Shown: one piece after another, positions 1-64,000 of the stretch | How the letters are laid out: each line of letters begins with the position of its first letter | Position numbering within the stretch: position 1 is the stretch's first letter | Source of the DNA: an uncultured Tropicimonas sp. | GTDB lineage: Bacteria; Pseudomonadota; Alphaproteobacteria; Rhodobacterales; Rhodobacteraceae | DNA length: 64,000 nucleotides | Direction: 5' to 3' | Assembly: GCA_947495685.1 (NCBI GenBank) | Contig: CANLZY010000018.1 | Coordinates: 3,244 to 67,243, forward strand | Notes under the pieces: generated by a model | What the model was told of the DNA's origin: nothing | The model's database searches: none | Seen by the model: only the letters and a program-made list of their open reading frames with translations | Position numbers and translations under genes: made by a program

Positions 1-1170
1 CCAGAAGATCTGGGAAGACTGTTTCTGGTGCAGGCTACATGCGAACTAACCTCTAAGGTAATCGCCTTCCAGAACTGGCAAACCTTCATAAAAATGGGCG
101 CCGAAGAGCAGGGCAAGCAACAAGATACCACACCATTGTGGGTGTTCGGCGTCACCTTGGACTTCATCGCAGCTGCATTGGCCGCAGTCGTGGCGGCACT
201 AATACTGGGTTTTGCTCCGCATTGGGTGGGATTGGATCCCCAGTCTGCACAGTGGGGCTTGCTTTACGCCGCCAGTCTATTGGTCTCGGGCACCGGCACC
301 TGTGTTGGCACTTTGAGGCTGTATGATGCGTTCGGCAAGGTGGTGATCATCAACACCGCCCAAGCCGTTATGCTTTTGGTAAGTGCCGCCATTCTTTTCC
401 ATCTACAAGCGCCATTGACCACCTACCTCATCTCTATCCCGCTGATCGCCGCACTTGCTTCGCTGACCATGATCTACATGGGGTGGAGACAATTGCGCAT
501 TCACACCAACGATCCGCGCCGCTACTGGCCCGACCGCGATACCCGACGCCGCTTCTTTGGTTTCGCCATCGGCGTGAGCGCAGCGAGCACGCTGACGGCC
601 TTTCGTCAACGCGGAGAGGTGCTAATCGTGGGCGCGATCCTTGGGCCAAGCGCCGCTGCTTTGTTCGGTGTGGCCTACCGCATTGCTGCGCTTTTTGCGC
701 GCTTCGCCCAATCGGCACGGGTCTCGGTCTACCCCGAATTCAGCCGAATGGTTGCCGGTGGGGCCTTCCCGGAGGCCGCGCGACTGGCCTTTAGATTGAC
801 CGGATGGACAAGCATGGTCGCAATGGCGTCCATGGTTGCGATCTTGTTCTTTGGGGGCGACATTCTGGAGCTTTTGTTCGGCGCCGAATTTCGCAGCGCG
901 GCACCGAATCTCGCACTGCTTGGTTTGGGAACTTCCATTTTTGCCTGCACATTTGCATTCGGTCCGCTGGTGCAGATCGCTTTTGGGGCTGGGCGTTTCT
1001 TGATTCTCAACCTCATAGCCTTTGCCGGATTCGTTTTATTCGCTGCTCTTGGACCGTTTTTGTTTGGACTGAGCGGTGCCGGTGCGGGCGCTGTGGCCTA
1101 TTCCACAGTTCTTGCAGTGCTACTAATCTTGCAAATTGTCCTTCACCAAAAAAGGAACATCGGAGCCTGA
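1..1170 (+). CDS. Polysaccharide flippase (Wzx/MOP-family-like); N-terminus probably outside the window
   Basis: ORF 28..1170 stays open to base 1 (codons 1-27 have no stop). About 10 hydrophobic helices. LTAFRQRGEVLIVGAILGPSAAALFGVAYRIAALF...VYPEFSRM resembles the conserved C-terminal half of MOP/Wzx flippases. It heads a glycosyltransferase operon. Confidence 0.6.
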   Translation, partial: PEDLGRLFLVQATCELTSKVIAFQNWQTFIKMGAEEQGKQQDTTPLWVFGVTLDFIAAALAAVVAALILGFAPHWVGLDPQSAQWGLLYAASLLVSGTGTCVGTLRLYDAFGKVVIINTAQAVMLLVSAAILFHLQAPLTTYLISIPLIAALASLTMIYMGWRQLRIHTNDPRRYWPDRDTRRRFFGFAIGVSAASTLTAFRQRGEVLIVGAILGPSAAALFGVAYRIAALFARFAQSARVSVYPEFSRMVAGGAFPEAARLAFRLTGWTSMVAMASMVAILFFGGDILELLFGAEFRSAAPNLALLGLGTSIFACTFAFGPLVQIAFGAGRFLILNLIAFAGFVLFAALGPFLFGLSGAGAGAVAYSTVLAVLLILQIVLHQKRNIGA

Positions 1171-1171
1171 C

Positions 1172-2128
1172 ATGAGCAAACTCTTTATTCACCTTGGCTA
1201 CCCCAAGACCGGAACCACAACCTTGCAGCACTGCGTCTTCGATGTCTTGCATCAGGCGTCGATAATACACTATCTGGGTATGGGGGGCTGGCGGCGCGAC
1301 AAAACACCAGATAGAAAAGCGTTCTTTGTGAACCTGACTGATGCGCTCTATCTGGAAAACGACGAAGACTTTTCAACACAGCTTCCCTCGCTCCGCGCGG
1401 CATATGATGAACTGGTCTCAAACGTACCCGATTCCATACCGATTGTACTCTCGAATGAGCATTTCCTTTTGGCCACTTGGTCTGGAAAAATTCGGGGTGC
1501 GCGCATTTTTCCATCCCGCAGTGCGCACCGATTGGGACAACTCTTCGAAACAGACACGTCCGGCTTGATGATCGGAACCCGAGACATCGACGCGCTCGTA
1601 AGGTCTATTTACATTCAGGAACGAGCCAGCAAGTCTCGCGTAAATCACGATCTCGTTCCTAAGTCGCTTGACGAGTTCGTTGAGTTAACTTGCACTGGAC
1701 AGGACTTCACTTCTGAGATGTTCCGCTTTAAGAAAAATCTTGCACATTATCGGGCTGCGTTTCCAAACGCTGAAATCTTGGAAATACCATTCATGGAATT
1801 GACCGGAACAAGCCAATTTGACACAGTCGTTGACATCCTTCGTTTCATCGGGCTTGCGGAAGACGCGGTGGAGTTTTTGAGCCTGCCTTTGGAAAATCGA
1901 AATGAAAAGAAGCGCAGAGGCAAGGTTACATTGGTGGAGACCGTTCCGGCGGTCTTTCGTCCAATTCTACGACACAAGGTTTCAGGTCCGATGGTGCACA
2001 GTCTTGCGAACTCTTGGCCACTAAAGCACGTCCGGAGCAGGGTTGCGAAGCAAGAAGAAATCCCTGGCCTGACGCCAGCGCAGAGCTTGGCTATCAGAAA
2101 TGCGTTCACAGCATTGGACGGAGAATGA
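1172..2128 (+). CDS. Sulfotransferase-fold protein (putative)
   Basis: ATG 1172 lies 1 nt after the upstream stop. The N-terminal loop HLGYPKTGTTTLQ resembles the PAPS 5'-phosphosulfate-binding loop. Same family as the partial ORF 63261..64000. The track start at 1136 overlaps the flippase and is less likely. Confidence 0.55.
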   Translation: MSKLFIHLGYPKTGTTTLQHCVFDVLHQASIIHYLGMGGWRRDKTPDRKAFFVNLTDALYLENDEDFSTQLPSLRAAYDELVSNVPDSIPIVLSNEHFLLATWSGKIRGARIFPSRSAHRLGQLFETDTSGLMIGTRDIDALVRSIYIQERASKSRVNHDLVPKSLDEFVELTCTGQDFTSEMFRFKKNLAHYRAAFPNAEILEIPFMELTGTSQFDTVVDILRFIGLAEDAVEFLSLPLENRNEKKRRGKVTLVETVPAVFRPILRHKVSGPMVHSLANSWPLKHVRSRVAKQEEIPGLTPAQSLAIRNAFTALDGE

Positions 2129-2402
2129 CCTGCCCTAGAAAGGAAACTGATCGATGGGATTGACAACAGAATGCCTCAGTCCACTCAAAAAGTTGTGGTG
2201 TTAGACGAATCCAAATATTTCGGAGCCCTACGGTCGACATACAACTTTGGCGGATCCAATCTATTTGAACTGGTACTGCAAGCCGAGTTTGAATAGCCTA
2301 GCTGACACAGTTCACCTATTCCGGTTCGGGAATTCCGGCAAGACAATGCCTAGCCTCTGACTGTGGGTGAAAAAAACGACCGACATCTCAAGGAGAGATT
2401 CC

Positions 2403-3377
2403 ATGAGTATCCATTTCGTCATCCCATCGGTTTACGCAGACGAGGTTGCAGCGCTGCCGGATCGTACGCTTGGCAAGGACTATCCCTATTGGCTGGCTGG
2501 GCGCTTCATCTGGGTGGCGCATTCCTGGCTTGTATTGCGCGAGTACCGAGAGGGAATGACCCTCGGCACTGCCCCCATCCCGGGGAGAGTCAACTTCAGT
2601 CACGTGATGGGCTGGCGCGATATAGGCGCGCGAAGTGGAGAGTATCGGGTTTCTGCGCGGGCTGATTATCCTCGCATGTTCGACGTGGATTTCGAGATTT
2701 TGCAGAACCCTGCGGTAAAAATGGGTACCAGACAGGCCTACTTGCCACATTGGCCTGTTCCCGGAATCATCCCTCGAGATAGGAGTCGTATGGGGGTGCA
2801 CACGTTTGCCTATGCCGGCCGGATCGGTCCGCTGAACTTGGCTGAAGAACTAAAGAACCGCACCGATTGTATCCTGCCCGATCTGGAATTCCGCATTATC
2901 CCGCCAGAGCGATGGCACGATCTATCCCAGGTCGACGCATTGGTCGCCATTCGCAGTCTCGACACCGCCCGGCACGAGTCGAAGCCCCCCAGTAAGCTGT
3001 TCCTGGCTTGGTTGGCAGATATTCCATTGATTGCCGGTTATGATAGCGCATTCTCGACGGTAGGCGCCCCCGGAGTAGAATACATACGGGTTTCCTCTGC
3101 AGACGAACTCCGCAGCGCCCTGAAACGCCTGCGCGACGATCCTGAATTCTATCAATCCTTTGTAGAAAAAGGTCGGGTCAGGGCAAAGGAAATCAGTCAA
3201 GATGCCCTGGCCCGGATCTGGCTGGAGCTTTTCGACACCCGAATCGCAGCAGACTTCGAGGCGTGGAAGGACCTACGCATGAAGGGTCTGCATTTCCTTG
3301 CCGCACGTGGCGCGGACCGCAGTCGGAACGTCGCTTCGCATATCCGGCGCCAGTTACGTAACCTGGGCGGAAGTTGA
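2403..3377 (+). CDS. Hypothetical protein, possibly a divergent GT-B-like glycosyltransferase
   Basis: AAGGAG at 2391-2396 is followed by ATG 2403 (track start 2367 is GTG). No family recognised. The C-terminal third (KPPSKLFLAWLADIPLIAGYDSAF) resembles the sugar-nucleotide-binding half of GT-B enzymes. Function is inference. Confidence 0.45.
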   Translation: MSIHFVIPSVYADEVAALPDRTLGKDYPYWLAGRFIWVAHSWLVLREYREGMTLGTAPIPGRVNFSHVMGWRDIGARSGEYRVSARADYPRMFDVDFEILQNPAVKMGTRQAYLPHWPVPGIIPRDRSRMGVHTFAYAGRIGPLNLAEELKNRTDCILPDLEFRIIPPERWHDLSQVDALVAIRSLDTARHESKPPSKLFLAWLADIPLIAGYDSAFSTVGAPGVEYIRVSSADELRSALKRLRDDPEFYQSFVEKGRVRAKEISQDALARIWLELFDTRIAADFEAWKDLRMKGLHFLAARGADRSRNVASHIRRQLRNLGGS

Positions 3378-3384
3378 GACGTTG

Positions 3385-4629
3385 GTGGCGCAGAAGGCAA
3401 TCTCGGTTCAACTGGGCGCACGGCGCCAATATGCTATTCCGGCAGCTCTTGCAGGAGCGGGGCGCCTTGAGGCGCTATACACCGACCTATGCGCAGGCCG
3501 CGGGCCGGGGCGCTTTGCGCCGCTGATTGAACGGGTCCCTCCCCTTGCAAAGCGAATGAATCTTCGACGCCGCACGCCACCACCAGAGGTTCTGGAACGT
3601 ACCAGGGTCTTCCCAAGCTGGTTTTGGGATATTCAGAGCGCACTTCGCCGGTCTTCGACCCCCATTGAACGTCTAATCCGGTTGCGTGCCGCACATGACA
3701 AGGCCTCTCGCCGAATGATCAGAAATGGATTTGGCGACGCCACACACGTGTTGACGATGTTCACCGAAGCCACCGGTTATGCCGCTGAAGCGAAGGTTAG
3801 AGGCCTTGTGACTGTAACGGATACGGTTGTTGCCCCCAGTACCGAAGCGCTTATCCGAGAGGAACAGTCACTGCACCCAGATTGGGAAGACCCAAAGATC
3901 TTCTACGGACAGTCTGCGGCGGCGGAAGCCGGGGTTGCTCCAGTAATGGACGCAGAGCTAGCGGCGACCGATATTTTCATCTGCCCGTCCGAATTCGTGC
4001 GCCGAGACTTAATCGAAAACTTCAATGTCCCAGAGGAACAGGCCCGACTCGTCCAGTATGCGGTCAATCCAAAATGGTTCGGAATAGAGGCTCGACCGGT
4101 ACCCGGGCGCGTACTGTTCGCAGGTGGAGCCGAGCTTCGAAAGGGCATACATGTATTGGCCGAAGCCGCGCGTTTGCTGGATGAGGCCGGCGATCCTTGC
4201 GAGATTCAGGTTGCGGGCCATGTCTCGGATCATATTCGGACTCGGCCCGAAACCCGACATCTGACCTTTCTTGGGCTCCTCGACGCAAGACAGATGGAAC
4301 AGACACTCGCCTCAGCGGACTGTCTTGTTTTACCTTCCCTAGCGGAAGGCTCGGCCGGTGTGACTTACGAGGCACTCGGCTGCGGTGTTCCGGTGATCAC
4401 CACATTTGAGGCCGGCTCTGTGGTGCGGGATGGGATTGACGGGAGCATCGTGCCGTCTCGTGACCCCGATGCCCTGGCCAATGCTATCGCCCAATTGGTG
4501 CGAAACCGGGATATGCGGGATTCAATGGCCCGCTCCGCCCGAAATCATGCCCGCGGCTTTGCATGGGACAGTTTCGGATATCGGCTCAACGACGCCATTT
4601 TTGGAACCGCTGAGGAGGATGTGGATTGA
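3385..4629 (+). CDS. Glycosyltransferase, GT4 / group 1
   Basis: C-terminal signature LPSLAEGSAGVTYEALGCGVPVITT (E-x7-E). Start set at GTG 3385 (TTG 3382 is the alternative), just after the upstream stop at 3375-3377. The track start at 3298 would overlap the previous gene by 80 nt. Confidence 0.8.
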   Translation: MAQKAISVQLGARRQYAIPAALAGAGRLEALYTDLCAGRGPGRFAPLIERVPPLAKRMNLRRRTPPPEVLERTRVFPSWFWDIQSALRRSSTPIERLIRLRAAHDKASRRMIRNGFGDATHVLTMFTEATGYAAEAKVRGLVTVTDTVVAPSTEALIREEQSLHPDWEDPKIFYGQSAAAEAGVAPVMDAELAATDIFICPSEFVRRDLIENFNVPEEQARLVQYAVNPKWFGIEARPVPGRVLFAGGAELRKGIHVLAEAARLLDEAGDPCEIQVAGHVSDHIRTRPETRHLTFLGLLDARQMEQTLASADCLVLPSLAEGSAGVTYEALGCGVPVITTFEAGSVVRDGIDGSIVPSRDPDALANAIAQLVRNRDMRDSMARSARNHARGFAWDSFGYRLNDAIFGTAEEDVD

Positions 4630-5924
4630 TCATCCTCCAGATACTCAGTCTTTTGATCATCGCCTATGGTTTGCGGCGAAAGGCCGGATATCTTCTCCTG
4701 CCCACATTGATCGGCGTGCTATGGCTACTTTGGTTTCTACCTCAACTGAGCGAATTGATACAGGATTCCAGTGTCCCAGCCTCCGGTCTGAATCGGCTGA
4801 TCGTCATGATGGCGCTAAGCCTTATGGCCTTCTGGATCGGCTGGTATACGACCTCAAGACGCGTCGCTCCGCGGCCTCCGGCTGACCTGTCCCGCCTACT
4901 GCCTGGCGCAGTGCTGCTAACCATCCTGAGCGTGGCGATCAACGTGCTGCTCAACAGATACCGGGCCGAGATGGCTGGCGTACAGCAATGGAGCGGCCCG
5001 ATTACAATAATTTCTTTCTTCGCTCAGATTCGAGACATCGCGCTACCTCTGACCCTTCTGTTGTTTCTCGGGCAACGTTCCCGCCTTGCGGCGCTGCTTC
5101 TTCTCGCCAACCTGATGATTACCCTTCCGATCGCCTTCACCTTGTTGCGGCGTTCTGAAATTCTGGGACTGGGCGCGGGAGTATTGGCCGCGTTCTGGTT
5201 TGCTCGGCGGTGGCAGGTCAGCTTGCTGATTTTGGCACCCACAACGGCTGCTTTCACCGTAGTGGCATATGTCATTGGCCCGTTGAGGGGCGCCTCACGG
5301 GCAATGGAGGAGTTGTACGGCGAGCGACCCTTTATACTCGACCCAAAGTTGTGGCAATCTATTGATTTTAGAGCCGCTGGGGAACACAGCCTCTCGAAGG
5401 CGCACGATCTCCGCAACGCCGTGTATCTTATTGACTACTGCGCCGACGAAGTAGCATATAAATTTGGAGCGACAATCTGGAACGGGTTGGTTAAATTGTA
5501 CATTCCAGGGCAAATTTTTGGTTATGATTTCAAGAGATCACTTTATTTCGATCGCAATACGGCATATGAATCGATCTTCGATATCTACGGCTACAAGAAT
5601 CCAATCGGGACCACCTCGACCGGCTTTGGATCCGCATTTTCAGATTTCGGCTATCTAGGTGCTTTGTATTTTGTATTCATGGCGGTCGCCTTGAAACGAA
5701 TGTTCGCCCATGCTGTAGCCGGAGACATATGGGCGCAAGTCAGCTACATTTGCTTTCTACCGCTGGTATTGATTTCCATGACTCACGGGCACATCAGGTT
5801 CTTCATCTCAGCGCCGTACCTTTTGGTGGTGATATGGATGCTCCGAAAGTTTGCGAACTACCGGTTTCATACACACAATCGCTCTGTATCTCCTCCCGTT
5901 TTGAAAGGCCAAGGTCAGCCATGA
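4626..5924 (+). CDS. Polytopic membrane protein, candidate Wzy-type polymerase / O-antigen-ligase-like
   Basis: 432 aa with at least 10 hydrophobic helices. The TTG start overlaps the upstream stop (TTGA). Position between glycosyltransferases in a Wzx-containing cluster suggests a polymerase. Family assignment is inference. Confidence 0.55.
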   Translation: MIILQILSLLIIAYGLRRKAGYLLLPTLIGVLWLLWFLPQLSELIQDSSVPASGLNRLIVMMALSLMAFWIGWYTTSRRVAPRPPADLSRLLPGAVLLTILSVAINVLLNRYRAEMAGVQQWSGPITIISFFAQIRDIALPLTLLLFLGQRSRLAALLLLANLMITLPIAFTLLRRSEILGLGAGVLAAFWFARRWQVSLLILAPTTAAFTVVAYVIGPLRGASRAMEELYGERPFILDPKLWQSIDFRAAGEHSLSKAHDLRNAVYLIDYCADEVAYKFGATIWNGLVKLYIPGQIFGYDFKRSLYFDRNTAYESIFDIYGYKNPIGTTSTGFGSAFSDFGYLGALYFVFMAVALKRMFAHAVAGDIWAQVSYICFLPLVLISMTHGHIRFFISAPYLLVVIWMLRKFANYRFHTHNRSVSPPVLKGQGQP

Positions 5925-6496
5925 TTCTGAGAGGCGTGCACAGCATCTTCCGCCGCATAGGCATGGCATTGCGGCTTGTTTTCTACCAGACAGTTGTGTT
6001 TGTCTGGCACGTTCCCGCGCCGGCCAGCACCAAGATATATGGCCGACTGCGTTTTCCACATGTCCCATGTAACTTGTTCATGGGTCCGGAATGTGCATTC
6101 GGTCATGACGTGGTACTCAGCACTGGACACAGTGCACAAATTACTTTGGGGCGGCAGGTCACAATAAATGACGGTTGCCTGTTAGTGGCAAGCGAACGGA
6201 TCGAGATTGGCGACCGGGTGGCAATCGGTGAGTACGTTTCGATCCGGGATCAGCAACATCGGCACAGCCCCGATCACGGAGTGCGCGATTTGGGCTTCGA
6301 CGTAGAAGCCGTGCAGATAGGTGAAAATACCTGGATTGGACGCGGGGCTTTTTTAGGACCCGGGACCCATATTGGCAGGGGGTGCATCGTCGCAGCCAAC
6401 AGTGTCGTCCACGGAGTGTTTCCAGACGGGGTGCTCATCGCAGGTGCGCCTGCTACGGTCAAAAAATCGCTTCGTCCGGAATGGCGGGCACCATGA
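5921..6496 (+). CDS. Hexapeptide-repeat (LbH) acetyltransferase
   Basis: ATG 5921 overlaps the upstream stop (ATGA). Hexapeptide repeats IGDRVAIGEYVSI and IGENTWIGRGAFLGPGTHIGRGCIVAANSVV. Confidence 0.8.
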   Translation: MILRGVHSIFRRIGMALRLVFYQTVVFVWHVPAPASTKIYGRLRFPHVPCNLFMGPECAFGHDVVLSTGHSAQITLGRQVTINDGCLLVASERIEIGDRVAIGEYVSIRDQQHRHSPDHGVRDLGFDVEAVQIGENTWIGRGAFLGPGTHIGRGCIVAANSVVHGVFPDGVLIAGAPATVKKSLRPEWRAP

Positions 6497-7713
6497 CGAA
6501 CATCACCATTCTCTCTCGCCAGGTCACGGCCTATCATCACGCCCGATTTCGGGCTGCAGGGCAGCTGTTCGACAGCGTCGATATTCTGTCGCTCGCCAAC
6601 CAGGGCAAGTTTGCCGAGATCCTGTCCCAGCGATCCGAGGAAGGTTACCGCTTGCATAGGGTGTTTCCGGATCTGGATGCTTATCGGCGCGCTGCGCTGG
6701 ACGGATCCGCTGCAGCGGCAATCCAAACGCTTCTGGACAAGCTTGATCCGGAAGTGGTCGCGATCGCCGGCTGGGCATCTGCGGAAAGCTACGCAGCGCT
6801 GACATGGGCAAAGAGCAAGCGGCGCAGCGTGGTGCTGATGTCGGACAGTCAGGCACATGATGTTTCCCGAAATGCCCTGCGGGACTGGATCAAGGGGCGC
6901 GTTGTGCGGTGCTGCGACGCCGGACTGGCCGCAGGCAGGAGCCATCGCGACTATCTCGTGCAACTGGGCCTCCCCCGCAACCAGGTGCGGCTGGGTTATG
7001 ACGCTGTTGACAATGCACATTTCAGCAGCGGCGCGGAAGCTGCCCGTGCGGATGCGAAGGCCACGAGGGGCCGACTCGGCTTGCCCGAATCCTACATTCT
7101 TGCATCTGCGCGCTTCATCGAGAAAAAGAACCTGCTTTGCCTGGTTGAGGCTTATTGCCGGGCAAGGGAGGGTCTTCTGGAACCTCCCGACCTCCTGATT
7201 GCGGGGGATGGGGACGGGCGCGCCATGCTTGAACACAGCGTGGAAAGACTGGGCCTTACAGACTTTGTCCATTTGCCGGGCTTTTATGGCTATGACGACA
7301 TGCCTGCGCTTTATGCTTTGTCGAGTGGCTTTGTCCATGTGCCTCAGAGCGAACAATGGGGCCTGGTCGTGAACGAGGCGGCATCCTCTGGCCTTCCGAT
7401 GGTGCTGTCCGCCGAATGCGGCGCAGCGACCGAGCTTTTGCAAGAGGGACAAAATGGCTGGCTATGCCCCGCCACCGATTGCGACGCCATCGCAATGGCT
7501 GTCAGAGAAATGCTCTGCCTCTCTCCAGACCGATCTGCCGAGATGGGGCAGGCCAGTCGCGAGATTGTGGCTGACTGGGGACCCGAGCGTTTTGCCAACG
7601 AACTGGCTGAGGCCGCCCGGATCGCCATTTTGGCGCAGCGCAAGCCGCTGTCCCTCATCGACCGGAAAATCGTTCGCTACATGAGCCAAAAGGTGATCGA
7701 GGCCGTCGCATGA
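6493..7713 (+). CDS. Glycosyltransferase, GT4 / group 1
   Basis: ATG 6493 overlaps the upstream stop (ATGA). FIEKKNL...LLIAGDGDGR...SEQWGLVVNEAASSGLPMVLS is a typical Glycos_transf_1 C-domain. Confidence 0.85.
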   Translation: MTNITILSRQVTAYHHARFRAAGQLFDSVDILSLANQGKFAEILSQRSEEGYRLHRVFPDLDAYRRAALDGSAAAAIQTLLDKLDPEVVAIAGWASAESYAALTWAKSKRRSVVLMSDSQAHDVSRNALRDWIKGRVVRCCDAGLAAGRSHRDYLVQLGLPRNQVRLGYDAVDNAHFSSGAEAARADAKATRGRLGLPESYILASARFIEKKNLLCLVEAYCRAREGLLEPPDLLIAGDGDGRAMLEHSVERLGLTDFVHLPGFYGYDDMPALYALSSGFVHVPQSEQWGLVVNEAASSGLPMVLSAECGAATELLQEGQNGWLCPATDCDAIAMAVREMLCLSPDRSAEMGQASREIVADWGPERFANELAEAARIAILAQRKPLSLIDRKIVRYMSQKVIEAVA

Positions 7714-8573
7714 CACAGGCAATTCTCACACGGCCCGATGCCCGCCCCCCGGTTCTGATCGCCTCTCACCCGAGATCAGGCACCCATCTTGTTATAGATT
7801 TACTTCGCCGCCAGTTTTCATGCACGCGGAACTGGCGCTGGTGGGGATTGCCGCTCGATCATCTGTATCTGAATCTCGAAAGGCTGGGATCGAGCAATCG
7901 AAGCTTTTCGGACGCCCTTGCTCGGCAGATCGTGAACCGCCCCCAGAGGGCGCTCATGAAAACCCATTTCGAGGCTGACTTTTCCGGTAGCTGGGTGGCG
8001 GAAGAATCTCTCCCACTTGATCAAACCTGGCTCGATCTGGTGGCGCAGTCAAAAATAATCTACGTGGTTCGGCACCCGCTGGATGTGATGTGCTCATACC
8101 ACCAGTTCCTGTCCGCGATCGACCCTGACGTGGCCGGGATGCCGCTCATGACATTCATGGAAAGCACGCATTGGACCGGTGAGACCGACCGGCTGGGCTG
8201 GTGGGTGCAGCATGTAACCGGCTGGGAAGCGTTGTCAGGCGTAACCGTCCTACGGTACGAGGACATTGTGAAACGGACCGTCGACGCCTTGTCAGAGATA
8301 TCAGAGGACATTGGAGAGACCTCAATCGATCGCAAACCACGTCTTCCTCCCAAGATTACCTCGATCACCCGTACCCGAATGGACCGGCTGTTCAGTTTAT
8401 CGCCCAAGTCCACCGGCATTGTCGCAAATCGTGCGAGCTTTCCGGCGGTGAAATGGCAGGATGTGCTTGAGGATGCCCAGAAGGAGAAGATCGAAACTCG
8501 CTTGGCCCCGATGCTCGACCGGTTCGGGTATTCGTTGTCCAGGAACAAGCTTCGCGAGCGACCTTGGTCATGA
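7710..8573 (+). CDS. PAPS-dependent sulfotransferase family protein
   Basis: ATG 7710 overlaps the upstream stop. 5'-PSB-like loop SHPRSGTHLVIDLL and 3'-PB-like KIIYVVRHPLDVMCSYHQF. Confidence 0.75.
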   Translation: MTQAILTRPDARPPVLIASHPRSGTHLVIDLLRRQFSCTRNWRWWGLPLDHLYLNLERLGSSNRSFSDALARQIVNRPQRALMKTHFEADFSGSWVAEESLPLDQTWLDLVAQSKIIYVVRHPLDVMCSYHQFLSAIDPDVAGMPLMTFMESTHWTGETDRLGWWVQHVTGWEALSGVTVLRYEDIVKRTVDALSEISEDIGETSIDRKPRLPPKITSITRTRMDRLFSLSPKSTGIVANRASFPAVKWQDVLEDAQKEKIETRLAPMLDRFGYSLSRNKLRERPWS

Positions 8574-9748
8574 CGGATACGAACCAGGCAGTCTGCATGC
8601 TGGCTCCGAACCTGACAAAGAGTGCCGGGGGCGTTGTCGAAGCGATACTCGGACAATCGCAGGGCCTGGCCAATGCGGGACGGAATGTGAAGTTGATTGG
8701 CCTTGAGGCACCGCAAGACAGGCCGGATTTGCCATCAGATTTCCATAGCCGCACCGTCCCAATAGGACGAAACCGCGCCTTTGATCGCGCGTCGGGGCTG
8801 AGCGATGCGCTCGACGAAAGCCGAGCGGGGATTTTGCATCTGCACGGATTGTGGTTTCCGTCTGTCTCCATCAATGCCCGGCGCTGGAAGGCTCGGACGA
8901 CCGGACAGCTTGTGTTGTCGCCCCATGGAATGCTCGACCCGTGGGCCTTGGCCAACAGCAAGTGGAAAAAGCGCGTGGCCCTTTTGGCCTTTGAACGTCG
9001 GACATTGAACATGGTCGATTGTATACACGCCCTGAACGTCTCCGAACTGCGCTCGATCCGAGCCATGCGCCTGACTGCACCGGTCGCGGTAATTCCAAAC
9101 GGCGTGGATCTCCCCGATCTGTCGCATGGAACACCTCCTCCGCCAGTCGGACAAGACCTGCGAAAGGTCCTGCTCTTTTTGGGGCGGCTGCATCCGAAAA
9201 AGGGCATCAGCGAAACTCTCAACGCCTGGGCACGGGCCATTGCAGACGATCCAGCCCTGGGCGAGGCATGGCGTGTGGTGATCGCCGGCTGGGACGATGG
9301 CGGCTATCGCCAGGAGTTGGAACAGGTGTCGCGCGACTTGGGTTTGCAATCTCATGTGAGCTTTCCCGGCCCGGTCTTTGGCAAAGAAAAGGCCACCCTG
9401 CTTGCGTCCTGCAGCGCGTTCATTCTTGCGTCCCATTCCGAAGGTCTGCCGATGTCCGTTCTCGAGGCCTGGTCCTACGAGAAGCCAGTGTTCATGACGT
9501 CTGCCTGCAACTTGGCCGAAGGCTTCGCGGCTGATGCGGCGGTCGAGATCAGTACGGAGGCCGACCATATTTCCCGAGTGTTGCAGGCTTATCTTTCCGG
9601 TCCACACCTGCCTGAGGTCGGCCGGAATGGCCGCCGTTTGGTTGAGGCCGGGTTTTCATGGGGCAACGTCGGGCAACAGCTCGACCAGCTCTACAGCTGG
9701 CTCCTGGACAGACAGCGAGCCGCCCCCGAATGCTTGGTTTTCTCATGA
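8570..9748 (+). CDS. Glycosyltransferase, GT4 / group 1
   Basis: ATG 8570 overlaps the upstream stop (ATGA); the track start at 8564 is TTG. FLGRLHPKKG and SHSEGLPMSVLEAWSYEKPVFMT signatures. Confidence 0.85.
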   Translation: MTDTNQAVCMLAPNLTKSAGGVVEAILGQSQGLANAGRNVKLIGLEAPQDRPDLPSDFHSRTVPIGRNRAFDRASGLSDALDESRAGILHLHGLWFPSVSINARRWKARTTGQLVLSPHGMLDPWALANSKWKKRVALLAFERRTLNMVDCIHALNVSELRSIRAMRLTAPVAVIPNGVDLPDLSHGTPPPPVGQDLRKVLLFLGRLHPKKGISETLNAWARAIADDPALGEAWRVVIAGWDDGGYRQELEQVSRDLGLQSHVSFPGPVFGKEKATLLASCSAFILASHSEGLPMSVLEAWSYEKPVFMTSACNLAEGFAADAAVEISTEADHISRVLQAYLSGPHLPEVGRNGRRLVEAGFSWGNVGQQLDQLYSWLLDRQRAAPECLVFS

Positions 9749-10314
9749 CGAACACCGAAAAAGACGAAGTCCCACAGGATTGGGTGAAACAGAATCGCGC
9801 AGCACGAAAGTGGACTCGACGCGAAATGGCCGGCAGGATTCTATGGGCAATTGCCCAGCCCGCATTCCGGCTGAGCCCGCGACCTCTCTGGGGATGGCGG
9901 CGCTGGATTCTGAGATGCTACGGAGCCAAGGTTGGCGCAAATGCGCATGTGTTTCCAACGGTGCGGATCGCGGTCCCCTGGACGTTGGACTTGGGGGACT
10001 CCTCTGCAGTCGGAGACCGCGTTATCCTCTATTCCCTCGGACCCATCACGATCGGTCAGCGTGCAACCGTGTCGCAGAATGCTCACCTGTGCGCTGGATC
10101 TCATGACTGGCGTGACTCTGCCATGCCGCTGCTTAAACTTCCGATCACAATCGGAGAGGACGCCTGGATCTGTGCGGATGCATTCGTTGGACCCGGTGTC
10201 ACAATAGGAGACGGGTCCATCGTCGGGGCTCGGGCGGTAACCATGAGGAGCGTACCAGCAAAAACGATCGTCGCGGGGAACCCGGCGCAGCACATTGGGA
10301 CCACCGAGCAATGA
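9745..10314 (+). CDS. WcaF-like hexapeptide acetyltransferase
   Basis: ATG 9745 overlaps the upstream stop. WcaF-like N-terminal region (RILWAIAQPAFRLSPRPLWGWRRWILRCYGAKVG) followed by hexapeptide repeats (ITIGEDAWICADAFVGPGVTIGDGSIVGARAV). Confidence 0.8.
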   Translation: MTNTEKDEVPQDWVKQNRAARKWTRREMAGRILWAIAQPAFRLSPRPLWGWRRWILRCYGAKVGANAHVFPTVRIAVPWTLDLGDSSAVGDRVILYSLGPITIGQRATVSQNAHLCAGSHDWRDSAMPLLKLPITIGEDAWICADAFVGPGVTIGDGSIVGARAVTMRSVPAKTIVAGNPAQHIGTTEQ

Positions 10315-10964
10315 TCGATCATGCATCAAAGTCAGGATTTCGCTTTGCCGATGTCAGCCTTGGTGGCGCCGATGGGCATTTCCTGCCAATTCCAAATGCA
10401 GGCGTCTCGAATGTCAGATTGATCCTTGGATCGTCGACTGCCCGACTGGTTGATCGGGAATGTGTCAATGGCAGCGTTGTGGCGCTCCTTGCAGACGCAG
10501 GTTGGAATGTGATTGGGGTCGATCCGTCGTCCGAAGGTAAATCAGCCGCAAAGATCCCCCGTCCGTCGCTGCGCCTTGAGACAGTCTCAGCCTATGAAGA
10601 CCTTGCCCCAACAATTGATCGCGTTCCCCTGGTCAAAAACCAGGAAGCTGTCGGGCACGTCAATGCACCAAGAGACTTTGCAGAAACGCAGCAAGATCGT
10701 GTCGAGCCGGACGGGACGGCTATCATTTTCAAGCCATACTATGGGTATCGCAAAAATCTTGCCCTCGCGTTGACCAACAAGATCGAAGCAAACTTCACGG
10801 CACTCTGGGGCCTCGGTCTCAAGAAGCTCTGCTCCATTCCGACCTTGTCAACGTTTGTTGAGGAGGCTGGATTCACAGGGCTCCGTTTCTTGCGTGTTGG
10901 GCGCATCCCGCTCCTGGCAAAATCGATGATCGCGACCTCCCACAAGCCGACATACTGTGACTGA
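10311..10964 (+). CDS. Class I SAM-methyltransferase-like protein with a degenerate SAM loop
   Basis: ATG 10311 overlaps the upstream stop. Methyltransferase-like layout (VIGVDPSSEG, EAVGHVNAPRDF, EPDGTAIIFKP, FVEEAGF). The position where the GxGxG loop is expected reads LVDRECVNGS. Confidence 0.55.
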   Translation: MIDHASKSGFRFADVSLGGADGHFLPIPNAGVSNVRLILGSSTARLVDRECVNGSVVALLADAGWNVIGVDPSSEGKSAAKIPRPSLRLETVSAYEDLAPTIDRVPLVKNQEAVGHVNAPRDFAETQQDRVEPDGTAIIFKPYYGYRKNLALALTNKIEANFTALWGLGLKKLCSIPTLSTFVEEAGFTGLRFLRVGRIPLLAKSMIATSHKPTYCD

Positions 10965-11040
10965 GGCAGAAATCGCGACGTAGAAACCAAGCCCTCAATG
11001 GCAGTTCATCGCCGGCAATCCCCAGAATAGGCACCGAAAT

Positions 11041-11940
11041 TTGAAGCTTACCGTCGTCATTCTCACCAAGAACGAAGAATTGCACATCAAGCGGGCGCTT
11101 TCGTCCGTGGCCGGGATAGCCGACAAGTGCTTTGTCATCGACAGTGGATCCACCGATAGAACCGTTGAACTTGCAAGGTTGGCGGGTGCTGAGGTCCTTG
11201 AGAATCCTTGGGTCAACTACGCTACCCAGTTCAACTGGGCACTTAATCAATTGCCTTCGGACACCGGGTGGGTATTGCGCCTTGATGCGGACGAGGTCGT
11301 AACGGAAGAATTGGCAGACGAGGTTCTTTCCGAGCTTCCAAACATGAGACCTGACACCGTTGGTATCTATGTTTCCCGACGCATGCATTTTCTCGGGCGC
11401 CGCATTCGGTGGGGGGGATTGTTCCCGGTGCGCGTGCTCCGTCTTTTCAAACATGGATTTGGCCGCTGCGAGAACCGCTGGATGGACGAACATGTCATGG
11501 TGGACGGAGCTACAGCGGATTTTGACGGCGAGATCGTCGACGACAATCTGAACTCACTCACTTGGTGGACCGAAAAGCACAATGCCTATGCATCCCGTGA
11601 AGTCGTGGACCTCCTGAACCTGCAATACGCATTCATGCCAAGCGAGACCGTTGCAGATCTTCGTGGCGGTCAACAGGCAGGGGTAAAACGCTGGATAAAG
11701 GAAAACATCTACTTCCGGTTACCGGGTGGGTTTCGTGCGTTTGCCTATTTCTTCTATCGGTATATCCTTCGTCTTGGGTTTTTGGATGGTCGCGAAGGTG
11801 CGGCTTTCCATGTCCTCCAGGGATTCTGGTATCGTTACCTCGTGGACGCCAAATTTTTCGAAGTACGTAAGTACATGAAAAACAACGATGTAGACGCCGG
11901 AACAGCAATTGAACGGGTGCTCGGAATTGACGTCCGGTGA
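11041..11940 (+). CDS. Glycosyltransferase family 2
   Basis: TTG start. N-terminal GT-A signature KLTVVILTKNEELHIKRALSSV...FVIDSGSTDRT. Last gene of the same-strand cluster. Confidence 0.8.
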   Translation: MKLTVVILTKNEELHIKRALSSVAGIADKCFVIDSGSTDRTVELARLAGAEVLENPWVNYATQFNWALNQLPSDTGWVLRLDADEVVTEELADEVLSELPNMRPDTVGIYVSRRMHFLGRRIRWGGLFPVRVLRLFKHGFGRCENRWMDEHVMVDGATADFDGEIVDDNLNSLTWWTEKHNAYASREVVDLLNLQYAFMPSETVADLRGGQQAGVKRWIKENIYFRLPGGFRAFAYFFYRYILRLGFLDGREGAAFHVLQGFWYRYLVDAKFFEVRKYMKNNDVDAGTAIERVLGIDVR

Positions 11941-12165
11941 CATGCGGCCGAGATGTCAAAGGCTTTGAACGACGTCAGACACTCATGGTGCTACCTCCTT
12001 AGCCACGACTACTCATTGACTTGGGCGAGATTACGGGCATCGGATCACTTTACTTCGGAGACCACAAGATCGACCATTTCGGCGATGCTCCTATGGTCTT
12101 CAACTATCAAGAACGAGGCTGCCGATGGAGGGTGCAATCGACATCAATGCATTGCTTCCCAGCAC

Positions 12166-13314
12166 CTAAGTTGCCCAAGTCGGCAGTGCATAAGCCGAAA
12201 CCAGCCGTTGCCTCACAAAAGGATCAAGAGCTTCAGGAAAAAGCTTCTTCAACAGCACCCACTCCGGCGAAGACTGATCAACCTGATAGATCTCTCCCGT
12301 TCGATGCCCGTCGATTGCCTTTCGTAGATGTTTCCCCACGCTACCTTTGAGAAGATCCCTTTGAGAGGTGTTCGAGATGAGCTCAGTCAGAAGCTGTGCG
12401 AATCCAGGAAGTGTCTTTGAACTCAGATAGGTGTTCAGCATACCTTTGATGTTGTTGTGCTCGCTTGCGTAGTTGTGGGGCTTGCCAGCAGCCTCAGCCA
12501 CGATTGAAAAGGCTGCCGCCACCAGGCGATCTACTTTCTTCCGCTCACTGAAAGCCGACAGATCGTCGACACGCAGATCTTCGATGCGGTCTCCCCAGTC
12601 ATGGAATGCCCTGAAGTATGGCCTCCGCCTGTTGGAGATCTCATCAAGTAGCGGCTTCACCAAACGATCTTCCAGGAATGGAAGCTTGGATGCCGGGATT
12701 TCCAGCTCGTCGAACCGCGCGAGGACAGACCCTTCAAATCCAACTCCATCGGACAGGCAGCAAGAAAGTACCAGCGTGTTTTCCTGACGAGAAGCCGCGA
12801 CAGCCGCCTGATCCACGACAAAAGCATTCCCTCTGTGTCGGTGGATGACGTCGGAGACTGCTTGTGGGATTTTATCAGGGTCAAAGGTGGAAAACACCCA
12901 AAGTAGCGGAATCCCTTCCTTTTCGTAGTGCACGCAACGTTGTGACACCTCCGTTTGGAAAGTGTGGGACATCTGGTATTCCACAGCAAACTGACCGAAC
13001 CCACCCCAGTCCACAAAGACGTCGGGATACCGTCCTGTGTCGGTCTTGGTGGGCGCGATGTACTGATCAACCTTCGTGCTAACACATCGCTCATCTAACG
13101 CGGCCAACTCGGCAATTAGTTCGCACATTTTCCTATGTGCCAACGACTCCTGCTGACCATGATACTGGGCAGCTCTCGCATCATCAGGTTTTAGGTTTTT
13201 CCCCGTGTACCAAGGGCAACGCGGATCGGATCCTGCATAATGGGTAAAAAACGGCAACCCGTGGGAAGTTGAGATGTAAACAGGTCCCTGGCAGGCGATA
13301 CAGCGAGCAACCAA
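12166..13314 (-). CDS. CoiA-like nuclease-domain protein with an unassigned C-terminal extension
   Basis: N-terminal CxxC...H...C cluster (C5, C8, C33) followed by a PD-(D/E)xK-like core RYPDVFVDW...FAVEYQMSH, as in CoiA-family proteins. The last ~200 aa are not recognised. TTG start is uncertain. Confidence 0.55.
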   Translation of the reverse strand: MVARCIACQGPVYISTSHGLPFFTHYAGSDPRCPWYTGKNLKPDDARAAQYHGQQESLAHRKMCELIAELAALDERCVSTKVDQYIAPTKTDTGRYPDVFVDWGGFGQFAVEYQMSHTFQTEVSQRCVHYEKEGIPLLWVFSTFDPDKIPQAVSDVIHRHRGNAFVVDQAAVAASRQENTLVLSCCLSDGVGFEGSVLARFDELEIPASKLPFLEDRLVKPLLDEISNRRRPYFRAFHDWGDRIEDLRVDDLSAFSERKKVDRLVAAAFSIVAEAAGKPHNYASEHNNIKGMLNTYLSSKTLPGFAQLLTELISNTSQRDLLKGSVGKHLRKAIDGHRTGEIYQVDQSSPEWVLLKKLFPEALDPFVRQRLVSAYALPTWAT

Positions 13315-13516
13315 ACCAGGCTTTCCATTCCGGTGATCAGTAATACCGGCCCTCAGGTGCTCTCATGCATCTCGCGGCATGGAAAGCAAGTCTTGGGACG
13401 ACAGTGGTCCCAGGTCATCAAACAGCACCTCTCGGATGATACGGCGGGGAGATCGCTTCATACCCTATTGATATCAACAGTTTCAGGCAGTTTCGAGTGA
13501 AAAGAAGCCAACTGAA

Positions 13517-14224
13517 TTATGCAGGATGTACCCCAACCCCGCGCGGCCCCTTTCGTGTGAACCGAATATCAAACTCGACATCGCGACCAGGCGCAAGGCG
13601 ATCCCAAACCTGATCATTGCTGTCGGAGGCTTGAGCATAGATGTCCTTCGGGCAATCGGTAACCTTGATGAAAACATAACCACCAAAGTCCCGGACTATC
13701 CGGCCTCGCCATCCTTGTAATGATGGTTCCAGCCATTTCTCCATCCGGCCAAGCTTGGGAAAGTACCCGCTTGGCGCACGAACATCGACATCATCCAGCA
13801 AGCTGAACGACTTCAGGAACTCCTTCGTTGCATATCGATAAGCCGCCTCCACAAATCGGGAGAAGTGCTCCCGGTCCCCGTTTACGCTGGATCGACGAAG
13901 CCATCCTATGAACGCTCTGGAAATGAACAGCGAAAGCTGCCGCCTTAACCAAGGCTGCGCAGGTCTCTCAAAACCGGGAATTGACCTTCGCAGGATTGGT
14001 CCGACGACCACTGCGCCTTGGACCGGGCTTGCCTTTTGATGGCTGCAAGCTCTCGGGCCGCGTGTGCCAAAGTGGCCAGCCCTTGATGCGCCCCGTCGCC
14101 CGGGTTTTCGCCGCAATCGACTGCCCGCCGCAGGTTCAGCACAACCATTTGGGATTGTCTGGCTTTCCAGCCATCGTTTGGTCCGCCTGAAAAACGGGAA
14201 CACCCATCCCAGTTCGTAAACCAC
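13517..14224 (-). CDS. Hypothetical protein with a C-terminal cold-shock/S1-like OB fold; start uncertain, possible frameshift
   Basis: C-terminal GRIVRDFGGYVFIKVTDCPKDIYAQ...WDRLAPGRDVEFDIRFTRKGPRGVGV has CSD-like spacing. The N-terminal ~100 aa of this frame are Arg/Pro/Gly-rich. The overlapping frame 13945..14295 reads more protein-like (GLATLAHAARELAAIKRQ). Confidence 0.35.
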   Translation of the reverse strand: MVYELGWVFPFFRRTKRWLESQTIPNGCAEPAAGSRLRRKPGRRGASRAGHFGTRGPRACSHQKASPVQGAVVVGPILRRSIPGFERPAQPWLRRQLSLFISRAFIGWLRRSSVNGDREHFSRFVEAAYRYATKEFLKSFSLLDDVDVRAPSGYFPKLGRMEKWLEPSLQGWRGRIVRDFGGYVFIKVTDCPKDIYAQASDSNDQVWDRLAPGRDVEFDIRFTRKGPRGVGVHPA

Positions 14225-14351
14225 TTCCTATAGAGGACGCAAAATCGTCGCAGCGTCACCATTGCACAAAAATGCCATCGAGGCCGCGCGATCACATTAT
14301 CAAACTCGGTTCATGCAATCGGCGAGGGTAAAACCCTCGCCGCACGCTTCA

Positions 14352-14954
14352 TCAAGCAACATCAAAAAAAAGGAACGGCGTCAGGTCAGAACCTTCGATG
14401 TCATCGGCAAGTTCCAACAGAGTTGTGTCCTTGATGGTAATCGTTCCGCCTGTCGACGTTTCGATAACCGCATTGTCACCATCTTGGAAGGCGCCGGTGA
14501 TCTCGAGGCCGTTCTTAAAGCGGATGGTGTCGATGTCGTCCTCGAAATGGAAGATCACGTCGTCATTGTCACCATCGTTGGAAGAAAACCAGAACTCGTC
14601 GGCTCCGAGCCCCCCCCCAAGCTTATCATCACCTGTACCGCCGACTATGATATCGTCACCTCTGGCGCCGAAGATGCGGTCATTCCCACTACCACCATTC
14701 AGAGTATCGTCACCTTTGCCCCCGAACAGTCTGTCTTTCCCCTCGTGACCATAGAGCAAGTCGTTGCCGTCTTGGCCATTCAAATTGTCGTTGCCCTCAT
14801 TGCCCCGCAGGTCGTCCTCACCCGTTCCACCTAGGATATAATCCTTTCCGTCAGACCCTTTGAGAAGATCATTTCCGCCTTGACCATCGATAAAATCGTC
14901 GTCGATGGTGCCTAGAATGGTTTGGCTCGTGTCGTCGCCAATAAGTATTGCCAT
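14352..14954 (-). CDS. RTX (hemolysin-type calcium-binding repeat) protein
   Basis: Tandem GGxGxDxUx nonapeptides (GGNDLLKGS, GTGEDDLRG, GNDNLNGQD, GNDLLYGHE, GKDRLFGGK, GDDTLNGGS, GNDRIFGAR, GDDIIVGGT, GDDKLGGG). An AT-rich stretch upstream (14955-15250) is a plausible promoter region. Confidence 0.85.
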   Translation of the reverse strand: MAILIGDDTSQTILGTIDDDFIDGQGGNDLLKGSDGKDYILGGTGEDDLRGNEGNDNLNGQDGNDLLYGHEGKDRLFGGKGDDTLNGGSGNDRIFGARGDDIIVGGTGDDKLGGGLGADEFWFSSNDGDNDDVIFHFEDDIDTIRFKNGLEITGAFQDGDNAVIETSTGGTITIKDTTLLELADDIEGSDLTPFLFFDVA

Positions 14955-15575
14955 GATACCCCCCCGGGAAGTTTAAAGTGTAAGAATGCAAATTCGCTCC
15001 AACGAAATCGATGTTTTGGCATAACTTGCAGTCCCGTTTTTAATTCCCTTCCCACCTTGCGTCAACTATTTTTCCCCAAGGAACCTAGCATTCTCACACC
15101 TGTAAAAGGAAATATTTTATTATATTTCAGTATATTGGCAGGACTGAAAGCAACATGCTACGGTTCACCGAGAGGATGCACAGAGGTGGCTCCGGACGGT
15201 CCATAGGTGGTTTCTCCAGCTTTGGTCGTCTGCGACCGGGACCGGCGTCAGCCTGTTGAAGTAGGCCTGATCGGGAGCTGCTCATCATGCGATCGATGCG
15301 GGCTGTGGATGCTGCAGGAACCCAGATGGAGCACAATCGAAGCACGGGCCTGCGAGACACTGGCATGGGCTCACAGGTCGACCTCCTCCTGTATTTTTGG
15401 TCCGCCAGAGACCCGCCAAGAAGACGTTGCTCCGCCAATCGCTTTTTTTCCATGCCGATGTTTTTCTCTCGTTTGGTAAGAGTTTTGGAAAGTCGGTCGA
15501 GGTCAATTGGCCGATCTGGCGGCCCTTCGAACGGTCAAGCGTGGATGTGGTGTTGCCGATCTGAATGTTTCGGCT

Positions 15576-16612
15576 TCAAGGACTGTAGAGGACCTTGCCC
15601 GCCTTGTATCGATTAAGGCAACGGACCACCTCCATCTCGGTATTTTCCTGCGCCAACCCTTTTGCGACGACGGCCTGTGTTGCCAGATCCATCCGGTGTC
15701 TGCCGATGGCGATGATGCGCAAGGCGTGGTTTACGGAGAGATCTCGGCCTTGGTTCAGCCGAAGGGGTTGGAATATGCCCGACGAAGCGAACACCGGGCT
15801 GAAGCCACAGTGTGCTGCAAACCCTGCTTCCGAATGGAGTCGTTCCACATTGACTTCAGCAGTCAAAAGCAAAGGCGCCGCAGCTACAGAGCGGACGGCC
15901 GAGCGTGCGATCAGGCCTCGTGCGAGCCATCGACAAAGGCCGCAATCATCGCTTCCAGGTCTGAAATTTCAGGGCGATCCGATGCGCCGACGCTACCTCT
16001 CGGTATGCGTCAGATAGGGCCGCCACCCCGCCAAAGTTCGGATCTGCTACAGTCCGTTCAGGGGCCTGAGCGATTCCCGCAGTTGGCCTGGCGCACTTTC
16101 GACTTTGTTCTGGGCGCACCGCAAGTCGCACCGGCACGCGGAAACGGCTTTTGTTCGAGAGCCTTTCAACATCCCAGCGCCTCGATCATTCCGCCTCGGT
16201 TTCTGAGTGTAACGGGCCGTACACCGGAAAATGCGGCGTGTCCGGAATTGATAGCGTCAAGCGTGTCGCCTTTTCAACGCCGGCGCCGGTCGACCCGGTC
16301 CGGTTCCGAGGCCTCGACCATTGTGCTGCCTGCGGCTGCCAGGTTGCCGAGCAACCCCGCACCAAAGGTGCAGGTGCAACCGTCAGCCACCCGATCGATG
16401 TTGCCGAAGGACAACATCGAGATCAGCGTTTTCTTGAAACTCTGCCGTGCTCCGGAGGAAGCTTCGTTCGCTAGGACCCAATCGCGGAGATCAACGATTG
16501 CTGCGAAGTGCAGGTCGTCATGCGTATCCGTCTTGGCGACGATTCGGGCGTAACCGTTGCCTGCGTTTTCGGACTTAGAAATCTCCAACATCCGATAACT
16601 TCGTCCCCGCAC
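15576..16612 (-). pseudogene. IS110-family transposase, disrupted
   Basis: The N-terminal DEDD-type part lies in frame 16274..16612 (ARIVAKTDTHDDLHFAAIVDLRD...EASEPD). The C-terminal Transposase_20-like part lies in frame 15576..15872 (SEAGFAAHCGFSPVFASSG...LNQGRDLSVNHALRIIAIGRHRMD...VVRCLNRYKAGKV). No single intact ORF joins them. Confidence 0.7.
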
Positions 16613-16727
16613 GGATTATCGGCTGCCTGGACAAGACAATGGGGTGCCGAAGCGCAATACGCTGCCTGAGTCACGCGCTCCGTTGAGACGGTGCCTCTCC
16701 GCACGCTGCTCACAGGCCACCGCCGGG

Positions 16728-17769
16728 TCAAGACTTTAACGATGAACTGGGTGATGGATGGAATACGTCACGTTTCTCATTCGCTTTCGTGTCTCGTTTT
16801 TCTGCTGCCGTACGAACGCGACGAGCGACAGCATTGTCGTGACAATTGCAGGGAGCGCTCATCGACCAAATCTGGTCATGAGCCCGAAGGAACGCGACCC
16901 CGTCCATTCTCGCAGAATTGGCTTCCCAGGCGCGAATGGCCCCGCACCTTTCTCTTCGACTTTCTGCGCCACGCCACCAAGAGAAACGCCTGCAAGACAA
17001 CGTCGGTCGCCGGATTTGGCTTGGATGACCAACGACACGGCGCCAGAGAAGGTCTATTGCCACGGTCAGGCAGGTGAAACCCTCCTGTGTCCGGATGCAA
17101 GAAATGTCGGTCACCCAAACCCCGTCCGGGGCCTCGGTGCCACACTGCCAATCAACCGTGTTTTCGATGACGACTGACGGCCAATCACCGGATTCCCGGA
17201 GACGGCGCTTGCGACCTATCCGTGCCTTGCCCCCCCGCCAGCCTGTTCAGGCGGGAAACACGGTTCAGCCAGATGCCGTCGCCCTGCTGGAAAAGTCGTT
17301 GTGCATTTTGCGCCTTGAGTGATTGCAAACAATATCCTGAAGGCCAATGAATGACCTTGCCGTTCCCGACGCAGACTTCCTTTCAGCAGCTCGGTCTGCC
17401 GCTTATCTTCCCAAGACCGCTTGCTCAACGACGCTTTCATCCATGCATGGAAGCCACCGGGTTTGTTGCGCCGGAATCAACACATCGCTCACACGGAAAA
17501 CTGTCCGCGATGCTCGGCCACGAATGCGAATGTCACTTTTTATCCCGGCGAAATCCGCGACCGCGGTTTCTAAGGCGTCGCGCTAATCCGGCGCCCTCAG
17601 GCGCTCTCCCGTCGGGCGCCAGATCTGGGTGTTCTTCTTCGCCTAGCCCGAGGGGGGCTTCCGCGGACATTCTCTTCCACGCGTGGAACGAATGCTGGCT
17701 CACCCAGTCCTTCTCTGAAATCTCCCTGCTCGGCAGCCCGGCTTCGTGATCTGGGTCACCGGATCCCAC
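16728..17769 (-). pseudogene. IS3-family transposase (OrfA/OrfB), heavily decayed
   Basis: Frame 16728..17114 reads TDISCIRTQEGFTCLTVAIDLLWRRVVG...SMSAPCNCHDNAV, an rve/DDE core with the catalytic HSDxGSQ region lost. Frame 17533..17769 reads ISEKDWVSQHSFHAWKR, resembling the OrfA HTH. Several frame changes. Confidence 0.65.
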
Positions 17770-17960
17770 CTGAAATCGTCACGGAACTTGTGTCGCTCAT
17801 CATGGCCACCTGTACTCGAAACCGACGAAGAAGGTGTCCGCGATACACGGACCCATTCAGGACGACGGCATCACACGGTGGATCGCGAAGTACGACTCAG
17901 CGCTCCTGGTTCAGATCATCCGCGGCAAGACGACTTGGTCGCATGCGCAACACCCACCAA

Positions 17961-19283
17961 TCACGGCAATTCGCGCATCGGCGCCCGCTCCGCCACATCC
18001 CCGGACCCGAACCCGGCCACCCCCGCAGCACTAACATACCCGGCCATCAGGAGGCCGCTGCCGGTCGCCAAGAGCGGGTCGGTCGTGATGGGTCCGCTTA
18101 TCAAGGACGGGTCCAGGTCGCTGTCCCAGGTCGCGCCGCCGTAAAGCTGGTTGTCCGCGAAGCTGGACCCGGACGCGACCAGATACCCGCTGTGGGCGCT
18201 TGTGAAGGACGTGAAGTTCGACCCTTCGACAATATTCCCTGCAAAATCAACCGCACACGCCCCGCCAAAATCCGAATTGATGTGCAGAACTGACGCGTCT
18301 TTTGCTATCCCGACAAAAACGCAATCCTGTACTGAAAACGTGTTGGGCGTGTTGCGGATGCGCGCGGTCATCTTGCCAAAACAACGCGTGAGGGAAAACC
18401 CACCCTCGGCCTCGATGTCGATGTTGATATAACAATCGGTCATGGTCAGCGAGCACAAGCCGTTCACGTCGGCGACTGGCGAGACATAGTTGGTTTCATC
18501 GCCAAGCTGGCACCGGATGAATACCTGGTTCTTGCCCTCGATCTTGTTCGTGATCGCCTCGCTGCCAACGATCACGCAATCTTCGAAGTGTTGCAGCCCA
18601 CGGGCGGATTGTATCGAACTCCCCACGCCGAAGACCGCGAATTCAAACCGGCACCGGAAGGCGTACATGATCGAGTCGTCAACATTGGCAACACACCACT
18701 TCGACCCGTTTCGGATCGTGCAGTCGTAGAGATAAGCCACGCCAGCCGCGTGACCGCTGATGCCGTCGTTCACCGTGTCAACCGTGACGTCATAGGCGCG
18801 CAGGGTCGCCGTGCCGCCGTACCCGAGGCCGTTTGGCGACCCGCCGGACGTTCCGTTGTAGTTGTAGATGGTCAGACCGTTGCCGTAGATGATCAGTTCG
18901 CCGCCATCCACGTAAATCGGGTTCTGCGCCGTTGTGCCGTTGATGGTGCCGTCCATCGTGCAGCCAGGCTCGAAGGCGATCATGATTGAATCCGTGATGT
19001 CCGCAAATTCGATGTGGTCGCCTATCTTGTCGTAAGTCCCAGCGGCCACCAGAACCCGCAGATCCCCGCCGTCAGCCTCCAGCGCTTCGATCTTGTTCAG
19101 GCTGGCCCACGCCGTTTCAGGCGTCATCCCGTCGTTGCCATCGTCTCCGTTGACGTCGTCGACGTAATAGTCATGCGCCCCCGATAGGCCGTAGTAGGGT
19201 GACGATCTCAGATCACTTCCGGCAAATCGCCGCGACACGATAGACCGCACCAACGGGCGCGACAGGCTCATTTCAATCGACAT
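17961..19283 (-). CDS. Right-handed parallel beta-helix protein (pectate-lyase-fold / DUF1565-like)
   Basis: N-terminal lead-in YYVDDVNGDDGNDGMTPETAWASLNKI, then Gly/Asn/Thr/Val-rich periodic strands typical of beta-helix carbohydrate-active or tailspike-like proteins. No obvious signal peptide. Confidence 0.65.
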   Translation of the reverse strand: MSIEMSLSRPLVRSIVSRRFAGSDLRSSPYYGLSGAHDYYVDDVNGDDGNDGMTPETAWASLNKIEALEADGGDLRVLVAAGTYDKIGDHIEFADITDSIMIAFEPGCTMDGTINGTTAQNPIYVDGGELIIYGNGLTIYNYNGTSGGSPNGLGYGGTATLRAYDVTVDTVNDGISGHAAGVAYLYDCTIRNGSKWCVANVDDSIMYAFRCRFEFAVFGVGSSIQSARGLQHFEDCVIVGSEAITNKIEGKNQVFIRCQLGDETNYVSPVADVNGLCSLTMTDCYINIDIEAEGGFSLTRCFGKMTARIRNTPNTFSVQDCVFVGIAKDASVLHINSDFGGACAVDFAGNIVEGSNFTSFTSAHSGYLVASGSSFADNQLYGGATWDSDLDPSLISGPITTDPLLATGSGLLMAGYVSAAGVAGFGSGDVAERAPMRELP

Positions 19284-19568
19284 TCTTTGTCTCCAGGGCA
19301 GATTCCGGCATATTCAATCGCCGGAGACTGGGGATCAGGTTAACGGAGCGTCCGTTGTTCGACTGTTCCAGGTCCCCCGTTTTTTTTGATCTACCTTGGT
19401 CACTACCTGCAACGACAGCCGGTTGACGAACTCGATGGCATGTATGTGGTCCTCTAGAAGATCTCGATCGCGGTTGCGCTGTCGGCCCCAACTCAATCTA
19501 GATTTCGACAGCCTCAGAGCGCCCGCAACCGCAGAAAGCCAGGTTTCGACGACTGGCTGGGCCTGATG

Positions 19569-20095
19569 TCACAGGGGGGACGATGTAGTCATGGATCGCA
19601 GGCCTGATCGCGGATCAAACCCGGTTTCTGGGATGCCGGGAACGAGGTCATCGCGCCGGGTGGACTGGCTGGACCGAGTCAAAGACCCTGACATTTCCGT
19701 GAATCGCCTCGCGACCGTGACGTCAAAAACCGGACCCGACTGCGCGGGCAGGGCAAGATCCACGCGATTGTGGCGTCACCTCCTCGCGCCGCGCGGACAC
19801 GAATGGCGTGCCTGACTGTGCCAGCGGCGTGCGGTTCCTCACTGAGAAGGAATCCTCGCGGTGAGCAACAGCACCAGCGGCATAGGCCTCGCCATCCTTG
19901 GCGATCATGTCGATCGAATCCTCGGCAACGGCCGACCCGTCAGTCGACCGATCCGCTTCCGCCATGACCCGGGATCAAGAAACGCTGTCATCTCACGGGC
20001 GATCGCGAAGACCTGTTCCGAAGATACAGTATGGAGATGTTTTCCCCGCCACGAAGACCAGCCAACACGATGCGGATCTTTTCCTCTGCAGAAAG
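19569..20095 (-). pseudogene. IS3-type transposase remnant (OrfA HTH plus fragments)
   Basis: Minus-strand reading from 20092 gives SAEEKIRIVLAGLRGGENISILYL then a stop, resembling the N-terminal HTH of COG2963/IS3-type OrfA. Downstream frames keep weaker similarity (VARRFTEMSGSL...). Short and multiply disrupted. Confidence 0.4.
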
Positions 20096-20329
20096 ATCTA
20101 GCGGGCCCTGCGTCGGAGACTCTTGACCAGCTTGTCGCTGGTTGCCTTCGTCAGACCCGGAACACCACGTTGTGTTTCCCGGGCTTCCAAGTTCTGTTGG
20201 ATGCGGCGCCCATTTCCCCTCTTGCAGTCAATTTCCATATCCAGCATAAGCCGTCGAACCGTGGTTCGTTGCTCTGTGTGACTAATCAGGGATTGGCCAG
20301 AGCAGGCAGTCGCCTTGTTTTCTTGGCAT

Positions 20330-20406
20330 CGGGGCGTAGCGCAGCCTGGTAGCGCGACGGTTTTGGGTACCGTAGGTCGCAAGTTCGAATCTTGCCGTCC
20401 CGACCA
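20330..20406 (+). tRNA. tRNA-Pro (anticodon TGG)
   Basis: Hand-folded cloverleaf. Acceptor CGGGGCG/CGTCCCG (one G-U), D arm GCGC-AGCCTGGTA-GCGC, anticodon arm ACGGT-TTTGGGT-ACCGT, T arm GCAAG-TTCGAAT-CTTGC, discriminator A, encoded CCA. Confidence 0.9.
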
Positions 20407-20415
20407 TAAGAACAA

Positions 20416-20445
20416 GGGCCTCGGAGAGATCCGAAGGCCCTTTTC
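20416..20445 (+). terminator. Rho-independent terminator after tRNA-Pro
   Basis: GGGCCTCGG-agagat-CCGAAGGCCC (9 bp with one bulge) followed by TTTTCTTT. Confidence 0.65.
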
Positions 20446-20565
20446 TTTGACTGGAGCCTTTCCAGTAAACCTTGTTTGCATCGTTGTACGGTTTTACGGC
20501 TACACGAAAACCTGCTGCTAGCCGGATGACGGCAGACGCAAACGGATTGGCCATGAAAACAAGGT

Positions 20566-21021
20566 CAGTGAGAGAGAATTCACTGGGGGCAGCGCTCTGA
20601 TCCGTGAACGCAAGCACGGCATGATCGAACACCTGATGGTGATGCCTCTGGCCGTTCTTTAGATCGCCGCGGCAAAGATCTGAACCAAGGGGCAGATCAT
20701 CATCCGCGCCTTCACCTTGTCGATGCTCTTGGTGGTCCAAGGCGCGCTCGATGGCGCAACTCGCCCTGCTCGTGCTGATGAGCGTGATCCCGATGCTGGT
20801 GTTCTCCGGCGGCATCCCGTCCGATCGAGACCAGCGCGATCTCATCCCCCTTCACATGGCTGCTACCGTTGCGCCACTACATGGCTTTTGCGCAGGCCGA
20901 ATTGTTCCGAGGTGCCTGGATCGACATCGTCTGGCCCGAACTGGCGACCATCATCGGACTGGGCGCAACCTATCTCACCGTGAGCCTGCCCCAGTTCCTC
21001 AGGTCATTAAACGTCGGCTGA
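20566..21021 (+). pseudogene. ABC-2-type transporter permease, C-terminal remnant with in-frame stops and frameshifts
   Basis: ALIRERKHGMIEHLMVMPLAVL*IAAAKI* matches the conserved REREHGTxEHLLVMP region. It then continues in other frames as QLALLVLMSVIPMLVFSGGIPS and WLLPLRHYMAFAQAELFRGAWIDIVWPELATIIGLGATYLTVSLPQFLRSL. The N-terminal ~200 aa are absent. Confidence 0.7.
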
Positions 21022-21405
21022 CCTTTCCTTGGGACAGCCGAAAAATTTGTTGGTGCGCACATGGGCTCTTTCATCGAAGCCCTTGCCTCTCTGACTTTGA
21101 TTGGACATCGCCCGGCGCTCGTGCCGGGGCGTCGCGGCGTCGCCTCCCGACGTAGCGCCGCACGTGATGACCTAGCGTGCCGCTAGTGGACATCGACAAA
21201 GATTGCGACAAGAATCCGATGCAGGTGTCACACAAAACATCGCGAAAGCCCGACCCGCCGAGGTTCATCGCTGACGGGCCTGTCTGCAGGTTGCGCGTCA
21301 GCCGAAGCAACACGCACCACGACCACACGTTACGGAGGATTGAAGGAGAAGAATATACGTCACCTCCCGGAAGCGTTTATAGTACAACACTTTTTCCGGG
21401 GTGGT

Positions 21406-21492
21406 TGGTGCGGTCGAGAAGACTCGAACTTCCACGGGAGTTACCCCACAGCGACCTCAACGCTGCGCGTCTACCAATTCCGCCACGACCGC
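21406..21492 (-). tRNA. tRNA-Leu (anticodon GAG)
   Basis: The reverse complement folds as GCGGTCG-TG-GCGG-AATTGGTAGA-CGCG..CAGCG-TTGAGGT-CGCTG, a long variable arm, GGAAG-TTCGAGT-CTTCT, CGACCGC-A-CCA. 87 nt, class II tRNA. Confidence 0.9.
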
Positions 21493-21636
21493 ACGTGATC
21501 CAGTAGGACGGGCGGGTATTAGCGAAGGCTGGCGGCGTTGAAAAGCGGTTTTTTTGATTTTTCAACATTTGCACACAGAGAATCGACGGCCTATGGATCT
21601 GCAAGGTCGACAAACCGCCAGCAGGAGGTCTCAAAC

Positions 21637-22299
21637 ATGGTCGAATGGATCACGTCACCCGGTTTGGTGGCCTACGAAACAGCGGTGGAAGACATGGAGC
21701 ACCGTGCGGCGGCGATCCTTGCCGGAACCGAAGACGAAGCGATCTGGCTGCTCGAACACCCTCCGCTCTATACCGCCGGGACCTCTGCAAGGGTGCAGGA
21801 TCTCATCGATCCTGATCGCTTTCCCGTGCATCCGTCCAAACGTGGTGGACAGTATACCTATCACGGCCCCGGGCAGCGTGTTGTCTATGTGATGCTGGAC
21901 CTGAACCGACGCGGCCGCGACGTACGGGCGTTTGTACAGAGCCTGGAGACCTGGGTCATCGACACACTCGACACGTTCAACATCAAGGGCGAGATTCGTC
22001 CCGGCCGGGTGGGTGTGTGGGTGGCCAGGCCAGAGAAGCTCCCACTGCCGGACGGAACTCCGCGTGAAGACAAGATCGCTGCCATAGGAATTCGGCTTCG
22101 CAAATGGGTCAGCTTCCATGGGATATCGATCAACGTCGAACCGGACCTGTCCCATTTCGACGGGATCGTCCCCTGCGGGATTTCCGGCCATGGCGTGACC
22201 AGCCTGGTGGACCTTGGCCTGCCGGTCACGATGGATGATCTCGATGTCGCCCTGCGATCAACCTTTGACGGGGCTTTGCCGATGCCTGCCGACACCTGA
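21637..22299 (+). CDS. lipB: Octanoyltransferase (lipoyl(octanoyl) transferase)
   Basis: [35 protein letters not shown] and [22 protein letters not shown] motifs. GGAGG RBS before ATG 21637. Confidence 0.93.
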
Positions 22300-22395
22300 G
22301 CGCATTCTGCCCCAAAGGATGCTCCAATGCCGCACCGAGTCGGTGGCCCCGCTGTTGCGGTTGTCCCCCGACAGGCAGCGGTCTAAAGGCGGAAC

Positions 22396-23307
22396 ATGCT
22401 GACCATTTTCATCGCCATCGCGCCCGTCTTCCTGCTGATTCTCGGCGGCTATGGCTTGCGTCGCGGCGGAATTCCGTCGACCGAGTTCTGGAATCTGAAC
22501 GACAAATTGGTCTATTGGGTGCTGATGCCGGCGCTGTTCTTTGCCAAGATCTCCAGCGCCGACCTGACCAGCGGGACCTTGGGCAGCTATGCGGTGATCC
22601 TGTATACCGGGTTCTTCGCTGCGATCGGCGCGGGGTTGTTGCTGGGACGCGCCTGGTCGGCTGCCGATGCAACGTCGATCCTTCAGGGCAGTGCGCGATT
22701 CAACACCTTCGTGGCTCTGGCGCTTGCCGAAACCCTGTTTGGCGCAGCAGGCCTGCAGACCGCCGTTCTGGGCTCCGCCGTCTTGATTCCGGTAGTGAAC
22801 GTCACGGTCGTGACATTACTGTCGCTTCTGATCGGGACCCGTGGCCGCAGCGTTTTTGCCGAACTGGCCCGAAACCCGCTGATCCTCAGCATTGCGGCAG
22901 GCGCGTTGTTCAACCTCGCCGGTTGGACAGAGGTGCCGGTCCTGCACGAATGCGCCCGTATCCTTGGGTCTGCCGCGCTGCCGATCATGTTGATGTGCGT
23001 CGGCGCGAATCTGAAGGTCCGTGGCTTGCAAGGATCGATCCTGGCGATCAGCGCCGCCACGTTCGGCAAGTTCATCGTGTTTCCCGCCGGCGTCCTGCTG
23101 GCGATCATGTTCTTGCAACCTGATCGGCTGACCGCAGAAATCGCCGTCATCTTTGCCAGCCTGCCCACCGGTGTCGCGGCCTACACGCTCGCGCGTCAAA
23201 TGGGCGGCAACGCACAGCTGATGGCAGCGATCATCACGGTCCAGACCCTGCTGAGCTTTGTGACGCTCCCCGTGACGTTGATGTTCGCCCGCTGGCTGCT
23301 CGGGTAG
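22396..23307 (+). CDS. AEC (auxin efflux carrier) family transporter
   Basis: About 10 TM helices. N-terminus MLTIFIAIAPVFLLILGGYGLRR...LVYWVLMPALFF is typical of the Mem_trans/AEC family. Confidence 0.85.
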   Translation: MLTIFIAIAPVFLLILGGYGLRRGGIPSTEFWNLNDKLVYWVLMPALFFAKISSADLTSGTLGSYAVILYTGFFAAIGAGLLLGRAWSAADATSILQGSARFNTFVALALAETLFGAAGLQTAVLGSAVLIPVVNVTVVTLLSLLIGTRGRSVFAELARNPLILSIAAGALFNLAGWTEVPVLHECARILGSAALPIMLMCVGANLKVRGLQGSILAISAATFGKFIVFPAGVLLAIMFLQPDRLTAEIAVIFASLPTGVAAYTLARQMGGNAQLMAAIITVQTLLSFVTLPVTLMFARWLLG

Positions 23308-23499
23308 ATCGCATTTCCGAGCATCATGTCGGCCATAATCGCGGGATCTGCGAAAAGCGCATGCAGCATATTGTTTCGCATCACACATATTGAATGTTGC
23401 CGCCCCAATTCCTAGGCCCTACTGTGGCCGCTGGACGCGCAGGTGCACCATCGGGAGAGGTGTGCCTGATGAACAGGACAAACAAGCCGGAGGTAATGC

Positions 23500-25173
23500 A
23501 TGGCCGATGCAGCCATTCACGGACATGACCATGAGGACAATCGGGGATTTTTCACCCGTTGGTTCATGTCCACCAATCACAAGGACATCGGGATTCTCTA
23601 CCTGATCGTCTCGGCCGCTGTCGGCTTCATTGCGGTGTTCTTCACCGTTCTGATGCGGATCGAGCTGATGACACCCGGTGTGCAACACATGTGCATGGAA
23701 GGGTATCGCACCTTTGCCAGCAGCACTGAGGGCTGTACGCCAAACGGACACATCTGGAACGTGCTGATCACGGCACACGGAATCCTGATGATGTTCTTTG
23801 TTGTCATTCCCGCCCTCTTTGGCGGATTTGGAAACTATTTCATGCCGTTGCAGATCGGTGCGCCGGACATGGCGTTCCCGCGGCTCAACAACCTCAGCTT
23901 CTGGATGTACGTGGCCGGCTGCTGTCTTGCCATTGCCTCGGTGTTCAGCCCCGGCGGCAACGGTCAGCTTGGCTCGGGCGTCGGCTGGGTGCTGTACCCA
24001 CCGCTTTCGGTCAACGAAGGCGGCTATTCGATGGACCTGGCGATCTTTGCCGTGCACGTCTCGGGCGCCAGCTCGATCTTGGGCGCGATCAACATGATCA
24101 CCACCTTCCTGAACATGCGCGCGCCGGGCATGACGCTGCACAAGGTGCCGCTGTTTGCCTGGTCGATCTTTGTCACTGCCTGGCTGATTCTTCTCAGCCT
24201 GCCGGTTCTGGCCGGCGCGATCACCATGCTGCTGACCGACCGCAACTTTGGCACGACCTTCTTTGATCCGGCCGGTGGCGGGGATCCGGTGCTGTACCAG
24301 CACATCCTGTGGTTCTTTGGCCACCCGGAAGTGTACATCGTTATCGTGCCCGGGTTCGGAATTGCCAGCCACGTGATCGCGACCTTCTCGCGCAAGCCGA
24401 TCTTTGGCTACCTGCCGATGGTCTACGCGATGGTTGCGATTGGTGTTCTGGGCTTCGTCGTCTGGGCGCACCACATGTACACCGTTGGCATGTCGCTAAG
24501 CCAGCAGAGCTATTTCATGCTGGCCACGATGGTGATCGCCGTGCCCACCGGGGTGAAGGTGTTCAGTTGGATTGCCACGATGTGGGGCGGCTCGATCGAG
24601 TTCAAGGTGCCCATGCTCTGGGCGATGGGCTTCCTGTTCCTGTTCACCGTCGGTGGTGTGACCGGCGTCGTGCTGAGCCAGGCGGGCGTGGATCGTGCCT
24701 ATCACGACACCTACTACGTGGTTGCGCACTTCCATTACGTGATGAGCCTTGGCGCGGTGTTCTGCATCTTTGCCGGGATATACTTCTGGTTTGGCAAGAT
24801 GTCGGGGCGGCACTACAACGAGCGCCTTGGGCAGATCCATTTCTGGATGATGTTCATCGGCGCCAACCTGACCTTCTTCCCGCAGCACTTCCTCGGGCGT
24901 CAGGGCATGCCGCGTCGCTACATCGACTATCCGGAGGCCTTCGCCACCTGGAACTACGTGTCGTCGATCGGCTCGTTCATCGCATTCGCGTCGTTCCTGC
25001 TGTTCATCTACATCATCGTTCAGGCCCTTCGCTCGGGTGAGAAGATCACCGAGACGAACTACTGGAACGAGTATGCGGATACGCTGGAGTGGACCCTGCC
25101 CTGCCCGCCGCCGGAGCACACCTTCGAGACGCTCCCCAAGCAAAGCGAGTGGGATCACGGCCCCGCCCACTGA
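23500..25173 (+). CDS. ctaD: Cytochrome c oxidase subunit I
   Basis: [37 protein letters not shown] and HHMYTVG heme-copper oxidase signatures. 557 aa. Confidence 0.97.
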
Positions 25174-25197
25174 TCCGGGCACGTCGAGAGATTGGAG

Positions 25198-25225
25198 GGC
25201 CCCGGAGATTTCCGGGGCCTTTTTT
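25198..25225 (+). terminator. Rho-independent terminator after ctaD
   Basis: GGCCCCGGA-gatt-TCCGGGGCC stem followed by TTTTTT. Confidence 0.85.
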
Positions 25226-25458
25226 CTTGGCCATTGCCCCGGTGCTATTGCCTCAAACTTGGATCATCGCGATCCAGCGCACGCCCCGACGAGCAGGTGA
25301 CGCCCGACGTCCCGCAATCGGGTCCCTTTCAACCCTTCCGGATGCGCACCTCGCGAGAGACAGGCTGCATCCGAGCCGGGAACCATCGCAGCAAGCGGCC
25401 TTGTTGGCGCAATGTTGCCACGACCTCCCTGCCCCAACTGTTCGGACATCCCAGAACC

Positions 25459-25959
25459 GTGCCATACGAATGGATCCCTCCTGCCGCAGACGCAACCGAT
25501 GCCCCGGTCCACGAGTTGCACTTGTGGCCTCACCGCTCCCTGCCAAAACGCGGCTTTGTCGTTTTCATTGGCATCACCTTCGTACTGTTGTTGGTACCGC
25601 TGTTTCCTGCGATTGGCTCGCCCGTGCTTTGGGGCCTTCTGCCATTCCTGATGGGCACGCTTGCGCTGGTTTTCTGGGCGATCCAGAAGAGCTATCGCGA
25701 CGGCGAGGTGTTGGAAGATTTGCGCATCTGGGACACCCGGATCCGGCTGGAACGCCACGTGCCGCACACGCCGACACAGACGTGGGAGGCAAACCCGCAT
25801 TGGGTCGAGGTCACCCTGCATCCGACCGCCGGCCCCGTCCCGAACTATGTGACCCTGCGGGGCTCCGGACGCGAAGTCGAGATCGGTGCCTTCCTCAGCG
25901 ACGATGAGCGCCTTGACCTTTACAACGAACTGTCGCGATACCTTCCCACGAGGGGATGA
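25459..25959 (+). CDS. DUF2244-family integral membrane protein
   Basis: LHLWPHRSLPKRGFVVFIGITFVLLLVPLF...NPHWVEVTLHPTAGPVPNYVTLRGSGREVEIGAFLSDDER matches the DUF2244 layout often found next to ctaD. GTG 25459 (MPYEW...) is preferred and ATG 25342 is the alternative. The track start at 25192 lies inside the ctaD terminator. Confidence 0.7.
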   Translation: MPYEWIPPAADATDAPVHELHLWPHRSLPKRGFVVFIGITFVLLLVPLFPAIGSPVLWGLLPFLMGTLALVFWAIQKSYRDGEVLEDLRIWDTRIRLERHVPHTPTQTWEANPHWVEVTLHPTAGPVPNYVTLRGSGREVEIGAFLSDDERLDLYNELSRYLPTRG

Positions 25960-25963
25960 ACAG

Positions 25964-26878
25964 ATGACGCAGGTTCCGGCGACTCCAAAGACGCGGCGTG
26001 CAGGCATTCGGCTGGCGGCAGCCACGCTGGGGCCACGCTGGACATTCGATCACCTTGCGCAGCAGGCCTCCGAACTGGACGCGCTTGAGCGGCGCGCAAA
26101 TGCACGCCCTGTGCCCGCCGAGGACCCGTCCGTGGTGTTTCTGATCCCGCTGGTCGGGCGGCATCATGTGGACAATTGGACCGAGGTCCAGTCAAGACTT
26201 GCCGACACGATAGACAGCTTCCGCCACCAGACCTCTGGACGATGGAGCGCGCTGGTCTGTGGACAAGATCGACCGGAAAACGTGACCTTTGATTCGCAGG
26301 TTCGGTTCCTGCCCTTCACAACCCCATTCGACGGCAACGACAAGTGGGCAAAGCTGGAGCAACTATGCCTGGCGTTGCCGTCAGCGGGTACCAGCGATGG
26401 TTATGCCATGCCGTTTGACGCCGACGACCTACTGGCGCGCGGCGCCGTCGCTGAAATGACGACCCGGAAGGAGCGAAACGGCTATCTTGTGACCCGTGGC
26501 CTGATCACGGATGCCCAGAGCCGTCAGGTGGGGCTCTGTGCCCCCCAGAGCCTGCTGCACCCGGGGCGCAAGGCCTTCTGGAAGATGTGCGGCAGTTGCG
26601 CCGCGTTCCGGTTCGATTTCAGCCACTCGACCCGCGATGCCGAGTATTTGGCGGCCGTGACCAGCCACGAACACCGGATGTTCCCGTATCTTGCCGCACT
26701 CGCCGGGCGACGGCTGGCGTCCCTGCGGCAGGAGGCGGTGATGTACATCGTCAATCACGGAGAAAACTTTGGCAAACGCCGCGGGCGGGTCGGGTTCAAG
26801 ACCCGCTATGTCTCGCGCCACGAGATCACCGACGCCAAGGCCCATGCCCGCATCAGGGCAGACTTCCCGACAGTGTAA
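25964..26878 (+). CDS. Glycosyltransferase family 2-like protein (putative)
   Basis: ATG 25964, 5 nt after the upstream stop. VVFLIPLVGR... and a DxD-like MPFDADDLL are consistent with a GT-A fold. The rest is unrecognised. Confidence 0.5.
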   Translation: MTQVPATPKTRRAGIRLAAATLGPRWTFDHLAQQASELDALERRANARPVPAEDPSVVFLIPLVGRHHVDNWTEVQSRLADTIDSFRHQTSGRWSALVCGQDRPENVTFDSQVRFLPFTTPFDGNDKWAKLEQLCLALPSAGTSDGYAMPFDADDLLARGAVAEMTTRKERNGYLVTRGLITDAQSRQVGLCAPQSLLHPGRKAFWKMCGSCAAFRFDFSHSTRDAEYLAAVTSHEHRMFPYLAALAGRRLASLRQEAVMYIVNHGENFGKRRGRVGFKTRYVSRHEITDAKAHARIRADFPTV

Positions 26879-26904
26879 CCGGCAGGAGCATCCGGCCAAC
26901 CCAA

Positions 26905-27447
26905 TCAGGTTTCGTCGACCGTCGCCGGCAAGGTTTCGTCACCCGCCCCAAGCGGAAGCTGCATGAGAACCGTGTCGACCCAGCGGCCATGCTTGAACCC
27001 GACCGAACGCAACGTGCCTGCATCCCGAAAACCAAGCCGCGCATGCAACCCTATCGAACCCGCGTTGTTGCTGTCGCCAATAACGGCGATCATCTGCCGC
27101 CAACCGCCGGCTCCACACCGTGCCACCAGTTCGGACAACAATGCCCTACCGACACCCAACCCGCGGGCCTCTGGCGCCACATAGACCGAATTTTCCAGCG
27201 TATTTCGATAGGCCGGCCGGCTGCGGTGGTGCCCGGCGTAGCAATACCCGACCACTTGGCCGTCGATTTCGGCCACCAAGTATGGCAACCGAAGCGACAG
27301 GACCGCCACCCGTCGTGCGCTGAGTTCCGCGACCGAGGGAGGCACCTCCTCGAACGTCGCCAGGCCATTCAGAACCTCGGCGGCATAGATGGATTGAACT
27401 GTCGGCATGTCATCGGGCGTGCTGTCCCGAACGGTCAGATTGCTCAT
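26905..27447 (-). CDS. GNAT N-acetyltransferase (phosphinothricin-acetyltransferase-like)
   Basis: ATFEEVPPSVAEL, LVAEIDGQVVGYCYAG, SVYVAPEARGLGVGRALL and SIGLHARLGFRDAG. Start at the internal ATG (MSNLTVRDST). Confidence 0.85.
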   Translation of the reverse strand: MSNLTVRDSTPDDMPTVQSIYAAEVLNGLATFEEVPPSVAELSARRVAVLSLRLPYLVAEIDGQVVGYCYAGHHRSRPAYRNTLENSVYVAPEARGLGVGRALLSELVARCGAGGWRQMIAVIGDSNNAGSIGLHARLGFRDAGTLRSVGFKHGRWVDTVLMQLPLGAGDETLPATVDET

Positions 27448-27510
27448 GTCCCGGAGGTCCTGTCTGTGTGGCGCGGCGTGTCGCCCCAAAGGTCGCGCGC
27501 GCCCCGCGCC

Positions 27511-27972
27511 TTAGCTGAGTTGAGATTTTACTTGCGGGCCGACCGATCCGAAATCCATCTGCCCTGTGTATTTCGCCTTCAGGGCGCCAATGACCCTGCC
27601 CATGTCGCGGATGCTTTCGGCACCGGTCTCGGCAATCGCGGCGGTGATGGCTTTCTGGACTTCTTCCTCGCTCAACTGGCGCGGCAGGAATTCCTCCAGA
27701 ACCTTGACTTCGGCCAGTTCCTTTTCCGCCAGCTCCAGACGTCCACCCTCTTCGTAGGCGCGTGCGCTTTCCTGGCGCTGCTTGACCATCTTGCCAAGGA
27801 TTTGCAGCACATCTGCATCCGAAACACCCACCGTCGCGCCCTCTGTCCGGGTCGCGATGTCCCGATCCTTTATGGCCGCAGTGATAAGCCGCAGGGTCGA
27901 CAGTCTGTCGGCCTGCTTGTTGCGCATGGCGTCTTTCAGGCCGGCGCTTACTCGGTCTCTCAAAAGCATCAT
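27511..27972 (-). CDS. GatB/YqeY domain protein
   Basis: MLLRDRVSAGLKDAMRNKQADRLSTLRLITAAIKDRDI... is a typical YqeY. Divergent from carA, as in many alphaproteobacteria. Confidence 0.88.
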   Translation of the reverse strand: MMLLRDRVSAGLKDAMRNKQADRLSTLRLITAAIKDRDIATRTEGATVGVSDADVLQILGKMVKQRQESARAYEEGGRLELAEKELAEVKVLEEFLPRQLSEEEVQKAITAAIAETGAESIRDMGRVIGALKAKYTGQMDFGSVGPQVKSQLS

Positions 27973-28117
27973 CCGAATGTCCTCTGGGTGTCCCAACCTC
28001 GGGGCCGCTACCTAATGCTTTCGCCCCGTGTTGACAACCTGTCGCGCCACGAGGTCGGGTTGACGCCCTGACGCCTGCCCCATAGGTTGCCGCAGATTTG
28101 CCCGCAGGAGTCGCCCA

Positions 28118-29275
28118 ATGCCACAAACCAGACCCACCGCATGTCTTGCCCTCGCCGACGGCACGCTGTTCTACGGACAGGGGTTCGGTGCCACTGGCCA
28201 GACCGTTGCAGAGCTGTGTTTCAACACCGCGATGACCGGGTATCAGGAGATCATGACCGACCCGTCCTATGCCGGGCAGATCGTGACATTTACCTTTCCG
28301 CATGTCGGAAACGTCGGTGTGAACCCGGACGACGACGAAACCGCCGATCCGGTGGCTGCGGGCATGGTGGTGAAATGGGATCCGACATCGCCGTCGAACT
28401 GGCGTGCCGCAGAGCCGTTGACCACTTGGCTGGCGCGTCGCGGACGGATCGGCATGGGCGGGGTGGATACGCGTCGCCTGACCCGTGCAATCCGGATGCA
28501 GGGTGCCCCCCATGCCGCGCTGGCGCATAACCCGGACGGGGTTTTCGACATCCAAGGCCTCGTCAAGGCGGCCCGCAGCTTTGCTGGTCTCGAAGGACAA
28601 GATCTGGCGCGAGGCGTCACTTGTGCCCAATCTTATCGTTGGGACGAAATGCGGTGGGCCTGGCCTGAAGGATACCGAAACCGCGAAACGCCCGGTCACA
28701 AGGTCGTGGCACTCGACTATGGCGCCAAGCGCAACATCCTGCGCTGCCTGGCCTCGGCTGGTTGCGACGTTACGGTGTTGCCCGCCACCGCCACGGCCGA
28801 GGAGGTCCTGGCCCATTCGCCTGACGGGGTTTTCCTGTCGAACGGTCCCGGCGACCCGGCTGCAACCGGGGAATATGCCGTGCCGATGATTCGCACGATT
28901 CTGGACACGACCGAGCTTCCGGTGTTCGGGATCTGCCTTGGGCATCAGATGCTCGCGCTGGCGCTTGGTGCACGCACCATCAAGATGAACCACGGGCACC
29001 ACGGCGCCAACCATCCGGTCAAGGATCTGGAAACCGGCAAGGTCGAGATCACCTCCATGAACCACGGCTTCACCGTGGACAGCCAAACCCTGCCAGACAA
29101 CGTTGCTGAAACCCATGTTTCGTTGTTCGATGGGTCCAATTGCGGCATTCGCATGAAGGATCGACCAGTCTTTTCGGTGCAGTACCACCCCGAGGCAAGC
29201 CCCGGCCCGCAGGACAGCTACTACCTGTTCGAACGTTTCGCTGCTGCAATGGTAGCACGCTCCGAAACTGTTTGA
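28118..29275 (+). CDS. carA: Carbamoyl-phosphate synthase small (glutaminase) subunit
   Basis: [33 protein letters not shown], catalytic GICLGHQ and [11 protein letters not shown]. Confidence 0.97.
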
Positions 29276-29369
29276 ATCGTCCATTGAGAGAGTGGTCTCT
29301 CGGTTAATGCTCCGTTAACCAGCCCCCCGGCAGAGTTCCCCGACTTTCAGGGTACTCTAGAGGCTTGAA

Positions 29370-31334
29370 ATGACTGCTCTTACGCGCCTCCCGTTTCAAA
29401 GAACCGGGCCTTTGCTGTCTGACGCATCTGCCCCGATCGGCGCCGCGCCGCGCCGCCGGGTCATTTCCGGCAGGCAACGGTCGCGCGATTTGCTGGGACA
29501 GAGACTGGTCGAGCGGGGCGCCGTCGATCCCGGGGATCTGGTCAAGGCGTTGGCGATGCAGGCCCGGCAGGACACGCGACTGGGCGACATACTGGTCGCC
29601 AACAGCATGGTCTCGGAAGCGGCGCTGATGGAGACGCTGGCCGATCAATGGGGCACCGGCGTTGTCGATTTCACCGGGTCTCCGCCCGACACCCGGCTGA
29701 TCGACCAATATGGGCCCACGCGGTGCCTGACCGATGGCCTGTTGCCCTGGCGACGTGCTGGCAGCACCGTGATCGTAGCGACCACACGGCCGGAGAAATT
29801 CAACACAAAGCGGGCAGACCTCGAAGCCGTGTTCGGCACCGTGACGATGACGTTGACAACCGAAACCGATCTGCACGTTGCACTGACCAAAGTGCGCAAC
29901 CCTGCCCTGGCCGTTCAGGCGGAACTACGCGTGCCCTGCGATCTTTCCTGCCGCACCTGGAACGGGGCGGCGGCGGCCCGGCTGATCCTCGCGGCCTGCC
30001 TGATTGCCCTCTGCGTTGCCATCCTGTGGCCGGTAGCCTCATTCTCCTTTCTAGCACTCTGGGCAATCGTCACGTTGGCAGCGACTCTGGGTCTGAAAAC
30101 CGCCGCGCTGGTTTCTGCGATCAACCGATCCCGGGGCGAACAACGGCGAACCTGGATAGACCGACAACCTGCGTCGACAACCATCGCGCGGCTGCCCACA
30201 GTCTCGGTCATGGTCCCGTTATTTCGCGAACAGGACGTCGCCGGAAAACTGGTCAAACGTCTGAGCCGTCTCGCCTATCCCAAGGAGCTTCTGGATATCG
30301 TGCTGGTCGTCGAGGAGACCGACGGACAGACCGCCGAGGTCCTCTCCCGGACGCGTTTGCCGCGCTGGATGCGGGTCGTGACCGTGCCAACGGGCGGGGT
30401 CCAGACCAAGCCCCGCGCCCTGAACTACGCGCTGGACTTCTGTCGAGGACAGATCATCGGCGTCTGGGATGCAGAAGACGCCCCGGAAGCGGACCAGATC
30501 CACACGGTCGTGCGCCGTTTTCATGAACGCGGCCCCGAGGTGGCCTGCCTCCAGGGTGCACTCGACTATTACAACGCACGTACAAACTGGCTAAGCCGCT
30601 GTTTCACCATCGAATATGCCAGCTGGTTCGGGGTTGTCCTGCCGGGACTTCAGCGGATGAAGCTGGCCTTGCCATTGGGCGGGACGACGTTGTTCTTTCG
30701 CCGCGCGGCGCTGGAGCAACTCGGCGGCTGGGATGCGCACAACGTGACCGAAGACGCGGACCTGGGCATGCGCCTCGTCCGCAAGGGGTATCGGACCGAG
30801 ATGATCGAGACCGTGACACGGGAAGAGGCCAATTGCCGGTTCCTGCCGTGGATCAAGCAGCGGTCGCGCTGGCTCAAGGGGTATGCGATGACCTGGGGCG
30901 TTCACATGCGCAAGCCATTGCAATTGTGGAAAGATCTCGGGGCATGGCAGTTTGCCGGGTTCCAGATCCTGTTCCTGGGAACCTTGTCACAGTTTCTGTT
31001 GGCCCCGGTGCTGTGGTCGTTCTGGTTGCTCGCCTTCGGCTTGCCGCATCCACTGACCGGCGTGATTCCGAGTGCGCTGTACTGGCCGTTGATGGGGTTG
31101 TTCGTCTTGTCGGAACTTGTGAACCTGTCGATTGGTGCCTTTGCCGTGCGGGATCGAAACCGACGATTTCTGACCCCCTGGGTCGTGACGATGCACGCCT
31201 ATTTCCCGCTGGCCGCATTTGCCTCCTACAAGGCATTCTACGAAATCCTGACCAAGCCGTTCTACTGGGACAAGACAAGTCACGGCCTGCACGACGAGAG
31301 CGGCGTCAACGATCCAGACGCCCCTGCGGCATAG
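29370..31334 (+). CDS. Processive family-2 glycosyltransferase (polysaccharide synthase) with an N-terminal MshEN/T2SSE_N-like domain
   Basis: aa 41-64 LLGQRLVERGAVDPGDLVKALAMQ and aa 70-93 RLGDILVANSMVSEAALMETLADQ form tandem 24-aa MshEN-type motifs separated by 5 aa. TM helices follow, then a GT2 core with DAED, TED (NVTEDADLG) and QxxRW (QRSRW), and C-terminal TM helices. Confidence 0.8.
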   Translation: MTALTRLPFQRTGPLLSDASAPIGAAPRRRVISGRQRSRDLLGQRLVERGAVDPGDLVKALAMQARQDTRLGDILVANSMVSEAALMETLADQWGTGVVDFTGSPPDTRLIDQYGPTRCLTDGLLPWRRAGSTVIVATTRPEKFNTKRADLEAVFGTVTMTLTTETDLHVALTKVRNPALAVQAELRVPCDLSCRTWNGAAAARLILAACLIALCVAILWPVASFSFLALWAIVTLAATLGLKTAALVSAINRSRGEQRRTWIDRQPASTTIARLPTVSVMVPLFREQDVAGKLVKRLSRLAYPKELLDIVLVVEETDGQTAEVLSRTRLPRWMRVVTVPTGGVQTKPRALNYALDFCRGQIIGVWDAEDAPEADQIHTVVRRFHERGPEVACLQGALDYYNARTNWLSRCFTIEYASWFGVVLPGLQRMKLALPLGGTTLFFRRAALEQLGGWDAHNVTEDADLGMRLVRKGYRTEMIETVTREEANCRFLPWIKQRSRWLKGYAMTWGVHMRKPLQLWKDLGAWQFAGFQILFLGTLSQFLLAPVLWSFWLLAFGLPHPLTGVIPSALYWPLMGLFVLSELVNLSIGAFAVRDRNRRFLTPWVVTMHAYFPLAAFASYKAFYEILTKPFYWDKTSHGLHDESGVNDPDAPAA

Positions 31335-31342
31335 CGGTCGAC

Positions 31343-31370
31343 AGCAGATAGCAGATAGCAGATAGCAGAT
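31343..31370. repeat. Perfect heptanucleotide tandem repeat (AGCAGAT)x4
   Basis: agcagat agcagat agcagat agcagat, 9 nt after the TAG stop of the GT2 synthase, in a convergent intergenic region. Confidence 0.95.
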
Positions 31371-31521
31371 CGTTCCGATGAACGACCACGCCGCCTTGCT
31401 TCCGGTGGGGGTCCCTCGCTTTTTCCAACGAGGGGAGCCCTCAATGCGCGGACACCACGCGGCAGACCTGTCCGTGCCACCGCCACTTGCTCCGCAAAGA
31501 TGCGACAGGTTTGATGATTCA

Positions 31522-31552
31522 TGCCCCCGCGCGATTGACACACGCGGGGGCA
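31522..31552 (-). terminator. Strong hairpin just downstream of tkt (possible terminator)
   Basis: 10-bp perfect stem TGCCCCCGCG/CGCGGGGGCA with an 11-nt loop, 6 nt beyond the tkt stop. No clear U-tract. Confidence 0.35.
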
Positions 31553-31557
31553 CGTGA

Positions 31558-33555
31558 TCAGGCGGATGCCGTCCCAGCCTCGACGGGCAGCGAAGTGAGA
31601 ACGCGTTCCACGATGGCCGCTTCGGTGATTCCGAAATGCTCGAACAACTCTTCGGCAGGGGCCGAGGCACCAAAGCTCGACATGCCGACAAAGATGCCGT
31701 CTTCGCCAATGAACCGCTCCCAGCCAAGACGCACGGCGGCCTCGACGGCCAAGCGCACGGTTCCACGGCCGACGACCTTGGATCGATACGCGGCGTCCTG
31801 TTGCTCGAATATCTCCCAACAGGGCACGGATACCACGGCCGTCGGCACACCCTGTGCCTCGAGTCGTTTCCGGGCCGCCAGCGCAATCTGCACCTCGGAC
31901 CCGGTGGCAAACAGCGTCACACGGCGTTTTTCGGACGCGTCTGCCAGAACGTAGGCCCCTCGCGCGCAGGCGTTTTCCGCACCAGCGGATTCACGAACGG
32001 TCGGAAGGTCCTGACGCGACAGGATCAGTGCACTTGGCCCTGATCGGTTGGCAAGCGCCAATTCCCAGCACTCTGCGGCTTCGACGCCGTCCGCCGGACG
32101 GAACACGTTCAGGTTGGGCATGGCGCGCAGGCTGGCCAGATATTCGACCGGCTGGTGCGTCGGCCCGTTGCGCCCGACCCCGATGCTGTCGTGGCTGAAA
32201 CCGAACAGCACTGGAAGCCCCATCAGGGCCGCCATCCGGAGGGCGTGACGCTCATAGTCGGAGAACACGAGGAAGGTGATGCCAAAGGGAACAACACCGC
32301 CATGCGCGGCCATGCCGTTCATCATCGACCCCATGGCAAACTCGCGCACCCCATAGTGCAGATAGCGGCCACCACGGTTGGTGGCGGTGAAGGGTTGCAG
32401 CCGACGCTTGTGCTTTGTCGCAGCCTCAAGGTCGGGTGCGCCGCTTGTCAGTTCCGGAATGACATCGCTGAGCGCATCGAGGATCTCGCCAGAGGATGCG
32501 ACCGTCGGCTGTTCCGGCCGGACCGTAGCATAGTGGACCTTGCGGTTGGCAAGCACCTCACGCCAACCGTCTGGAAGGCGCCCGATGGCAAGACGTTCGA
32601 ACTCCGCCCGGACCTCGGGGGCAGCCTGTTCCAGCCGGGTTTGCCAGGCCACGCGTTCCGCGTTGCCGCGCCGCCCACCGTCCCGCCAGGGCGTCAACAG
32701 GTCCTTGGGCACGTCGAATGGGTCGTGCGTCCAGTTCATCAACTCGCGCGCGGCAACAGCATCCTCGGGGAGCAGTTTGCCACCGTGGGCCACCCGCTCA
32801 CCCGCAATGCGCGGCACACCGTGACCGATCTGGGTGTGGCAGATGACGAAGGACGGACGCGGATCTCTCTTGGCCAGCAGGATCGCGGCGTCGATGGCGT
32901 CGGGGTCATGCCCGTCACATTCGACGACATGCCAGCCGGCGATGCGGAACCGCGCGGCCTGATCCTCGCTTTCGGCCTGCACCAACTCGCCGTCGTCGGT
33001 TATGTGGTTGCTGTCGAACAGGAAGATCAGATGCCCCAGCTTGAGGTGCCCGGCAAGTGCCAGAACCTCGGCTGCGATGCCCTCCATAAGGCAACCGTCG
33101 CCCACCAGCGCATAAGTGTAGTGATTGCACAGTTCCGGTCCGAACTCTGCGCGCAGTTTTTCCTCGGCCACGGCCATGCCGACGGCATTGGCGATGCCCT
33201 GCCCGAGGGGGCCGGTCGTGGTCTCGATTCCGGCTTCGGGATCGAACTCCGGGTGACCGGGGCAGTGCGAGCCGAGTTCGCGGAACCGCTTCACCTCGTC
33301 CAGCGAGATCTTGGCAAAGCCTGCAAGGTGGTTGGCCGCATAGAGCAGCATCGAGCCGTGGCCGTTGGACTGAACGAACCGGTCGCGGTCCGGCCAGGTC
33401 GGGTCGGCGGCGTCGAACTTGAGGTGCCGATTGTAGAGAGTGGTCACGATGTCGGCGGCGCCCAGTGGCGTGCCGGGGTGGCCATCGCCAACATGCACGA
33501 TCGTGTCGATCGCAAGGAACCGGATCGCGTCGGCCATGCGGGAAAGGTCTGCCAT
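31558..33555 (-). CDS. tkt: Transketolase
   Basis: GHPGTPLGAADIVTTLY, DRDRFVQSNGHGSMLLYA, GDGCLMEGI and a C-terminal transketolase domain. 665 aa. Confidence 0.95.
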   Translation of the reverse strand: MADLSRMADAIRFLAIDTIVHVGDGHPGTPLGAADIVTTLYNRHLKFDAADPTWPDRDRFVQSNGHGSMLLYAANHLAGFAKISLDEVKRFRELGSHCPGHPEFDPEAGIETTTGPLGQGIANAVGMAVAEEKLRAEFGPELCNHYTYALVGDGCLMEGIAAEVLALAGHLKLGHLIFLFDSNHITDDGELVQAESEDQAARFRIAGWHVVECDGHDPDAIDAAILLAKRDPRPSFVICHTQIGHGVPRIAGERVAHGGKLLPEDAVAARELMNWTHDPFDVPKDLLTPWRDGGRRGNAERVAWQTRLEQAAPEVRAEFERLAIGRLPDGWREVLANRKVHYATVRPEQPTVASSGEILDALSDVIPELTSGAPDLEAATKHKRRLQPFTATNRGGRYLHYGVREFAMGSMMNGMAAHGGVVPFGITFLVFSDYERHALRMAALMGLPVLFGFSHDSIGVGRNGPTHQPVEYLASLRAMPNLNVFRPADGVEAAECWELALANRSGPSALILSRQDLPTVRESAGAENACARGAYVLADASEKRRVTLFATGSEVQIALAARKRLEAQGVPTAVVSVPCWEIFEQQDAAYRSKVVGRGTVRLAVEAAVRLGWERFIGEDGIFVGMSSFGASAPAEELFEHFGITEAAIVERVLTSLPVEAGTASA

Positions 33556-33567
33556 GTCTGTCTCCCC

Positions 33568-34521
33568 TCAGAGCAGGTCGTTGAGCATGCGCATCGTCGA
33601 GGTCGGATTGCGATCAGCATAGCGCCGCGCCATGTCATCCTTGTCGATGCGGGTGGAAAGCTCCTTGAGCTTGTTGGCGATCGCCGCCGCATCGGTGAAG
33701 ACCTGCGGGCTGTCGTGCTCCTTGCAGACGATGTCGAAGGCGATCCAGTCGTCATAGCCGAGGCGCTCAAGGGTGAAGAACAGTTCGACGAACTCCCAGG
33801 TGTGCCAGGTCCCCGGCGTCAGGTCCCAGTCGCCGCGGGTGTCGTTGTCATTGATGTGGACATAGAAGAGGCGATTGCACCTGTGCAGTAGCGCAGCCGA
33901 GGCAGCCGGGTTTTCGCCCGCGAGGAAGCAGTGGCCCGCGTCCAGCGTCGCGCCAAGATTCTTTGCCCCGACGATATCGGCGAACGCGATCAGCTCGCCG
34001 GCATTGCCGATCTGGCAGCGCACGCGGGGCTCGTTGATCTTGTATTCGATGCAGACGTTGATGTCCCGGTTATGGGCGCAGATCTGCTCGAAGCAACCCG
34101 CAGAATAGTCCAGCGCCGCGATGGGGTCGAGTTCGAACGGATAGTCGAACCCTTCGTTCAGCGGGCAGTTGTGCAGCCGGGTTGCGCCAAGTTCCGCAGC
34201 AAGGTCCATGGCGCGCTTGGCGTCATCGACAGCAGCCTGCCGTTCTGCCGGGTCCTGCGCGGTCCATGCGCCGCGCAGCCAGCGGTCGTTGCGCACCGAG
34301 GCGAAGTTGATCGCCGAAACGGCGAGGTTGTTGCGCTTCAGAGCCTCCTTGGTCGCTGGGATGTCGACGGTATCGGCCGGGTAGCGGAGTTCAACCGCGC
34401 CGATCCCTTCGGCAGCGCCGGCCCGATCCAGATGCGTCGGCGTGTCGGCGGCATCCTGATAGATCATAAACCGGTTCTTGGTCTGCCCCAGGAAGAGCGT
34501 GATGATGGAAAGCTTGAGCAT
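33568..34521 (-). CDS. Sugar phosphate isomerase/epimerase (xylose-isomerase-like TIM barrel)
   Basis: Starts at the internal ATG (MLKLSIITLFLGQ...). AVELRYP, LAAELGATRLH, INVCIEYK and ATLDAGH are typical of the AP_endonuc_2 TIM barrel. The track's upstream 128 codons are Arg/Pro-rich and overlap the next gene. Confidence 0.8.
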   Translation of the reverse strand: MLKLSIITLFLGQTKNRFMIYQDAADTPTHLDRAGAAEGIGAVELRYPADTVDIPATKEALKRNNLAVSAINFASVRNDRWLRGAWTAQDPAERQAAVDDAKRAMDLAAELGATRLHNCPLNEGFDYPFELDPIAALDYSAGCFEQICAHNRDINVCIEYKINEPRVRCQIGNAGELIAFADIVGAKNLGATLDAGHCFLAGENPAASAALLHRCNRLFYVHINDNDTRGDWDLTPGTWHTWEFVELFFTLERLGYDDWIAFDIVCKEHDSPQVFTDAAAIANKLKELSTRIDKDDMARRYADRNPTSTMRMLNDLL

Positions 34522-34550
34522 GGCCGTATCCTTGACTGCCTTGGCGCTGG

Positions 34551-35522
34551 TTAGAATTCTCCGCTGACGACGTGGCGCGGGGCGCCGCCTACGAATGCCT
34601 CGATAAGGTCGATCAGTTGATCGGCCAGGGTCTGCTGCGCCTCGAGACTGGCCCAGGCGACATGTGGGGTGACGATGGTGTCCGGCCGGGTCGCCAGACG
34701 CATGATGGTGCTGTCGGGCGCTGGCGGCTCGGGCAGGGTCACGTCCAGTCCGGCGCCGTTGACGAGACCGCGGTCGAGCGCTTTTTCGAGGTCCTCCTCC
34801 ACGATCAGCGGGCCACGGGCGGTGTTGATGATAAGCGGGCGGCGACCCATGGATTCGAATTCGACCATGCCCAACAGGCCCTGCGTCGCAGGGATCAGCG
34901 GGCAATGAAGGCTCAGCACATCACTGTTGGCCATCACCTCCGGCCAGGGGGTGTAGAGCGGACCCAATCCATCGGCCCCCTTGTGGGCTGCGAACAGAAC
35001 CTTCATTCCAAACGCCCGCGCAAGGGTGGCGACACCCTGCCCCAACGCCCCTTCGCCTATGATCCCAAGCGTCGCCCCTGACAGGTCCCGGATGGGGTGA
35101 TCATGAAAACAGAATTGCCCTGCGTCCTGCCATCTGCCGGCCCTCACATCATCGCGATAGCCCATCAGGCTGCGGCGCAGGGCAAGCATCAAGGCAAAGA
35201 CATGTTCAGGGACCGTCACACCGGCATAGCCGCGGATGTTCACAACCGTGATCCCAAGGGCCTGGCAGGCAGCCTTGTCGATGCAATCGGTGCCCGTGGC
35301 GGCAACGGCAATCAGGCGCAGTTTCGGCAGCTGTTCAAGGCTCTCGCGGGTCAGCCTTACCTTGTTGACGATGGCGACATCCGCGTCGCGCAGCCGCGGA
35401 ACGACCTGGTCCGGCGCCGTTGACGCATGATCCTTCCAGCAATGCGGAAAGGACGGAGATCGAAGGCGGACATCGTCCGCAAGGGTTGCCGCATCCAGAA
35501 AGACGATCGTGTGTTCAGCCAT
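34551..35522 (-). CDS. D-isomer-specific 2-hydroxyacid dehydrogenase (glycerate/hydroxypyruvate reductase-like)
   Basis: NAD loop GIIGEGALGQGVATLARAFGMKV, INTARGPLIVEEDL and TPHVAWAS. Confidence 0.88.
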   Translation of the reverse strand: MAEHTIVFLDAATLADDVRLRSPSFPHCWKDHASTAPDQVVPRLRDADVAIVNKVRLTRESLEQLPKLRLIAVAATGTDCIDKAACQALGITVVNIRGYAGVTVPEHVFALMLALRRSLMGYRDDVRAGRWQDAGQFCFHDHPIRDLSGATLGIIGEGALGQGVATLARAFGMKVLFAAHKGADGLGPLYTPWPEVMANSDVLSLHCPLIPATQGLLGMVEFESMGRRPLIINTARGPLIVEEDLEKALDRGLVNGAGLDVTLPEPPAPDSTIMRLATRPDTIVTPHVAWASLEAQQTLADQLIDLIEAFVGGAPRHVVSGEF

Positions 35523-35731
35523 GTCATGCCTCACTCACACCGGGTTACACCTGCGTGCATACTGTAAAGTATACTTTAATGCGCGCAATGCGACATGACG
35601 CACGTTTCTCACCAACGGACCGGCATCATGGAAGCCAGAACGCATTCGGCGGCACTACCGAGAGGGGCATGTCCGACATCAAGGGAAGTCAGGGGGGCTG
35701 GTCGGACACTGTTTCTCAGCCCGGCCGTTGA

Positions 35732-36382
35732 TCAGGGTGTGACCGGCGCGTCGCTGTCCTGCTTCAACCTCTGCACAAAGGCAGTCGAAATATGGGCCTT
35801 GAGCGCGTCATAGGCGGCGTTTTCGTCCCGGTTCCGGATCGCCATGACGATTGCCTCGTGTTCCTGCAACGCCACCTCGCTCCGACCTTCGGCGGCAAGC
35901 GAGGTCGTCGCCATCAACGCCATCGACCGGTAGACGAGATCAAGCTGCTGTACCAGGTACCGATTGTGTGACGCCAGATGGATCTGCCGGTGAAATCGCC
36001 GATTCGCCCGTGACAGGGCCGAGGGATTGGCCACCAGGGCACGATCGGACTCGATCATGCCCTCCAGAACCTCCACCTCCTCAAGCGCCGCATGACGCGC
36101 GGCGAGGCGGGCCGCCAGACCTTCCAGCTCGGACCGCACGACGTAAAGCTCGGCTAGCTGGTTGTGATCCAGCGAGGCAACGATAAGGCTCCTGCCGTCC
36201 CGGGCCAGCAATGATTGGGTTTCAAGGCGTTGCAGGGCCTCGCGAATCGGGGTGCGCGACACGCCGAACCGCTCGGCCAGTTCGGATTCAACCAGTCGAT
36301 CCCCCGGCTTGTAGACTCCAACGTCGATAGCCTCGAGAATCAGCTCATAAGCATCCTTCTGGGTCGATTTATCGCTAGGCAT
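35732..36382 (-). CDS. GntR-family transcriptional regulator (FadR/FCD subfamily)
   Basis: wHTH region LVESELAERFGVSRTPIREALQRLETQSLL followed by a helical FCD-like domain. Confidence 0.9.
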   Translation of the reverse strand: MPSDKSTQKDAYELILEAIDVGVYKPGDRLVESELAERFGVSRTPIREALQRLETQSLLARDGRSLIVASLDHNQLAELYVVRSELEGLAARLAARHAALEEVEVLEGMIESDRALVANPSALSRANRRFHRQIHLASHNRYLVQQLDLVYRSMALMATTSLAAEGRSEVALQEHEAIVMAIRNRDENAAYDALKAHISTAFVQRLKQDSDAPVTP

Positions 36383-36517
36383 GCACGCTTCCCTGAATCG
36401 AAGGCCCGCAGGCTAACCGAATTGCGCAGGGAATCAACCAGTTGAAGACCGTCGCAGCGGCCACCACCTCGAAACCGTGCGCTTGCGCCGACTGCGCCAC
36501 GGTCCTAGGGTCCGCTC

Positions 36518-37168
36518 ATGGTTACTGATCGCTTTTCTCATGTGAACACCTGGGTCTTTGATCTCGACAACACGTTGTACCCGCCAGAAGCACGCCTGTT
36601 TGACCAGATCGAGGTTAAGATGTCGGCTTGGGTCATGCAGGCGCTCGGCGTGCCTCGCGACGAAGCCGACCGGCTCCGCAAGTTGTACTGGCATCAATAC
36701 GGGACGACGCTGGCCGGGTTGATGACCGAGCACAACGTCGACCCCGGCCCTTATCTCCACGAAGTCCACGAGATCGATCTTGGCCACCTCCAGGAGGATC
36801 CCGCCCTTGCGGCTGGCATTTCGGCCCTGCCGGGGCGAAAGATCGTCTACACCAACGGATGCAGACCGTATGCTGAACGGGTCGTCGCCGCGCGCGGGCT
36901 GGAGGGCCTTTTCGATGCCATCTATGGCGTCGAGCACGCCAAGTTCCGACCAAAGCCCGACCGGGCGGCCTTCGAGGCAGTCTTTGCGACCGATGGCCTG
37001 TCCCCTGACCGCGCCGCCATGTTCGAGGACGACGCGCGCAACCTGACCGCCCCGCACGAGATGGGCATGCGCACGGTCCACGTCGCCCCGACGCAAATTC
37101 ATGCCGATCACATCCATTATCACACCAATGATCTTGCCAGCTTCCTGGCACCGCTGGGGCGTTGCTAG
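36518..37168 (+). CDS. Pyrimidine 5'-nucleotidase (HAD superfamily)
   Basis: WVFDLDNTLYP HAD motif I, GTTLAGLM, LPGRKIVYTNG and FEDDARNL motifs. Confidence 0.88.
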   Translation: MVTDRFSHVNTWVFDLDNTLYPPEARLFDQIEVKMSAWVMQALGVPRDEADRLRKLYWHQYGTTLAGLMTEHNVDPGPYLHEVHEIDLGHLQEDPALAAGISALPGRKIVYTNGCRPYAERVVAARGLEGLFDAIYGVEHAKFRPKPDRAAFEAVFATDGLSPDRAAMFEDDARNLTAPHEMGMRTVHVAPTQIHADHIHYHTNDLASFLAPLGRC

Positions 37169-37288
37169 GCGCAGCACACGCCCCTTGTAACCCTGCCGTC
37201 AGAAAAGTTTGCACCTGCGGCATGTTGCACCCGGAACCACGGTGAAAAATGATCTAAAGTCGTTCGAAAGCAGAATCCGGAGGATACG

Positions 37289-37531
37289 ATGAGCGAAGCC
37301 GATACACACACCGCCCCGACCGAAAACCTCGAGCCCTTCACTGGGGATCGTGGCTGGAAAACGCTGGAGCGTAGCGAAGGAGAACTCTTCGTTTTTCTGG
37401 CCGTCGTCGTGATCCTGCTGGTCACCGTTCTGGCCGTCGCGACGATGGGCGTCGCGGGGCTGGGGCTTGTCTTTGTTCTGTTGACCTTTGTCACGCTGGC
37501 GGCGCTGGTGGTGATCAGCGTCGGCGGCTAG
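37289..37531 (+). CDS. Small hypothetical membrane protein (80 aa)
   Basis: GGAGGA RBS 6 nt before the ATG. GC-rich third codon positions. Two hydrophobic helices in the C-terminal half. Confidence 0.6.
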   Translation: MSEADTHTAPTENLEPFTGDRGWKTLERSEGELFVFLAVVVILLVTVLAVATMGVAGLGLVFVLLTFVTLAALVVISVGG

Positions 37532-37619
37532 CTGCGTCAACGGCAGCTGGTCAGGGGTGTTTGCCACTTGTGCATGCCCCTCCTCTGGCCCTAGATCCGG
37601 TGACAGGAGGGCATGGCAC

Positions 37620-38819
37620 ATGGCACGGACCGAAACAGAAATCCTGATCGTCGGCGGCGGCATTGCCGGGCTTTCGGCGGCCTTGGCCTTTGGGCGCTCC
37701 GGATACCGGACAACGCTGGTGTCGCCGGAACCGCCCGTCACCGAAGCAGATTCCGACGGATCGGACCTGCGGTCCACGGCATTCCTCCAACCTGCCCAAC
37801 AATTGTTCGAACAGATCGGCCTGTGGGACGATCTGTTCGACACCGCGACGCCGCTGAACACCCTGCGCGTGGTGGACACGGTCGACTGGCCACCCCGAAT
37901 TCGCGACAGCCGCGAGTTTCAGGCAACCGACCTTGGCGAACGCAGCTTTGGCTGGAACCTGATGAACTGGCGGGTCCTGCAGGGGCTTTCACGGATCCTG
38001 CAGAAGATCGACACGGTCGATCTTCGCTTTGGAACCTCATTCGTTTCGATGGTCACGCGCGACAGCGGTGCCATCGTGCGGCTCAGCAACGGCGATTCCA
38101 TTGCCGCAAAGCTGGTCATCGCCGCCGACGGGCGCAATTCGGCCGTACGGGACGCCGCCGGGATCAGCGTGACGACAACGCGCTATGGACAAAAGACCCT
38201 GGCCTTTGTCGTCGGCCACCCCAAACCGCACGGCAATGTCTCCTCCGAGATATACAACGAGGGCGGGCCTTTCACGCTGGTTCCCCTGCCCGACCTTGAC
38301 GGCCAACCGGCCTCGGCCGTGGTCTGGATGAACCCCGGCGCACGGGCCGAGGAACTGGCCACAATGGACACCGTCGCCTTCGAAGCCCGTATGTCCGAGC
38401 GGTCCTGCTATATCCTCGGACCGCTGCACCTGAAATCGCAACGCCGGCTCTGGCCGATCATCAGCCAGCGCGCCGATCAGCTCAGCGCCCAACGGGTTGC
38501 CATCATGGCCGAGGCGGCGCACGTCATTCCCCCCATCGGCGCGCAGGGTCTGAACACCTCGTTGAACGATCTGATCCTGCTGCGCGATCTGGCGCTGATG
38601 GCGGGCCGGGACGAGCTGGGCGGGGATGCGATGCTGCAGGACTATGACCGGCAACGCAGCCGCGATATCCGGCGTCGGGTGGCAGCGATCGACCTGTTCA
38701 ACCGGGTCACCCGCTCCCCCAACCCTCAGGTGCAGATGCTGCGGTTGGCCGGTATGAAGGCCGCCCATGACCTGACCGGGTTGCGTCACGCCATCATGAA
38801 GGCCGGCATGGGGCACTGA
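37620..38819 (+). CDS. FAD-dependent monooxygenase, UbiH/UbiF/Coq6 family
   Basis: ILIVGGGIAGLSAALAF dinucleotide-binding motif, AADGRNSAVR and AEAAHVIPPIGAQGLNTSLND. AGGAGG RBS before ATG 37620. Confidence 0.88.
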   Translation: MARTETEILIVGGGIAGLSAALAFGRSGYRTTLVSPEPPVTEADSDGSDLRSTAFLQPAQQLFEQIGLWDDLFDTATPLNTLRVVDTVDWPPRIRDSREFQATDLGERSFGWNLMNWRVLQGLSRILQKIDTVDLRFGTSFVSMVTRDSGAIVRLSNGDSIAAKLVIAADGRNSAVRDAAGISVTTTRYGQKTLAFVVGHPKPHGNVSSEIYNEGGPFTLVPLPDLDGQPASAVVWMNPGARAEELATMDTVAFEARMSERSCYILGPLHLKSQRRLWPIISQRADQLSAQRVAIMAEAAHVIPPIGAQGLNTSLNDLILLRDLALMAGRDELGGDAMLQDYDRQRSRDIRRRVAAIDLFNRVTRSPNPQVQMLRLAGMKAAHDLTGLRHAIMKAGMGH

Positions 38820-38910
38820 CCTGTGGCCGGAACCGGTCGCGGCGGCGCGTTGTCTGTCCGGTTCGCGGCGCTAGGTCTGAGTGGTCATCACCCGGCAGCC
38901 GGAGCAACAG

Positions 38911-39567
38911 ATGCTGATTGACGCCCAAGGCCTGCGAAAGAGCTATCCCACCGAAGACGGTCTGCAACCGGTTCTGCACGACGTCTCGCTGACGCTTGCC
39001 GCAGGTGAAACACTTGCACTGACGGGTGAAAGCGGCAGCGGAAAGAGCACGTTGCTGCATCTGGTTGCCGCCCTCGACCAGCCCGACGCGGGGCAAATTC
39101 TTCTGGATGGGCGCGATGTCACCAATCTGGACGATGCCGGTCGCGCCCGGGTTCGGCGCACCGATATCGGGCTGGTGTTCCAACAGTTCAACCTGATCCC
39201 GTCGTTGAGCGTCGCCGACAACCTGTCGTTTCAGGCCCGGTTGGCCGACCGCTTTGACCCCGCGTGGTGTACGACCCTGACCGAGCGGTTGGGGCTGAGC
39301 GAAATCGCAGACCGCTACCCCGAACAATTGTCCGGCGGGCAACAACAGCGCGTGGCCATTGGCCGGGCCCTGGCACCACGGCCCCGGGTTCTGCTGGCAG
39401 ACGAGCCGACCGGAAACCTGGACGAGACCACGGCCGATACGGTGGTCGGACTGATCCTGGAGCTTGTGGCTCAAACCGGGGCCGGATTGCTGATGGTCAC
39501 CCACTCCACCCGGCTGGCAGGCCGCTTGCAACGACGCGCGCACCTGCGGCAGGGACGGTTGGGATGA
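38911..39567 (+). CDS. ABC transporter ATP-binding protein (YbbA/LolD-like)
   Basis: Walker [10 protein letters not shown], signature LSGGQQQR and Walker B LLADEPT. Confidence 0.92.
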
Positions 39568-41972
39568 GGCGCGCCGCCATCGCGACGCTGCTGTCGCACT
39601 GGCGCCGGCAACCGCTGCAATTGTTCACGCTGATCGCCGGACTGGCACTGGCAACCGCCCTGTGGTCAGCGGTTCAGGCTATAAATTCCGAGGCCCGCAG
39701 CAGCTATTCCAACGCCGCTGGCTCCTTGGGTCTGGGCGGGTACGAGAGCCTGACGGATCCGGCAGGCCCCATGTCGCTCGACACCTATGCCGCTCTCAGG
39801 CGCGCAGGCTGGCTGGTCTCGCCGGTGATCGAGGGCCGCACGGTGCGGGGCGACCTGCGGCTGCGCGTCATCGGGCTGGACCTGCTGACCGCCCCGGCCG
39901 ACGTGCGCCCGCAAGATCAGGGTCTGGGACAAGCCATTGGCCCGGTGGACCTGTTCACCGCGCCGGGAGTCGGTTTCGTGGCGTCATCGACCCAGCGCCA
40001 ACTGGACGGTGCGCCGGATCTGCCCCGCCTCATTGCCGACCCCGGTGTGCCACCGGACCAGATGCTGACCGACATCAGCGTGGCTGATACATTGTTGCAA
40101 CGAGGCGGCAGGATCGATCGACTGCTGGTCCTGCCCGGTCAGCCCGACCACCGCACCCCGTTGGATCAGGTCGCCCCTGGCCTGACCCTGTCGCCAGCGC
40201 AGGATCAGGGCGACCTGTCACGCCTGACCGACAGTTTTCACCTGAACCTGACCGCCTTCGGGCTGCTCAGTTTCGCGGTCGGCCTGTTTATCGTGCACGG
40301 GGCCATCGGGTTGGCATTCGAGCAGCGGCGACCGATGTTTCGCACCCTGCGCGCCCTCGGGCTGCCGGCGCGGGACCTGCTGTGGCTGCTGCTGGTCGAA
40401 TTGCTGGTGTTGGCCGTGCTGGCCGGCGTGATCGGCATCGCCCTCGGGTATATCATCGCCGGCGCGCTGCTGCCGGATGTCGCCTCGACCCTGCGCGGGC
40501 TTTATGGCGCCAGCGTGCCGGGCACACTCAGCTTTGACCCCGCCTGGGCACTCGCCGGCTTGGGGATTGCCGTTCTCGGCGCGCTCGCGGCGGCGGCCAA
40601 CGGGCTGAACATGGTTCGACGCATGCCGCTTCTGGCCAGTGCCCACCCCCGCGCCTGGGCCACGGTGTCGGAGCGTGCGCTGCGGCGGCAAGCCATCGCC
40701 GGAATGGCATTGCTGGGGGCGGGTATCGTCATGGCCATCCTGGCCGACGGGCTGATCGCCGGCTTCGCGTTGCTGGGCGGCCTGCTGCTCGGATCAGCGC
40801 TGATCCTGCCGAGCGTCCTGTCCGTGGCCTTGCGGCTTGGTGCCGCCTGCGCTCGCGGTCCGGTCTGGCAATGGTTCTGGGCGGACACCCGTCAGCAGCT
40901 TCCCGGCCTCTCTCTCGCCTTGATGGCGTTGCTGCTGGCACTGGCGACCAACGTCGGCGTCTCGACCATGGTGTCATCCTTCCGGCTGACATTCACCGGC
41001 TGGCTCGACCAGCGCCTGGTATCGGAACTCTACGTCACCGCCCGCAGCGAGGCAGACGGCGAGGCCCTGCGCGCCTGGCTCGCCCCCCGGGCCGAGGCCA
41101 TTCTGCCGATCTGGAAGGCCGACATCCCGCTGGCCGACCGCCCGGGCGAGGTCTACGGCATCGTCGACAACCGGGTGTACCGGAACCACTGGCCCCTGCT
41201 GGCCGCCACATCGCAAACCTGGGAACAGATCACCTCGGGCGCCGGGGTGCTGGTCAACGAGCAACTGGCCCGCCGCGAGCGGCTGACCCTCGGGGACCCG
41301 TTTGTCCTGGGGCCGGGCTGGACGATGCCCATCAGCGGCATCTATTCCGACTATGGCAATCCCGCCGGGCAGGCGATCGTCAGCCTCGACACCCTGTTGC
41401 AATACCACCCCGAGGTACCCCGCCTCCGCCACGGCGTGCTGACCGACGACCCCAAGGCACTCGCCACCGCGCTGCGCGACGACTACGGCCTGCCCGAAGC
41501 GAACCTGGTCGACCAGACCAGCCTCAAGGCGTTCTCGCTGCAGATCTTCGAACGGACCTTTACCGTGACGGGTGCCCTCAACGTCCTGACCCTGTCGGTG
41601 GCCGGCTTTGCCATCCTGACCGCATTGCTGACCCTGTCGACGATGCGGTTGCCGCAACTGGCCCCGGTCTGGGCGCTCGGGCTGACCCGCCGCCGGTTGG
41701 CCCGGCTGGAGATCCTGCGCAGCCTCGCGTTGGCCGCGCTGACCTTCGCGCTGGCGCTTCCGGTTGGCCTGGCGTTGGCCTGGTGCCTGCTGGCCGTCGT
41801 CAACGTCGAGGCGTTTGGCTGGCGCCTGCCGATGTTCCTGTTCCCGCGTCAATGGATCTGGCTGTTTGCCATGGCCATGTGTGCCGCCGCCATCGCCGCC
41901 ATTCTGCCGGTCCGTCGCCTGTCGCGTACAGCCCCGTCGCAATTCCTCAAGGTCTTTGCCGATGAACGCTAA
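39564..41972 (+). CDS. FtsX-family ABC transporter permease (YbbP-like, double FtsX module)
   Basis: ATG 39564 overlaps the upstream stop (ATGA). 802 aa with two FtsX-type 4-helix bundles separated by large periplasmic regions. The track start at 39264 lies inside the ATPase gene. Confidence 0.88.
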   Translation: MRRAAIATLLSHWRRQPLQLFTLIAGLALATALWSAVQAINSEARSSYSNAAGSLGLGGYESLTDPAGPMSLDTYAALRRAGWLVSPVIEGRTVRGDLRLRVIGLDLLTAPADVRPQDQGLGQAIGPVDLFTAPGVGFVASSTQRQLDGAPDLPRLIADPGVPPDQMLTDISVADTLLQRGGRIDRLLVLPGQPDHRTPLDQVAPGLTLSPAQDQGDLSRLTDSFHLNLTAFGLLSFAVGLFIVHGAIGLAFEQRRPMFRTLRALGLPARDLLWLLLVELLVLAVLAGVIGIALGYIIAGALLPDVASTLRGLYGASVPGTLSFDPAWALAGLGIAVLGALAAAANGLNMVRRMPLLASAHPRAWATVSERALRRQAIAGMALLGAGIVMAILADGLIAGFALLGGLLLGSALILPSVLSVALRLGAACARGPVWQWFWADTRQQLPGLSLALMALLLALATNVGVSTMVSSFRLTFTGWLDQRLVSELYVTARSEADGEALRAWLAPRAEAILPIWKADIPLADRPGEVYGIVDNRVYRNHWPLLAATSQTWEQITSGAGVLVNEQLARRERLTLGDPFVLGPGWTMPISGIYSDYGNPAGQAIVSLDTLLQYHPEVPRLRHGVLTDDPKALATALRDDYGLPEANLVDQTSLKAFSLQIFERTFTVTGALNVLTLSVAGFAILTALLTLSTMRLPQLAPVWALGLTRRRLARLEILRSLALAALTFALALPVGLALAWCLLAVVNVEAFGWRLPMFLFPRQWIWLFAMAMCAAAIAAILPVRRLSRTAPSQFLKVFADER

Positions 41973-43044
41973 GCTTCCCGCCCTCCTCGGACTCCTCGCC
42001 GGCCTGGGCCTGCCCTTGCCATTGCACGCCCAAGGCTTTGCCGGTCTGGGCACCCAGGCCGACGGCTTTGCCATCCCCGATCCGTCAAGGCCCCCGTCCT
42101 TTCCGGCAGATCACGGCCCGCACCCCGATTTCCGGATCGAATGGTGGTATGTGACCGCAAACCTGACCGGCACCGACGGCACCGATTATGGCGTGCAATG
42201 GACCCTGTTCCGGTCGGCCCTGGCCCCCTCCATCGGCACAGATACCGGGTGGCAGACTCCACAGATCTGGATGGGACATGCAGGCCTGACCACGCCCGAC
42301 ACACATCACTCAGCCGAACGGCTGGCGCGCGGTGGCGTCGGACAGGCCGGGGTCACGACTGCGCCCTTCCTGGCGTGGATCGACGACTGGCAAATGCGCG
42401 CGACCGAAGGGGAAGACGATCCGCTGGACCACCTCTCCCTCTCTGCAACCGCCGACGATTTCGGCTTCGATCTGGACCTGACCGCATCCGGGCCGACGGT
42501 GCTGCAGGGCCAACAGGGGTATTCGGTGAAATCCCCCGCCGGTCAGGCAAGCTACTACTATTCTCAGCCGTTCTACCGCGTCACCGGCACGCTCGACCTG
42601 CCAACCGGCCCGGAACCTGTCAGCGGTCTGGCCTGGCTCGACCGTGAATGGTCTTCACAGCCGCTGTCCGACACCCAGGACGGATGGGACTGGATCTCGC
42701 TGCACTTCGAAACCGGGGAAAAATTGATGGGCTTTCGCCTGCGCGACCGCGCTGACGATCCCTTTACCTCCGCCACCTGGATTGCGCCCGACGGCACGCC
42801 AACCCCCTATGGCGACGGCTCCCTTGTCATCACCCCGGTCACTCACACCGACGTGAACGGCGCCTCCATTCCAACCGACTGGATGATCGCCCTGCCCGAT
42901 CGCGGCCTCTCGGCCCGCATCACGGCGGTCAACCCACAAAGCTGGATGGACACGTCCTTCCCCTATTGGGAGGGCCCGGTCCGTATCACCGGTAGCCACA
43001 CCGGGCGTGGCTATCTTGAAATGACCGGCTACGACGCGCCCTGA
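41962..43044 (+). CDS. AttH-like lipocalin / CrtC (hydroxyneurosporene synthase) family secreted protein
   Basis: Signal peptide MNAKLPALLGLLAGLGLPLPLHA, then HGPHPDFRIEWWYVTANLTG. ATG 41962 overlaps the end of the permease gene. Confidence 0.8.
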   Translation: MNAKLPALLGLLAGLGLPLPLHAQGFAGLGTQADGFAIPDPSRPPSFPADHGPHPDFRIEWWYVTANLTGTDGTDYGVQWTLFRSALAPSIGTDTGWQTPQIWMGHAGLTTPDTHHSAERLARGGVGQAGVTTAPFLAWIDDWQMRATEGEDDPLDHLSLSATADDFGFDLDLTASGPTVLQGQQGYSVKSPAGQASYYYSQPFYRVTGTLDLPTGPEPVSGLAWLDREWSSQPLSDTQDGWDWISLHFETGEKLMGFRLRDRADDPFTSATWIAPDGTPTPYGDGSLVITPVTHTDVNGASIPTDWMIALPDRGLSARITAVNPQSWMDTSFPYWEGPVRITGSHTGRGYLEMTGYDAP

Positions 43045-43216
43045 CGCCACCCCTTTTTCCGCCTCGTAATTTCCTCGGGGGGCCGGGAGCAAACAGCCCT
43101 CAGACGCGGCCCCCGCTCAAACGACCGCACCTGTCGGGACGCCCATTTCGGCAACCGGCCTTTTCCTCGTCGCGTCCTTTCGTTACAGGAGGCTCGACCC
43201 TGCGAGGACCAGTATC

Positions 43217-46177
43217 ATGCCGATGGAAAAGACATTCGACGCCGCTCAAGCCGAATCCCGCATCTACGACGCCTGGGAAAGCTCCGGTGCCTTCAAGGCC
43301 GGTGCCAATGCCAGCCGTGACGACGCCTTCACCATCATGATCCCACCGCCCAACGTGACGGGCAGCCTGCACATGGGGCATGCCTTCAACAACACGTTGC
43401 AGGATATCCTGATCCGCTGGCACCGGATGCGCGGTTTCGACACGCTCTGGCAGCCCGGGCAGGATCACGCCGGAATTGCCACCCAGATGGTGGTCGAACG
43501 CAAACTGGCCGCAGATCAGCAACCGTCGCGCCGCGAACTGGGCCGCGAGAAGTTCCTGGCAAAGGTCTGGGAATGGAAGGGCGAATCCGGCGACACCATC
43601 ATCAACCAGCTCAAGCGCCTTGGTGCCTCCTGCGACTGGTCGCGAAACGCCTTCACCATGGCCGGTGCCCCAGGAGATCCGCGGACCGGGCACGAAAACT
43701 CCGCCGATTTCCACGAGGCCGTGATCAAGGTCTTTGTCGACATGTACGACAAGGGCCTGATCTATCGCGGCAAGCGTCTGGTCAACTGGGATGCACATTT
43801 CGAGACCGCGATCTCGGACCTCGAGGTCGAACAGGTCGAGGTCAACGGTAACATGTGGCGCCTGCGCTACCCGCTGGAGGGTGGCGAGACCTACGAACAT
43901 GTCGAGAAAGACGAGGACGGCAACGAGACCCTGCGCGAGACGCGCGATTACCTCGTCGTCGCCACGACGCGCCCCGAAACGATGCTGGGCGACACCGGTG
44001 TCGCCGTCCACCCCGAAGACGAGCGCTACACGGGCCTGCTGGAACGCGGCGCACGGGTCAAGCTGCCGCTCACCGGGCGCTCGATCCCGGTGGTTGCCGA
44101 TGAATATGCCGACCCGACCAAGGGCACTGGCGCGGTCAAGATCACGCCCGCCCACGATTTCAATGACTGGGAGGTCGGCAAACGCACCGATCTGCGTGTC
44201 ATCAACGTGCTGACGACCACGGCAACGATGTTCCTGAAAGGCAATGCCGATTTTGCCGAAGACTGCGATCATCATCTGCTCGAGCACACGACGGAAACGC
44301 TGGATGGTCTGGATCGCTACGAGGCCCGAAAGGTTATCGTGGCCGAGGCAGAGGAACATGGCTGGCTGGACGGGATCGACCCCGACCGTCACATGGTTCC
44401 GCATGGTGATCGCTCGAAGACCGTGATCGAACCCTATCTGACCGACCAATGGTTCGTCGACACCGACAAGATCGTCGGCCCGGCGCTTGAGGCCGTGCGC
44501 GACGGCACCGTGAAGATCATCCCCGAGAGCGGCGAGAAAACCTATTACCATTGGCTTGAAAACATCGAGCCCTGGTGCATCTCGCGCCAACTCTGGTGGG
44601 GCCACCAGGTGCCCGTCTGGTACGCGCCCGCGCTGTTCGACCATGGCGACGAAGAGCCGGAGGCCGTCTGGCGCCCCTTCTGTGCCGCCACCCAGGAAGA
44701 AGCGCTGCAAAAGATGTCGGACTATTATGGACACAGCGATTTCAAGCTGGTCACGGAACGGTCCGAAGCCGAGCAGATGCTGCGCGCCGCCGTTGGCCGA
44801 ACCCGCACCGAAGGCCGCATCCGCTCGCCGCAGGAGCCCTCGGCCCTGCCGTTCTACCGCGACCCTGACGTGCTCGACACCTGGTTCTCCTCCGGCCTCT
44901 GGCCGATCGGTACGCTGGGCTGGCCCGAGCACACCGAGGAGGTCGAGAAGTACTTTCCCACTGACGTGCTGATCACCGGGCAGGACATCCTGTTCTTCTG
45001 GGTGGCGCGGATGATGATGATGCAGTTGGCCGTGGTGGACCAGATCCCGTTCCACACCGTCTATCTGCATGGCCTCGTGCGCGACGCCAAGGGCAAGAAG
45101 ATGTCCAAGTCGACCGGCAACGTGATCGATCCGCTGGAGATCATCGACGAATACGGCGCCGACGCGCTGCGCTTCACCAATGCTGCAATGGCGAGCCTCG
45201 GCGGCGTGCTGAAGCTCGACATGCAACGCATCGCCGGCTACCGGAACTTTGGCACCAAGCTGTGGAATGCTGCCCGCTTTGCCGAAATGAATGGCGTGTT
45301 CGACCCGTCTGTCGCCCCCATCGACCCCGCGTCCAAACCTGCAGCTACGGTCAATCGCTGGATCATCGGTGAAACCGCCAAGGTGCGCGAGGATGTCGAC
45401 AAGGCGCTCGACGCCTATCTCTTCAACGAGGCTGCCAACGCGCTCTATGCCTTTGTGTGGGGCAAGGTCTGCGACTGGTATGTCGAATTCGCCAAGCCGA
45501 TGTTGCAGGGGGACGACGAAGCCCTGCAGGCAGAAACCCGCGCCACGATGCGATGGGTGCTGGAGCAGTGCTTTACCCTGTTGCACCCGATCATGCCCTA
45601 TATCACCGAGGAGCTGTGGCAGACCCTTGGCGAGCATCCCAAGATGCTGGTGCACGCCGATTGGCCGACCTACACCGCCGCCGACCTCGTCGACCCAGCC
45701 GCCGATGCGGAGATGAACTGGGTGATCACCCTGATCGACGGTGTTCGCTCGGCCCGCGCGCAGGTGCGTGTCCCGGCTGGCCTCAAGGTGCCAATGGTGC
45801 ATACCGGGTTGAACGCTTCGGCGCAGGCCGCGTGGGACAACAACACGGCACTGATCATGCGGATCGCCCGGATCGACAGCCTGGCCGGGTTCGACGACAT
45901 GCCCAAGGGGTGCATCACGGTGCCCGTGCCCGGCGCGACCTTTGGATTGCCGGTTGCCGATATCATCGACGTATCGGAGGAAAAGACCCGGCTCGACAAG
46001 AGCATTGCCAAGCTCGACAAGGAAATCGGCGGAATGGCAAAGCGGCTCGACAATCCCAAATTCGTCTCCTCCGCACCAGCAGAGGTCGTCGAAGAACTGC
46101 GCGACAACCTAGCGGAACGCACGTCGGAGCAGGATCGGCTGAAGGATGCGCTGCAACGATTGGCCGAGCTGGACTGA
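43217..46177 (+). CDS. valS: Valine--tRNA ligase
   Basis: [16 protein letters not shown] (HIGH), KMSKS and a C-terminal coiled-coil. 986 aa. Confidence 0.98.
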
Positions 46178-46281
46178 TCCCGGGCGAGTTTTCTTGCCGG
46201 ATCCGTGAAGCCGGCAAAAAAGCCTTTCCTGTTGGCAGCTTGATGTCTAGCGTGACGCTATTCACCTGCAGGGGGGCCCAG

Positions 46282-47742
46282 ATGCTTCGACTTTTTTGGT
46301 GTTGCTCGGTTGCCGCATTATGCGTGTTTTCGACCAGTGACGTATCAGCTCAAACCGCCGACGCGGCAAGCACGGAGGCACCAGCAACAGATTCCGCGAC
46401 GGAGACCGTTGCCGATGATGCCCTCGCCGACGGCCTGTTGACGGCTGCTGAATTGCAGACCCTTGTCTCGCCAGTTGCATTGTATCCGGATACGCTTTTG
46501 ATCCAGGTGCTGGTCGCCGCAACCGCGCCGCTCGACGTGATCAAGGCCGACAGGCTGGTGCAGTCAAACGAAGGCGCCGACATCCGGCCGCTGCTGGATG
46601 CGGAAGAGTTCGACGCCAGCGTGTCCGTTCTGGCCGAGGCCTTCCCGGATGTCCTGAGCAACATGGCCGAGCACATTGAATGGACCGAGACGGTCGGCAT
46701 GGCGATGCTGGCGCAGGATCAGGACGTGATGGATGCCGTGCAGGTGATGCGGCAACAGGCGATCAACTCCGGTGCTCTGATCGACTCTCCCGAACAGGAC
46801 GTCACGGTCGAAGAGACCTTGTCGACCAAGGGAACCCCCACGGAAACCGTGGTGATCCAGCCGGCGGACCCCGAAGTGGTCTACGTTCCGCAGTATGATT
46901 ACCAGACCGTCTATGAGCCCAATTCGACCTCTGTCGGGGATGTCGTGGCGACCACGGCAATTGCCTTTGGTACAGCGGCGCTCATCAACGAGATCTTCGA
47001 CGACGATGACGATTGGAACGACTACTGGGGCTGCCGCAACTGCGGCGGTTGGGGTGGTGGCCCGATCATCAACGACCCGCATGTGGACATCGACATCGAC
47101 AACGATGTCAATATCGGCAACGGCAACATCGGAAACGGGAACCGTCCGGGCAAACCCGGCGACGGCAACCGCCCAGGAAAACCGGGTGACGGGAACCGCC
47201 CCGGAAAGCCGGGCGACAAGGACCGGCCTGAAACCCTCCCGGGAAAGGGCGGCTGGGAACCCAAGCCTGAACAACGCAAGGAAGCCCAGAACAAGATCGC
47301 CAACAAGAAGGGCGAAAACGGCGCCACGACGATGCCGATCAAGCGTCCGCCCAACAAATCGGACGAACTGCGCAAGAACCTCGCCAAGGAAACCGGTGCA
47401 CGGGATATCAGTGGTGACGGGGTGGCAGCCGGCGCCGCCCTGGGAGCAGGCGCGGCGGTCGGGGCGAACCAGTTGTCCAAGGCCTCCAAGAAAGACGCGT
47501 TGAAAAAGAAGGGGAACAGCGGAAAGCCCGTGACCCGGCCCGCAAACGCCAAGAAGCCGTCTGCCAAGAAACCCGCGGCGAAGAAGCCAGCCGCTGCCAA
47601 GAAACCAACGGCCAAGAAGAAGACGACAACCGCGAAGAAGAAGCCTGCGATTTCCAAGAAGACCGGCGGAAAGAAGACCAAGGCGGCTTCGAAACGCGGA
47701 AAGTCCTCAAAGAAGCACTCCGGCAAGAAGAAGAAGAGGTAG
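46282..47742 (+). CDS. DUF3300-family secreted protein with a low-complexity, lysine-rich C-terminus
   Basis: Signal peptide MLRLFWCCSVAALCVFSTSDVSA. LQTLVSPVALYPDTLLIQVLVAATAPLDV is the DUF3300 signature. ATG 46243 is the alternative start. The track start at 45457 overlaps valS in another frame. Confidence 0.8.
   Translation: MLRLFWCCSVAALCVFSTSDVSAQTADAASTEAPATDSATETVADDALADGLLTAAELQTLVSPVALYPDTLLIQVLVAATAPLDVIKADRLVQSNEGADIRPLLDAEEFDASVSVLAEAFPDVLSNMAEHIEWTETVGMAMLAQDQDVMDAVQVMRQQAINSGALIDSPEQDVTVEETLSTKGTPTETVVIQPADPEVVYVPQYDYQTVYEPNSTSVGDVVATTAIAFGTAALINEIFDDDDDWNDYWGCRNCGGWGGGPIINDPHVDIDIDNDVNIGNGNIGNGNRPGKPGDGNRPGKPGDGNRPGKPGDKDRPETLPGKGGWEPKPEQRKEAQNKIANKKGENGATTMPIKRPPNKSDELRKNLAKETGARDISGDGVAAGAALGAGAAVGANQLSKASKKDALKKKGNSGKPVTRPANAKKPSAKKPAAKKPAAAKKPTAKKKTTTAKKKPAISKKTGGKKTKAASKRGKSSKKHSGKKKKR
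47137..47217 (+). repeat. 3 x 27-nt in-frame tandem repeat encoding GNRPGKPGD
   Basis: The three units differ only at synonymous positions (ggg aac cgt ccg ggc aaa ccc ggc gac / ggc aac cgc cca gga aaa ccg ggt gac / ggg aac cgc ccc gga aag ccg ggc gac). Confidence 0.9.
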
Positions 47743-47746
47743 CAGG

Positions 47747-48652
47747 ATGATCTTTTCACGTTCCCTGTCGTGGATCCTCGCCGGCCTGGTGCTGGGCGCG
47801 ACCCCATTGGTGGCCCAGACGGCTACCGTTCATGCAACCCCACAGGACGCGCTGGAGGCGCTGGTCGGCGCCTTGAAGATCGGAACAATCGAAGCCGCGC
47901 TTGAGGCAATCGATCCCGGTGCCACGGATCTGATCCAGGCACACGATGATGAAACCCGTCTTGAGGCCTGGAACGAACTGTTGGACCTGTACAACGAAGG
48001 CTACCGGTTTGTGCCGACCGAAGGCGGCGTCACGATCGAGTTCGGGGCTGACGACTGGCCGTTTCCGATTTCCCTTGTCAAAAACGGCTCCGGTGGTTGG
48101 ATATTCGACATCGAGGCCGCCCACGAGGAGCTTTCCGACCGCCAGATCGGTGAAAACGAACTGGGCGTCATCGAGATCATGGAGGCCTATGTCGAGGTGC
48201 AGGCCGAGTTCCGGACGGTCGACCATGACGGCGATGGCGTGCTGGAGTTTGCGGCCCATGTGATCTCCAGTGCCGAAGACCGGGACGGTCTCTATTGGCC
48301 CGGCGACGACAGCCCGACCGGCGACCTAGTCGCCCGTTCCAGCCTGGATGGCTATTCCGAGGACGGGATCGATGTCGAACCCGATCCCTATCTTGGATAT
48401 TTCATCCGGGTTCTGAACAGCCAGGGACCGGACGCCCCGGGTGGGGAAATGTCCTACCTGGTCAATGGTCACCAGTTGGCAGGCCACGCGCTGTTGGCGG
48501 TGCCCGCCGAATATGGCGTCACTGGCATAAACAGCTTCATGGTTGCCGAGAACGGGATCGTCCTGGAGGCGGATCTGGGCGAGGACAGCCTCGAGACGGC
48601 CCTGGACATGACCATCTACAACCCCGACGACGCCTGGTTGCCGGTGGAGTAA
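47747..48652 (+). CDS. DUF2950-family secreted protein
   Basis: Signal peptide. YLGYFIRVLNSQGPDAPGGEMSYLVNGHQLAGHALLAVPAEYGVTGINSFMVAENGIVLEADLG matches the DUF2950 core. It starts 5 nt after the DUF3300 gene. Confidence 0.8.
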   Translation: MIFSRSLSWILAGLVLGATPLVAQTATVHATPQDALEALVGALKIGTIEAALEAIDPGATDLIQAHDDETRLEAWNELLDLYNEGYRFVPTEGGVTIEFGADDWPFPISLVKNGSGGWIFDIEAAHEELSDRQIGENELGVIEIMEAYVEVQAEFRTVDHDGDGVLEFAAHVISSAEDRDGLYWPGDDSPTGDLVARSSLDGYSEDGIDVEPDPYLGYFIRVLNSQGPDAPGGEMSYLVNGHQLAGHALLAVPAEYGVTGINSFMVAENGIVLEADLGEDSLETALDMTIYNPDDAWLPVE

Positions 48653-48880
48653 GGCCCACCAGGGTTGGCATAGGCCGTTAGAGTCCAGGAAAACACCCAA
48701 CGGCCGCTGATGGAGACATCGGCGGCCGTTCTTCGTGCCAGTTCACCGTCAGCGGGCATGGCCCCCGCACACCGCCTCCCCTCCCCATTGACAAAACCGT
48801 GAACCGGGCGCAAAAACCGCCCGCACATATATCCTGCAACCGGGCGTTCCGTGGGCGCCAAACCGACGAGGAGAGCCGAC

Positions 48881-50833
48881 ATGGCCGACATTTCCCTCAC
48901 ATTTCCCGATGGCGCGAGCCGAAACTTCCCGCAGGGCGCAACGCCCGCCGAAGTTGCAACCGCCATTTCGACGTCGCTTGGCAAGAAGGCCATCTCGGCC
49001 ATGGTCAACGGCCAGCACTGGGATCTCCAGTGGCCGATCGAGGCCGATTCCCATATCGCCATCAACACGATGAAGGACGAGGCCCCGGCGCTGGAGCTGA
49101 TCCGGCACGACCTGGCCCATATCATGGCCCGCGCCGTTCAGGAGCTGTGGCCGGACGTCAAGGTCACCATCGGGCCGGTCATCAAGGGTGGCTGGTACTA
49201 TGATTTCGATCGCGAAGAACCGTTCACGATCGATGATCTAGGCCAGATCGAAACCAAGATGAAAGAGATCATCAACCGCCGGGACCCGGTGACCACCGAG
49301 GTCTGGGAGCGGGAGCGCGCGATCAAGTTCTACGAGGCCAATAACGAGCCCTACAAGGTCGAGCTGATCGAGAGCATCCCCGGAAACGAGTCGATCCGGA
49401 TGTACTGGCATGGCCATTGGCAGGATCTTTGCCGTGGCCCTCACCTGCAGCACACCGGTCAGGTGCCCGGCGACAGCTTCAAGCTGATGAAGGTGGCCGG
49501 CGCCTATTGGCGTGGCGATTCCAACCGCCCGCAACTGCAGCGGATCTATGGCGTCGCCTTCCAGAACCGCCAGCAGCTGAAGGACCACCTGCACTTCCTT
49601 GAGGAGGCAGAAAAGCGTGACCACCGCCGCCTTGGCAAGGAGATGGAGCTGTTCCACTTTCAGGAAGAAGCGCCCGGCATGGTCTTCTGGCACCCCAACG
49701 GCTGGACCATCTATCGCGAGATGGAAGACTACATGCGCCGCAAACTGGATCGCGCCGGCTACAAGGAGGTCAAGACGCCTCAGGTTGTCGATCGCAAGCT
49801 CTGGGAGGCCTCCGGCCACTGGGACAAGTACCGCGAGAACATGTTCATCACCGAGATCGATGAGGAACATGCCAACGAAAAGCGCATGAATGCTCTCAAG
49901 CCGATGAACTGCCCCTGCCACGTGCAGATCTTCAACCAGGGCATCAAGTCCTATCGCGACCTGCCCTATCGCATGGCCGAGTTTGGCTCCTGCCACCGTT
50001 ACGAGGCGCATGGCGCGCTGCATGGGCTGATGCGGGTGCGCGGGTTTACGCAGGACGACGCGCATATCTTCTGTACCGAGGACCAGATCGAGGAAGAAAC
50101 CTCGAAGTTCATCGACCTGCTCTCCGACATCTACCGCGATACCGGGTTCACGAAGTTCGATATCAAGCTTTCGACCCGGCCCGACGTTCGGGTTGGTTCG
50201 GACGAGGTCTGGGACAAGGCCGAGGCGGCGCTTGAAAAGGCGATCCTGACCGTGCGCAACGATTTCGAGATCGATCCGGGCGAAGGCGCCTTCTACGGGC
50301 CGAAGCTCGACTTCAAGTTGACGGATGCCATCGGCCGGGAATGGCAATGCGGCACCTTCCAGGCCGACTTCAACCTGCCGGAACGGTTGGACGCCAACTA
50401 TATCGGTCAGGACGGTGAGAAACACCGCCCCGTCATGCTGCACCGGGCGATCCTGGGGAGCTTCGAGCGGTTCATCGGCATCCTGATCGAGAACTACGCC
50501 GGACGCATGCCGATGTGGCTGGCCCCCCGACAGGTGGTGGTGGCGTCGATCGTGTCGGATGCGGATGAATTTGTCATGGAAGCCGTCCAGCAGCTACAGG
50601 CCGCTGGCCTGCGGGCCGAGGCAGACATCCGCAACGAAAAGATCAACTACAAGGTCCGCGAGCATTCCGTGGGCAAGGTCCCGGTGATCCTCGCCATTGG
50701 TCAACGCGAAGTCGACGAACGCACCGTGACCGTCCGCCGTCTGGGCGAGAAACGCACCGAAGTCCTGCCGCTGGACGAGGTGGTGGCACGGCTTGCCAAG
50801 GAGGCGCTGCCGCCCGATCTGGCCGAGGGCTGA
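48881..50833 (+). CDS. thrS: Threonine--tRNA ligase
   Basis: TGS domain N-terminus ([13 protein letters not shown]), class II motifs (FRHE-like [15 protein letters not shown]) and an anticodon-binding C-terminus. GAGGAG RBS. Confidence 0.97.
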
Positions 50834-50966
50834 TCCCCGATCAGCCATTCGAAGGATTAACCAATCAAACTGAATTGCGGCCTCCGATGGCCGCAATTCG
50901 CGCCAAATCAACTCTTTTGCAAGGGATCGGCGCGCACAAAGCCTGTGAACACTGTTCGAGGCGAAA

Positions 50967-51989
50967 ATGGCTGACTATTGGGTCAAGGCTTACACCGTAT
51001 CCGACTTTTTCGGCGCAGCCGGCGCGGAATCCGTTGCAAATGCAGTGGCAGGGGACGAATTCGTCGGAGGCCAGACTTATCTTTCCCCCGATGCAGTACC
51101 AATCCGCTTCCAAATCTCCGATGACGACGACAGTCTGAAGGACACATGGAACGAGACTGATGCCCCGGCTAGTCTCACCGACGATCTGACGATCGATGGC
51201 GTTACCTATCCGGGCGGGACGTCAAATATCGAATGCGAGTTTTCGGTCACGACCGACAGTTCCCCGCCAGTTACACTCTATATCGGGCGTATCGGGACTG
51301 GCGAGGCCAATTCCGGCACCAACCTGCTGGTCTTTGTCAGTGGGGAGATCGAGCCCGGAACCACGTTCACTCTCGTCAGTACCGCCGATCATGTGTCCAT
51401 GCCGTACGACACAGTTTGCTTTGCCGCCGGGACGATGATCGACACGATCCATGGCCCCACGCCGGTTGAACATCTGTGCCCCGGCGACAAGGTGTTGACC
51501 CGCGATTCCGGAGCCCAGCGCATCATTTGGGTCGGACAACAACGGTTGAGCGCAAGAGACCTTGCGCGGGCGCCACATCTCGCGCCGATCCGTATCCGTG
51601 CCGGAGCGCTCGGCGGCGGCATGCCCTGCACCGATCTTGTGGTTTCGCCGCAGCACCGGGTGCTGATCGACGACTGGAGGGCAGAACATTATTTCGGCGA
51701 GACATCGATTCTTGCCCCGGCAAAGGCGCTTTGCAACGATCAGAATGTAACAATCGATCTCGCGACGCACGACGTTACCTACTGCCACATTCTTCTTGAG
51801 CACCATGAACTGATCCGAGCAAACGGCCAATGGGCTGAAACGCTGATGCTCGGCCCGCAAGCGATCAAAACTTTGGGCAAGGACCAAGTGGCTGAAATAG
51901 AATGTATTTTCCCAGGCCTCATGTTCGACCAGTGCCTGCCTGCCAGCCCGGTTCTAAGCGCATCAGAGGCCGCCATTCTACAGTCCTAG
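50967..51989 (+). CDS. Hint (Hedgehog/intein-like, Hint_2) domain protein
   Basis: The C-terminal module starts at [40 protein letters not shown], followed by [10 protein letters not shown] and [20 protein letters not shown]. The N-terminal ~150 aa are unassigned. Confidence 0.8.
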
Positions 51990-52158
51990 ACACCCGACCG
52001 GTGCCATCAACGCATGGCTCGTTTGTTTCACGGACATGACGGCCGCGTGTCCTAACGGCCCTGTGAATAGCAGTTTATCGCCTCCCCTGCCTACTTTCCT
52101 CTCATGCCCCGCACCAAGCGGATGCAGAACGAACATGAGAACAGGAATAGGTAGATCC

Positions 52159-52449
52159 ATGTCCCACCATATCAAAACTCTCGCCCTGGTTGGCGCCGTA
52201 GCTGCCGCTGTTTCGGGCATCGCAACCACCGCGTCCGCTGCAGACGGCAAGGAAAAGTGCTTCGGCGTCTCGATGGCCGGCAAGAACGACTGCGCCGCCG
52301 GTCCTGGAACCACCTGCGCTGGCACCTCGAAAGTCGACTATCAGGGCAACGCCTGGACGCTGGTCGATGCGGGAACCTGCGAGACAATGGAACTGCCCGA
52401 CGGCCGGATGGGGTCGCTGGAAGCACTCGACCGCGACCTGCCCGCATAA
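52159..52449 (+). CDS. bufA: DUF2282-family bufferin-type RiPP precursor, copy 1
   Basis: 96 aa. Sec-type signal peptide [27 protein letters not shown]. Core [44 protein letters not shown] has four Cys (C-x10-C-x7-C-x20-C). It lies directly upstream of DUF692 and DUF2063 genes. Confidence 0.8.
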
Positions 52450-52501
52450 TCCAGACCAAGCTTTCATCTAGAATTCATACTTCAAAACAGGAAACAGATC
52501 C

Positions 52502-52792
52502 ATGTCCAAGAACCTCAAAGCCCTCGCCCTGATCGGTGCCGTCGCTGCTGCCGTGACCGCCACTGCCACCACTCAGGCCGTCGCCGCCGACAAGGAAAAG
52601 TGCTTCGGCGTCTCGATGGCCGGCAAGAACGACTGCGCCGCCGGCCCCGGCACCACCTGTGCCGGCACCTCCAAGGTCGACTACCAGGGCAACGCCTGGA
52701 CGCTGGTCGACGCCGGTACCTGTGAAAAGATGGAACTGCCGGACGGCCGCATGGGGTCGCTGGAAGCACTCGATCGCGACCTGCCCGCGTAA
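52502..52792 (+). CDS. bufA: DUF2282-family bufferin-type RiPP precursor, copy 2
   Basis: 96 aa. Signal peptide [28 protein letters not shown]. The core is nearly identical to copy 1 (one indel, one T/K change). It has its own AGGAAA-type RBS. Confidence 0.8.
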
Positions 52793-52816
52793 GCCTTGCA
52801 GTTCTTGACCACCCCG

Positions 52817-52842
52817 TGTGCCCGGCCGCAATGCCGGGCACA
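52817..52842 (+). promoter_or_regulatory. Intercistronic stem-loop between precursor genes and the modification enzyme (possible attenuator or processing site)
   Basis: Perfect 10-bp stem TGTGCCCGGC/GCCGGGCACA with a 6-nt loop, followed by TCTTTCC. It sits 25 nt after the bufA2 stop and 26 nt before the bufB ATG. Confidence 0.5.
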
Positions 52843-52867
52843 TCTTTCCAGACCGGACGGACACACC

Positions 52868-53722
52868 ATGCTCGACGCCAACCTTCAGGACCACCTGCCC
52901 CTGGCCCCTGGGGTCGGCTACAAACCGCAGCATTTCTCGGATATCATGACCGATCCCGGTGCGGTGCGATGGCTGGAAATCCATGCCGAGAACTACATGG
53001 GCGATGGCGGACGGCCGATGGCCCAGTTGCGCCATCTGGCGGAACGGTTCCCGATGTCGGTGCATGGCGTCGGCCTGTCCATTGGTGGCGAGGGACCGCT
53101 GGACCGCGACCACCTTGCTCGGCTGTCTCACCTGGTGAAATGGTTAAACCCGGCCAGCTTTTCGGAACACCTCGCGTGGTCTACTCACGAGTCAGCCTTT
53201 CTGAACGACCTACTGCCCCTGCCCTACACCACAGCAACCCTGTCCCGGGTCGCCGATCACATTGATCAGGTACAGGACGCCATCGGGCGGCGGATGCTGC
53301 TTGAAAATCCGTCGACCTACCTCGCATTTGCTGAAAACGAGATGTCCGAAACTGATTTCCTGCGAGACATCGCGCGCCGGACCGGGTGCGGGCTGCTGCT
53401 CGACGTCAACAACGTATTTGTCTCCGCCACCAACCAGCAGACAGACCCGCGCGCCTACATCGCCGACTTTCCATTGGAGCATGTTGGCGAAGTTCACCTG
53501 GGCGGACACGACGAACAGGAAGACGAACACGGCGCGCCGCTGTTGATCGATTCCCACGGCGCCGAGGTCGTGGACCCGGTCTGGACGCTCTACAGCGAGA
53601 CCATCGTCGCGATGGGGCCCCGCCCGACGCTGATCGAATGGGACAACGACGTACCCGATTGGCCCGTGCTGGCCGCCGAAGCTGATCGCGCGGCCCGACT
53701 GCTCGCCCCGGTGCTGCAATGA
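52868..53722 (+). CDS. bufB: DUF692 / MNIO (multinuclear non-heme iron oxidative) enzyme
   Basis: [44 protein letters not shown] and [12 protein letters not shown] are characteristic of the DUF692 TIM barrel. ATG 52868 (track start 52796 is TTG). Confidence 0.85.
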
Positions 53723-54477
53723 CCGTCACTCAGGCCGATTTTCAGGCCGCCATTCTGGACCCGGACCGGGCTGTACCGGGCGGGTTGGTGGACCCTCAGG
53801 GCCGAATTGCCGGCAAGCGGTTCGACGTGTACCGCAACAACGTGGTGGTCAGCCTCTCCAACGCGCTTGGCGAGGCCTTCCCGGTGATCAAGAAGCTTCT
53901 GGGCGACAACAATTTCAACATTCTGGCCGGGCAATTCGTCCGCCAGCATCCGCCGTCGTCACCGGTCATCGCACTCTATGGCGATGAAATGCCCGGGTTT
54001 CTGGAAACCTTCGAACCGGTGCAGTCTCTTGGCTACCTGCCAGATGTTGCGCGGTTGGAACTGGCATTGCGTCAAGCCTATCACGCCGCCGACGCGACCG
54101 CCTTTGACGCGACCATCCTGCAGGACCTGCCCCCGGATCGCCTGTTGTCCGCGCGTTTCACGCTGGCGCCGGCTTTCAGGATGATCGTATCGGACTGGCC
54201 GATCGTTTCCATCTGGCGCTTCAACTCCGAAGATGGCCCAAAGCCATCGATGCGCGCCGAAACCGCGTTGATCACCCGGCCGGACCTGGATCCGACGGTG
54301 GCTGACCTGTCGCCCGCCGGTGGCGCCATGGTTGCCGCCCTGGCGAACCGCGACACCTTCGGCGACGCGATGGAGGCCGCAACGGCGCAGGATCCGGACT
54401 TCGACCTGACCGAAACCCTGAGCGCCCTGATCGCAGGCGGCGCCATCATTGCCATCACCGAGGAGCCCCTGAAATGA
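53719..54477 (+). CDS. bufC: DUF2063-family partner protein of the MNIO enzyme
   Basis: ATG overlaps the bufB stop (ATGA). [45 protein letters not shown] is the DUF2063 N-terminal signature. Confidence 0.8.
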
Positions 54478-55034
54478 CCGCAATCCTCTCTCTGCATGAC
54501 CGGGTTTTTGACCGGATCGATGCGGCTCTGTCCTCCTGGGCTCTGCCAACGCTGGCGCGTTTTTCTTTTGCCGCCGTGCTGCTGATGTATTTCTGGGGGT
54601 CTGCCAGCACCAAGTTGGGGGACGGGATCTTTGGTATCTTCGTGCCGTCCACCGGTGCCTATGCACAGATTTTTCCGTTGAAGGCCGAGGCCGTTCTGTA
54701 CGATAGCAGCCAGTTCTCGATCTTTGAAAAGCTGGTGATCCTGGCCGGCACCTGGGCCGAATTCATCCTGCCATTGCTGATCGTAATTGGCCTGCTCACC
54801 CGTCTGGCCGCCATTGGCATGATGGGCTTCGTCGTCGTACAGAGCCTGACCGACATCCACGGGCATCATGCGGACGCCGCCACCATCGGCGCCTGGTTCG
54901 ACCGGGCCTCCGACAGCCTGATCATGGATCAACGTACCTTCTGGATGTTCGTCCTGATCACCCTCGTACTACGCGGCGCGGGTCCGTTGTCTGTCGATCG
55001 GTTGATCGGCATCGGGCGGCCGGTCGAGGCCTGA
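54474..55034 (+). CDS. DoxX-family membrane protein (fourth gene of the bufferin-type operon)
   Basis: ATG overlaps the upstream stop. Four hydrophobic helices. LARFSFAAVLLMYFWGSASTKL...AEFILPLLIVIGLLTRLAAIGMMGF is DoxX-like. Confidence 0.75.
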   Translation: MTAILSLHDRVFDRIDAALSSWALPTLARFSFAAVLLMYFWGSASTKLGDGIFGIFVPSTGAYAQIFPLKAEAVLYDSSQFSIFEKLVILAGTWAEFILPLLIVIGLLTRLAAIGMMGFVVVQSLTDIHGHHADAATIGAWFDRASDSLIMDQRTFWMFVLITLVLRGAGPLSVDRLIGIGRPVEA

Positions 55035-55197
55035 CCGAAGCAAAGACACTTGTTTTATTTTCGGGTTTTGGCAGGCTGATCGGGTAACGACGCCTGTCGC
55101 GACTCGTTCGGCCCCGGCCTCGAGGATCACGGGCTCCGTCACCATGCCGCCGCAATCTCGCGGGCGGAACAAGACAAGGACGAAGGAGACGCGGGAG

Positions 55198-55404
55198 ATG
55201 CCGACTGGCACCGTGAAATGGTTCAACACCACGAAAGGCTTCGGGTTCATTGCACCCGACGATGGCGGGAAAGACGTGTTCGTTCACATCAGCGCGGTTG
55301 AGCGCGCCGGAATGACCGGATTGGCCGACAACATGAAAATCGAATATGACCTGCGCGAAGGCCGTGACGGTCGGTCTTCAGCGACAGAGCTCAAGGCATT
55401 GTAG
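55198..55404 (+). CDS. Cold-shock protein (CspA family)
   Basis: MPTGTVKWFNTTKGFGFIAPDDGGKDVFVHISAV carries the RNP1/RNP2 motifs. 68 aa. The ~160-nt upstream untranslated region is typical of csp genes. Confidence 0.95.
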   Translation: MPTGTVKWFNTTKGFGFIAPDDGGKDVFVHISAVERAGMTGLADNMKIEYDLREGRDGRSSATELKAL

Positions 55405-55429
55405 ACCTGACGTTATTGAAAGAATGGCG

Positions 55430-55451
55430 CCGCCCGGTCTTCCGGGCGGTT
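55430..55451 (+). terminator. Probable terminator after csp
   Basis: CCGCCCGG-tctt-CCGGGCGG (8 bp) followed by TTGAACGATTT (weak U-tract). Confidence 0.55.
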
Positions 55452-55839
55452 GAACGATTTCAGCCCACCGCAATCTCCGTTGGAACGGTGCGGCGTCGGA
55501 TTGTCGGTTGTTCTGCCTTTCGCGCAATCCGGGACTGATCATGAATAATTACAGGAGGTCAGGGCGGTCAGGGCAGCAATTGCAAATGGGTCAACCCATG
55601 TAGCTCAGATTTTTGCTGCGTCGCAGCGTTACCTGTGGTAACCTACTTGCTGTTAGTCCCGCGTATTCACGCGAGTGCGGAGGTGGGGCCGTCACCATAC
55701 AACTTCTCCCTTGTGTGGGTCCCCCCGGACAGACGGCTCTACCTCTTGCAGCGTGATCCTCCGGGAGTTGCCGCTTCGCCAAGGCGTATGTGGCACGAGG
55801 CGCGTCCTCTTGAACGACGATGGGTCAAGAAGGCCTGTA

Positions 55840-56169
55840 TCACTCCCCCAGCCACATGGCCCTTGCTGTGGGATCCCAGCCGATCGTCCGTCGTTCTCCG
55901 TCTTCGCAGACCGGACGCTTCATCAGCGAGGGATGGCTGGCCAACAGGTCGAGAGGCTCGGCAGCACGGGTCGCCTCGTCCAGGCCGCGCCATGTCGTCG
56001 AGCGTCGGTTGACAAGATCCTCCCCAAATGCATCCAGCAGCAAGCGCCACTCCGGCGTCGACAACGGTTCCTTGCGGATATCGCGGAACTGAACGATGTG
56101 GCCGGCGGCCTCCAGGGACTTTCGCGCCTTGCGGCACGTGTCGCAGGTGGGAATACCGTACAAGATCAT
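55840..56169 (-). CDS. ArsC/Spx-family protein (YffB-like)
   Basis: MILYGIPTCDTCRKARKSLEAAGHIVQFRDIRKEPL...NRRSTTWRGL...SLMKRPV. Start at the internal ATG 56169. Confidence 0.85.
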   Translation of the reverse strand: MILYGIPTCDTCRKARKSLEAAGHIVQFRDIRKEPLSTPEWRLLLDAFGEDLVNRRSTTWRGLDEATRAAEPLDLLASHPSLMKRPVCEDGERRTIGWDPTARAMWLGE

Positions 56170-56236
56170 GGCAATGGCTCCGGTGTTTCGGCGTGGCTCA
56201 TCGCGGCATCGCATGGACACCACGCGCGCGCAAGTT

Positions 56237-56641
56237 TTAGGCCAGCGCTCGCGCAACCAGCACGCCACCCCAAGCCGAAACGCCCGTCAGAACCGCGCCC
56301 CATGTCATGTCGATGGCCACCATGGACGGATGCCAATCCCGCATCACGGTATAGGAGGTCAACTCGTAGGTGCCATATGCCAGCAACCCAAGAACGGCCC
56401 CGTTGAGCAGTGCGGCCGACGGCGCGTCCTCCCTGAGGGCAGGCACGCTCACGAACCACATCACCCCGCCCATGTAGAGCAGGTAGAACAGGATGGCGGG
56501 CGCAATCCTCAGGTCATCCAACAACCCTTGCCCCAGATGACGGTCGAACAGCGGGCGCAGGACCGCAGTCAGCATGACGGCATCCATCACGAGAAAGATA
56601 AGGCTGGTAGCGACGAACAAGGTCAGGAAAATCATAAGCAC
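56237..56641 (-). CDS. DUF2177-family membrane protein
   Basis: 134 aa, 4 helices. LVMDAVMLTAVLRPLF...FYLLYMGG...LLAYGTYELTSYTVMRDW...DMTWG resembles DUF2177. Confidence 0.7.
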   Translation of the reverse strand: MLMIFLTLFVATSLIFLVMDAVMLTAVLRPLFDRHLGQGLLDDLRIAPAILFYLLYMGGVMWFVSVPALREDAPSAALLNGAVLGLLAYGTYELTSYTVMRDWHPSMVAIDMTWGAVLTGVSAWGGVLVARALA

Positions 56642-56688
56642 CTCCGGTTCTGCGGCAAGCTAGCGTTGCCATCCCAAGAGGCAAGGTA

Positions 56689-57021
56689 TCAGGTGCCGCG
56701 CATGCAGTCGGCACACCGGGCAAGCGCCGGATCGGTTTCCAGCCGAGCCGGAGCGATGGCGTCACCACAATCGGTGCAATAGCCGTATTCACCCTCCACC
56801 AATCGCCGCAATGCCGCCTGTATCCGAAGGCGCTCGCCGGCGCGGCGGCGGGCCTGTGCCTGGGCCATTGCCTGATGCTGCATGGCATCCATCCGCGACA
56901 GGCGCCCTGTTGCAGTCTGATCCAACGCCACCACCTGGCGCGCATCCGCACTTGCGGCGTCCTCGTCGTCAAGCGCGGCAAGACGGCTCAGCAAGCGCTG
57001 TCGGGTTTCATCCTCGGTCAT
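56689..57021 (-). CDS. TraR/DksA-family C4 zinc-finger protein
   Basis: The C-terminal YGYCTDCGDAIAPARLETDPALARCADC zinc finger is preceded by a coiled-coil-like region. Start at the internal ATG (MTEDETRQ). Confidence 0.8.
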   Translation of the reverse strand: MTEDETRQRLLSRLAALDDEDAASADARQVVALDQTATGRLSRMDAMQHQAMAQAQARRRAGERLRIQAALRRLVEGEYGYCTDCGDAIAPARLETDPALARCADCMRGT

Positions 57022-57303
57022 CGGTCGAGCGTCGCAGGTCGTCCGGCGCGGCGCAAGAGCGGCGGCAAGGGGTGTTGCGCGTGCGGCGTTCGCGCGCCCG
57101 ATCCGGGGCGTTGAAACGCAACAGCTGCGTGATCCGTGCCAGGCTGTGACGGCAGCGAGGCGCGGAACATTGCAGCTGGCTCCTGACCGTCCCGCGCCTC
57201 GTTTGCCATCCTTGGCCCGCTTGGCCCTGTTCAACCGAAAGCGTTGCCGGATCGCGAAAACCCGCGACCCGGCAAAAGCGTGCCATCGCCCGAACCGCCC
57301 CGG

Positions 57304-58308
57304 TCAGTCGCGGAAATACTCCTCGATCCGGGTCACTTCGTTCTTTGACCCCAGGATGACCGACACCCGCTGGTGGCTGGAGGTCGGGACAACGTCGAGG
57401 ATGCGGCCCCGGCCGGTCGACGCGAGCCCACCGGCCTGCTCCATCAGGTAGCCCATCGGATTGGCCTCGTAGAGCAGGCGCAGCTTGCCGCCCGCGGCGC
57501 TGTTTGCCGAGTCCACCGGATAAAGGAAGACGCCCCCCCGGGTCAGGATGCGGTGAATGTCGAGCACCATCGACGCGGTCCAGCGCATGTTGAACGACTT
57601 GCCGCGGGGCCCCTCCGGGCCGGACACGCATTCGTCAAAATACCGCTGGATCGGCTGATCCCAGAACGAGTGGCGCGAGGCGTTGATTGCAAATTCGTTG
57701 GTATCTTCCGGGATGATCATGTCCGGAGACACGAGGCGGAACTCGCCGGTTCCAAGGTGGTTGGTAAAGCCGTGCACGCCAAAGCCGGTGGTGATGACCA
57801 GCGACGTTGCCGGGCCATAGATCGAGTAGCCGGCACAGATCTGCTCGGTTCCCGGCAACAGGACCGACCGGTCGTCGGACGGATCAATCGCCTCTTTCAA
57901 CTGCACGATGGAGAAGATCGAGCCGACCGACAGGTTGACGTCGAGGTTGGACGAGCCGTCCAGCGGGTCGAAATAGACGATGTAATCGCCAACGGCGGGC
58001 TTGTCCTTGATCCAGGTGACCTCGTCCACCTCTTCGGAAACCAGCGCTGCAACCCGGCTACAGTTCCGGCAATGGCTTTCGAATTCCTCGTTGGCGATGA
58101 CATCCAGCTGTTTCTGGGTCTCGCCCTGAACGTTGGTCGATCCGGCGCTGCCGAGGTTGCCGGCAAAGGAGCCATTGCGGATCCGGCTGGAGATCACCCG
58201 GCAGGCGGTGGCGATGTCTTCGAGCAGGAACACAAGATCCTTTTCGGTCCCGTGGGTCCTGTATTCCTTGAGCAGGAATTGCCGAAGTGTGGGGCGCGAA
58301 TGGGGCAT
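57304..58308 (-). CDS. fbp: Fructose-1,6-bisphosphatase, class 1
   Basis: GSTNVQGETQKQLDVIANE, SEEVDEV, FDPLDGSSNLDVNLSVGSIFSI and GGVFLYP. Start at the internal ATG (MPHSRPTL). Confidence 0.95.
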   Translation of the reverse strand: MPHSRPTLRQFLLKEYRTHGTEKDLVFLLEDIATACRVISSRIRNGSFAGNLGSAGSTNVQGETQKQLDVIANEEFESHCRNCSRVAALVSEEVDEVTWIKDKPAVGDYIVYFDPLDGSSNLDVNLSVGSIFSIVQLKEAIDPSDDRSVLLPGTEQICAGYSIYGPATSLVITTGFGVHGFTNHLGTGEFRLVSPDMIIPEDTNEFAINASRHSFWDQPIQRYFDECVSGPEGPRGKSFNMRWTASMVLDIHRILTRGGVFLYPVDSANSAAGGKLRLLYEANPMGYLMEQAGGLASTGRGRILDVVPTSSHQRVSVILGSKNEVTRIEEYFRD

Positions 58309-58815
58309 CTGGCTTCCTTTCGGGGAAGGTTTGGGCGGTGGGGGGCGCGGGTGCCCGCTTGGCACGGCACCCGGGTCCGATTGACGCGACAACGCGCCTA
58401 CGGTCCCCTTCCGGTTGATCCTGCGACAGGCGCCGCTTGCCCTGTTCTAATACCCTGACGGCGACAACAACAGGGCTATCCCCCCGATAAGCCGGAACAT
58501 CCTTCGCTCTGGTTCGGCTCAAGGGCATTCGAACGGAGGAACACGCCAGACACCACCGACGGGTATGCGCGCCCAACTCGCCCTTGGGCACCGTGCCGAT
58601 CAAGGGTCACGCCCGGGCGACCAGCCCGGGCCGCGCCCGACCCTCCCCCCGGGAGGGCGCTTTGGCGAGGTCTTTTGTTATTGAGACGTCGTTCGGGGCT
58701 TTGTGATAAACCGCGTTGAACTGGCGTTGCGAAGCGCCCACCCAGGGTCCAGCGCGGTCCTCTCCACCTTGCCTCGACGTTGAGTTATCGAGCGGAGGTC
58801 TGCACACTCTCTCAT

Positions 58816-59496
58816 CTATTTCGACGCGCCCTCTGTCGGACCCTCGTTTCCGGTCGCATCTCGATTGATAACGAATTCCATGCCAACCGTAAAAAAAACG
58901 CCGACAGCAGCGGCAATCACGGCAAGAGATATTTTGTCACGATTTCTTCCCCAAAAGGATCTCCGAGATCTGAAGTAGACTTTCGGCCTATCAAGTTTCC
59001 ACATTACAAATAAGGAACTGAATGCCAATATCGCAGCAATAAATTCAATTCCCCCCCAAATTCCGGGAGGCGACAGCCGGCTAATATTGAGCGCGATTAC
59101 CAAAAACGTAGAATTAAAAAAACCAAAGAACCATATCGACCCCAGCGGCGAATACCAAGGAACGAACTCTCTGAGCCTATTCGCAAGATTTTCGGCCATT
59201 GTAGCGCTATCGACTCCACGATCAGAAAAGTGGATTCGTGCGGAGTATTCATTTATGACCACCTCGATTCCTGACACCTTTACCGTTATCGGAGAGGCAA
59301 TAAGACCAAGGCTGGAATCTATTTCATCCCAACCCTCAAGGACAACTCGTGTTGGGTCTCTATAATTTCCGGTTTCTATTTCAACTTCGGCGTCATTCGG
59401 AAAGGATGACTTCAGTGTCGCCAAGAATTCTTCAGAACTCATACGAAAGCTTGGGAGTTTCTTGGAAGGGTTAACCGATCGATTCTTTTCTCTCAT
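58816..59496 (-). CDS. Hypothetical membrane protein, low-GC orphan
   Basis: 226 aa. Visibly AT-rich codons compared with neighbours. N-terminal soluble ~110 aa, then three hydrophobic helices (IWFFGFFNSTFLVIALNI, IEFIAAILAFSSLFVMW, LAVIAAAVGVFFTVGMEFVI). It starts 13 nt after the parE stop. Confidence 0.6.
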   Translation of the reverse strand: MREKNRSVNPSKKLPSFRMSSEEFLATLKSSFPNDAEVEIETGNYRDPTRVVLEGWDEIDSSLGLIASPITVKVSGIEVVINEYSARIHFSDRGVDSATMAENLANRLREFVPWYSPLGSIWFFGFFNSTFLVIALNISRLSPPGIWGGIEFIAAILAFSSLFVMWKLDRPKVYFRSRRSFWGRNRDKISLAVIAAAVGVFFTVGMEFVINRDATGNEGPTEGASK

Positions 59497-59508
59497 CCGA
59501 TATTTCCC

Positions 59509-61467
<1,959 letters not shown>

Positions 61468-61870
61468 GGGGGGCTGCTCTGCTCTTCTTGGCTTTGGTTG
61501 GCGCCCATTCTGGCAGGAAAGCGCGTCAGGGAAAAGCCTGCTTGCATGATCGGCTCGGCGGGCGGCAGTGTCATGCCTGTTTCTGCAGCACGGGTCGATA
61601 CGGGTATCCCACACAGTGCACCGGGCGCGGGGCCTGGGTGCCGCGCCCTTCCTTTGCAGGATCTGCCCGCTTTGCCCGAAGGAAACTGTTCACGCCGCCC
61701 GGCCCATTTTCCCGGTGCCCCGGAATTGCAAACACGCCGGGAGGCCGCGTGACCGAGGCCACGACCGAGGTGTTTCCACGCGGGGCGAATCGTTCCGCCA
61801 GCGTCTGCCGGTCTGCAACGGGATGAAAGTCTTTCTTGCGACATGATCCGTTGAGGTCTAGGTCGCTGGG

Positions 61871-63244
61871 ATGTCCACATCGATGTCATACACCGGGCAC
61901 GCCCGCGCGTTGCTTACCCTTGGCGTGCCACTGATCGGCGGCCACCTGGCGCAATTTGCGATTCAGGTGACGGATACGATCATGCTGGGCTGGTATGATG
62001 TCGAGGCCCTGGCCGCCGTCGTTCTGGCCGGGTCGCTGTTCTTTACCCTGTTTCTCATGGGTTCCGGCTTTGCCTTTGCCGTGATGCCGATGGTGGCCGC
62101 GGCCAGCGAGAACGATTTTGGCGATGCCCAGATCCGGCGTGTCACGCGGATGGGGCTGTGGATCTCGTTGATCTATTCCGGACTTGCGCTGTTGCTGATG
62201 GTCTATTCAGAGCCGCTCCTGCTGATGATCGGACAGGCGCCCGACCTGGCGTCGGATGCTGCCGTCTACCTGTCGATTGCCAGTTGGGGCATCGTGCCCG
62301 CCCTCGGGGTGATGGTGCTGAAGTCCTACCTGAACGCGCTGGAACGCACGCAGGTGGTGCTCTGGGTGACCATCCTGTCGGCCGTGATCAACGGCCTGGT
62401 GAATTACCTCTTGATCTTTGGCAGTTTCGGCTTTCCCGAGTTGGGCATTCGCGGCGCTGCGATTGCCTCTGTCGCGGTGCATGTGACCACGGTGGTGGGC
62501 CTTGCGATCTATGCCGTTCGCAGCTTTCCGCAGCATACAATCTTTGTCCGTTTCTGGCGTCCCGACTGGGTGGCCTTCGGCCAGGTCTTTCGGCTTGGAT
62601 GGCCGATCAGCCTGACCAACCTGTCGGAGGTCGGCCTGTTTGCCGCGTCAGCGGTGATGGTGGGTTGGCTGGGCGTGATCCCCCTGGCGGCGCACGGTAT
62701 TGCACTGCAATTGGCCTCAGCGACCTTCCTGGTGCATCTGGGCCTGTCGAACGCCACCACGATCCGCGCCGGCAAGGCGCTTGGTCGCGGCGATGCCGCC
62801 CACCTGAAGCGCGGGGGCGAAGTTGCGGTGGTGATGTCAATCCTGTTCGCCGCAATCACCATCGTGATCTTCCTGATCTGGCCGGAACCGCTGCTGGGCC
62901 TGTTCCTGGACCCGGCAGACCCGCGCAAACCGGAGATCCTCGCCATTGGTGTGGGCCTTGTTGTGATGGCGGCGCTGTTTCAATTGGCGGATGGCGCCCA
63001 GATCATGGCACATGGCCTGCTGCGCGGGGTGCAGGATACCCGGGTTCCGATGGTGCTGTCGGCGCTGGCCTATTGGCCGATCGGCATGGGATCGAGCTAT
63101 TTGCTGGGATTTGTCTGGGGCTTTGGCGCAATCGGCGTCTGGGCCGGGCTGGTGATTGGTCTGATGGTTGCAGGGATCCTGCTGATGTACCGGTTCTGGG
63201 CGCTGACGCTTCCCGCAGTCACAGCATCCGAATCTGCCCGCTGA
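61871..63244 (+). CDS. MATE-family efflux transporter (NorM/DinF-like)
   Basis: 12 TM helices. LLTLGVPLIGGHLAQFAIQVTDTIMLG and duplicated MatE halves. Confidence 0.9.
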   Translation: MSTSMSYTGHARALLTLGVPLIGGHLAQFAIQVTDTIMLGWYDVEALAAVVLAGSLFFTLFLMGSGFAFAVMPMVAAASENDFGDAQIRRVTRMGLWISLIYSGLALLLMVYSEPLLLMIGQAPDLASDAAVYLSIASWGIVPALGVMVLKSYLNALERTQVVLWVTILSAVINGLVNYLLIFGSFGFPELGIRGAAIASVAVHVTTVVGLAIYAVRSFPQHTIFVRFWRPDWVAFGQVFRLGWPISLTNLSEVGLFAASAVMVGWLGVIPLAAHGIALQLASATFLVHLGLSNATTIRAGKALGRGDAAHLKRGGEVAVVMSILFAAITIVIFLIWPEPLLGLFLDPADPRKPEILAIGVGLVVMAALFQLADGAQIMAHGLLRGVQDTRVPMVLSALAYWPIGMGSSYLLGFVWGFGAIGVWAGLVIGLMVAGILLMYRFWALTLPAVTASESAR

Positions 63245-63260
63245 CTACCGACCCAAGGCG

Positions 63261-64000
63261 TCAGGAACCCTGTTTCTGCTGCGACAGGTATCTCTCGATC
63301 ACGTCAAACAAGGCATCGGCCATCGGATCGGGCGACTCGCTGACCGGAATCTCCGACGGCGGTTGCAACGTCAGCCCGAGCTTGTCCCGAACTTCGGCGT
63401 GTTTGGCCGCATAGTCCTCGATCTGTGCCCCGGTGAATCCGGCGATCCGATATTTCGGTCCCTCCAGTTCCATCAACCGCTTGCGCAGCTTCTGCGGGCG
63501 GTTCTTTGCCCCCAGCGGGAACAGCTTGTTGAACACCATCAAGGCCCGGACGGCATTTTCCGAAACGGATTCGTTGGCGTGGATTTCAGTCAACCCCATC
63601 GAGGCAAGCGTCGGCAGCCCGAGCGCGGCGAGGAAGCTGTTGCAGATGCCGTCTCTCACGGCGTCCTCGAACCGAATGTAGACGGACCTGTCCGCGCCGA
63701 ACACCCGCCGGGTGCGCAACGGCAGGTCGTGGATACGCTGCACGGCCGTCTCGTAGGGCGTCGGGCGGGACCGATGGCCACCCTTTGCAAGCTGCTGGGT
63801 GTCGGACGACGTCCAGCTGAGCAGTTCCCGGTAGAAATAGATCGCGGTGACCTGTCCACGCTGCGCTAGATGCTGGCGCAGCTTGTTCAACCGCGGTTCG
63901 GGCAGTTGCGCCAGGTATTCGCTGGAAATGATGATGTCGTCGGTCGGACTCTGGTCGATCTGGCGGTCCAGGTCGGCCATGGCCGTGGTATCCCGCGCCT
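63261..64000 (-). CDS. Sulfotransferase-fold-like protein, paralog family of 1172..2128; N-terminus outside the window
   Basis: The frame stays open from ATG 63980 to base 64000. IIISSEYLAQL and ICNSFLAALGL align by eye with VLSNEHFLL and VVDILRFIGL of ORF 1172..2128. That places the P-loop about 80 aa upstream, beyond the window. Confidence 0.45.
   Translation of the reverse strand, partial: ARDTTAMADLDRQIDQSPTDDIIISSEYLAQLPEPRLNKLRQHLAQRGQVTAIYFYRELLSWTSSDTQQLAKGGHRSRPTPYETAVQRIHDLPLRTRRVFGADRSVYIRFEDAVRDGICNSFLAALGLPTLASMGLTEIHANESVSENAVRALMVFNKLFPLGAKNRPQKLRKRLMELEGPKYRIAGFTGAQIEDYAAKHAEVRDKLGLTLQPPSEIPVSESPDPMADALFDVIERYLSQQKQGS

Follow-up and report, generated by a model that had tools for sequence, protein, structure and literature searches.

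A Rhodobacterales polysaccharide synthase with an N-terminal MshEN domain: a predicted c-di-GMP-activated enzyme preceded by a conserved CtrA-type box

In E. coli, the GT2 synthase NfrB, encoded in nfrBA-ybcH, makes the N4 glycan receptor; it is activated by c-di-GMP and binds it with a Kd of ∼1 µM. Control of a GT2 synthase by MshEN instead of PilZ is thus not new, having been shown for NfrB in 2021. The strict MshEN motif, RLGxx(L/V/I)(L/V/I)xxG(L/V/I)(L/V/I)xxxxLxxxLxxQ, has 11 specified positions and occurs as two repeats joined by 5 residues; six Leu form two hydrophobic triangles, and Gly11 and Gly40 make backbone contacts (Wang et al. 2016). The combination with a glycosyltransferase is not new either, since it was catalogued in 2016: Supplementary Table 4 of Wang et al. 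(PMC5013675) lists the architecture “MshEN - Glyco_trans_2_3,” with Rhodobacter sphaeroides Rsph17029_0522 (ABN75638) as the example. The same paper reports that P. denitrificans, R. capsulatus, R. denitrificans, and R. pomeroyi have GGDEF/EAL proteins and a single MshEN protein but no PilZ, and in these four Rhodobacterales that one protein is the sole recognizable c-di-GMP receptor. In R. denitrificans, mutations in RD1_1962, called an NfrB homolog, recur among phage-resistant isolates, and CtrA-phosphorelay mutants show increased expression of a gene labeled xagB and form more biofilm (PMC13392355). XagB of Xanthomonas, from the xagABCD biofilm EPS operon, adds to biofilm in strains deleted for the HD-GYP phosphodiesterase RpfG. 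As for CtrA itself, TTAAC-N6-TTAAC is its consensus in Caulobacter and in Dinoroseobacter shibae, and the CtrA regulon of D. shibae was defined with this consensus.

The Rhodobacterales (roseobacters, Rhodobacter, Paracoccus) alternate between swimming and attached life. They have diguanylate cyclases and phosphodiesterases but lack PilZ and the other classical receptors for c-di-GMP. Here, we analyze a 654-amino-acid synthase encoded in a 64-kb stretch of DNA (the window), whose features are collected in Table 1. It is the Rhodobacterales member of the “MshEN - Glyco_trans_2_3” family, with PF05157 (residues 95-177) followed by PF13632 (residues 365-558) in one polypeptide. At least 599 GTDB species have a relative, the best 80 of them all Rhodobacterales, and full-length homologs of the MshEN-GT2 protein number in the thousands in protein searches. 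The MshEN-GT2 synthase is a core gene of Rhodobacterales and probably their only dedicated c-di-GMP receptor. In this ecologically dominant marine group, it is the obvious candidate for linking c-di-GMP to the cell surface. Annotation of the family varies: members carry the JGI KO-based name “glycosyltransferase XagB,” and some pipelines label homologs “beta-monoglucosyldiacylglycerol synthase.”

Table 1. Coordinates of the synthase gene, its protein domains and motifs, the upstream box, and the flanking genes (window positions)
Feature	Position (nt)	Strand	Basis
carA, 5' of the synthase gene	28118-29275	+	
CtrA-type box TTAATGCTCCGTTAA, TTAA-N7-TTAA	29304..29318	+	carA-GT gap, 51 nt 5' of ATG
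654-aa MshEN-GT2 synthase gene	29370..31334	+	ORF and translation; stop codon inside coordinates
N-terminal tail, residues 1-35: Arg-rich, disordered, poorly conserved	29370..29474	+	pLDDT <50; mean column identity 0.21
MshEN_N four-helix bundle: two 24-residue c-di-GMP-motif repeats, residues 41-64 and 70-93, 5-residue spacer	29490..29648	+	NF053729, 5HTL alignment
Repeat 1, LLGQRLVERGAVDPGDLVKALAMQ, residues 41-64	29490-29561	+	
Repeat 2, RLGDILVANSMVSEAALMETLADQ, residues 70-93	29577-29648	+	
MshEN_C (T2SSE_N1-like) alpha/beta subdomain, residues 95-177	29652..29900	+	Pfam PF05157, domain model
Transmembrane hairpin, helices ∼199-219 and 221-263	29964..30158	+	DSSP of AF2 model, hydrophobic sequence
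GT2 (GT-A fold) catalytic domain, residues 276-503	30195..30878	+	PF13641, PF13632, motifs
GT2 motif DAED	30468-30479	+	
GT2 motif TED	30747-30755	+	
GT2 motif QRSRW	30858-30872	+	
C-terminal membrane and interface helices, residues 516-628, presumed glycan channel	30915..31253	+	AF2 helices, Foldseek
WDKTSH motif, residues 633-638, candidate gating-loop element	31266..31283	+	120-homolog conservation
Convergent tkt, 3' of the synthase gene	31558-33555	-	

A preliminary description of this DNA, made from the sequence alone, had placed tandem c-di-GMP-binding repeats near the start of the reading frame at 29370-31334, and both the frame, of 654 residues, and the repeats are present as described. 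So is the spacer of exactly 5 residues: it reads ARQDT here and is 5 residues long in all 120 homologs compared. The claim that the repeats fit the published motif holds for 9 of the 11 positions in each repeat, and the fit is therefore not exact: repeat 1 departs at position 1 (L for R) and position 11 (A), and repeat 2 at position 10 (S for G) and position 11 (M). Both repeats follow the relaxed pattern of Wang et al. except at position 1 of repeat 1 (L). A search of the window's six-frame translation with a relaxed tandem pattern gives one hit, against none in 30 shuffles, a match far above chance. The HMM search proposed in the preliminary description gave matches for both parts of the protein. 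NCBIfam NF053729 (“c-di-GMP_motif, MshE-related”) covers residues 42-93 at 52.2 bits against a cutoff of 38 (E = 4e-14), Pfam MshEN (PF05157) marginally identifies the C subdomain at residues 95-177 (24.3 bits versus a cutoff of 23.1), and the PilB N terminus of TIGR02538 aligns with residues 42-177; the GT matches are given below.

The repeats align without gaps to V. cholerae MshE (5HTL), with L42, G43, L57, L61, and Q64 of repeat 1 corresponding to L10, G11, L25, L29, and Q32, and R70, L71, G72, L86, L90, and Q93 of repeat 2 to R38, L39, G40, L54, L58, and Q61. The motif residues therefore lie at positions equivalent to those of MshE, a point on which the preliminary description had left itself open to refutation, and the key residues are kept: all six guanine-stacking Leu, both Gly (Gly11/Gly40), and both Gln (Gln32/Gln61). 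Among the 120 homologs, the MshE-contact positions are 75-99% conserved, and 109 sequences retain all nine key contacts. The family-wide departures fall in repeat 1, where position 1 is P or L and position 24 is Q or R. The full-length AF2 model predicts the MshEN_N helices at residues 42-48, 54-66, 71-77, and 83-94. For an AF2 model of the N-terminal domain (pLDDT 88), the best Foldseek match is c-di-GMP-bound MshE (5htl_B; TM 0.84, rmsd 2.4 Å, 137 columns), followed by c-di-GMP-bound PilF GSPII-B and, third, the X. citri PilB-N/PilZ complex. Sequence and model together support a competent c-di-GMP sensor, with binding predicted by this likeness. Our literature search found no binding or activity reports for any N-terminal MshEN-GT2 protein.

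The remainder of the protein had been described as a membrane-embedded synthase with D, DxD, TED, and QRSRW motifs, and these motifs are real. The DxD (D367-A-E-D370), TED (T460-E-D462), and QxxRW (Q497-R-S-R-W501) motifs are invariant in the 120 homologs, and the acidic cluster E314/E315/D318, of which E315 and D318 are invariant, aligns with CDDGGTD of BcsA and supplies the first “D.” Pfam GT2 matches are strong for PF13641 (106.9 bits) and PF13632 (98.6 bits), there is a weak match to Glyco_transf_21, and no Pfam match to a PilZ domain was found in the synthase. The alignment with BcsA spans residues 273-552. The full-length AF2 model (pLDDT 90, pTM 0.88) has a BcsA/hyaluronan-synthase-like fold; Foldseek matches it best to BcsA, hyaluronan synthases, and chitin synthases, and the alignments to 4p00, 7sp6, and 8smm (450-550 columns) cover the transmembrane parts. 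The C-terminal helices of the model (516-543, 568-592, and 596-628) are included, since the alignments with BcsA 4p00 (528 columns) and Chlorella-virus hyaluronan synthase 7sp6 (TMt 0.60) run through residues 516-628. The transmembrane hairpin ahead of the catalytic domain would put the MshEN and GT domains on the same, cytoplasmic side. These matches support a membrane-embedded processive GT2 synthase that is predicted to both form and translocate a polymer. The most conserved segment of all is the C-terminal tail, residues 629-640 (0.83 among the 120 homologs), with W633, K635, T636, H638, and G639 invariant. Gating loops carry FxVTxK in BcsA and WGTR in hyaluronan synthase, and by analogy WDKTSH is a candidate gating-loop element.

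The preliminary description noted carA upstream, a convergent tkt downstream, and no adjacent export genes; all this is confirmed in the window, and export genes are likewise absent beside ∼80 relatives. The carA-GT synteny recurs in 79 of 83 related loci, in a conserved order carA-GT-GntR-HAD; the GT gene is flanked by carA and tkt in this window versus carA and GntR in relatives. All Roseobacter species sampled have carA next to the synthase gene, and the R. capsulatus homolog (56% identity) has identical synteny. The neighbors are housekeeping genes, and no periplasmic or outer-membrane export partner, including BcsB/BcsC-, PgaA/PgaB-, and NfrA/YbcH-like genes, is linked to the synthase in the window or the 83 related loci. 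Without a linked partner, unlike nfrBA-ybcH, bcs, and pga, a secreted EPS is not assured. We asked whether the upstream Wzx-type polysaccharide cluster (28..∼11940) could be the partner and decided against it: the cluster lies 17 kb off, forms no part of the conserved synteny, and represents another type of pathway. Rfam identified neither a c-di-GMP riboswitch nor any other RNA near the synthase gene; its matches in the window are two tRNAs, at 20.3 and 21.4 kb.

The new point of this analysis is a conserved CtrA-type box in front of the synthase gene. TTAA-N7-TTAA occurs only once in the 64-kb window, where 0.06 copies are expected. The box is found in 75 of 76 orthologous carA-GT intervals (0.04 of 76 after shuffling) and in none of 71 control YqeY-carA intervals; across 1.33 Mb of related loci, 86 of its 93 occurrences fall in the 18.5 kb of carA-GT intervals. 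As a consensus it reads gTTAACc-N5-TTAACC, with GCAA..(t)T downstream at +25..+32, and among the orthologous intervals the box mostly starts 55-68 nt from the start codon. Some loci have two to three copies with 11-nt phasing. With its flanks, the box reads GGTTAA-N7-TTAACC, an inverted repeat. It is probably a -35-overlapping operator of the gene's own promoter, and we would assign it to CtrA by its consensus. A simple sigma-70 promoter and terminator scan of positions 27900-31700 returned no promoter and one chance-level terminator-like site. We did not find the D. shibae ortholog in the portion of the CtrA-regulon tables of PMC4046655 available to us, and a search for RNA-seq of the source organism surfaced low-share metagenome contigs alone. 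This box is a concrete candidate for the wiring between the CtrA phosphorelay and a c-di-GMP output.

How might these parts work together? Taken as a whole, we consider it likely that the protein is a c-di-GMP-activated inner-membrane synthase, similar to NfrB and expressed from its own CtrA-boxed promoter. The processive GT2 in the inner membrane would polymerize sugar from a nucleotide-sugar donor, and the chain would be threaded through the synthase's own transmembrane channel. Binding of c-di-GMP to the cytoplasmic N-terminal MshEN domain would turn the synthase on, as in NfrB except that the sensor comes before the catalytic module, not after it. Transcription would probably start at the gene's own promoter in the carA-GT gap, with the CtrA-type box at -35; the CtrA phosphorelay would then supply the enzyme, and c-di-GMP would fire it post-translationally. 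The product would be a surface or biofilm glycan and may double as a phage receptor. The analysis itself establishes the domains, their motifs and fold, the synteny, and the conserved box; from these we infer c-di-GMP binding, activation rather than inhibition, and CtrA as the regulator at the box, and likewise the sign of the box's effect and the nature and destination of the polymer. If the synthase does serve a phage receptor as NfrB does, phage susceptibility in the ocean would be linked to the control of biofilm. A more ambitious version of this scheme would make the synthase the sole c-di-GMP output device of Rhodobacterales: directly controlled by CtrA, fired by c-di-GMP, laying down a holdfast-like “just in time” surface glycan that drives the swim-to-stick switch and is also the receptor lost in phage-resistant R. 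denitrificans (RD1_1962), and having no linked outer-membrane exporter. We consider this version less likely than not. Two indirect points bear on whether RD1_1962 is the ortholog: R. denitrificans has exactly one MshEN protein, and in every Roseobacter species sampled the synthase gene stands beside carA. Protein searches started from a Sulfitobacter and then a Roseobacter ortholog retrieved many Roseobacter species and no record named R. denitrificans, and a search for locus tags neighboring RD1_1962 found none.

The MshEN domain could be a degenerate, nonbinding module for docking or oligomerization, as in Xanthomonas XpsE or PilB N termini, which would leave the synthase free of c-di-GMP control. 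Binding has been lost in many MshEN domains (Wang et al. 2016), the X. citri PilB-N/PilZ complex is third among the structural matches, and some substitutions point the same way: L (mostly P in the family) replaces the guanine-stacking Arg9 in repeat 1, S replaces Gly47 in repeat 2, and R stands in place of Gln32 in half of the family. However, NfrB has the same P and R departures yet binds c-di-GMP, and mutation of Arg9 in MshE shifted affinity less than fivefold. In XpsE, binding was lost through changes at G11, I19, L29, R38, G40, L54, L58, and Q61, all of which are kept here save I19 (A), and in the family these positions are 75-99% conserved. The curated “c-di-GMP_motif” model scores above its cutoff, and these organisms have no PilZ protein for the domain to dock with. 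Altogether, a nonbinding domain seems unlikely to us.

A responsive enzyme might still make something other than a secreted polymer. Its product could be a glycolipid, or an oligo- or polysaccharide that stays in the periplasm or bound to the cell, and no outer-membrane exporter would then be needed. This would fit the housekeeping neighbors and the lack of linked BcsB/BcsC-, PgaA/PgaB-, or NfrA/YbcH-like genes in the window and 83 loci, as well as the weak Glyco_transf_21 match and the “beta-monoglucosyldiacylglycerol synthase” label on some homologs. However, that label is an automatic name, partner genes can sit unlinked, and the QxxRW/TED motifs, the C-terminal WDKTxH, and the channel-forming helices fit polymer-translocating synthases, so that we rate a nonsecreted product as the less probable outcome, though one to be taken seriously. 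The box, too, may be read differently, as the site of another regulator or as an element with a structural or attenuator role in a carA-GT transcript. A consensus match is the evidence available for CtrA, and the inverted repeat formed with the flanks (GGTTAA...TTAACC) would suit a dimeric regulator. Against this, TTAAC-N6-TTAAC equals the Caulobacter and D. shibae CtrA consensus, some loci have two or three copies at 11-nt phasing, the spacing to the downstream GCAA..T element and the start codon is fixed, the neighboring divergent promoter region is without the element, and mutants of the Roseobacter CtrA pathway have altered expression of the gene labeled xagB. A function unrelated to CtrA is in our judgment unlikely, and we retain a c-di-GMP-activated synthase with a CtrA-boxed promoter as the preferred reading.

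Among solved structures, BcsA is the best sequence and fold match to the window protein, and both are membrane-embedded processive GT2 enzymes, with c-di-GMP control established for BcsA. However, BcsA has a C-terminal PilZ sensor and needs BcsB, whereas the window protein is without PilZ and has no bcsB nearby. The equivalog models give the same picture. TIGR03030 (BcsA) scores 54.8 against a cutoff of 699; TIGR03937, for the PNAG synthase PgaC/IcaA, scores 70.4 against 422.3, and no pga neighbors are found here; and PRK11234, the NfrB equivalog, scores 40.7 against 1170, with the MshEN part alone matched. Because these scores are far under cutoff and domain order and partners differ, we rejected an identity as NfrB, BcsA, or PgaC. 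The link to XagB, which belongs to a four-gene operon, is an automatic name. In hyaluronan synthases (Chlorella virus, Xenopus), chitin synthases, and NodC-type enzymes, one polypeptide polymerizes and translocates, and this group gives the best TM-scores on the GT and transmembrane core (7sp6, TMt 0.60, rmsd 5.4 Å), but its members have no nucleotide second-messenger sensor and are 14-18% identical to the window protein.

The sensor has its counterpart in the MshEN/GSPII domains of V. cholerae MshE and T. thermophilus PilF, which have the same fold and binding-motif register; there the domain controls a secretion or pilus ATPase, while here it is attached to a glycosyltransferase. The Rsph17029_0522 group, likened by its listed architecture, has the same domain order, Pfam families, and bacterial order, with no known difference from the window protein, and is a catalogue entry without an experimental reference. 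NfrB resembles the window synthase in combining a GT2 bearing DxD/TED/QxxRW with an MshEN sensor whose first repeat is of the PLGQIL type. Repeat 1 of NfrB (PLGQIL...ALRNR) shows both family-wide departures, at positions 1 and 24, and WDKTxH occurs in both proteins after the last membrane helices, in NfrB as WDKTTH (residues 470-475), immediately ahead of the MshEN domain of that protein. In contrast, NfrB has the GT2 followed by MshEN, the reverse of the order here, and a spacer of 4 residues rather than 5; identity is ∼23-28% over the GT (hhalign probability 95%) and 26% over MshEN. The NfrB operon also encodes outer-membrane NfrA and periplasmic YbcH, whereas the window synthase stands alone. 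The architecture has thus been catalogued and its logic already demonstrated in E. coli, and the presumed common logic of NfrB and the window synthase is that c-di-GMP switches polymer synthesis on.

The synthase gene is present as described, encodes a 654-residue protein, and carries the two 24-residue MshEN repeats quoted in the preliminary description. The statement that these repeats fit the published motif is a little generous: each matches only 9 of the 11 specified positions of the strict pattern. In repeat 1, position 1 is L rather than R and position 11 is A; in repeat 2, position 10 is S rather than G and position 11 is M. The NCBIfam model NF053729 ("cyclic di-GMP-binding domain, MshE-related") matches residues 42-93 from end to end at 52.2 bits (cutoff, 38 bits), and Pfam MshEN matches residues 95-177, barely over its cutoff, so the domain assignment is borne out by both profiles. 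When the window is translated in six frames, a relaxed form of the tandem pattern turns up a single time, and shuffled sequence never yields it. Judged by sequence, the match is beyond chance despite the inexact strict fit.

We used phmmer against PDB sequences to place the sensor in register with Vibrio cholerae MshE (5HTL), and residues 38-145 align without gaps. In repeat 1, L41, L42, G43, G50, L57, L61, and Q64 correspond to MshE R9, L10, G11, G18, L25, L29, and Q32; in repeat 2, R70, L71, G72, S79, L86, L90, and Q93 correspond to R38, L39, G40, G47, L54, L58, and Q61. An AlphaFold2 model of residues 36-190 (pLDDT 88) has as its best PDB match c-di-GMP-bound MshE (5htl_B; TMt 0.84, rmsd 2.4 A, 137 columns), followed by the c-di-GMP-bound GSPII-B domains of PilF. 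Given the gapless alignment and this superposition, the motif residues lie at structurally equivalent positions, as the c-di-GMP-binding claim needs. In MshE, six leucines, arranged as two hydrophobic triangles, stack on the guanines, while two glycines provide backbone amide contacts and two glutamines contact ribose and phosphate; mutants of the hydrophobic residues lose more than 10-fold in affinity, and changes at Arg9, Asp12, and Gln32 cost less than 5-fold (Wang et al. 2016, PMC5013675). The target keeps every one of these leucines, glycines, and glutamines. Across 120 homologues, conservation at these positions ranges from 75 to 99%, every spacer has 5 residues, and all nine key contacts are kept in 109. 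The Arg9 position is P in 80, L in 22, and R in 7, and the Gln32 position is Q in 60 and R in 55. Escherichia coli NfrB (…RPLGQILLENQVITEEQLDTALRNR…), which binds c-di-GMP with a Kd of ~1 uM, carries both of these family-wide departures.

The rest of the protein is, as proposed, a membrane-embedded synthase with D, DxD, TED, and QRSRW motifs. PF13641 and PF13632 (GT2 families) match residues 276-558, and D367-A-E-D370, T460-E-D462, and Q497-R-S-R-W501 are invariant among the 120 homologues. The acidic cluster E315/D318, which lines up with CDDGGTD in BcsA, is likewise invariant. The full-length model (pLDDT 90, pTM 0.88) confines disorder to residues 1-35, carries QRSRW on an interface helix, and has further long helices up to residue 628. 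Its closest structural neighbours, over 450-550 aligned columns, are BcsA, the Chlorella-virus and Xenopus hyaluronan synthases, and chitin synthases. No other short stretch of the protein is as well conserved as the C-terminal tail, where W633, K635, T636, H638, and G639 do not vary; in NfrB, WDKTTH lies at residues 470-475, between the last membrane helices and the MshEN domain. By analogy with the gating-loop motifs of BcsA and hyaluronan synthase, the tail is a candidate gating element and a possible route of sensor action.

Thousands of full-length homologues exist, and among the matches listed nearly all have MshEN and GT2 Pfam domains already assigned; the named ones nearest to the target there come from Tropicimonas (74%), Aliiruegeria, Actibacterium, Rhodobacter capsulatus, and Celeribacter. 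Sulfitobacter and Roseobacter spp. have a homologue as well. In a scan of one genome per species, at least 599 GTDB species have a confirmed match (at least 600 matches), the best 80 of these species matches all being Rhodobacterales. Searched exhaustively with HMMER, 50%-identity representatives gave 2293 proteins below 1e-30; the best 150, those listed, are for the most part colinear between about residues 40 and 640, at identities down to 30-35%. Among distant GT2 relatives, P0427, P0436, P0456, and P0451 have up to six tandem MshEN domains, a REC and two MshEN domains, or TIG ahead of the synthase, and P0429, P0431, and P0459 have C-terminal extensions of 250-400 residues without a Pfam match.

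Gene order in the related loci is fixed (ctaD, DUF2244, YqeY on the minus strand, carA, GT, GntR on the minus strand, HAD), with carA immediately 5' of GT in 79 of 83. In the window, three genes intervene between GT and GntR (see table); in the 83 related loci compared, none of the three was detected, and the synthase gene is followed immediately by GntR wherever GntR was found. A 330-aa ORF without a Pfam or NCBIfam match occupies the same place in only 4 of the 83. Near the synthase gene in the window lie neither GGDEF/EAL genes nor genes for periplasmic or outer-membrane polysaccharide export, so the description of the synthase as stand-alone is right for the neighbourhood; in relatives, too, no export gene adjoins it.

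The carA-GT gap, outside the coordinates of the preliminary description, holds the sole TTAA-N7-TTAA box of the 64-kb window (0.06 expected). The motif is found in 75 of 76 carA-GT intervals of related loci (mean, 244 nt), compared with 0.04 of 76 in shuffled intervals and none of 71 adjacent divergent YqeY-carA control intervals, and 86 of its 93 occurrences in 1.33 Mb of related loci fall within these 18.5 kb. The box-anchored consensus is gTTAACc-N5-TTAACC, then GCAA..(t)T at +25 to +32, with the start codon mostly 55-68 nt from the box start; some loci have two or three boxes with 11-nt phasing. Since TTAA-N7-TTAA(C) is the CtrA consensus used for Caulobacter and for the CtrA regulon of Dinoroseobacter shibae (PMC4046655), we propose a separate promoter for the gene, its -35 position occupied by a CtrA box. 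CtrA as the binding protein, and the sign of its effect, are inferred. According to a 2026 study, a gene labelled xagB is up-regulated and biofilm is up to threefold higher in CtrA-phosphorelay mutants of Roseobacter denitrificans (PMC13392355); JGI automatic naming calls members of the MshEN-GT2 family XagB. If that xagB is the orthologue of the target, its up-regulation fits CtrA control, possibly repression. A 190-aa antisense ORF over the start of the synthase gene is most likely spurious, as is common in a window of ~60% G+C.

Elsewhere in the window, a separate Wzx-type polysaccharide cluster, outside the conserved synteny of the target, looks like an island. Several of its ORFs were missed by the codon-position GC filter that picked core genes, and these might be of differing composition. 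A further group of ORFs has the layout of a putative RiPP modification cluster.

Features of the window, with positions in nucleotides unless residues are indicated
Feature	Position	Strand	Remarks
Wzx-type cluster	28..~11940	+	Polysacc_synt_3 flippase, three GT4 genes, hexapeptide acyltransferase, methyltransferase, GT2
Sulfotransferase	7710-8573	+	In Wzx-type cluster
CoiA-like nuclease ORF	12166-13314	-	After Wzx-type cluster
RTX-repeat ORF	14352-14954	-	After Wzx-type cluster
tRNA gene	20330-20403	+	
tRNA gene	21409-21492	-	
330-aa ORF	25886..26878	+	Between DUF2244 and GNAT/YqeY
CtrA-type box	29304-29318	+	TTAATGCTCCGTTAA; in 94-nt carA-GT gap, 51 nt before ATG
190-aa antisense ORF	29304..29876	-	
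Synthase ORF	29370..31334	+	
MshEN repeats	29490-29648	+	Residues 41-64 and 70-93; spacer ARQDT
Transmembrane hairpin	residues ~199-263		Between sensor and GT domain; full-length model
Inserted genes	31558..35534	-	tkt, xylose-isomerase-like TIM-barrel gene, D-2-hydroxyacid dehydrogenase gene
Putative RiPP cluster	52502..55034	+	Includes small ORF of 96 aa
MbnB/TglH/ChrH-family enzyme	52796-53722	+	After 96-aa ORF
DUF2063 protein	53719-54477	+	Followed by 186-aa ORF

Sequence and predicted model together give an MshEN sensor with an intact binding motif, joined by a transmembrane hairpin to a BcsA/HAS-like GT2 whose C-terminal WDKTxH tail is conserved. The sensor would be cytoplasmic. BcsA is autoinhibited and is activated by c-di-GMP; by analogy with it and with NfrB, the enzyme would be autoinhibited without c-di-GMP, and one c-di-GMP bound across the two repeats would re-orient the sensor and free the gating element. 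The freed enzyme would then polymerise a UDP-sugar and extrude the chain across the inner membrane, with enzyme supply, to judge from the conserved box, set by the CtrA phosphorelay.

It is unlikely that the MshEN domain is instead degenerate and non-binding: XpsE, which does not bind, has lost residues that the target keeps, and the organisms of Supplementary Table 5 in Wang et al. 2016 (PMC5013675) have no PilZ protein on which an MshEN domain might dock. That the product is not secreted, and is a periplasmic or cell-bound glycan or a glycolipid, is a real possibility, as no linked exporter was found in ~80 related genomes. The box could serve another regulator, its assignment to CtrA being a consensus match only. 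On the evidence of sequence, predicted structure, and comparative genomics, the interpretation as a c-di-GMP-controlled synthase is supported.

That table lists Paracoccus denitrificans, R. capsulatus, R. denitrificans, and Ruegeria pomeroyi, each with GGDEF/EAL proteins, with neither PilZ nor any other receptor, and with a single MshEN protein (PMC5013675). In R. capsulatus this protein is directly seen to be the synthase, and we infer the same for the other three; the target is probably the sole c-di-GMP receptor of Rhodobacterales. R. denitrificans RD1_1962, described as an NfrB homologue, is mutated in ~40% of phage-resistant isolates, and its loss abolishes adsorption, with complementation effective (PMC13392355). 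Because R. denitrificans has a single MshEN protein and the gene is present in every sampled Roseobacter, RD1_1962 may well be the orthologue of the target. As the probable sole receptor of an ecologically important order, with a very strongly conserved CtrA-type box, the synthase is a worthwhile subject for experiments, of moderate interest, though not a discovery.

The MshEN-glycosyltransferase fusion was already stated by Wang et al. 2016 (PMC5013675), whose Supplementary Table 4 gives E. coli NfrB as "Glyco_trans_2_3 - MshEN" and, in the next row, Rhodobacter sphaeroides Rsph17029_0522 as "MshEN - Glyco_trans_2_3", with no experimental reference and a span of Actinobacteria, Firmicutes, and Proteobacteria. 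The literature searched gave no experimental characterisation of this N-terminal-sensor form of the family. NfrB was shown in 2021 to bind c-di-GMP via its MshEN domain, binding and GT activity both being required for the secreted polysaccharide that is the phage N4 receptor. We rejected orthology of the target with NfrB: the two proteins share 23-28% identity over the GT part (hhalign probability 95%) and 26% over MshEN, the NfrB equivalog model gives 40.7 against a cutoff of 1170, the domain order is reversed, and there is no nfrA or ybcH at the target. The architecture is thus not new, having been catalogued in 2016 and its logic shown for NfrB in 2021, and the target is a further family member, which would work like NfrB yet has a different, already catalogued architecture.

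What the first reader, a model, noticed from the sequence alone, without database searches (positions are those of the whole stretch)
52159..55034. Bufferin-type RiPP operon: two Sec-signal DUF2282 precursors, MNIO (DUF692), DUF2063 partner and DoxX
Five co-oriented genes carry out-of-frame start/stop overlaps (ATGA) at the last two junctions. They comprise two 96-aa ORFs, each with a Sec signal peptide and a four-Cys core (EKCFG..NDCAAG..TTCAG..GTCE), a DUF692/MNIO enzyme, a DUF2063 protein and a DoxX membrane protein. This gene set matches the recently described bufferin family, also seen as gig-like operons. In that family an MNIO enzyme with its DUF2063 partner is reported to convert precursor cysteines into thiooxazole-type heterocycles, yielding exported copper-binding peptides. 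To my knowledge no locus of this type has been characterised in the roseobacter group. No adjacent ECF sigma/anti-sigma, CopR/CueR-type regulator or copper ATPase is visible here. The neighbours are a Hint-domain gene and a csp gene, so the inducing signal and metal specificity are open.
Basis: partly seen in the sequence, partly recalled or inferred. Interest (0 to 1): 0.85.

Follow-up and report, generated by a model that had tools for sequence, protein, structure and literature searches.

The report
Bufferin copper-binding peptide operon, duplicated precursor
This is an ordinary, correctly identified member of the known bufferin family, a gene cluster for exported, enzyme-modified copper-binding peptides; the cluster sits at the same chromosomal spot in all 80 closest relatives among marine Rhodobacterales, and here it lacks the usual stress sigma-factor switch.

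Summary
Five co-oriented genes at 52159-55034 encode two 96-aa DUF2282 precursors, an MNIO enzyme that passes NCBI's BufB equivalog cut-off, a DUF2063 partner and a DoxX protein. The last two junctions are ATGA overlaps.

This is a canonical Buf1-type bufferin cluster. The Cys spacing (11/8/21) is identical to that of characterised Caulobacter Buf1. Tandem precursor genes are already reported for this family, so it is a new member of a known kind.

New points from this work:
- The thrS-bufABCD-csp arrangement is conserved in almost all of the 80 closest Rhodobacterales loci. Only five, including the window, carry two precursors.
- Both copies are old and constrained: 18 synonymous against 1 non-synonymous difference in the core.
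- Only six of the 80 loci keep the Caulobacter-like sigF/nrsF pair. Most others (61 of 79 scanned) instead share a roughly 30-bp double-dyad element upstream of a sigma-70-like promoter; the window carries a degenerate copy at the same position. Its binding factor is unknown.
- A strong hairpin follows the precursor gene(s) in 80 of 81 loci, probably raising precursor mRNA above enzyme mRNA.

Chemistry, metal specificity and inducer remain inferred.

The parts
52037..52070 (+). Degenerate copy of the conserved double-dyad element (tGACG-gccg-CGTGt-cc-tAACG-gccc-TGTGA-ATAG). Rhodobacterales consensus: TcACG-N4-cGTg-N3-CACG-N4-cGTGA-N-TgG. Presumed binding site of an unidentified regulator.
   Evidence: The PWM built from orthologous loci scores 15 bits or more in 61 of 79 loci, at -106 to -152 from the bufA ATG. 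The window copy scores 14 on the trimmed 34-column core matrix, which is within the shuffle range, but it lies at the orthologous position and has the same variant form as L001 and L003.
52074..52098 (+). Putative sigma-70-type promoter: -35-like TTTATC (52074-52079), an 11-nt spacer, and -10-like CTACTTTC (52091-52098).
   Evidence: A fixed 20-nt distance between GTGAnTnG and (g)CTA was read by eye in a sample of the orthologous loci. The element resembles the alphaproteobacterial TTGACGS-N10-14-GCTANAWC consensus, which is cited from memory. The consensus E. coli scan does not call it. No transcription start data are available.
52102..52128 (+). Small stem-loop in the 5' leader (core stem CCGC/GCGG at 52109-52121).
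   Evidence: A hairpin of -5 kcal/mol or stronger lies at the same distance after the -10-like element in 47 of 58 loci, with arms that differ between loci but still pair. Mean MFE is -8.3 against -5.0 +/- 0.27 in shuffles. The window leader folds with z = -3.3.
52159..52449 (+). bufA copy 1: 96-aa Buf1-type precursor. Predicted signal peptide is residues 1-27 (…ASA|AD), leaving a 69-aa core with Cys7/18/26/47.
   Evidence: Pfam DUF2282 87.4 bits. Cys spacing 11/8/21. Exact gene call on record.
52502..52792 (+). bufA copy 2: 96-aa Buf1-type precursor. Predicted signal peptide is residues 1-28 (…AVA|AD), leaving a 68-aa core with Cys6/17/25/46.
   Evidence: Pfam DUF2282 88.4 bits. Its core differs from copy 1 by 18 synonymous and 1 non-synonymous change.
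52816..52843 (+). 11-bp GC-rich hairpin between the last precursor gene and bufB, followed by AUCUUUCC. Presumed leaky terminator or 3' stabiliser of the precursor transcript.
   Evidence: MFE -25.6 kcal/mol, z = -2.3. A stem of at least 8 uninterrupted bp is present in the bufA-bufB spacer of 80 of 81 loci although the sequence is not conserved; median z is -2.95.
52868..53722 (+). bufB: MNIO (DUF692) bufferin maturase, 284 aa.
   Evidence: Pfam PF05114 352.8 bits. NCBIfam MNIO_BufB 382.6 bits, above the 310 cut-off. Nearest solved structure is 3BWW at 154 bits.
53719..54477 (+). bufC: DUF2063 partner protein (TglI/HvfC/PME1-like), 252 aa. Its start overlaps the bufB stop (ATGA).
   Evidence: Pfam DUF2063 88.7 bits. 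AlphaFold2 model pLDDT 93.6. Best Foldseek matches are TglI 8hci_A (E 1.6e-6, TM 0.60) and NGO1945 3dee (E 2.6e-4).
54474..55034 (+). bufD: DoxX-family membrane protein, 186 aa. Its start overlaps the bufC stop (ATGA).
   Evidence: Pfam DoxX 24.6 bits, cut-off 23.6. About four hydrophobic segments. A homologue follows bufC wherever the contig extends that far.

Best explanation
The region is a Buf1-type bufferin (captophorin) biosynthetic operon.

Proposed mechanism, by analogy with the characterised Caulobacter system:
1. Two near-identical precursors are translated.
2. In the cytoplasm BufB, a multinuclear non-haem iron oxidase, works with its partner BufC to oxidise the two central cysteines of each precursor (Cys18/26 of core 1, Cys17/25 of core 2) to 5-thiooxazoles.
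3. The Sec pathway exports the peptide and signal peptidase cleaves after ASA/AVA.
4. The outer cysteines form a disulfide.
5. The folded peptide of about 7 kDa binds copper in the periplasm and buffers excess metal.
6. DoxX is accessory and is not needed for the modification.

Transcription probably starts at a sigma-70-like promoter preceded by a double-dyad element for an unknown regulator, not at a sigmaF promoter. A 5' leader hairpin and a strong hairpin after the second precursor gene probably make the short precursor mRNA more abundant than the read-through enzyme mRNA. The second precursor gene most likely raises dosage rather than adding a new product.

Shown here: gene identities, family membership, Cys register, synteny, selection on the duplicates, and the conserved non-coding elements. 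Inferred: the chemistry, copper binding, promoter use, the role of the hairpins, and the dosage reading.
For: - Profile HMMs: DUF2282 87-88 bits, MNIO 353 bits, DUF2063 89 bits, DoxX 24.6 bits. The BufB equivalog scores 382.6 against a cut-off of 310.
- Cys spacing of 11/8/21 in both cores equals that of Caulobacter Buf1 (Cys12/23/31/52). There CysII and CysIII are thiooxazoles, CysI-CysIV form a disulfide, BufB plus BufC are necessary and sufficient, and DoxX is dispensable (PMC11626156).
- The BufC model (pLDDT 93.6) matches the MNIO partner TglI and the founding DUF2063 structure 3DEE.
- The BufB motifs HG, SxHL, EN, DxNN, HxxGH, DxHG and ExD align with 3BWW and TglH.
- The operon is intact, with ATGA overlaps.
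- At least 582 genome stretches encode a BufB relative. The best 80 are all from Rhodobacterales, Paracoccaceae or unclassified Alphaproteobacteria/Pseudomonadota, with the same bufABCD order and thrS upstream in nearly all.
- The paralogue cores differ by 18 synonymous and 1 non-synonymous change (dS 0.53, dN 0.007).
- Conserved upstream element, leader hairpin and post-precursor hairpin.
Against: - No experiment exists for this organism or any roseobacter.
- No metal-responsive regulator, sigF/nrsF pair or other sigmaF-type gene was found in the 64-kb window; copper exporters and CopR/CueR were not searched for. Copper inducibility is therefore unsupported here.
- The window's copy of the upstream element is degenerate and is not statistically distinguishable from chance on its own.
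- The promoter is inferred from conservation only. The consensus E. coli-type scan does not call it.
- Only 15 of 81 post-precursor hairpins have a T-rich tail, so termination is not assured.
- The DoxX score is barely above its cut-off.
- No signal-peptide predictor was run.
Confidence: 0.85

Rival explanations
1. The chemistry is the same, but the physiological role is not a copper-stress response. The operon would be a constitutively or otherwise regulated housekeeping periplasmic buffer. It might serve another thiophilic metal or a redox or sulfur stress, as hinted by DoxX and the conserved neighbouring ArsC/Spx-like thioredoxin-fold gene.
For: - No sigF/nrsF in the window, and only 6 of 80 related loci keep them.
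- The promoter looks sigma-70-like.
- The locus is inherited with thrS, like a core gene.
- An ArsC-family gene with a CxxC motif lies just downstream in most loci.
- gig operons respond to gold, cadmium, chromate and copper in other species (PMC3511200).
Against: All characterised thiooxazole peptides of this class bind copper (PMC11626156, PMC13097082). A conserved upstream element implies regulation rather than constitutive expression. The conserved neighbourhood can be explained by vertical inheritance alone.
Confidence: 0.2
2. BufC (DUF2063, which Pfam calls a 'putative DNA-binding domain') also acts as the DNA-binding regulator of its own operon, through the double-dyad element.
For: The element was found upstream of no gene other than bufA, and no regulator gene is linked to it. 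In the metagenome scan, 24 of 120 exact pattern matches lie at bufA. In the repeated cases among the rest (groups of 4-5 loci sharing a homologous ORF), the match lies inside an unrelated coding region. The founding structure 3DEE was deposited as a putative transcription regulator.
Against: The DNA-binding idea for DUF2063 rested on structure alone. BufC and its relatives are now shown to be MNIO partner or peptide-recognition proteins. The best structural match is TglI inside an enzyme complex. No helix-turn-helix was tested.
Confidence: 0.05
3. One of the two precursor genes is a redundant, decaying duplicate, or an assembly artefact.
For: The mature peptides are almost identical, so a second product adds little. 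In L004 one of two copies has lost CysII and CysIII.
Against: The window copies differ at 49 nucleotide positions, so they are not an assembly repeat. The core has 18 synonymous against 1 non-synonymous difference. Both keep the start codon, a similar ribosome-binding region, the signal peptide and all four Cys. The same tandem is present in L001-L003.
Confidence: 0.05

Closest known systems
Caulobacter vibrioides buf1 operon (bufA1B1C1D1, CCNA_03363-03366 / CC3254-3257), the founding Buf1 bufferin
   Same: Same four gene families in the same order. The precursor is DUF2282 with a Sec signal peptide and the identical Cys register (11/8/21). The core is about 68 residues. Both are Alphaproteobacteria.
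   Different: Here the precursor gene is duplicated in tandem. No divergent sigF-nrsF pair and no GTAACC-N16-CGAA promoter are present; instead there is a double-dyad element and a sigma-70-like promoter. The residues flanking CysII and CysIII differ (NDC-A and TTC-A here, against D-C-K and S-C-A).
Cupriavidus metallidurans and Legionella pneumophila gig (gold-induced genes) operons
   Same: Same DUF2282-DUF692-DUF2063-DoxX composition.
   Different: Those operons are known to be metal-induced. Nothing is known about induction here, and the regulatory context differs.
Haemophilus influenzae hvfXABC (oxazolin) and Fontimonas fontiphorin; the 'captophorin' class
   Same: MNIO plus DUF2063 partner plus DoxX, a Sec-exported Cys-rich precursor, and copper-binding thiooxazoles.
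   Different: Those precursors have EGKCG repeats, not DUF2282. The window enzyme scores below the HvfB cut-off (244.7 against 360) and the partner below the HvfC cut-off (48.1 against 142).
Methanobactin MbnBC and TglHI
   Same: Same enzyme superfamily and the same enzyme-plus-partner logic. BufC's best structural match is TglI.
   Different: Different precursors, chemistry and export. MbnB scores 48.7 bits against a cut-off of 325.

Membership tests
Buf1-type bufferin BGC (DUF2282 bufferins / captophorins) | Precursor matches the DUF2282 profile | tested here: met
   87.4 and 88.4 bits against a cut-off of 22.4, over profile positions 1-51 of 53.
Buf1-type bufferin BGC (DUF2282 bufferins / captophorins) | Four conserved Cys in the Buf1 register | tested here: met
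   Spacing is 11/8/21 in both copies, equal to Cys12/23/31/52 of C. vibrioides Buf1. The four Cys are present in 84 of the 87 BufA sequences read from these loci; the exceptions are L004 copy 1, L041 and the truncated L015.
Buf1-type bufferin BGC (DUF2282 bufferins / captophorins) | N-terminal Sec signal peptide on the precursor | tested here: met
   By inspection only: a basic n-region (MSHHIK / MSKNLK), 16 hydrophobic residues, then ASA|AD and AVA|AD. No signal-peptide predictor was available.
Buf1-type bufferin BGC (DUF2282 bufferins / captophorins) | Adjacent MNIO enzyme of the bufferin subfamily | tested here: met
   NCBIfam MNIO_BufB equivalog scores 382.6 bits against a cut-off of 310. 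Pfam PF05114 scores 352.8 bits.
Buf1-type bufferin BGC (DUF2282 bufferins / captophorins) | Iron-ligand motifs of MNIOs conserved | tested here: met
   H66 (HG), H101 (SEHL), E146 (EN), D179/N181 (DVNN), H210/H214, D228/H230 and E257 align with the same residues in 3BWW. Which of these are iron ligands is recalled from MbnB structures and was not verified here.
Buf1-type bufferin BGC (DUF2282 bufferins / captophorins) | DUF2063 partner protein with a C-terminal peptide-recognition-like domain | tested here: met
   Pfam DUF2063 88.7 bits on residues 4-95. The full-length model matches TglI (TM 0.60) and 3DEE. Resemblance to RRE proteins (5v1v) is only weak, E 4.3.
Buf1-type bufferin BGC (DUF2282 bufferins / captophorins) | DoxX gene in the cluster (frequent, not obligatory) | tested here: met
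   24.6 bits against a cut-off of 23.6, which is marginal. It is a membrane protein, is translationally coupled to bufC, and is conserved in related loci.
Buf1-type bufferin BGC (DUF2282 bufferins / captophorins) | SigF/NrsF regulation (accessory; found in part of Buf1 BGCs) | tested here: not met
   No relative of either gene in the 64-kb window. No GTAACC-N16-CGAA motif upstream of bufA. Six related loci do have both. The rest of the genome could not be searched.
Buf1-type bufferin BGC (DUF2282 bufferins / captophorins) | 5-thiooxazole formation on the central Cys, and copper binding by the product | not testable with these tools
   Needs mass spectrometry, UV and NMR on the co-expressed product.
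Buf2 (Buf_6/12Cys, NCBIfam 'BufA2') bufferins | Precursor matches the BufA2 equivalog, with six or twelve Cys | tested here: not met
   Copy 2 scores 19.9 bits against a cut-off of 60; copy 1 has no hit; each has four Cys.
Oxazolin / Hvf system | HvfB, HvfC and HvfX equivalogs, and an EGKCG-repeat precursor | tested here: not met
   Scores of 244.7 against 360, 48.1 against 142 and 30.2 against 80. No EGKCG repeats.
Methanobactin (MbnB) | MbnB equivalog | tested here: not met
   48.7 bits against a cut-off of 325.

The most novel reading that the evidence does not exclude
In most Rhodobacterales, including this genome, the bufferin operon has become a vertically inherited core locus next to thrS and has been uncoupled from the ancestral sigmaF/NrsF metal-stress switch. 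It is instead controlled by a still unidentified factor through a double-dyad element of about 30 bp (TCACG-N4-CGTG-N3-CACG-N4-CGTGA) that was found upstream of no other gene. The precursor mRNA is bracketed by conserved hairpins that set precursor-to-enzyme stoichiometry. That would be a new regulatory solution for a RiPP metallophore in abundant marine bacteria, and the tandem precursors would be a further dosage increase.
Probability: 0.35. Interest if true: 0.45.

Novelty: new member of a known kind. Interest (0 to 1): 0.3.

Why it matters
Bufferins are a recently recognised and very widespread way for bacteria to cope with copper. If the roseobacter version works like the Caulobacter one, then a large group of marine bacteria carries a periplasmic copper buffer as part of its core genome. 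That bears on copper cycling and toxicity in the sea and on alga-bacterium interactions.

The specific value of this locus is modest. It gives a clean natural case of duplicated precursors under strong constraint. It also shows, with its relatives, that the sigmaF/NrsF switch has been replaced by another, unknown control element. That makes the question of what signal turns on bufferins outside Caulobacter directly testable with a short DNA probe.

Tried and rejected
- **Rfam.** The operon scan at E <= 1 gave only a weak cspA-thermoregulator match over the csp leader (22.8 bits against 78) and a 20-nt match to Caulobacter sRNA CC0196 on the intercistronic hairpin (21.1 against 35). Neither is meaningful. 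The whole-window gathering scan found only two tRNAs.\n- **RNAalifold on the leaders.** A MAFFT alignment of 58 leaders predicted no pairs, because variable loop lengths misaligned the 3' arms. I replaced it with per-sequence folding plus a shuffle control.\n- **Search for other regulated genes.** A PWM scan of the window and of 80 genome loci found no second convincing site; the window's own site scores within the shuffle range. The single dyad TCACG-N4-CGTGA is not enriched in the window: 3 matches against 3.6 expected. The strict double-dyad pattern in metagenomes gave 120 stretches. Twenty-four lie between thrS and bufA. The recurrent groups among the rest lie inside unrelated coding regions such as purM-like genes and oxidoreductases.\n- **Naming the regulator.** I could not match the dyad to any regulator motif I know. 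The closest relatives are Tropicimonas and Aliiruegeria (ThrS 92-94 %, BufB 83-84 %).\n- **The consensus promoter/terminator scan** found nothing useful in the region.
Full report
**Observation.** The last two junctions are ATGA overlaps. Pfam gives DUF2282 at 87.4 and 88.4 bits, MbnB_TglH_ChrH at 352.8 bits, DUF2063 at 88.7 bits and DoxX at 24.6 bits, just over its 23.6 cut-off. NCBIfam places the enzyme in the MNIO_BufB equivalog (382.6 bits, cut-off 310) and below the cut-offs for HvfB, ApyH, MbnB and ChrH. The same protein sequences with the same starts are already gene calls in an NCBI-derived collection.

**What it is.** The gene set and order are those of the Caulobacter buf1 / Cupriavidus gig operons. 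With predicted cleavage after ASA and AVA, the cores are 69 and 68 residues long. Their four Cys are spaced 11, 8 and 21 residues apart, which is exactly the spacing of Cys12/23/31/52 in C. vibrioides Buf1. In that system several points have been shown:
- CysII and CysIII each lose 4 Da and become 5-thiooxazoles.
- CysI and CysIV form a disulfide.
- BufB plus BufC are necessary and sufficient for the modification.
- DoxX is dispensable.
- The Sec signal peptide is cleaved at the predicted site.
- The product binds Cu(I) and Cu(II) very tightly.

A later study confirms thiooxazoles for related systems and calls the class captophorins.

The nearest solved relative of BufB is the DUF692 protein 3BWW (154 bits), followed by TglH and MbnB. 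The His/Asp/Glu motifs I recall as iron ligands are all present.

BufC has no sequence match in the PDB. An AlphaFold2 model built from 60 homologues (pLDDT 93.6) matches TglI, the partner of the MNIO TglH, at E 1.6e-6 and TM 0.60. It also matches NGO1945 (3DEE), the founding DUF2063 structure. Public annotation already names close homologues 'HvfC/BufC N-terminal domain-containing protein'.

Neither precursor is a Buf2-type (Buf_6/12Cys) peptide.

**Distribution and synteny.** A scan of one genome per species found at least 582 stretches encoding a BufB relative. The best 80 are at 72-84 % identity. They are all Rhodobacterales, Paracoccaceae or unclassified Alphaproteobacteria/Pseudomonadota, led by Tropicimonas and Aliiruegeria. 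In almost all of them thrS lies upstream and bufA-bufB-bufC-bufD follow, usually with an ArsC-family gene and csp downstream. The cluster is therefore a vertically inherited locus at a fixed position in this order, not an island. The window organism is close to Tropicimonas and Aliiruegeria (ThrS 92-94 %). The Hint-domain gene between thrS and bufA is a lineage-specific insertion, present only in L001, L003, L052 and L077 besides the window.

**The duplication.** Two precursor genes occur only in L001-L004 and the window among the 81 loci compared, and in one metagenomic contig (L160). Tandem precursor genes in bufferin clusters have been noted before. In the window, the two cores differ by 18 synonymous and 1 non-synonymous substitution (dS 0.53, dN 0.007). 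The signal peptides have diverged more freely (dN 0.27). Both copies keep a similar ribosome-binding region. This is an old duplication with both cores under strong purifying selection. It yields nearly identical mature peptides (Thr/Lys at one position, plus one extra Gly), which fits a dosage role better than diversification. In L004, by contrast, one copy has lost CysII and CysIII.

**Regulation.** tblastn with a SigF/NrsF pair from a related locus finds nothing in the 64-kb window.

Six of the 80 related loci (L011, L021, L030, L054, L069, L078) do carry a divergent ECF sigma gene and an NrsF gene between thrS and bufA (NrsF at 176 bits in Pfam). The same six have GTAAC(A/G)-N16-CGAA upstream of bufA (N17 in L069). 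That is the sigmaF promoter motif determined in Caulobacter. This arrangement equals the Caulobacter one and is probably ancestral.

The majority, including the window, have instead a conserved element: TcACG-N4-cGTg-N3-CACG-N4-cGTGA-N-TgG. It occurs in 61 of 79 loci, 106-152 nt before the start codon. By eye, a -35-like TTGAyc, a spacer of about 11 nt and a -10-like gCTAg follow at a fixed distance. This resembles the alphaproteobacterial housekeeping promoter consensus as I recall it.

The six sigF loci carry a single TCAC-N6-GTGA dyad directly before the sigmaF -35 box. The same unknown factor may therefore act in both arrangements. The Caulobacter study also inferred an unidentified second regulator at sigF.

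The window's copy (52037-52070) is degenerate. It scores 14 on the trimmed core matrix, within the range of shuffles. I accept it only because it is positionally orthologous and shares its variant form with L001 and L003.

An exact-pattern scan of metagenomes returned 120 stretches. Twenty-four lie in the thrS-bufA spacer. The recurrent groups among the rest sit inside unrelated coding regions. No other target gene and no regulator gene emerged. I could not assign the dyad to a known regulator family.

**RNA features.** After the -10-like element, 47 of 58 loci have a small stem-loop whose arms vary but still pair. Mean MFE is -8.3 against -5.0 +/- 0.27 kcal/mol in shuffles. The window leader folds with z = -3.3.

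Between the last bufA and bufB, 80 of 81 loci have an uninterrupted stem of at least 8 bp with no sequence conservation; median z is -2.95. The window stem is 11 bp at 52816-52843, with -25.6 kcal/mol and z = -2.3. The spacer between the two window precursor genes has no such hairpin. Only 15 of 81 hairpins have a T-rich tail. I therefore read the hairpin as a leaky terminator or a 3' stabiliser that raises precursor mRNA over enzyme mRNA, as is common in peptide natural-product operons. This is inference. The held bufferin papers do not mention a terminator or stem-loop.

**Comparison and verdict.** Every defining feature of a Buf1-type bufferin cluster that can be tested in silico is met. 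The accessory sigF/nrsF module is not. The chemistry and metal binding cannot be tested here. The finding is a correct identification of a known system. Its particular points are the duplicated constrained precursors, the fixed chromosomal position across Rhodobacterales, the replacement of the sigmaF switch by an unassigned double-dyad element, and the conserved hairpins. These are moderate additions rather than a new kind of system. I rate novelty as 'new member of a known kind' and interest at 0.3.

Noticed in passing
window 55840-56268 (- strand; likely true start gives about 110 aa, MILYGIPTCDTC…): An ArsC/Spx-family thioredoxin-fold gene with an N-terminal CxxC motif. It scores 51.5 bits for Pfam ArsC and 64.6 bits for TIGR01617, below that model's cut-off of 75. 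A homologue lies just downstream of bufD in most of the 80 related loci. It may simply be syntenic, or it may be functionally linked to the thiol-rich product.
   Followed up: partly
window 50967-51989 (+): A Hint_2-domain protein (180 bits) is inserted between thrS and the bufA control region. It is present only in L001, L003, L052 and L077 among the relatives, so it is not part of the operon.
   Followed up: partly
window 55034-55473 (+): The csp gene (55195-55404) has a leader of about 160 nt that weakly resembles the Rfam cspA thermoregulator (22.8 bits, gathering score 78).
   Followed up: no
window 58816-59496 (- strand): A low-GC stretch (0.45 against about 0.61 around it) encodes a 226-aa hypothetical membrane protein next to a topoisomerase B-subunit gene. 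It is possibly of foreign origin.
   Followed up: no
L004:4951-5951: A tandem bufA pair in which the first copy has lost CysII and CysIII (…NDGGDDPAIAAG…). The double-dyad element lies before the second copy only (5461). The second copy has a 23-residue C-terminal extension.
   Followed up: partly
L014:5890-5923: A second good copy of the double-dyad element (28.5 bits) lies between bufA and bufB. This suggests a separate promoter for the enzyme genes in that species.
   Followed up: no
L015, L040, L048, L004 copy 2 (BufA C-termini): Some Rhodobacterales BufA proteins carry an extra C-terminal tail (…EAxGYxGLARDLPxGxD…) beyond the usual …RDLPA end. The sigF-type loci have an internal insertion instead (…EPVLADGTKVMLP…).
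   Followed up: no
L175:1301-1626: Three copies of the palindromic search pattern occur within about 330 nt of one metagenomic contig that has no buf genes. This is probably an unrelated repeat element.
   Followed up: no
window 23500-25173 (+): A cytochrome c oxidase subunit I (ctaD-like) gene, a copper enzyme, lies about 27 kb upstream. No functional link is implied.
   Followed up: no
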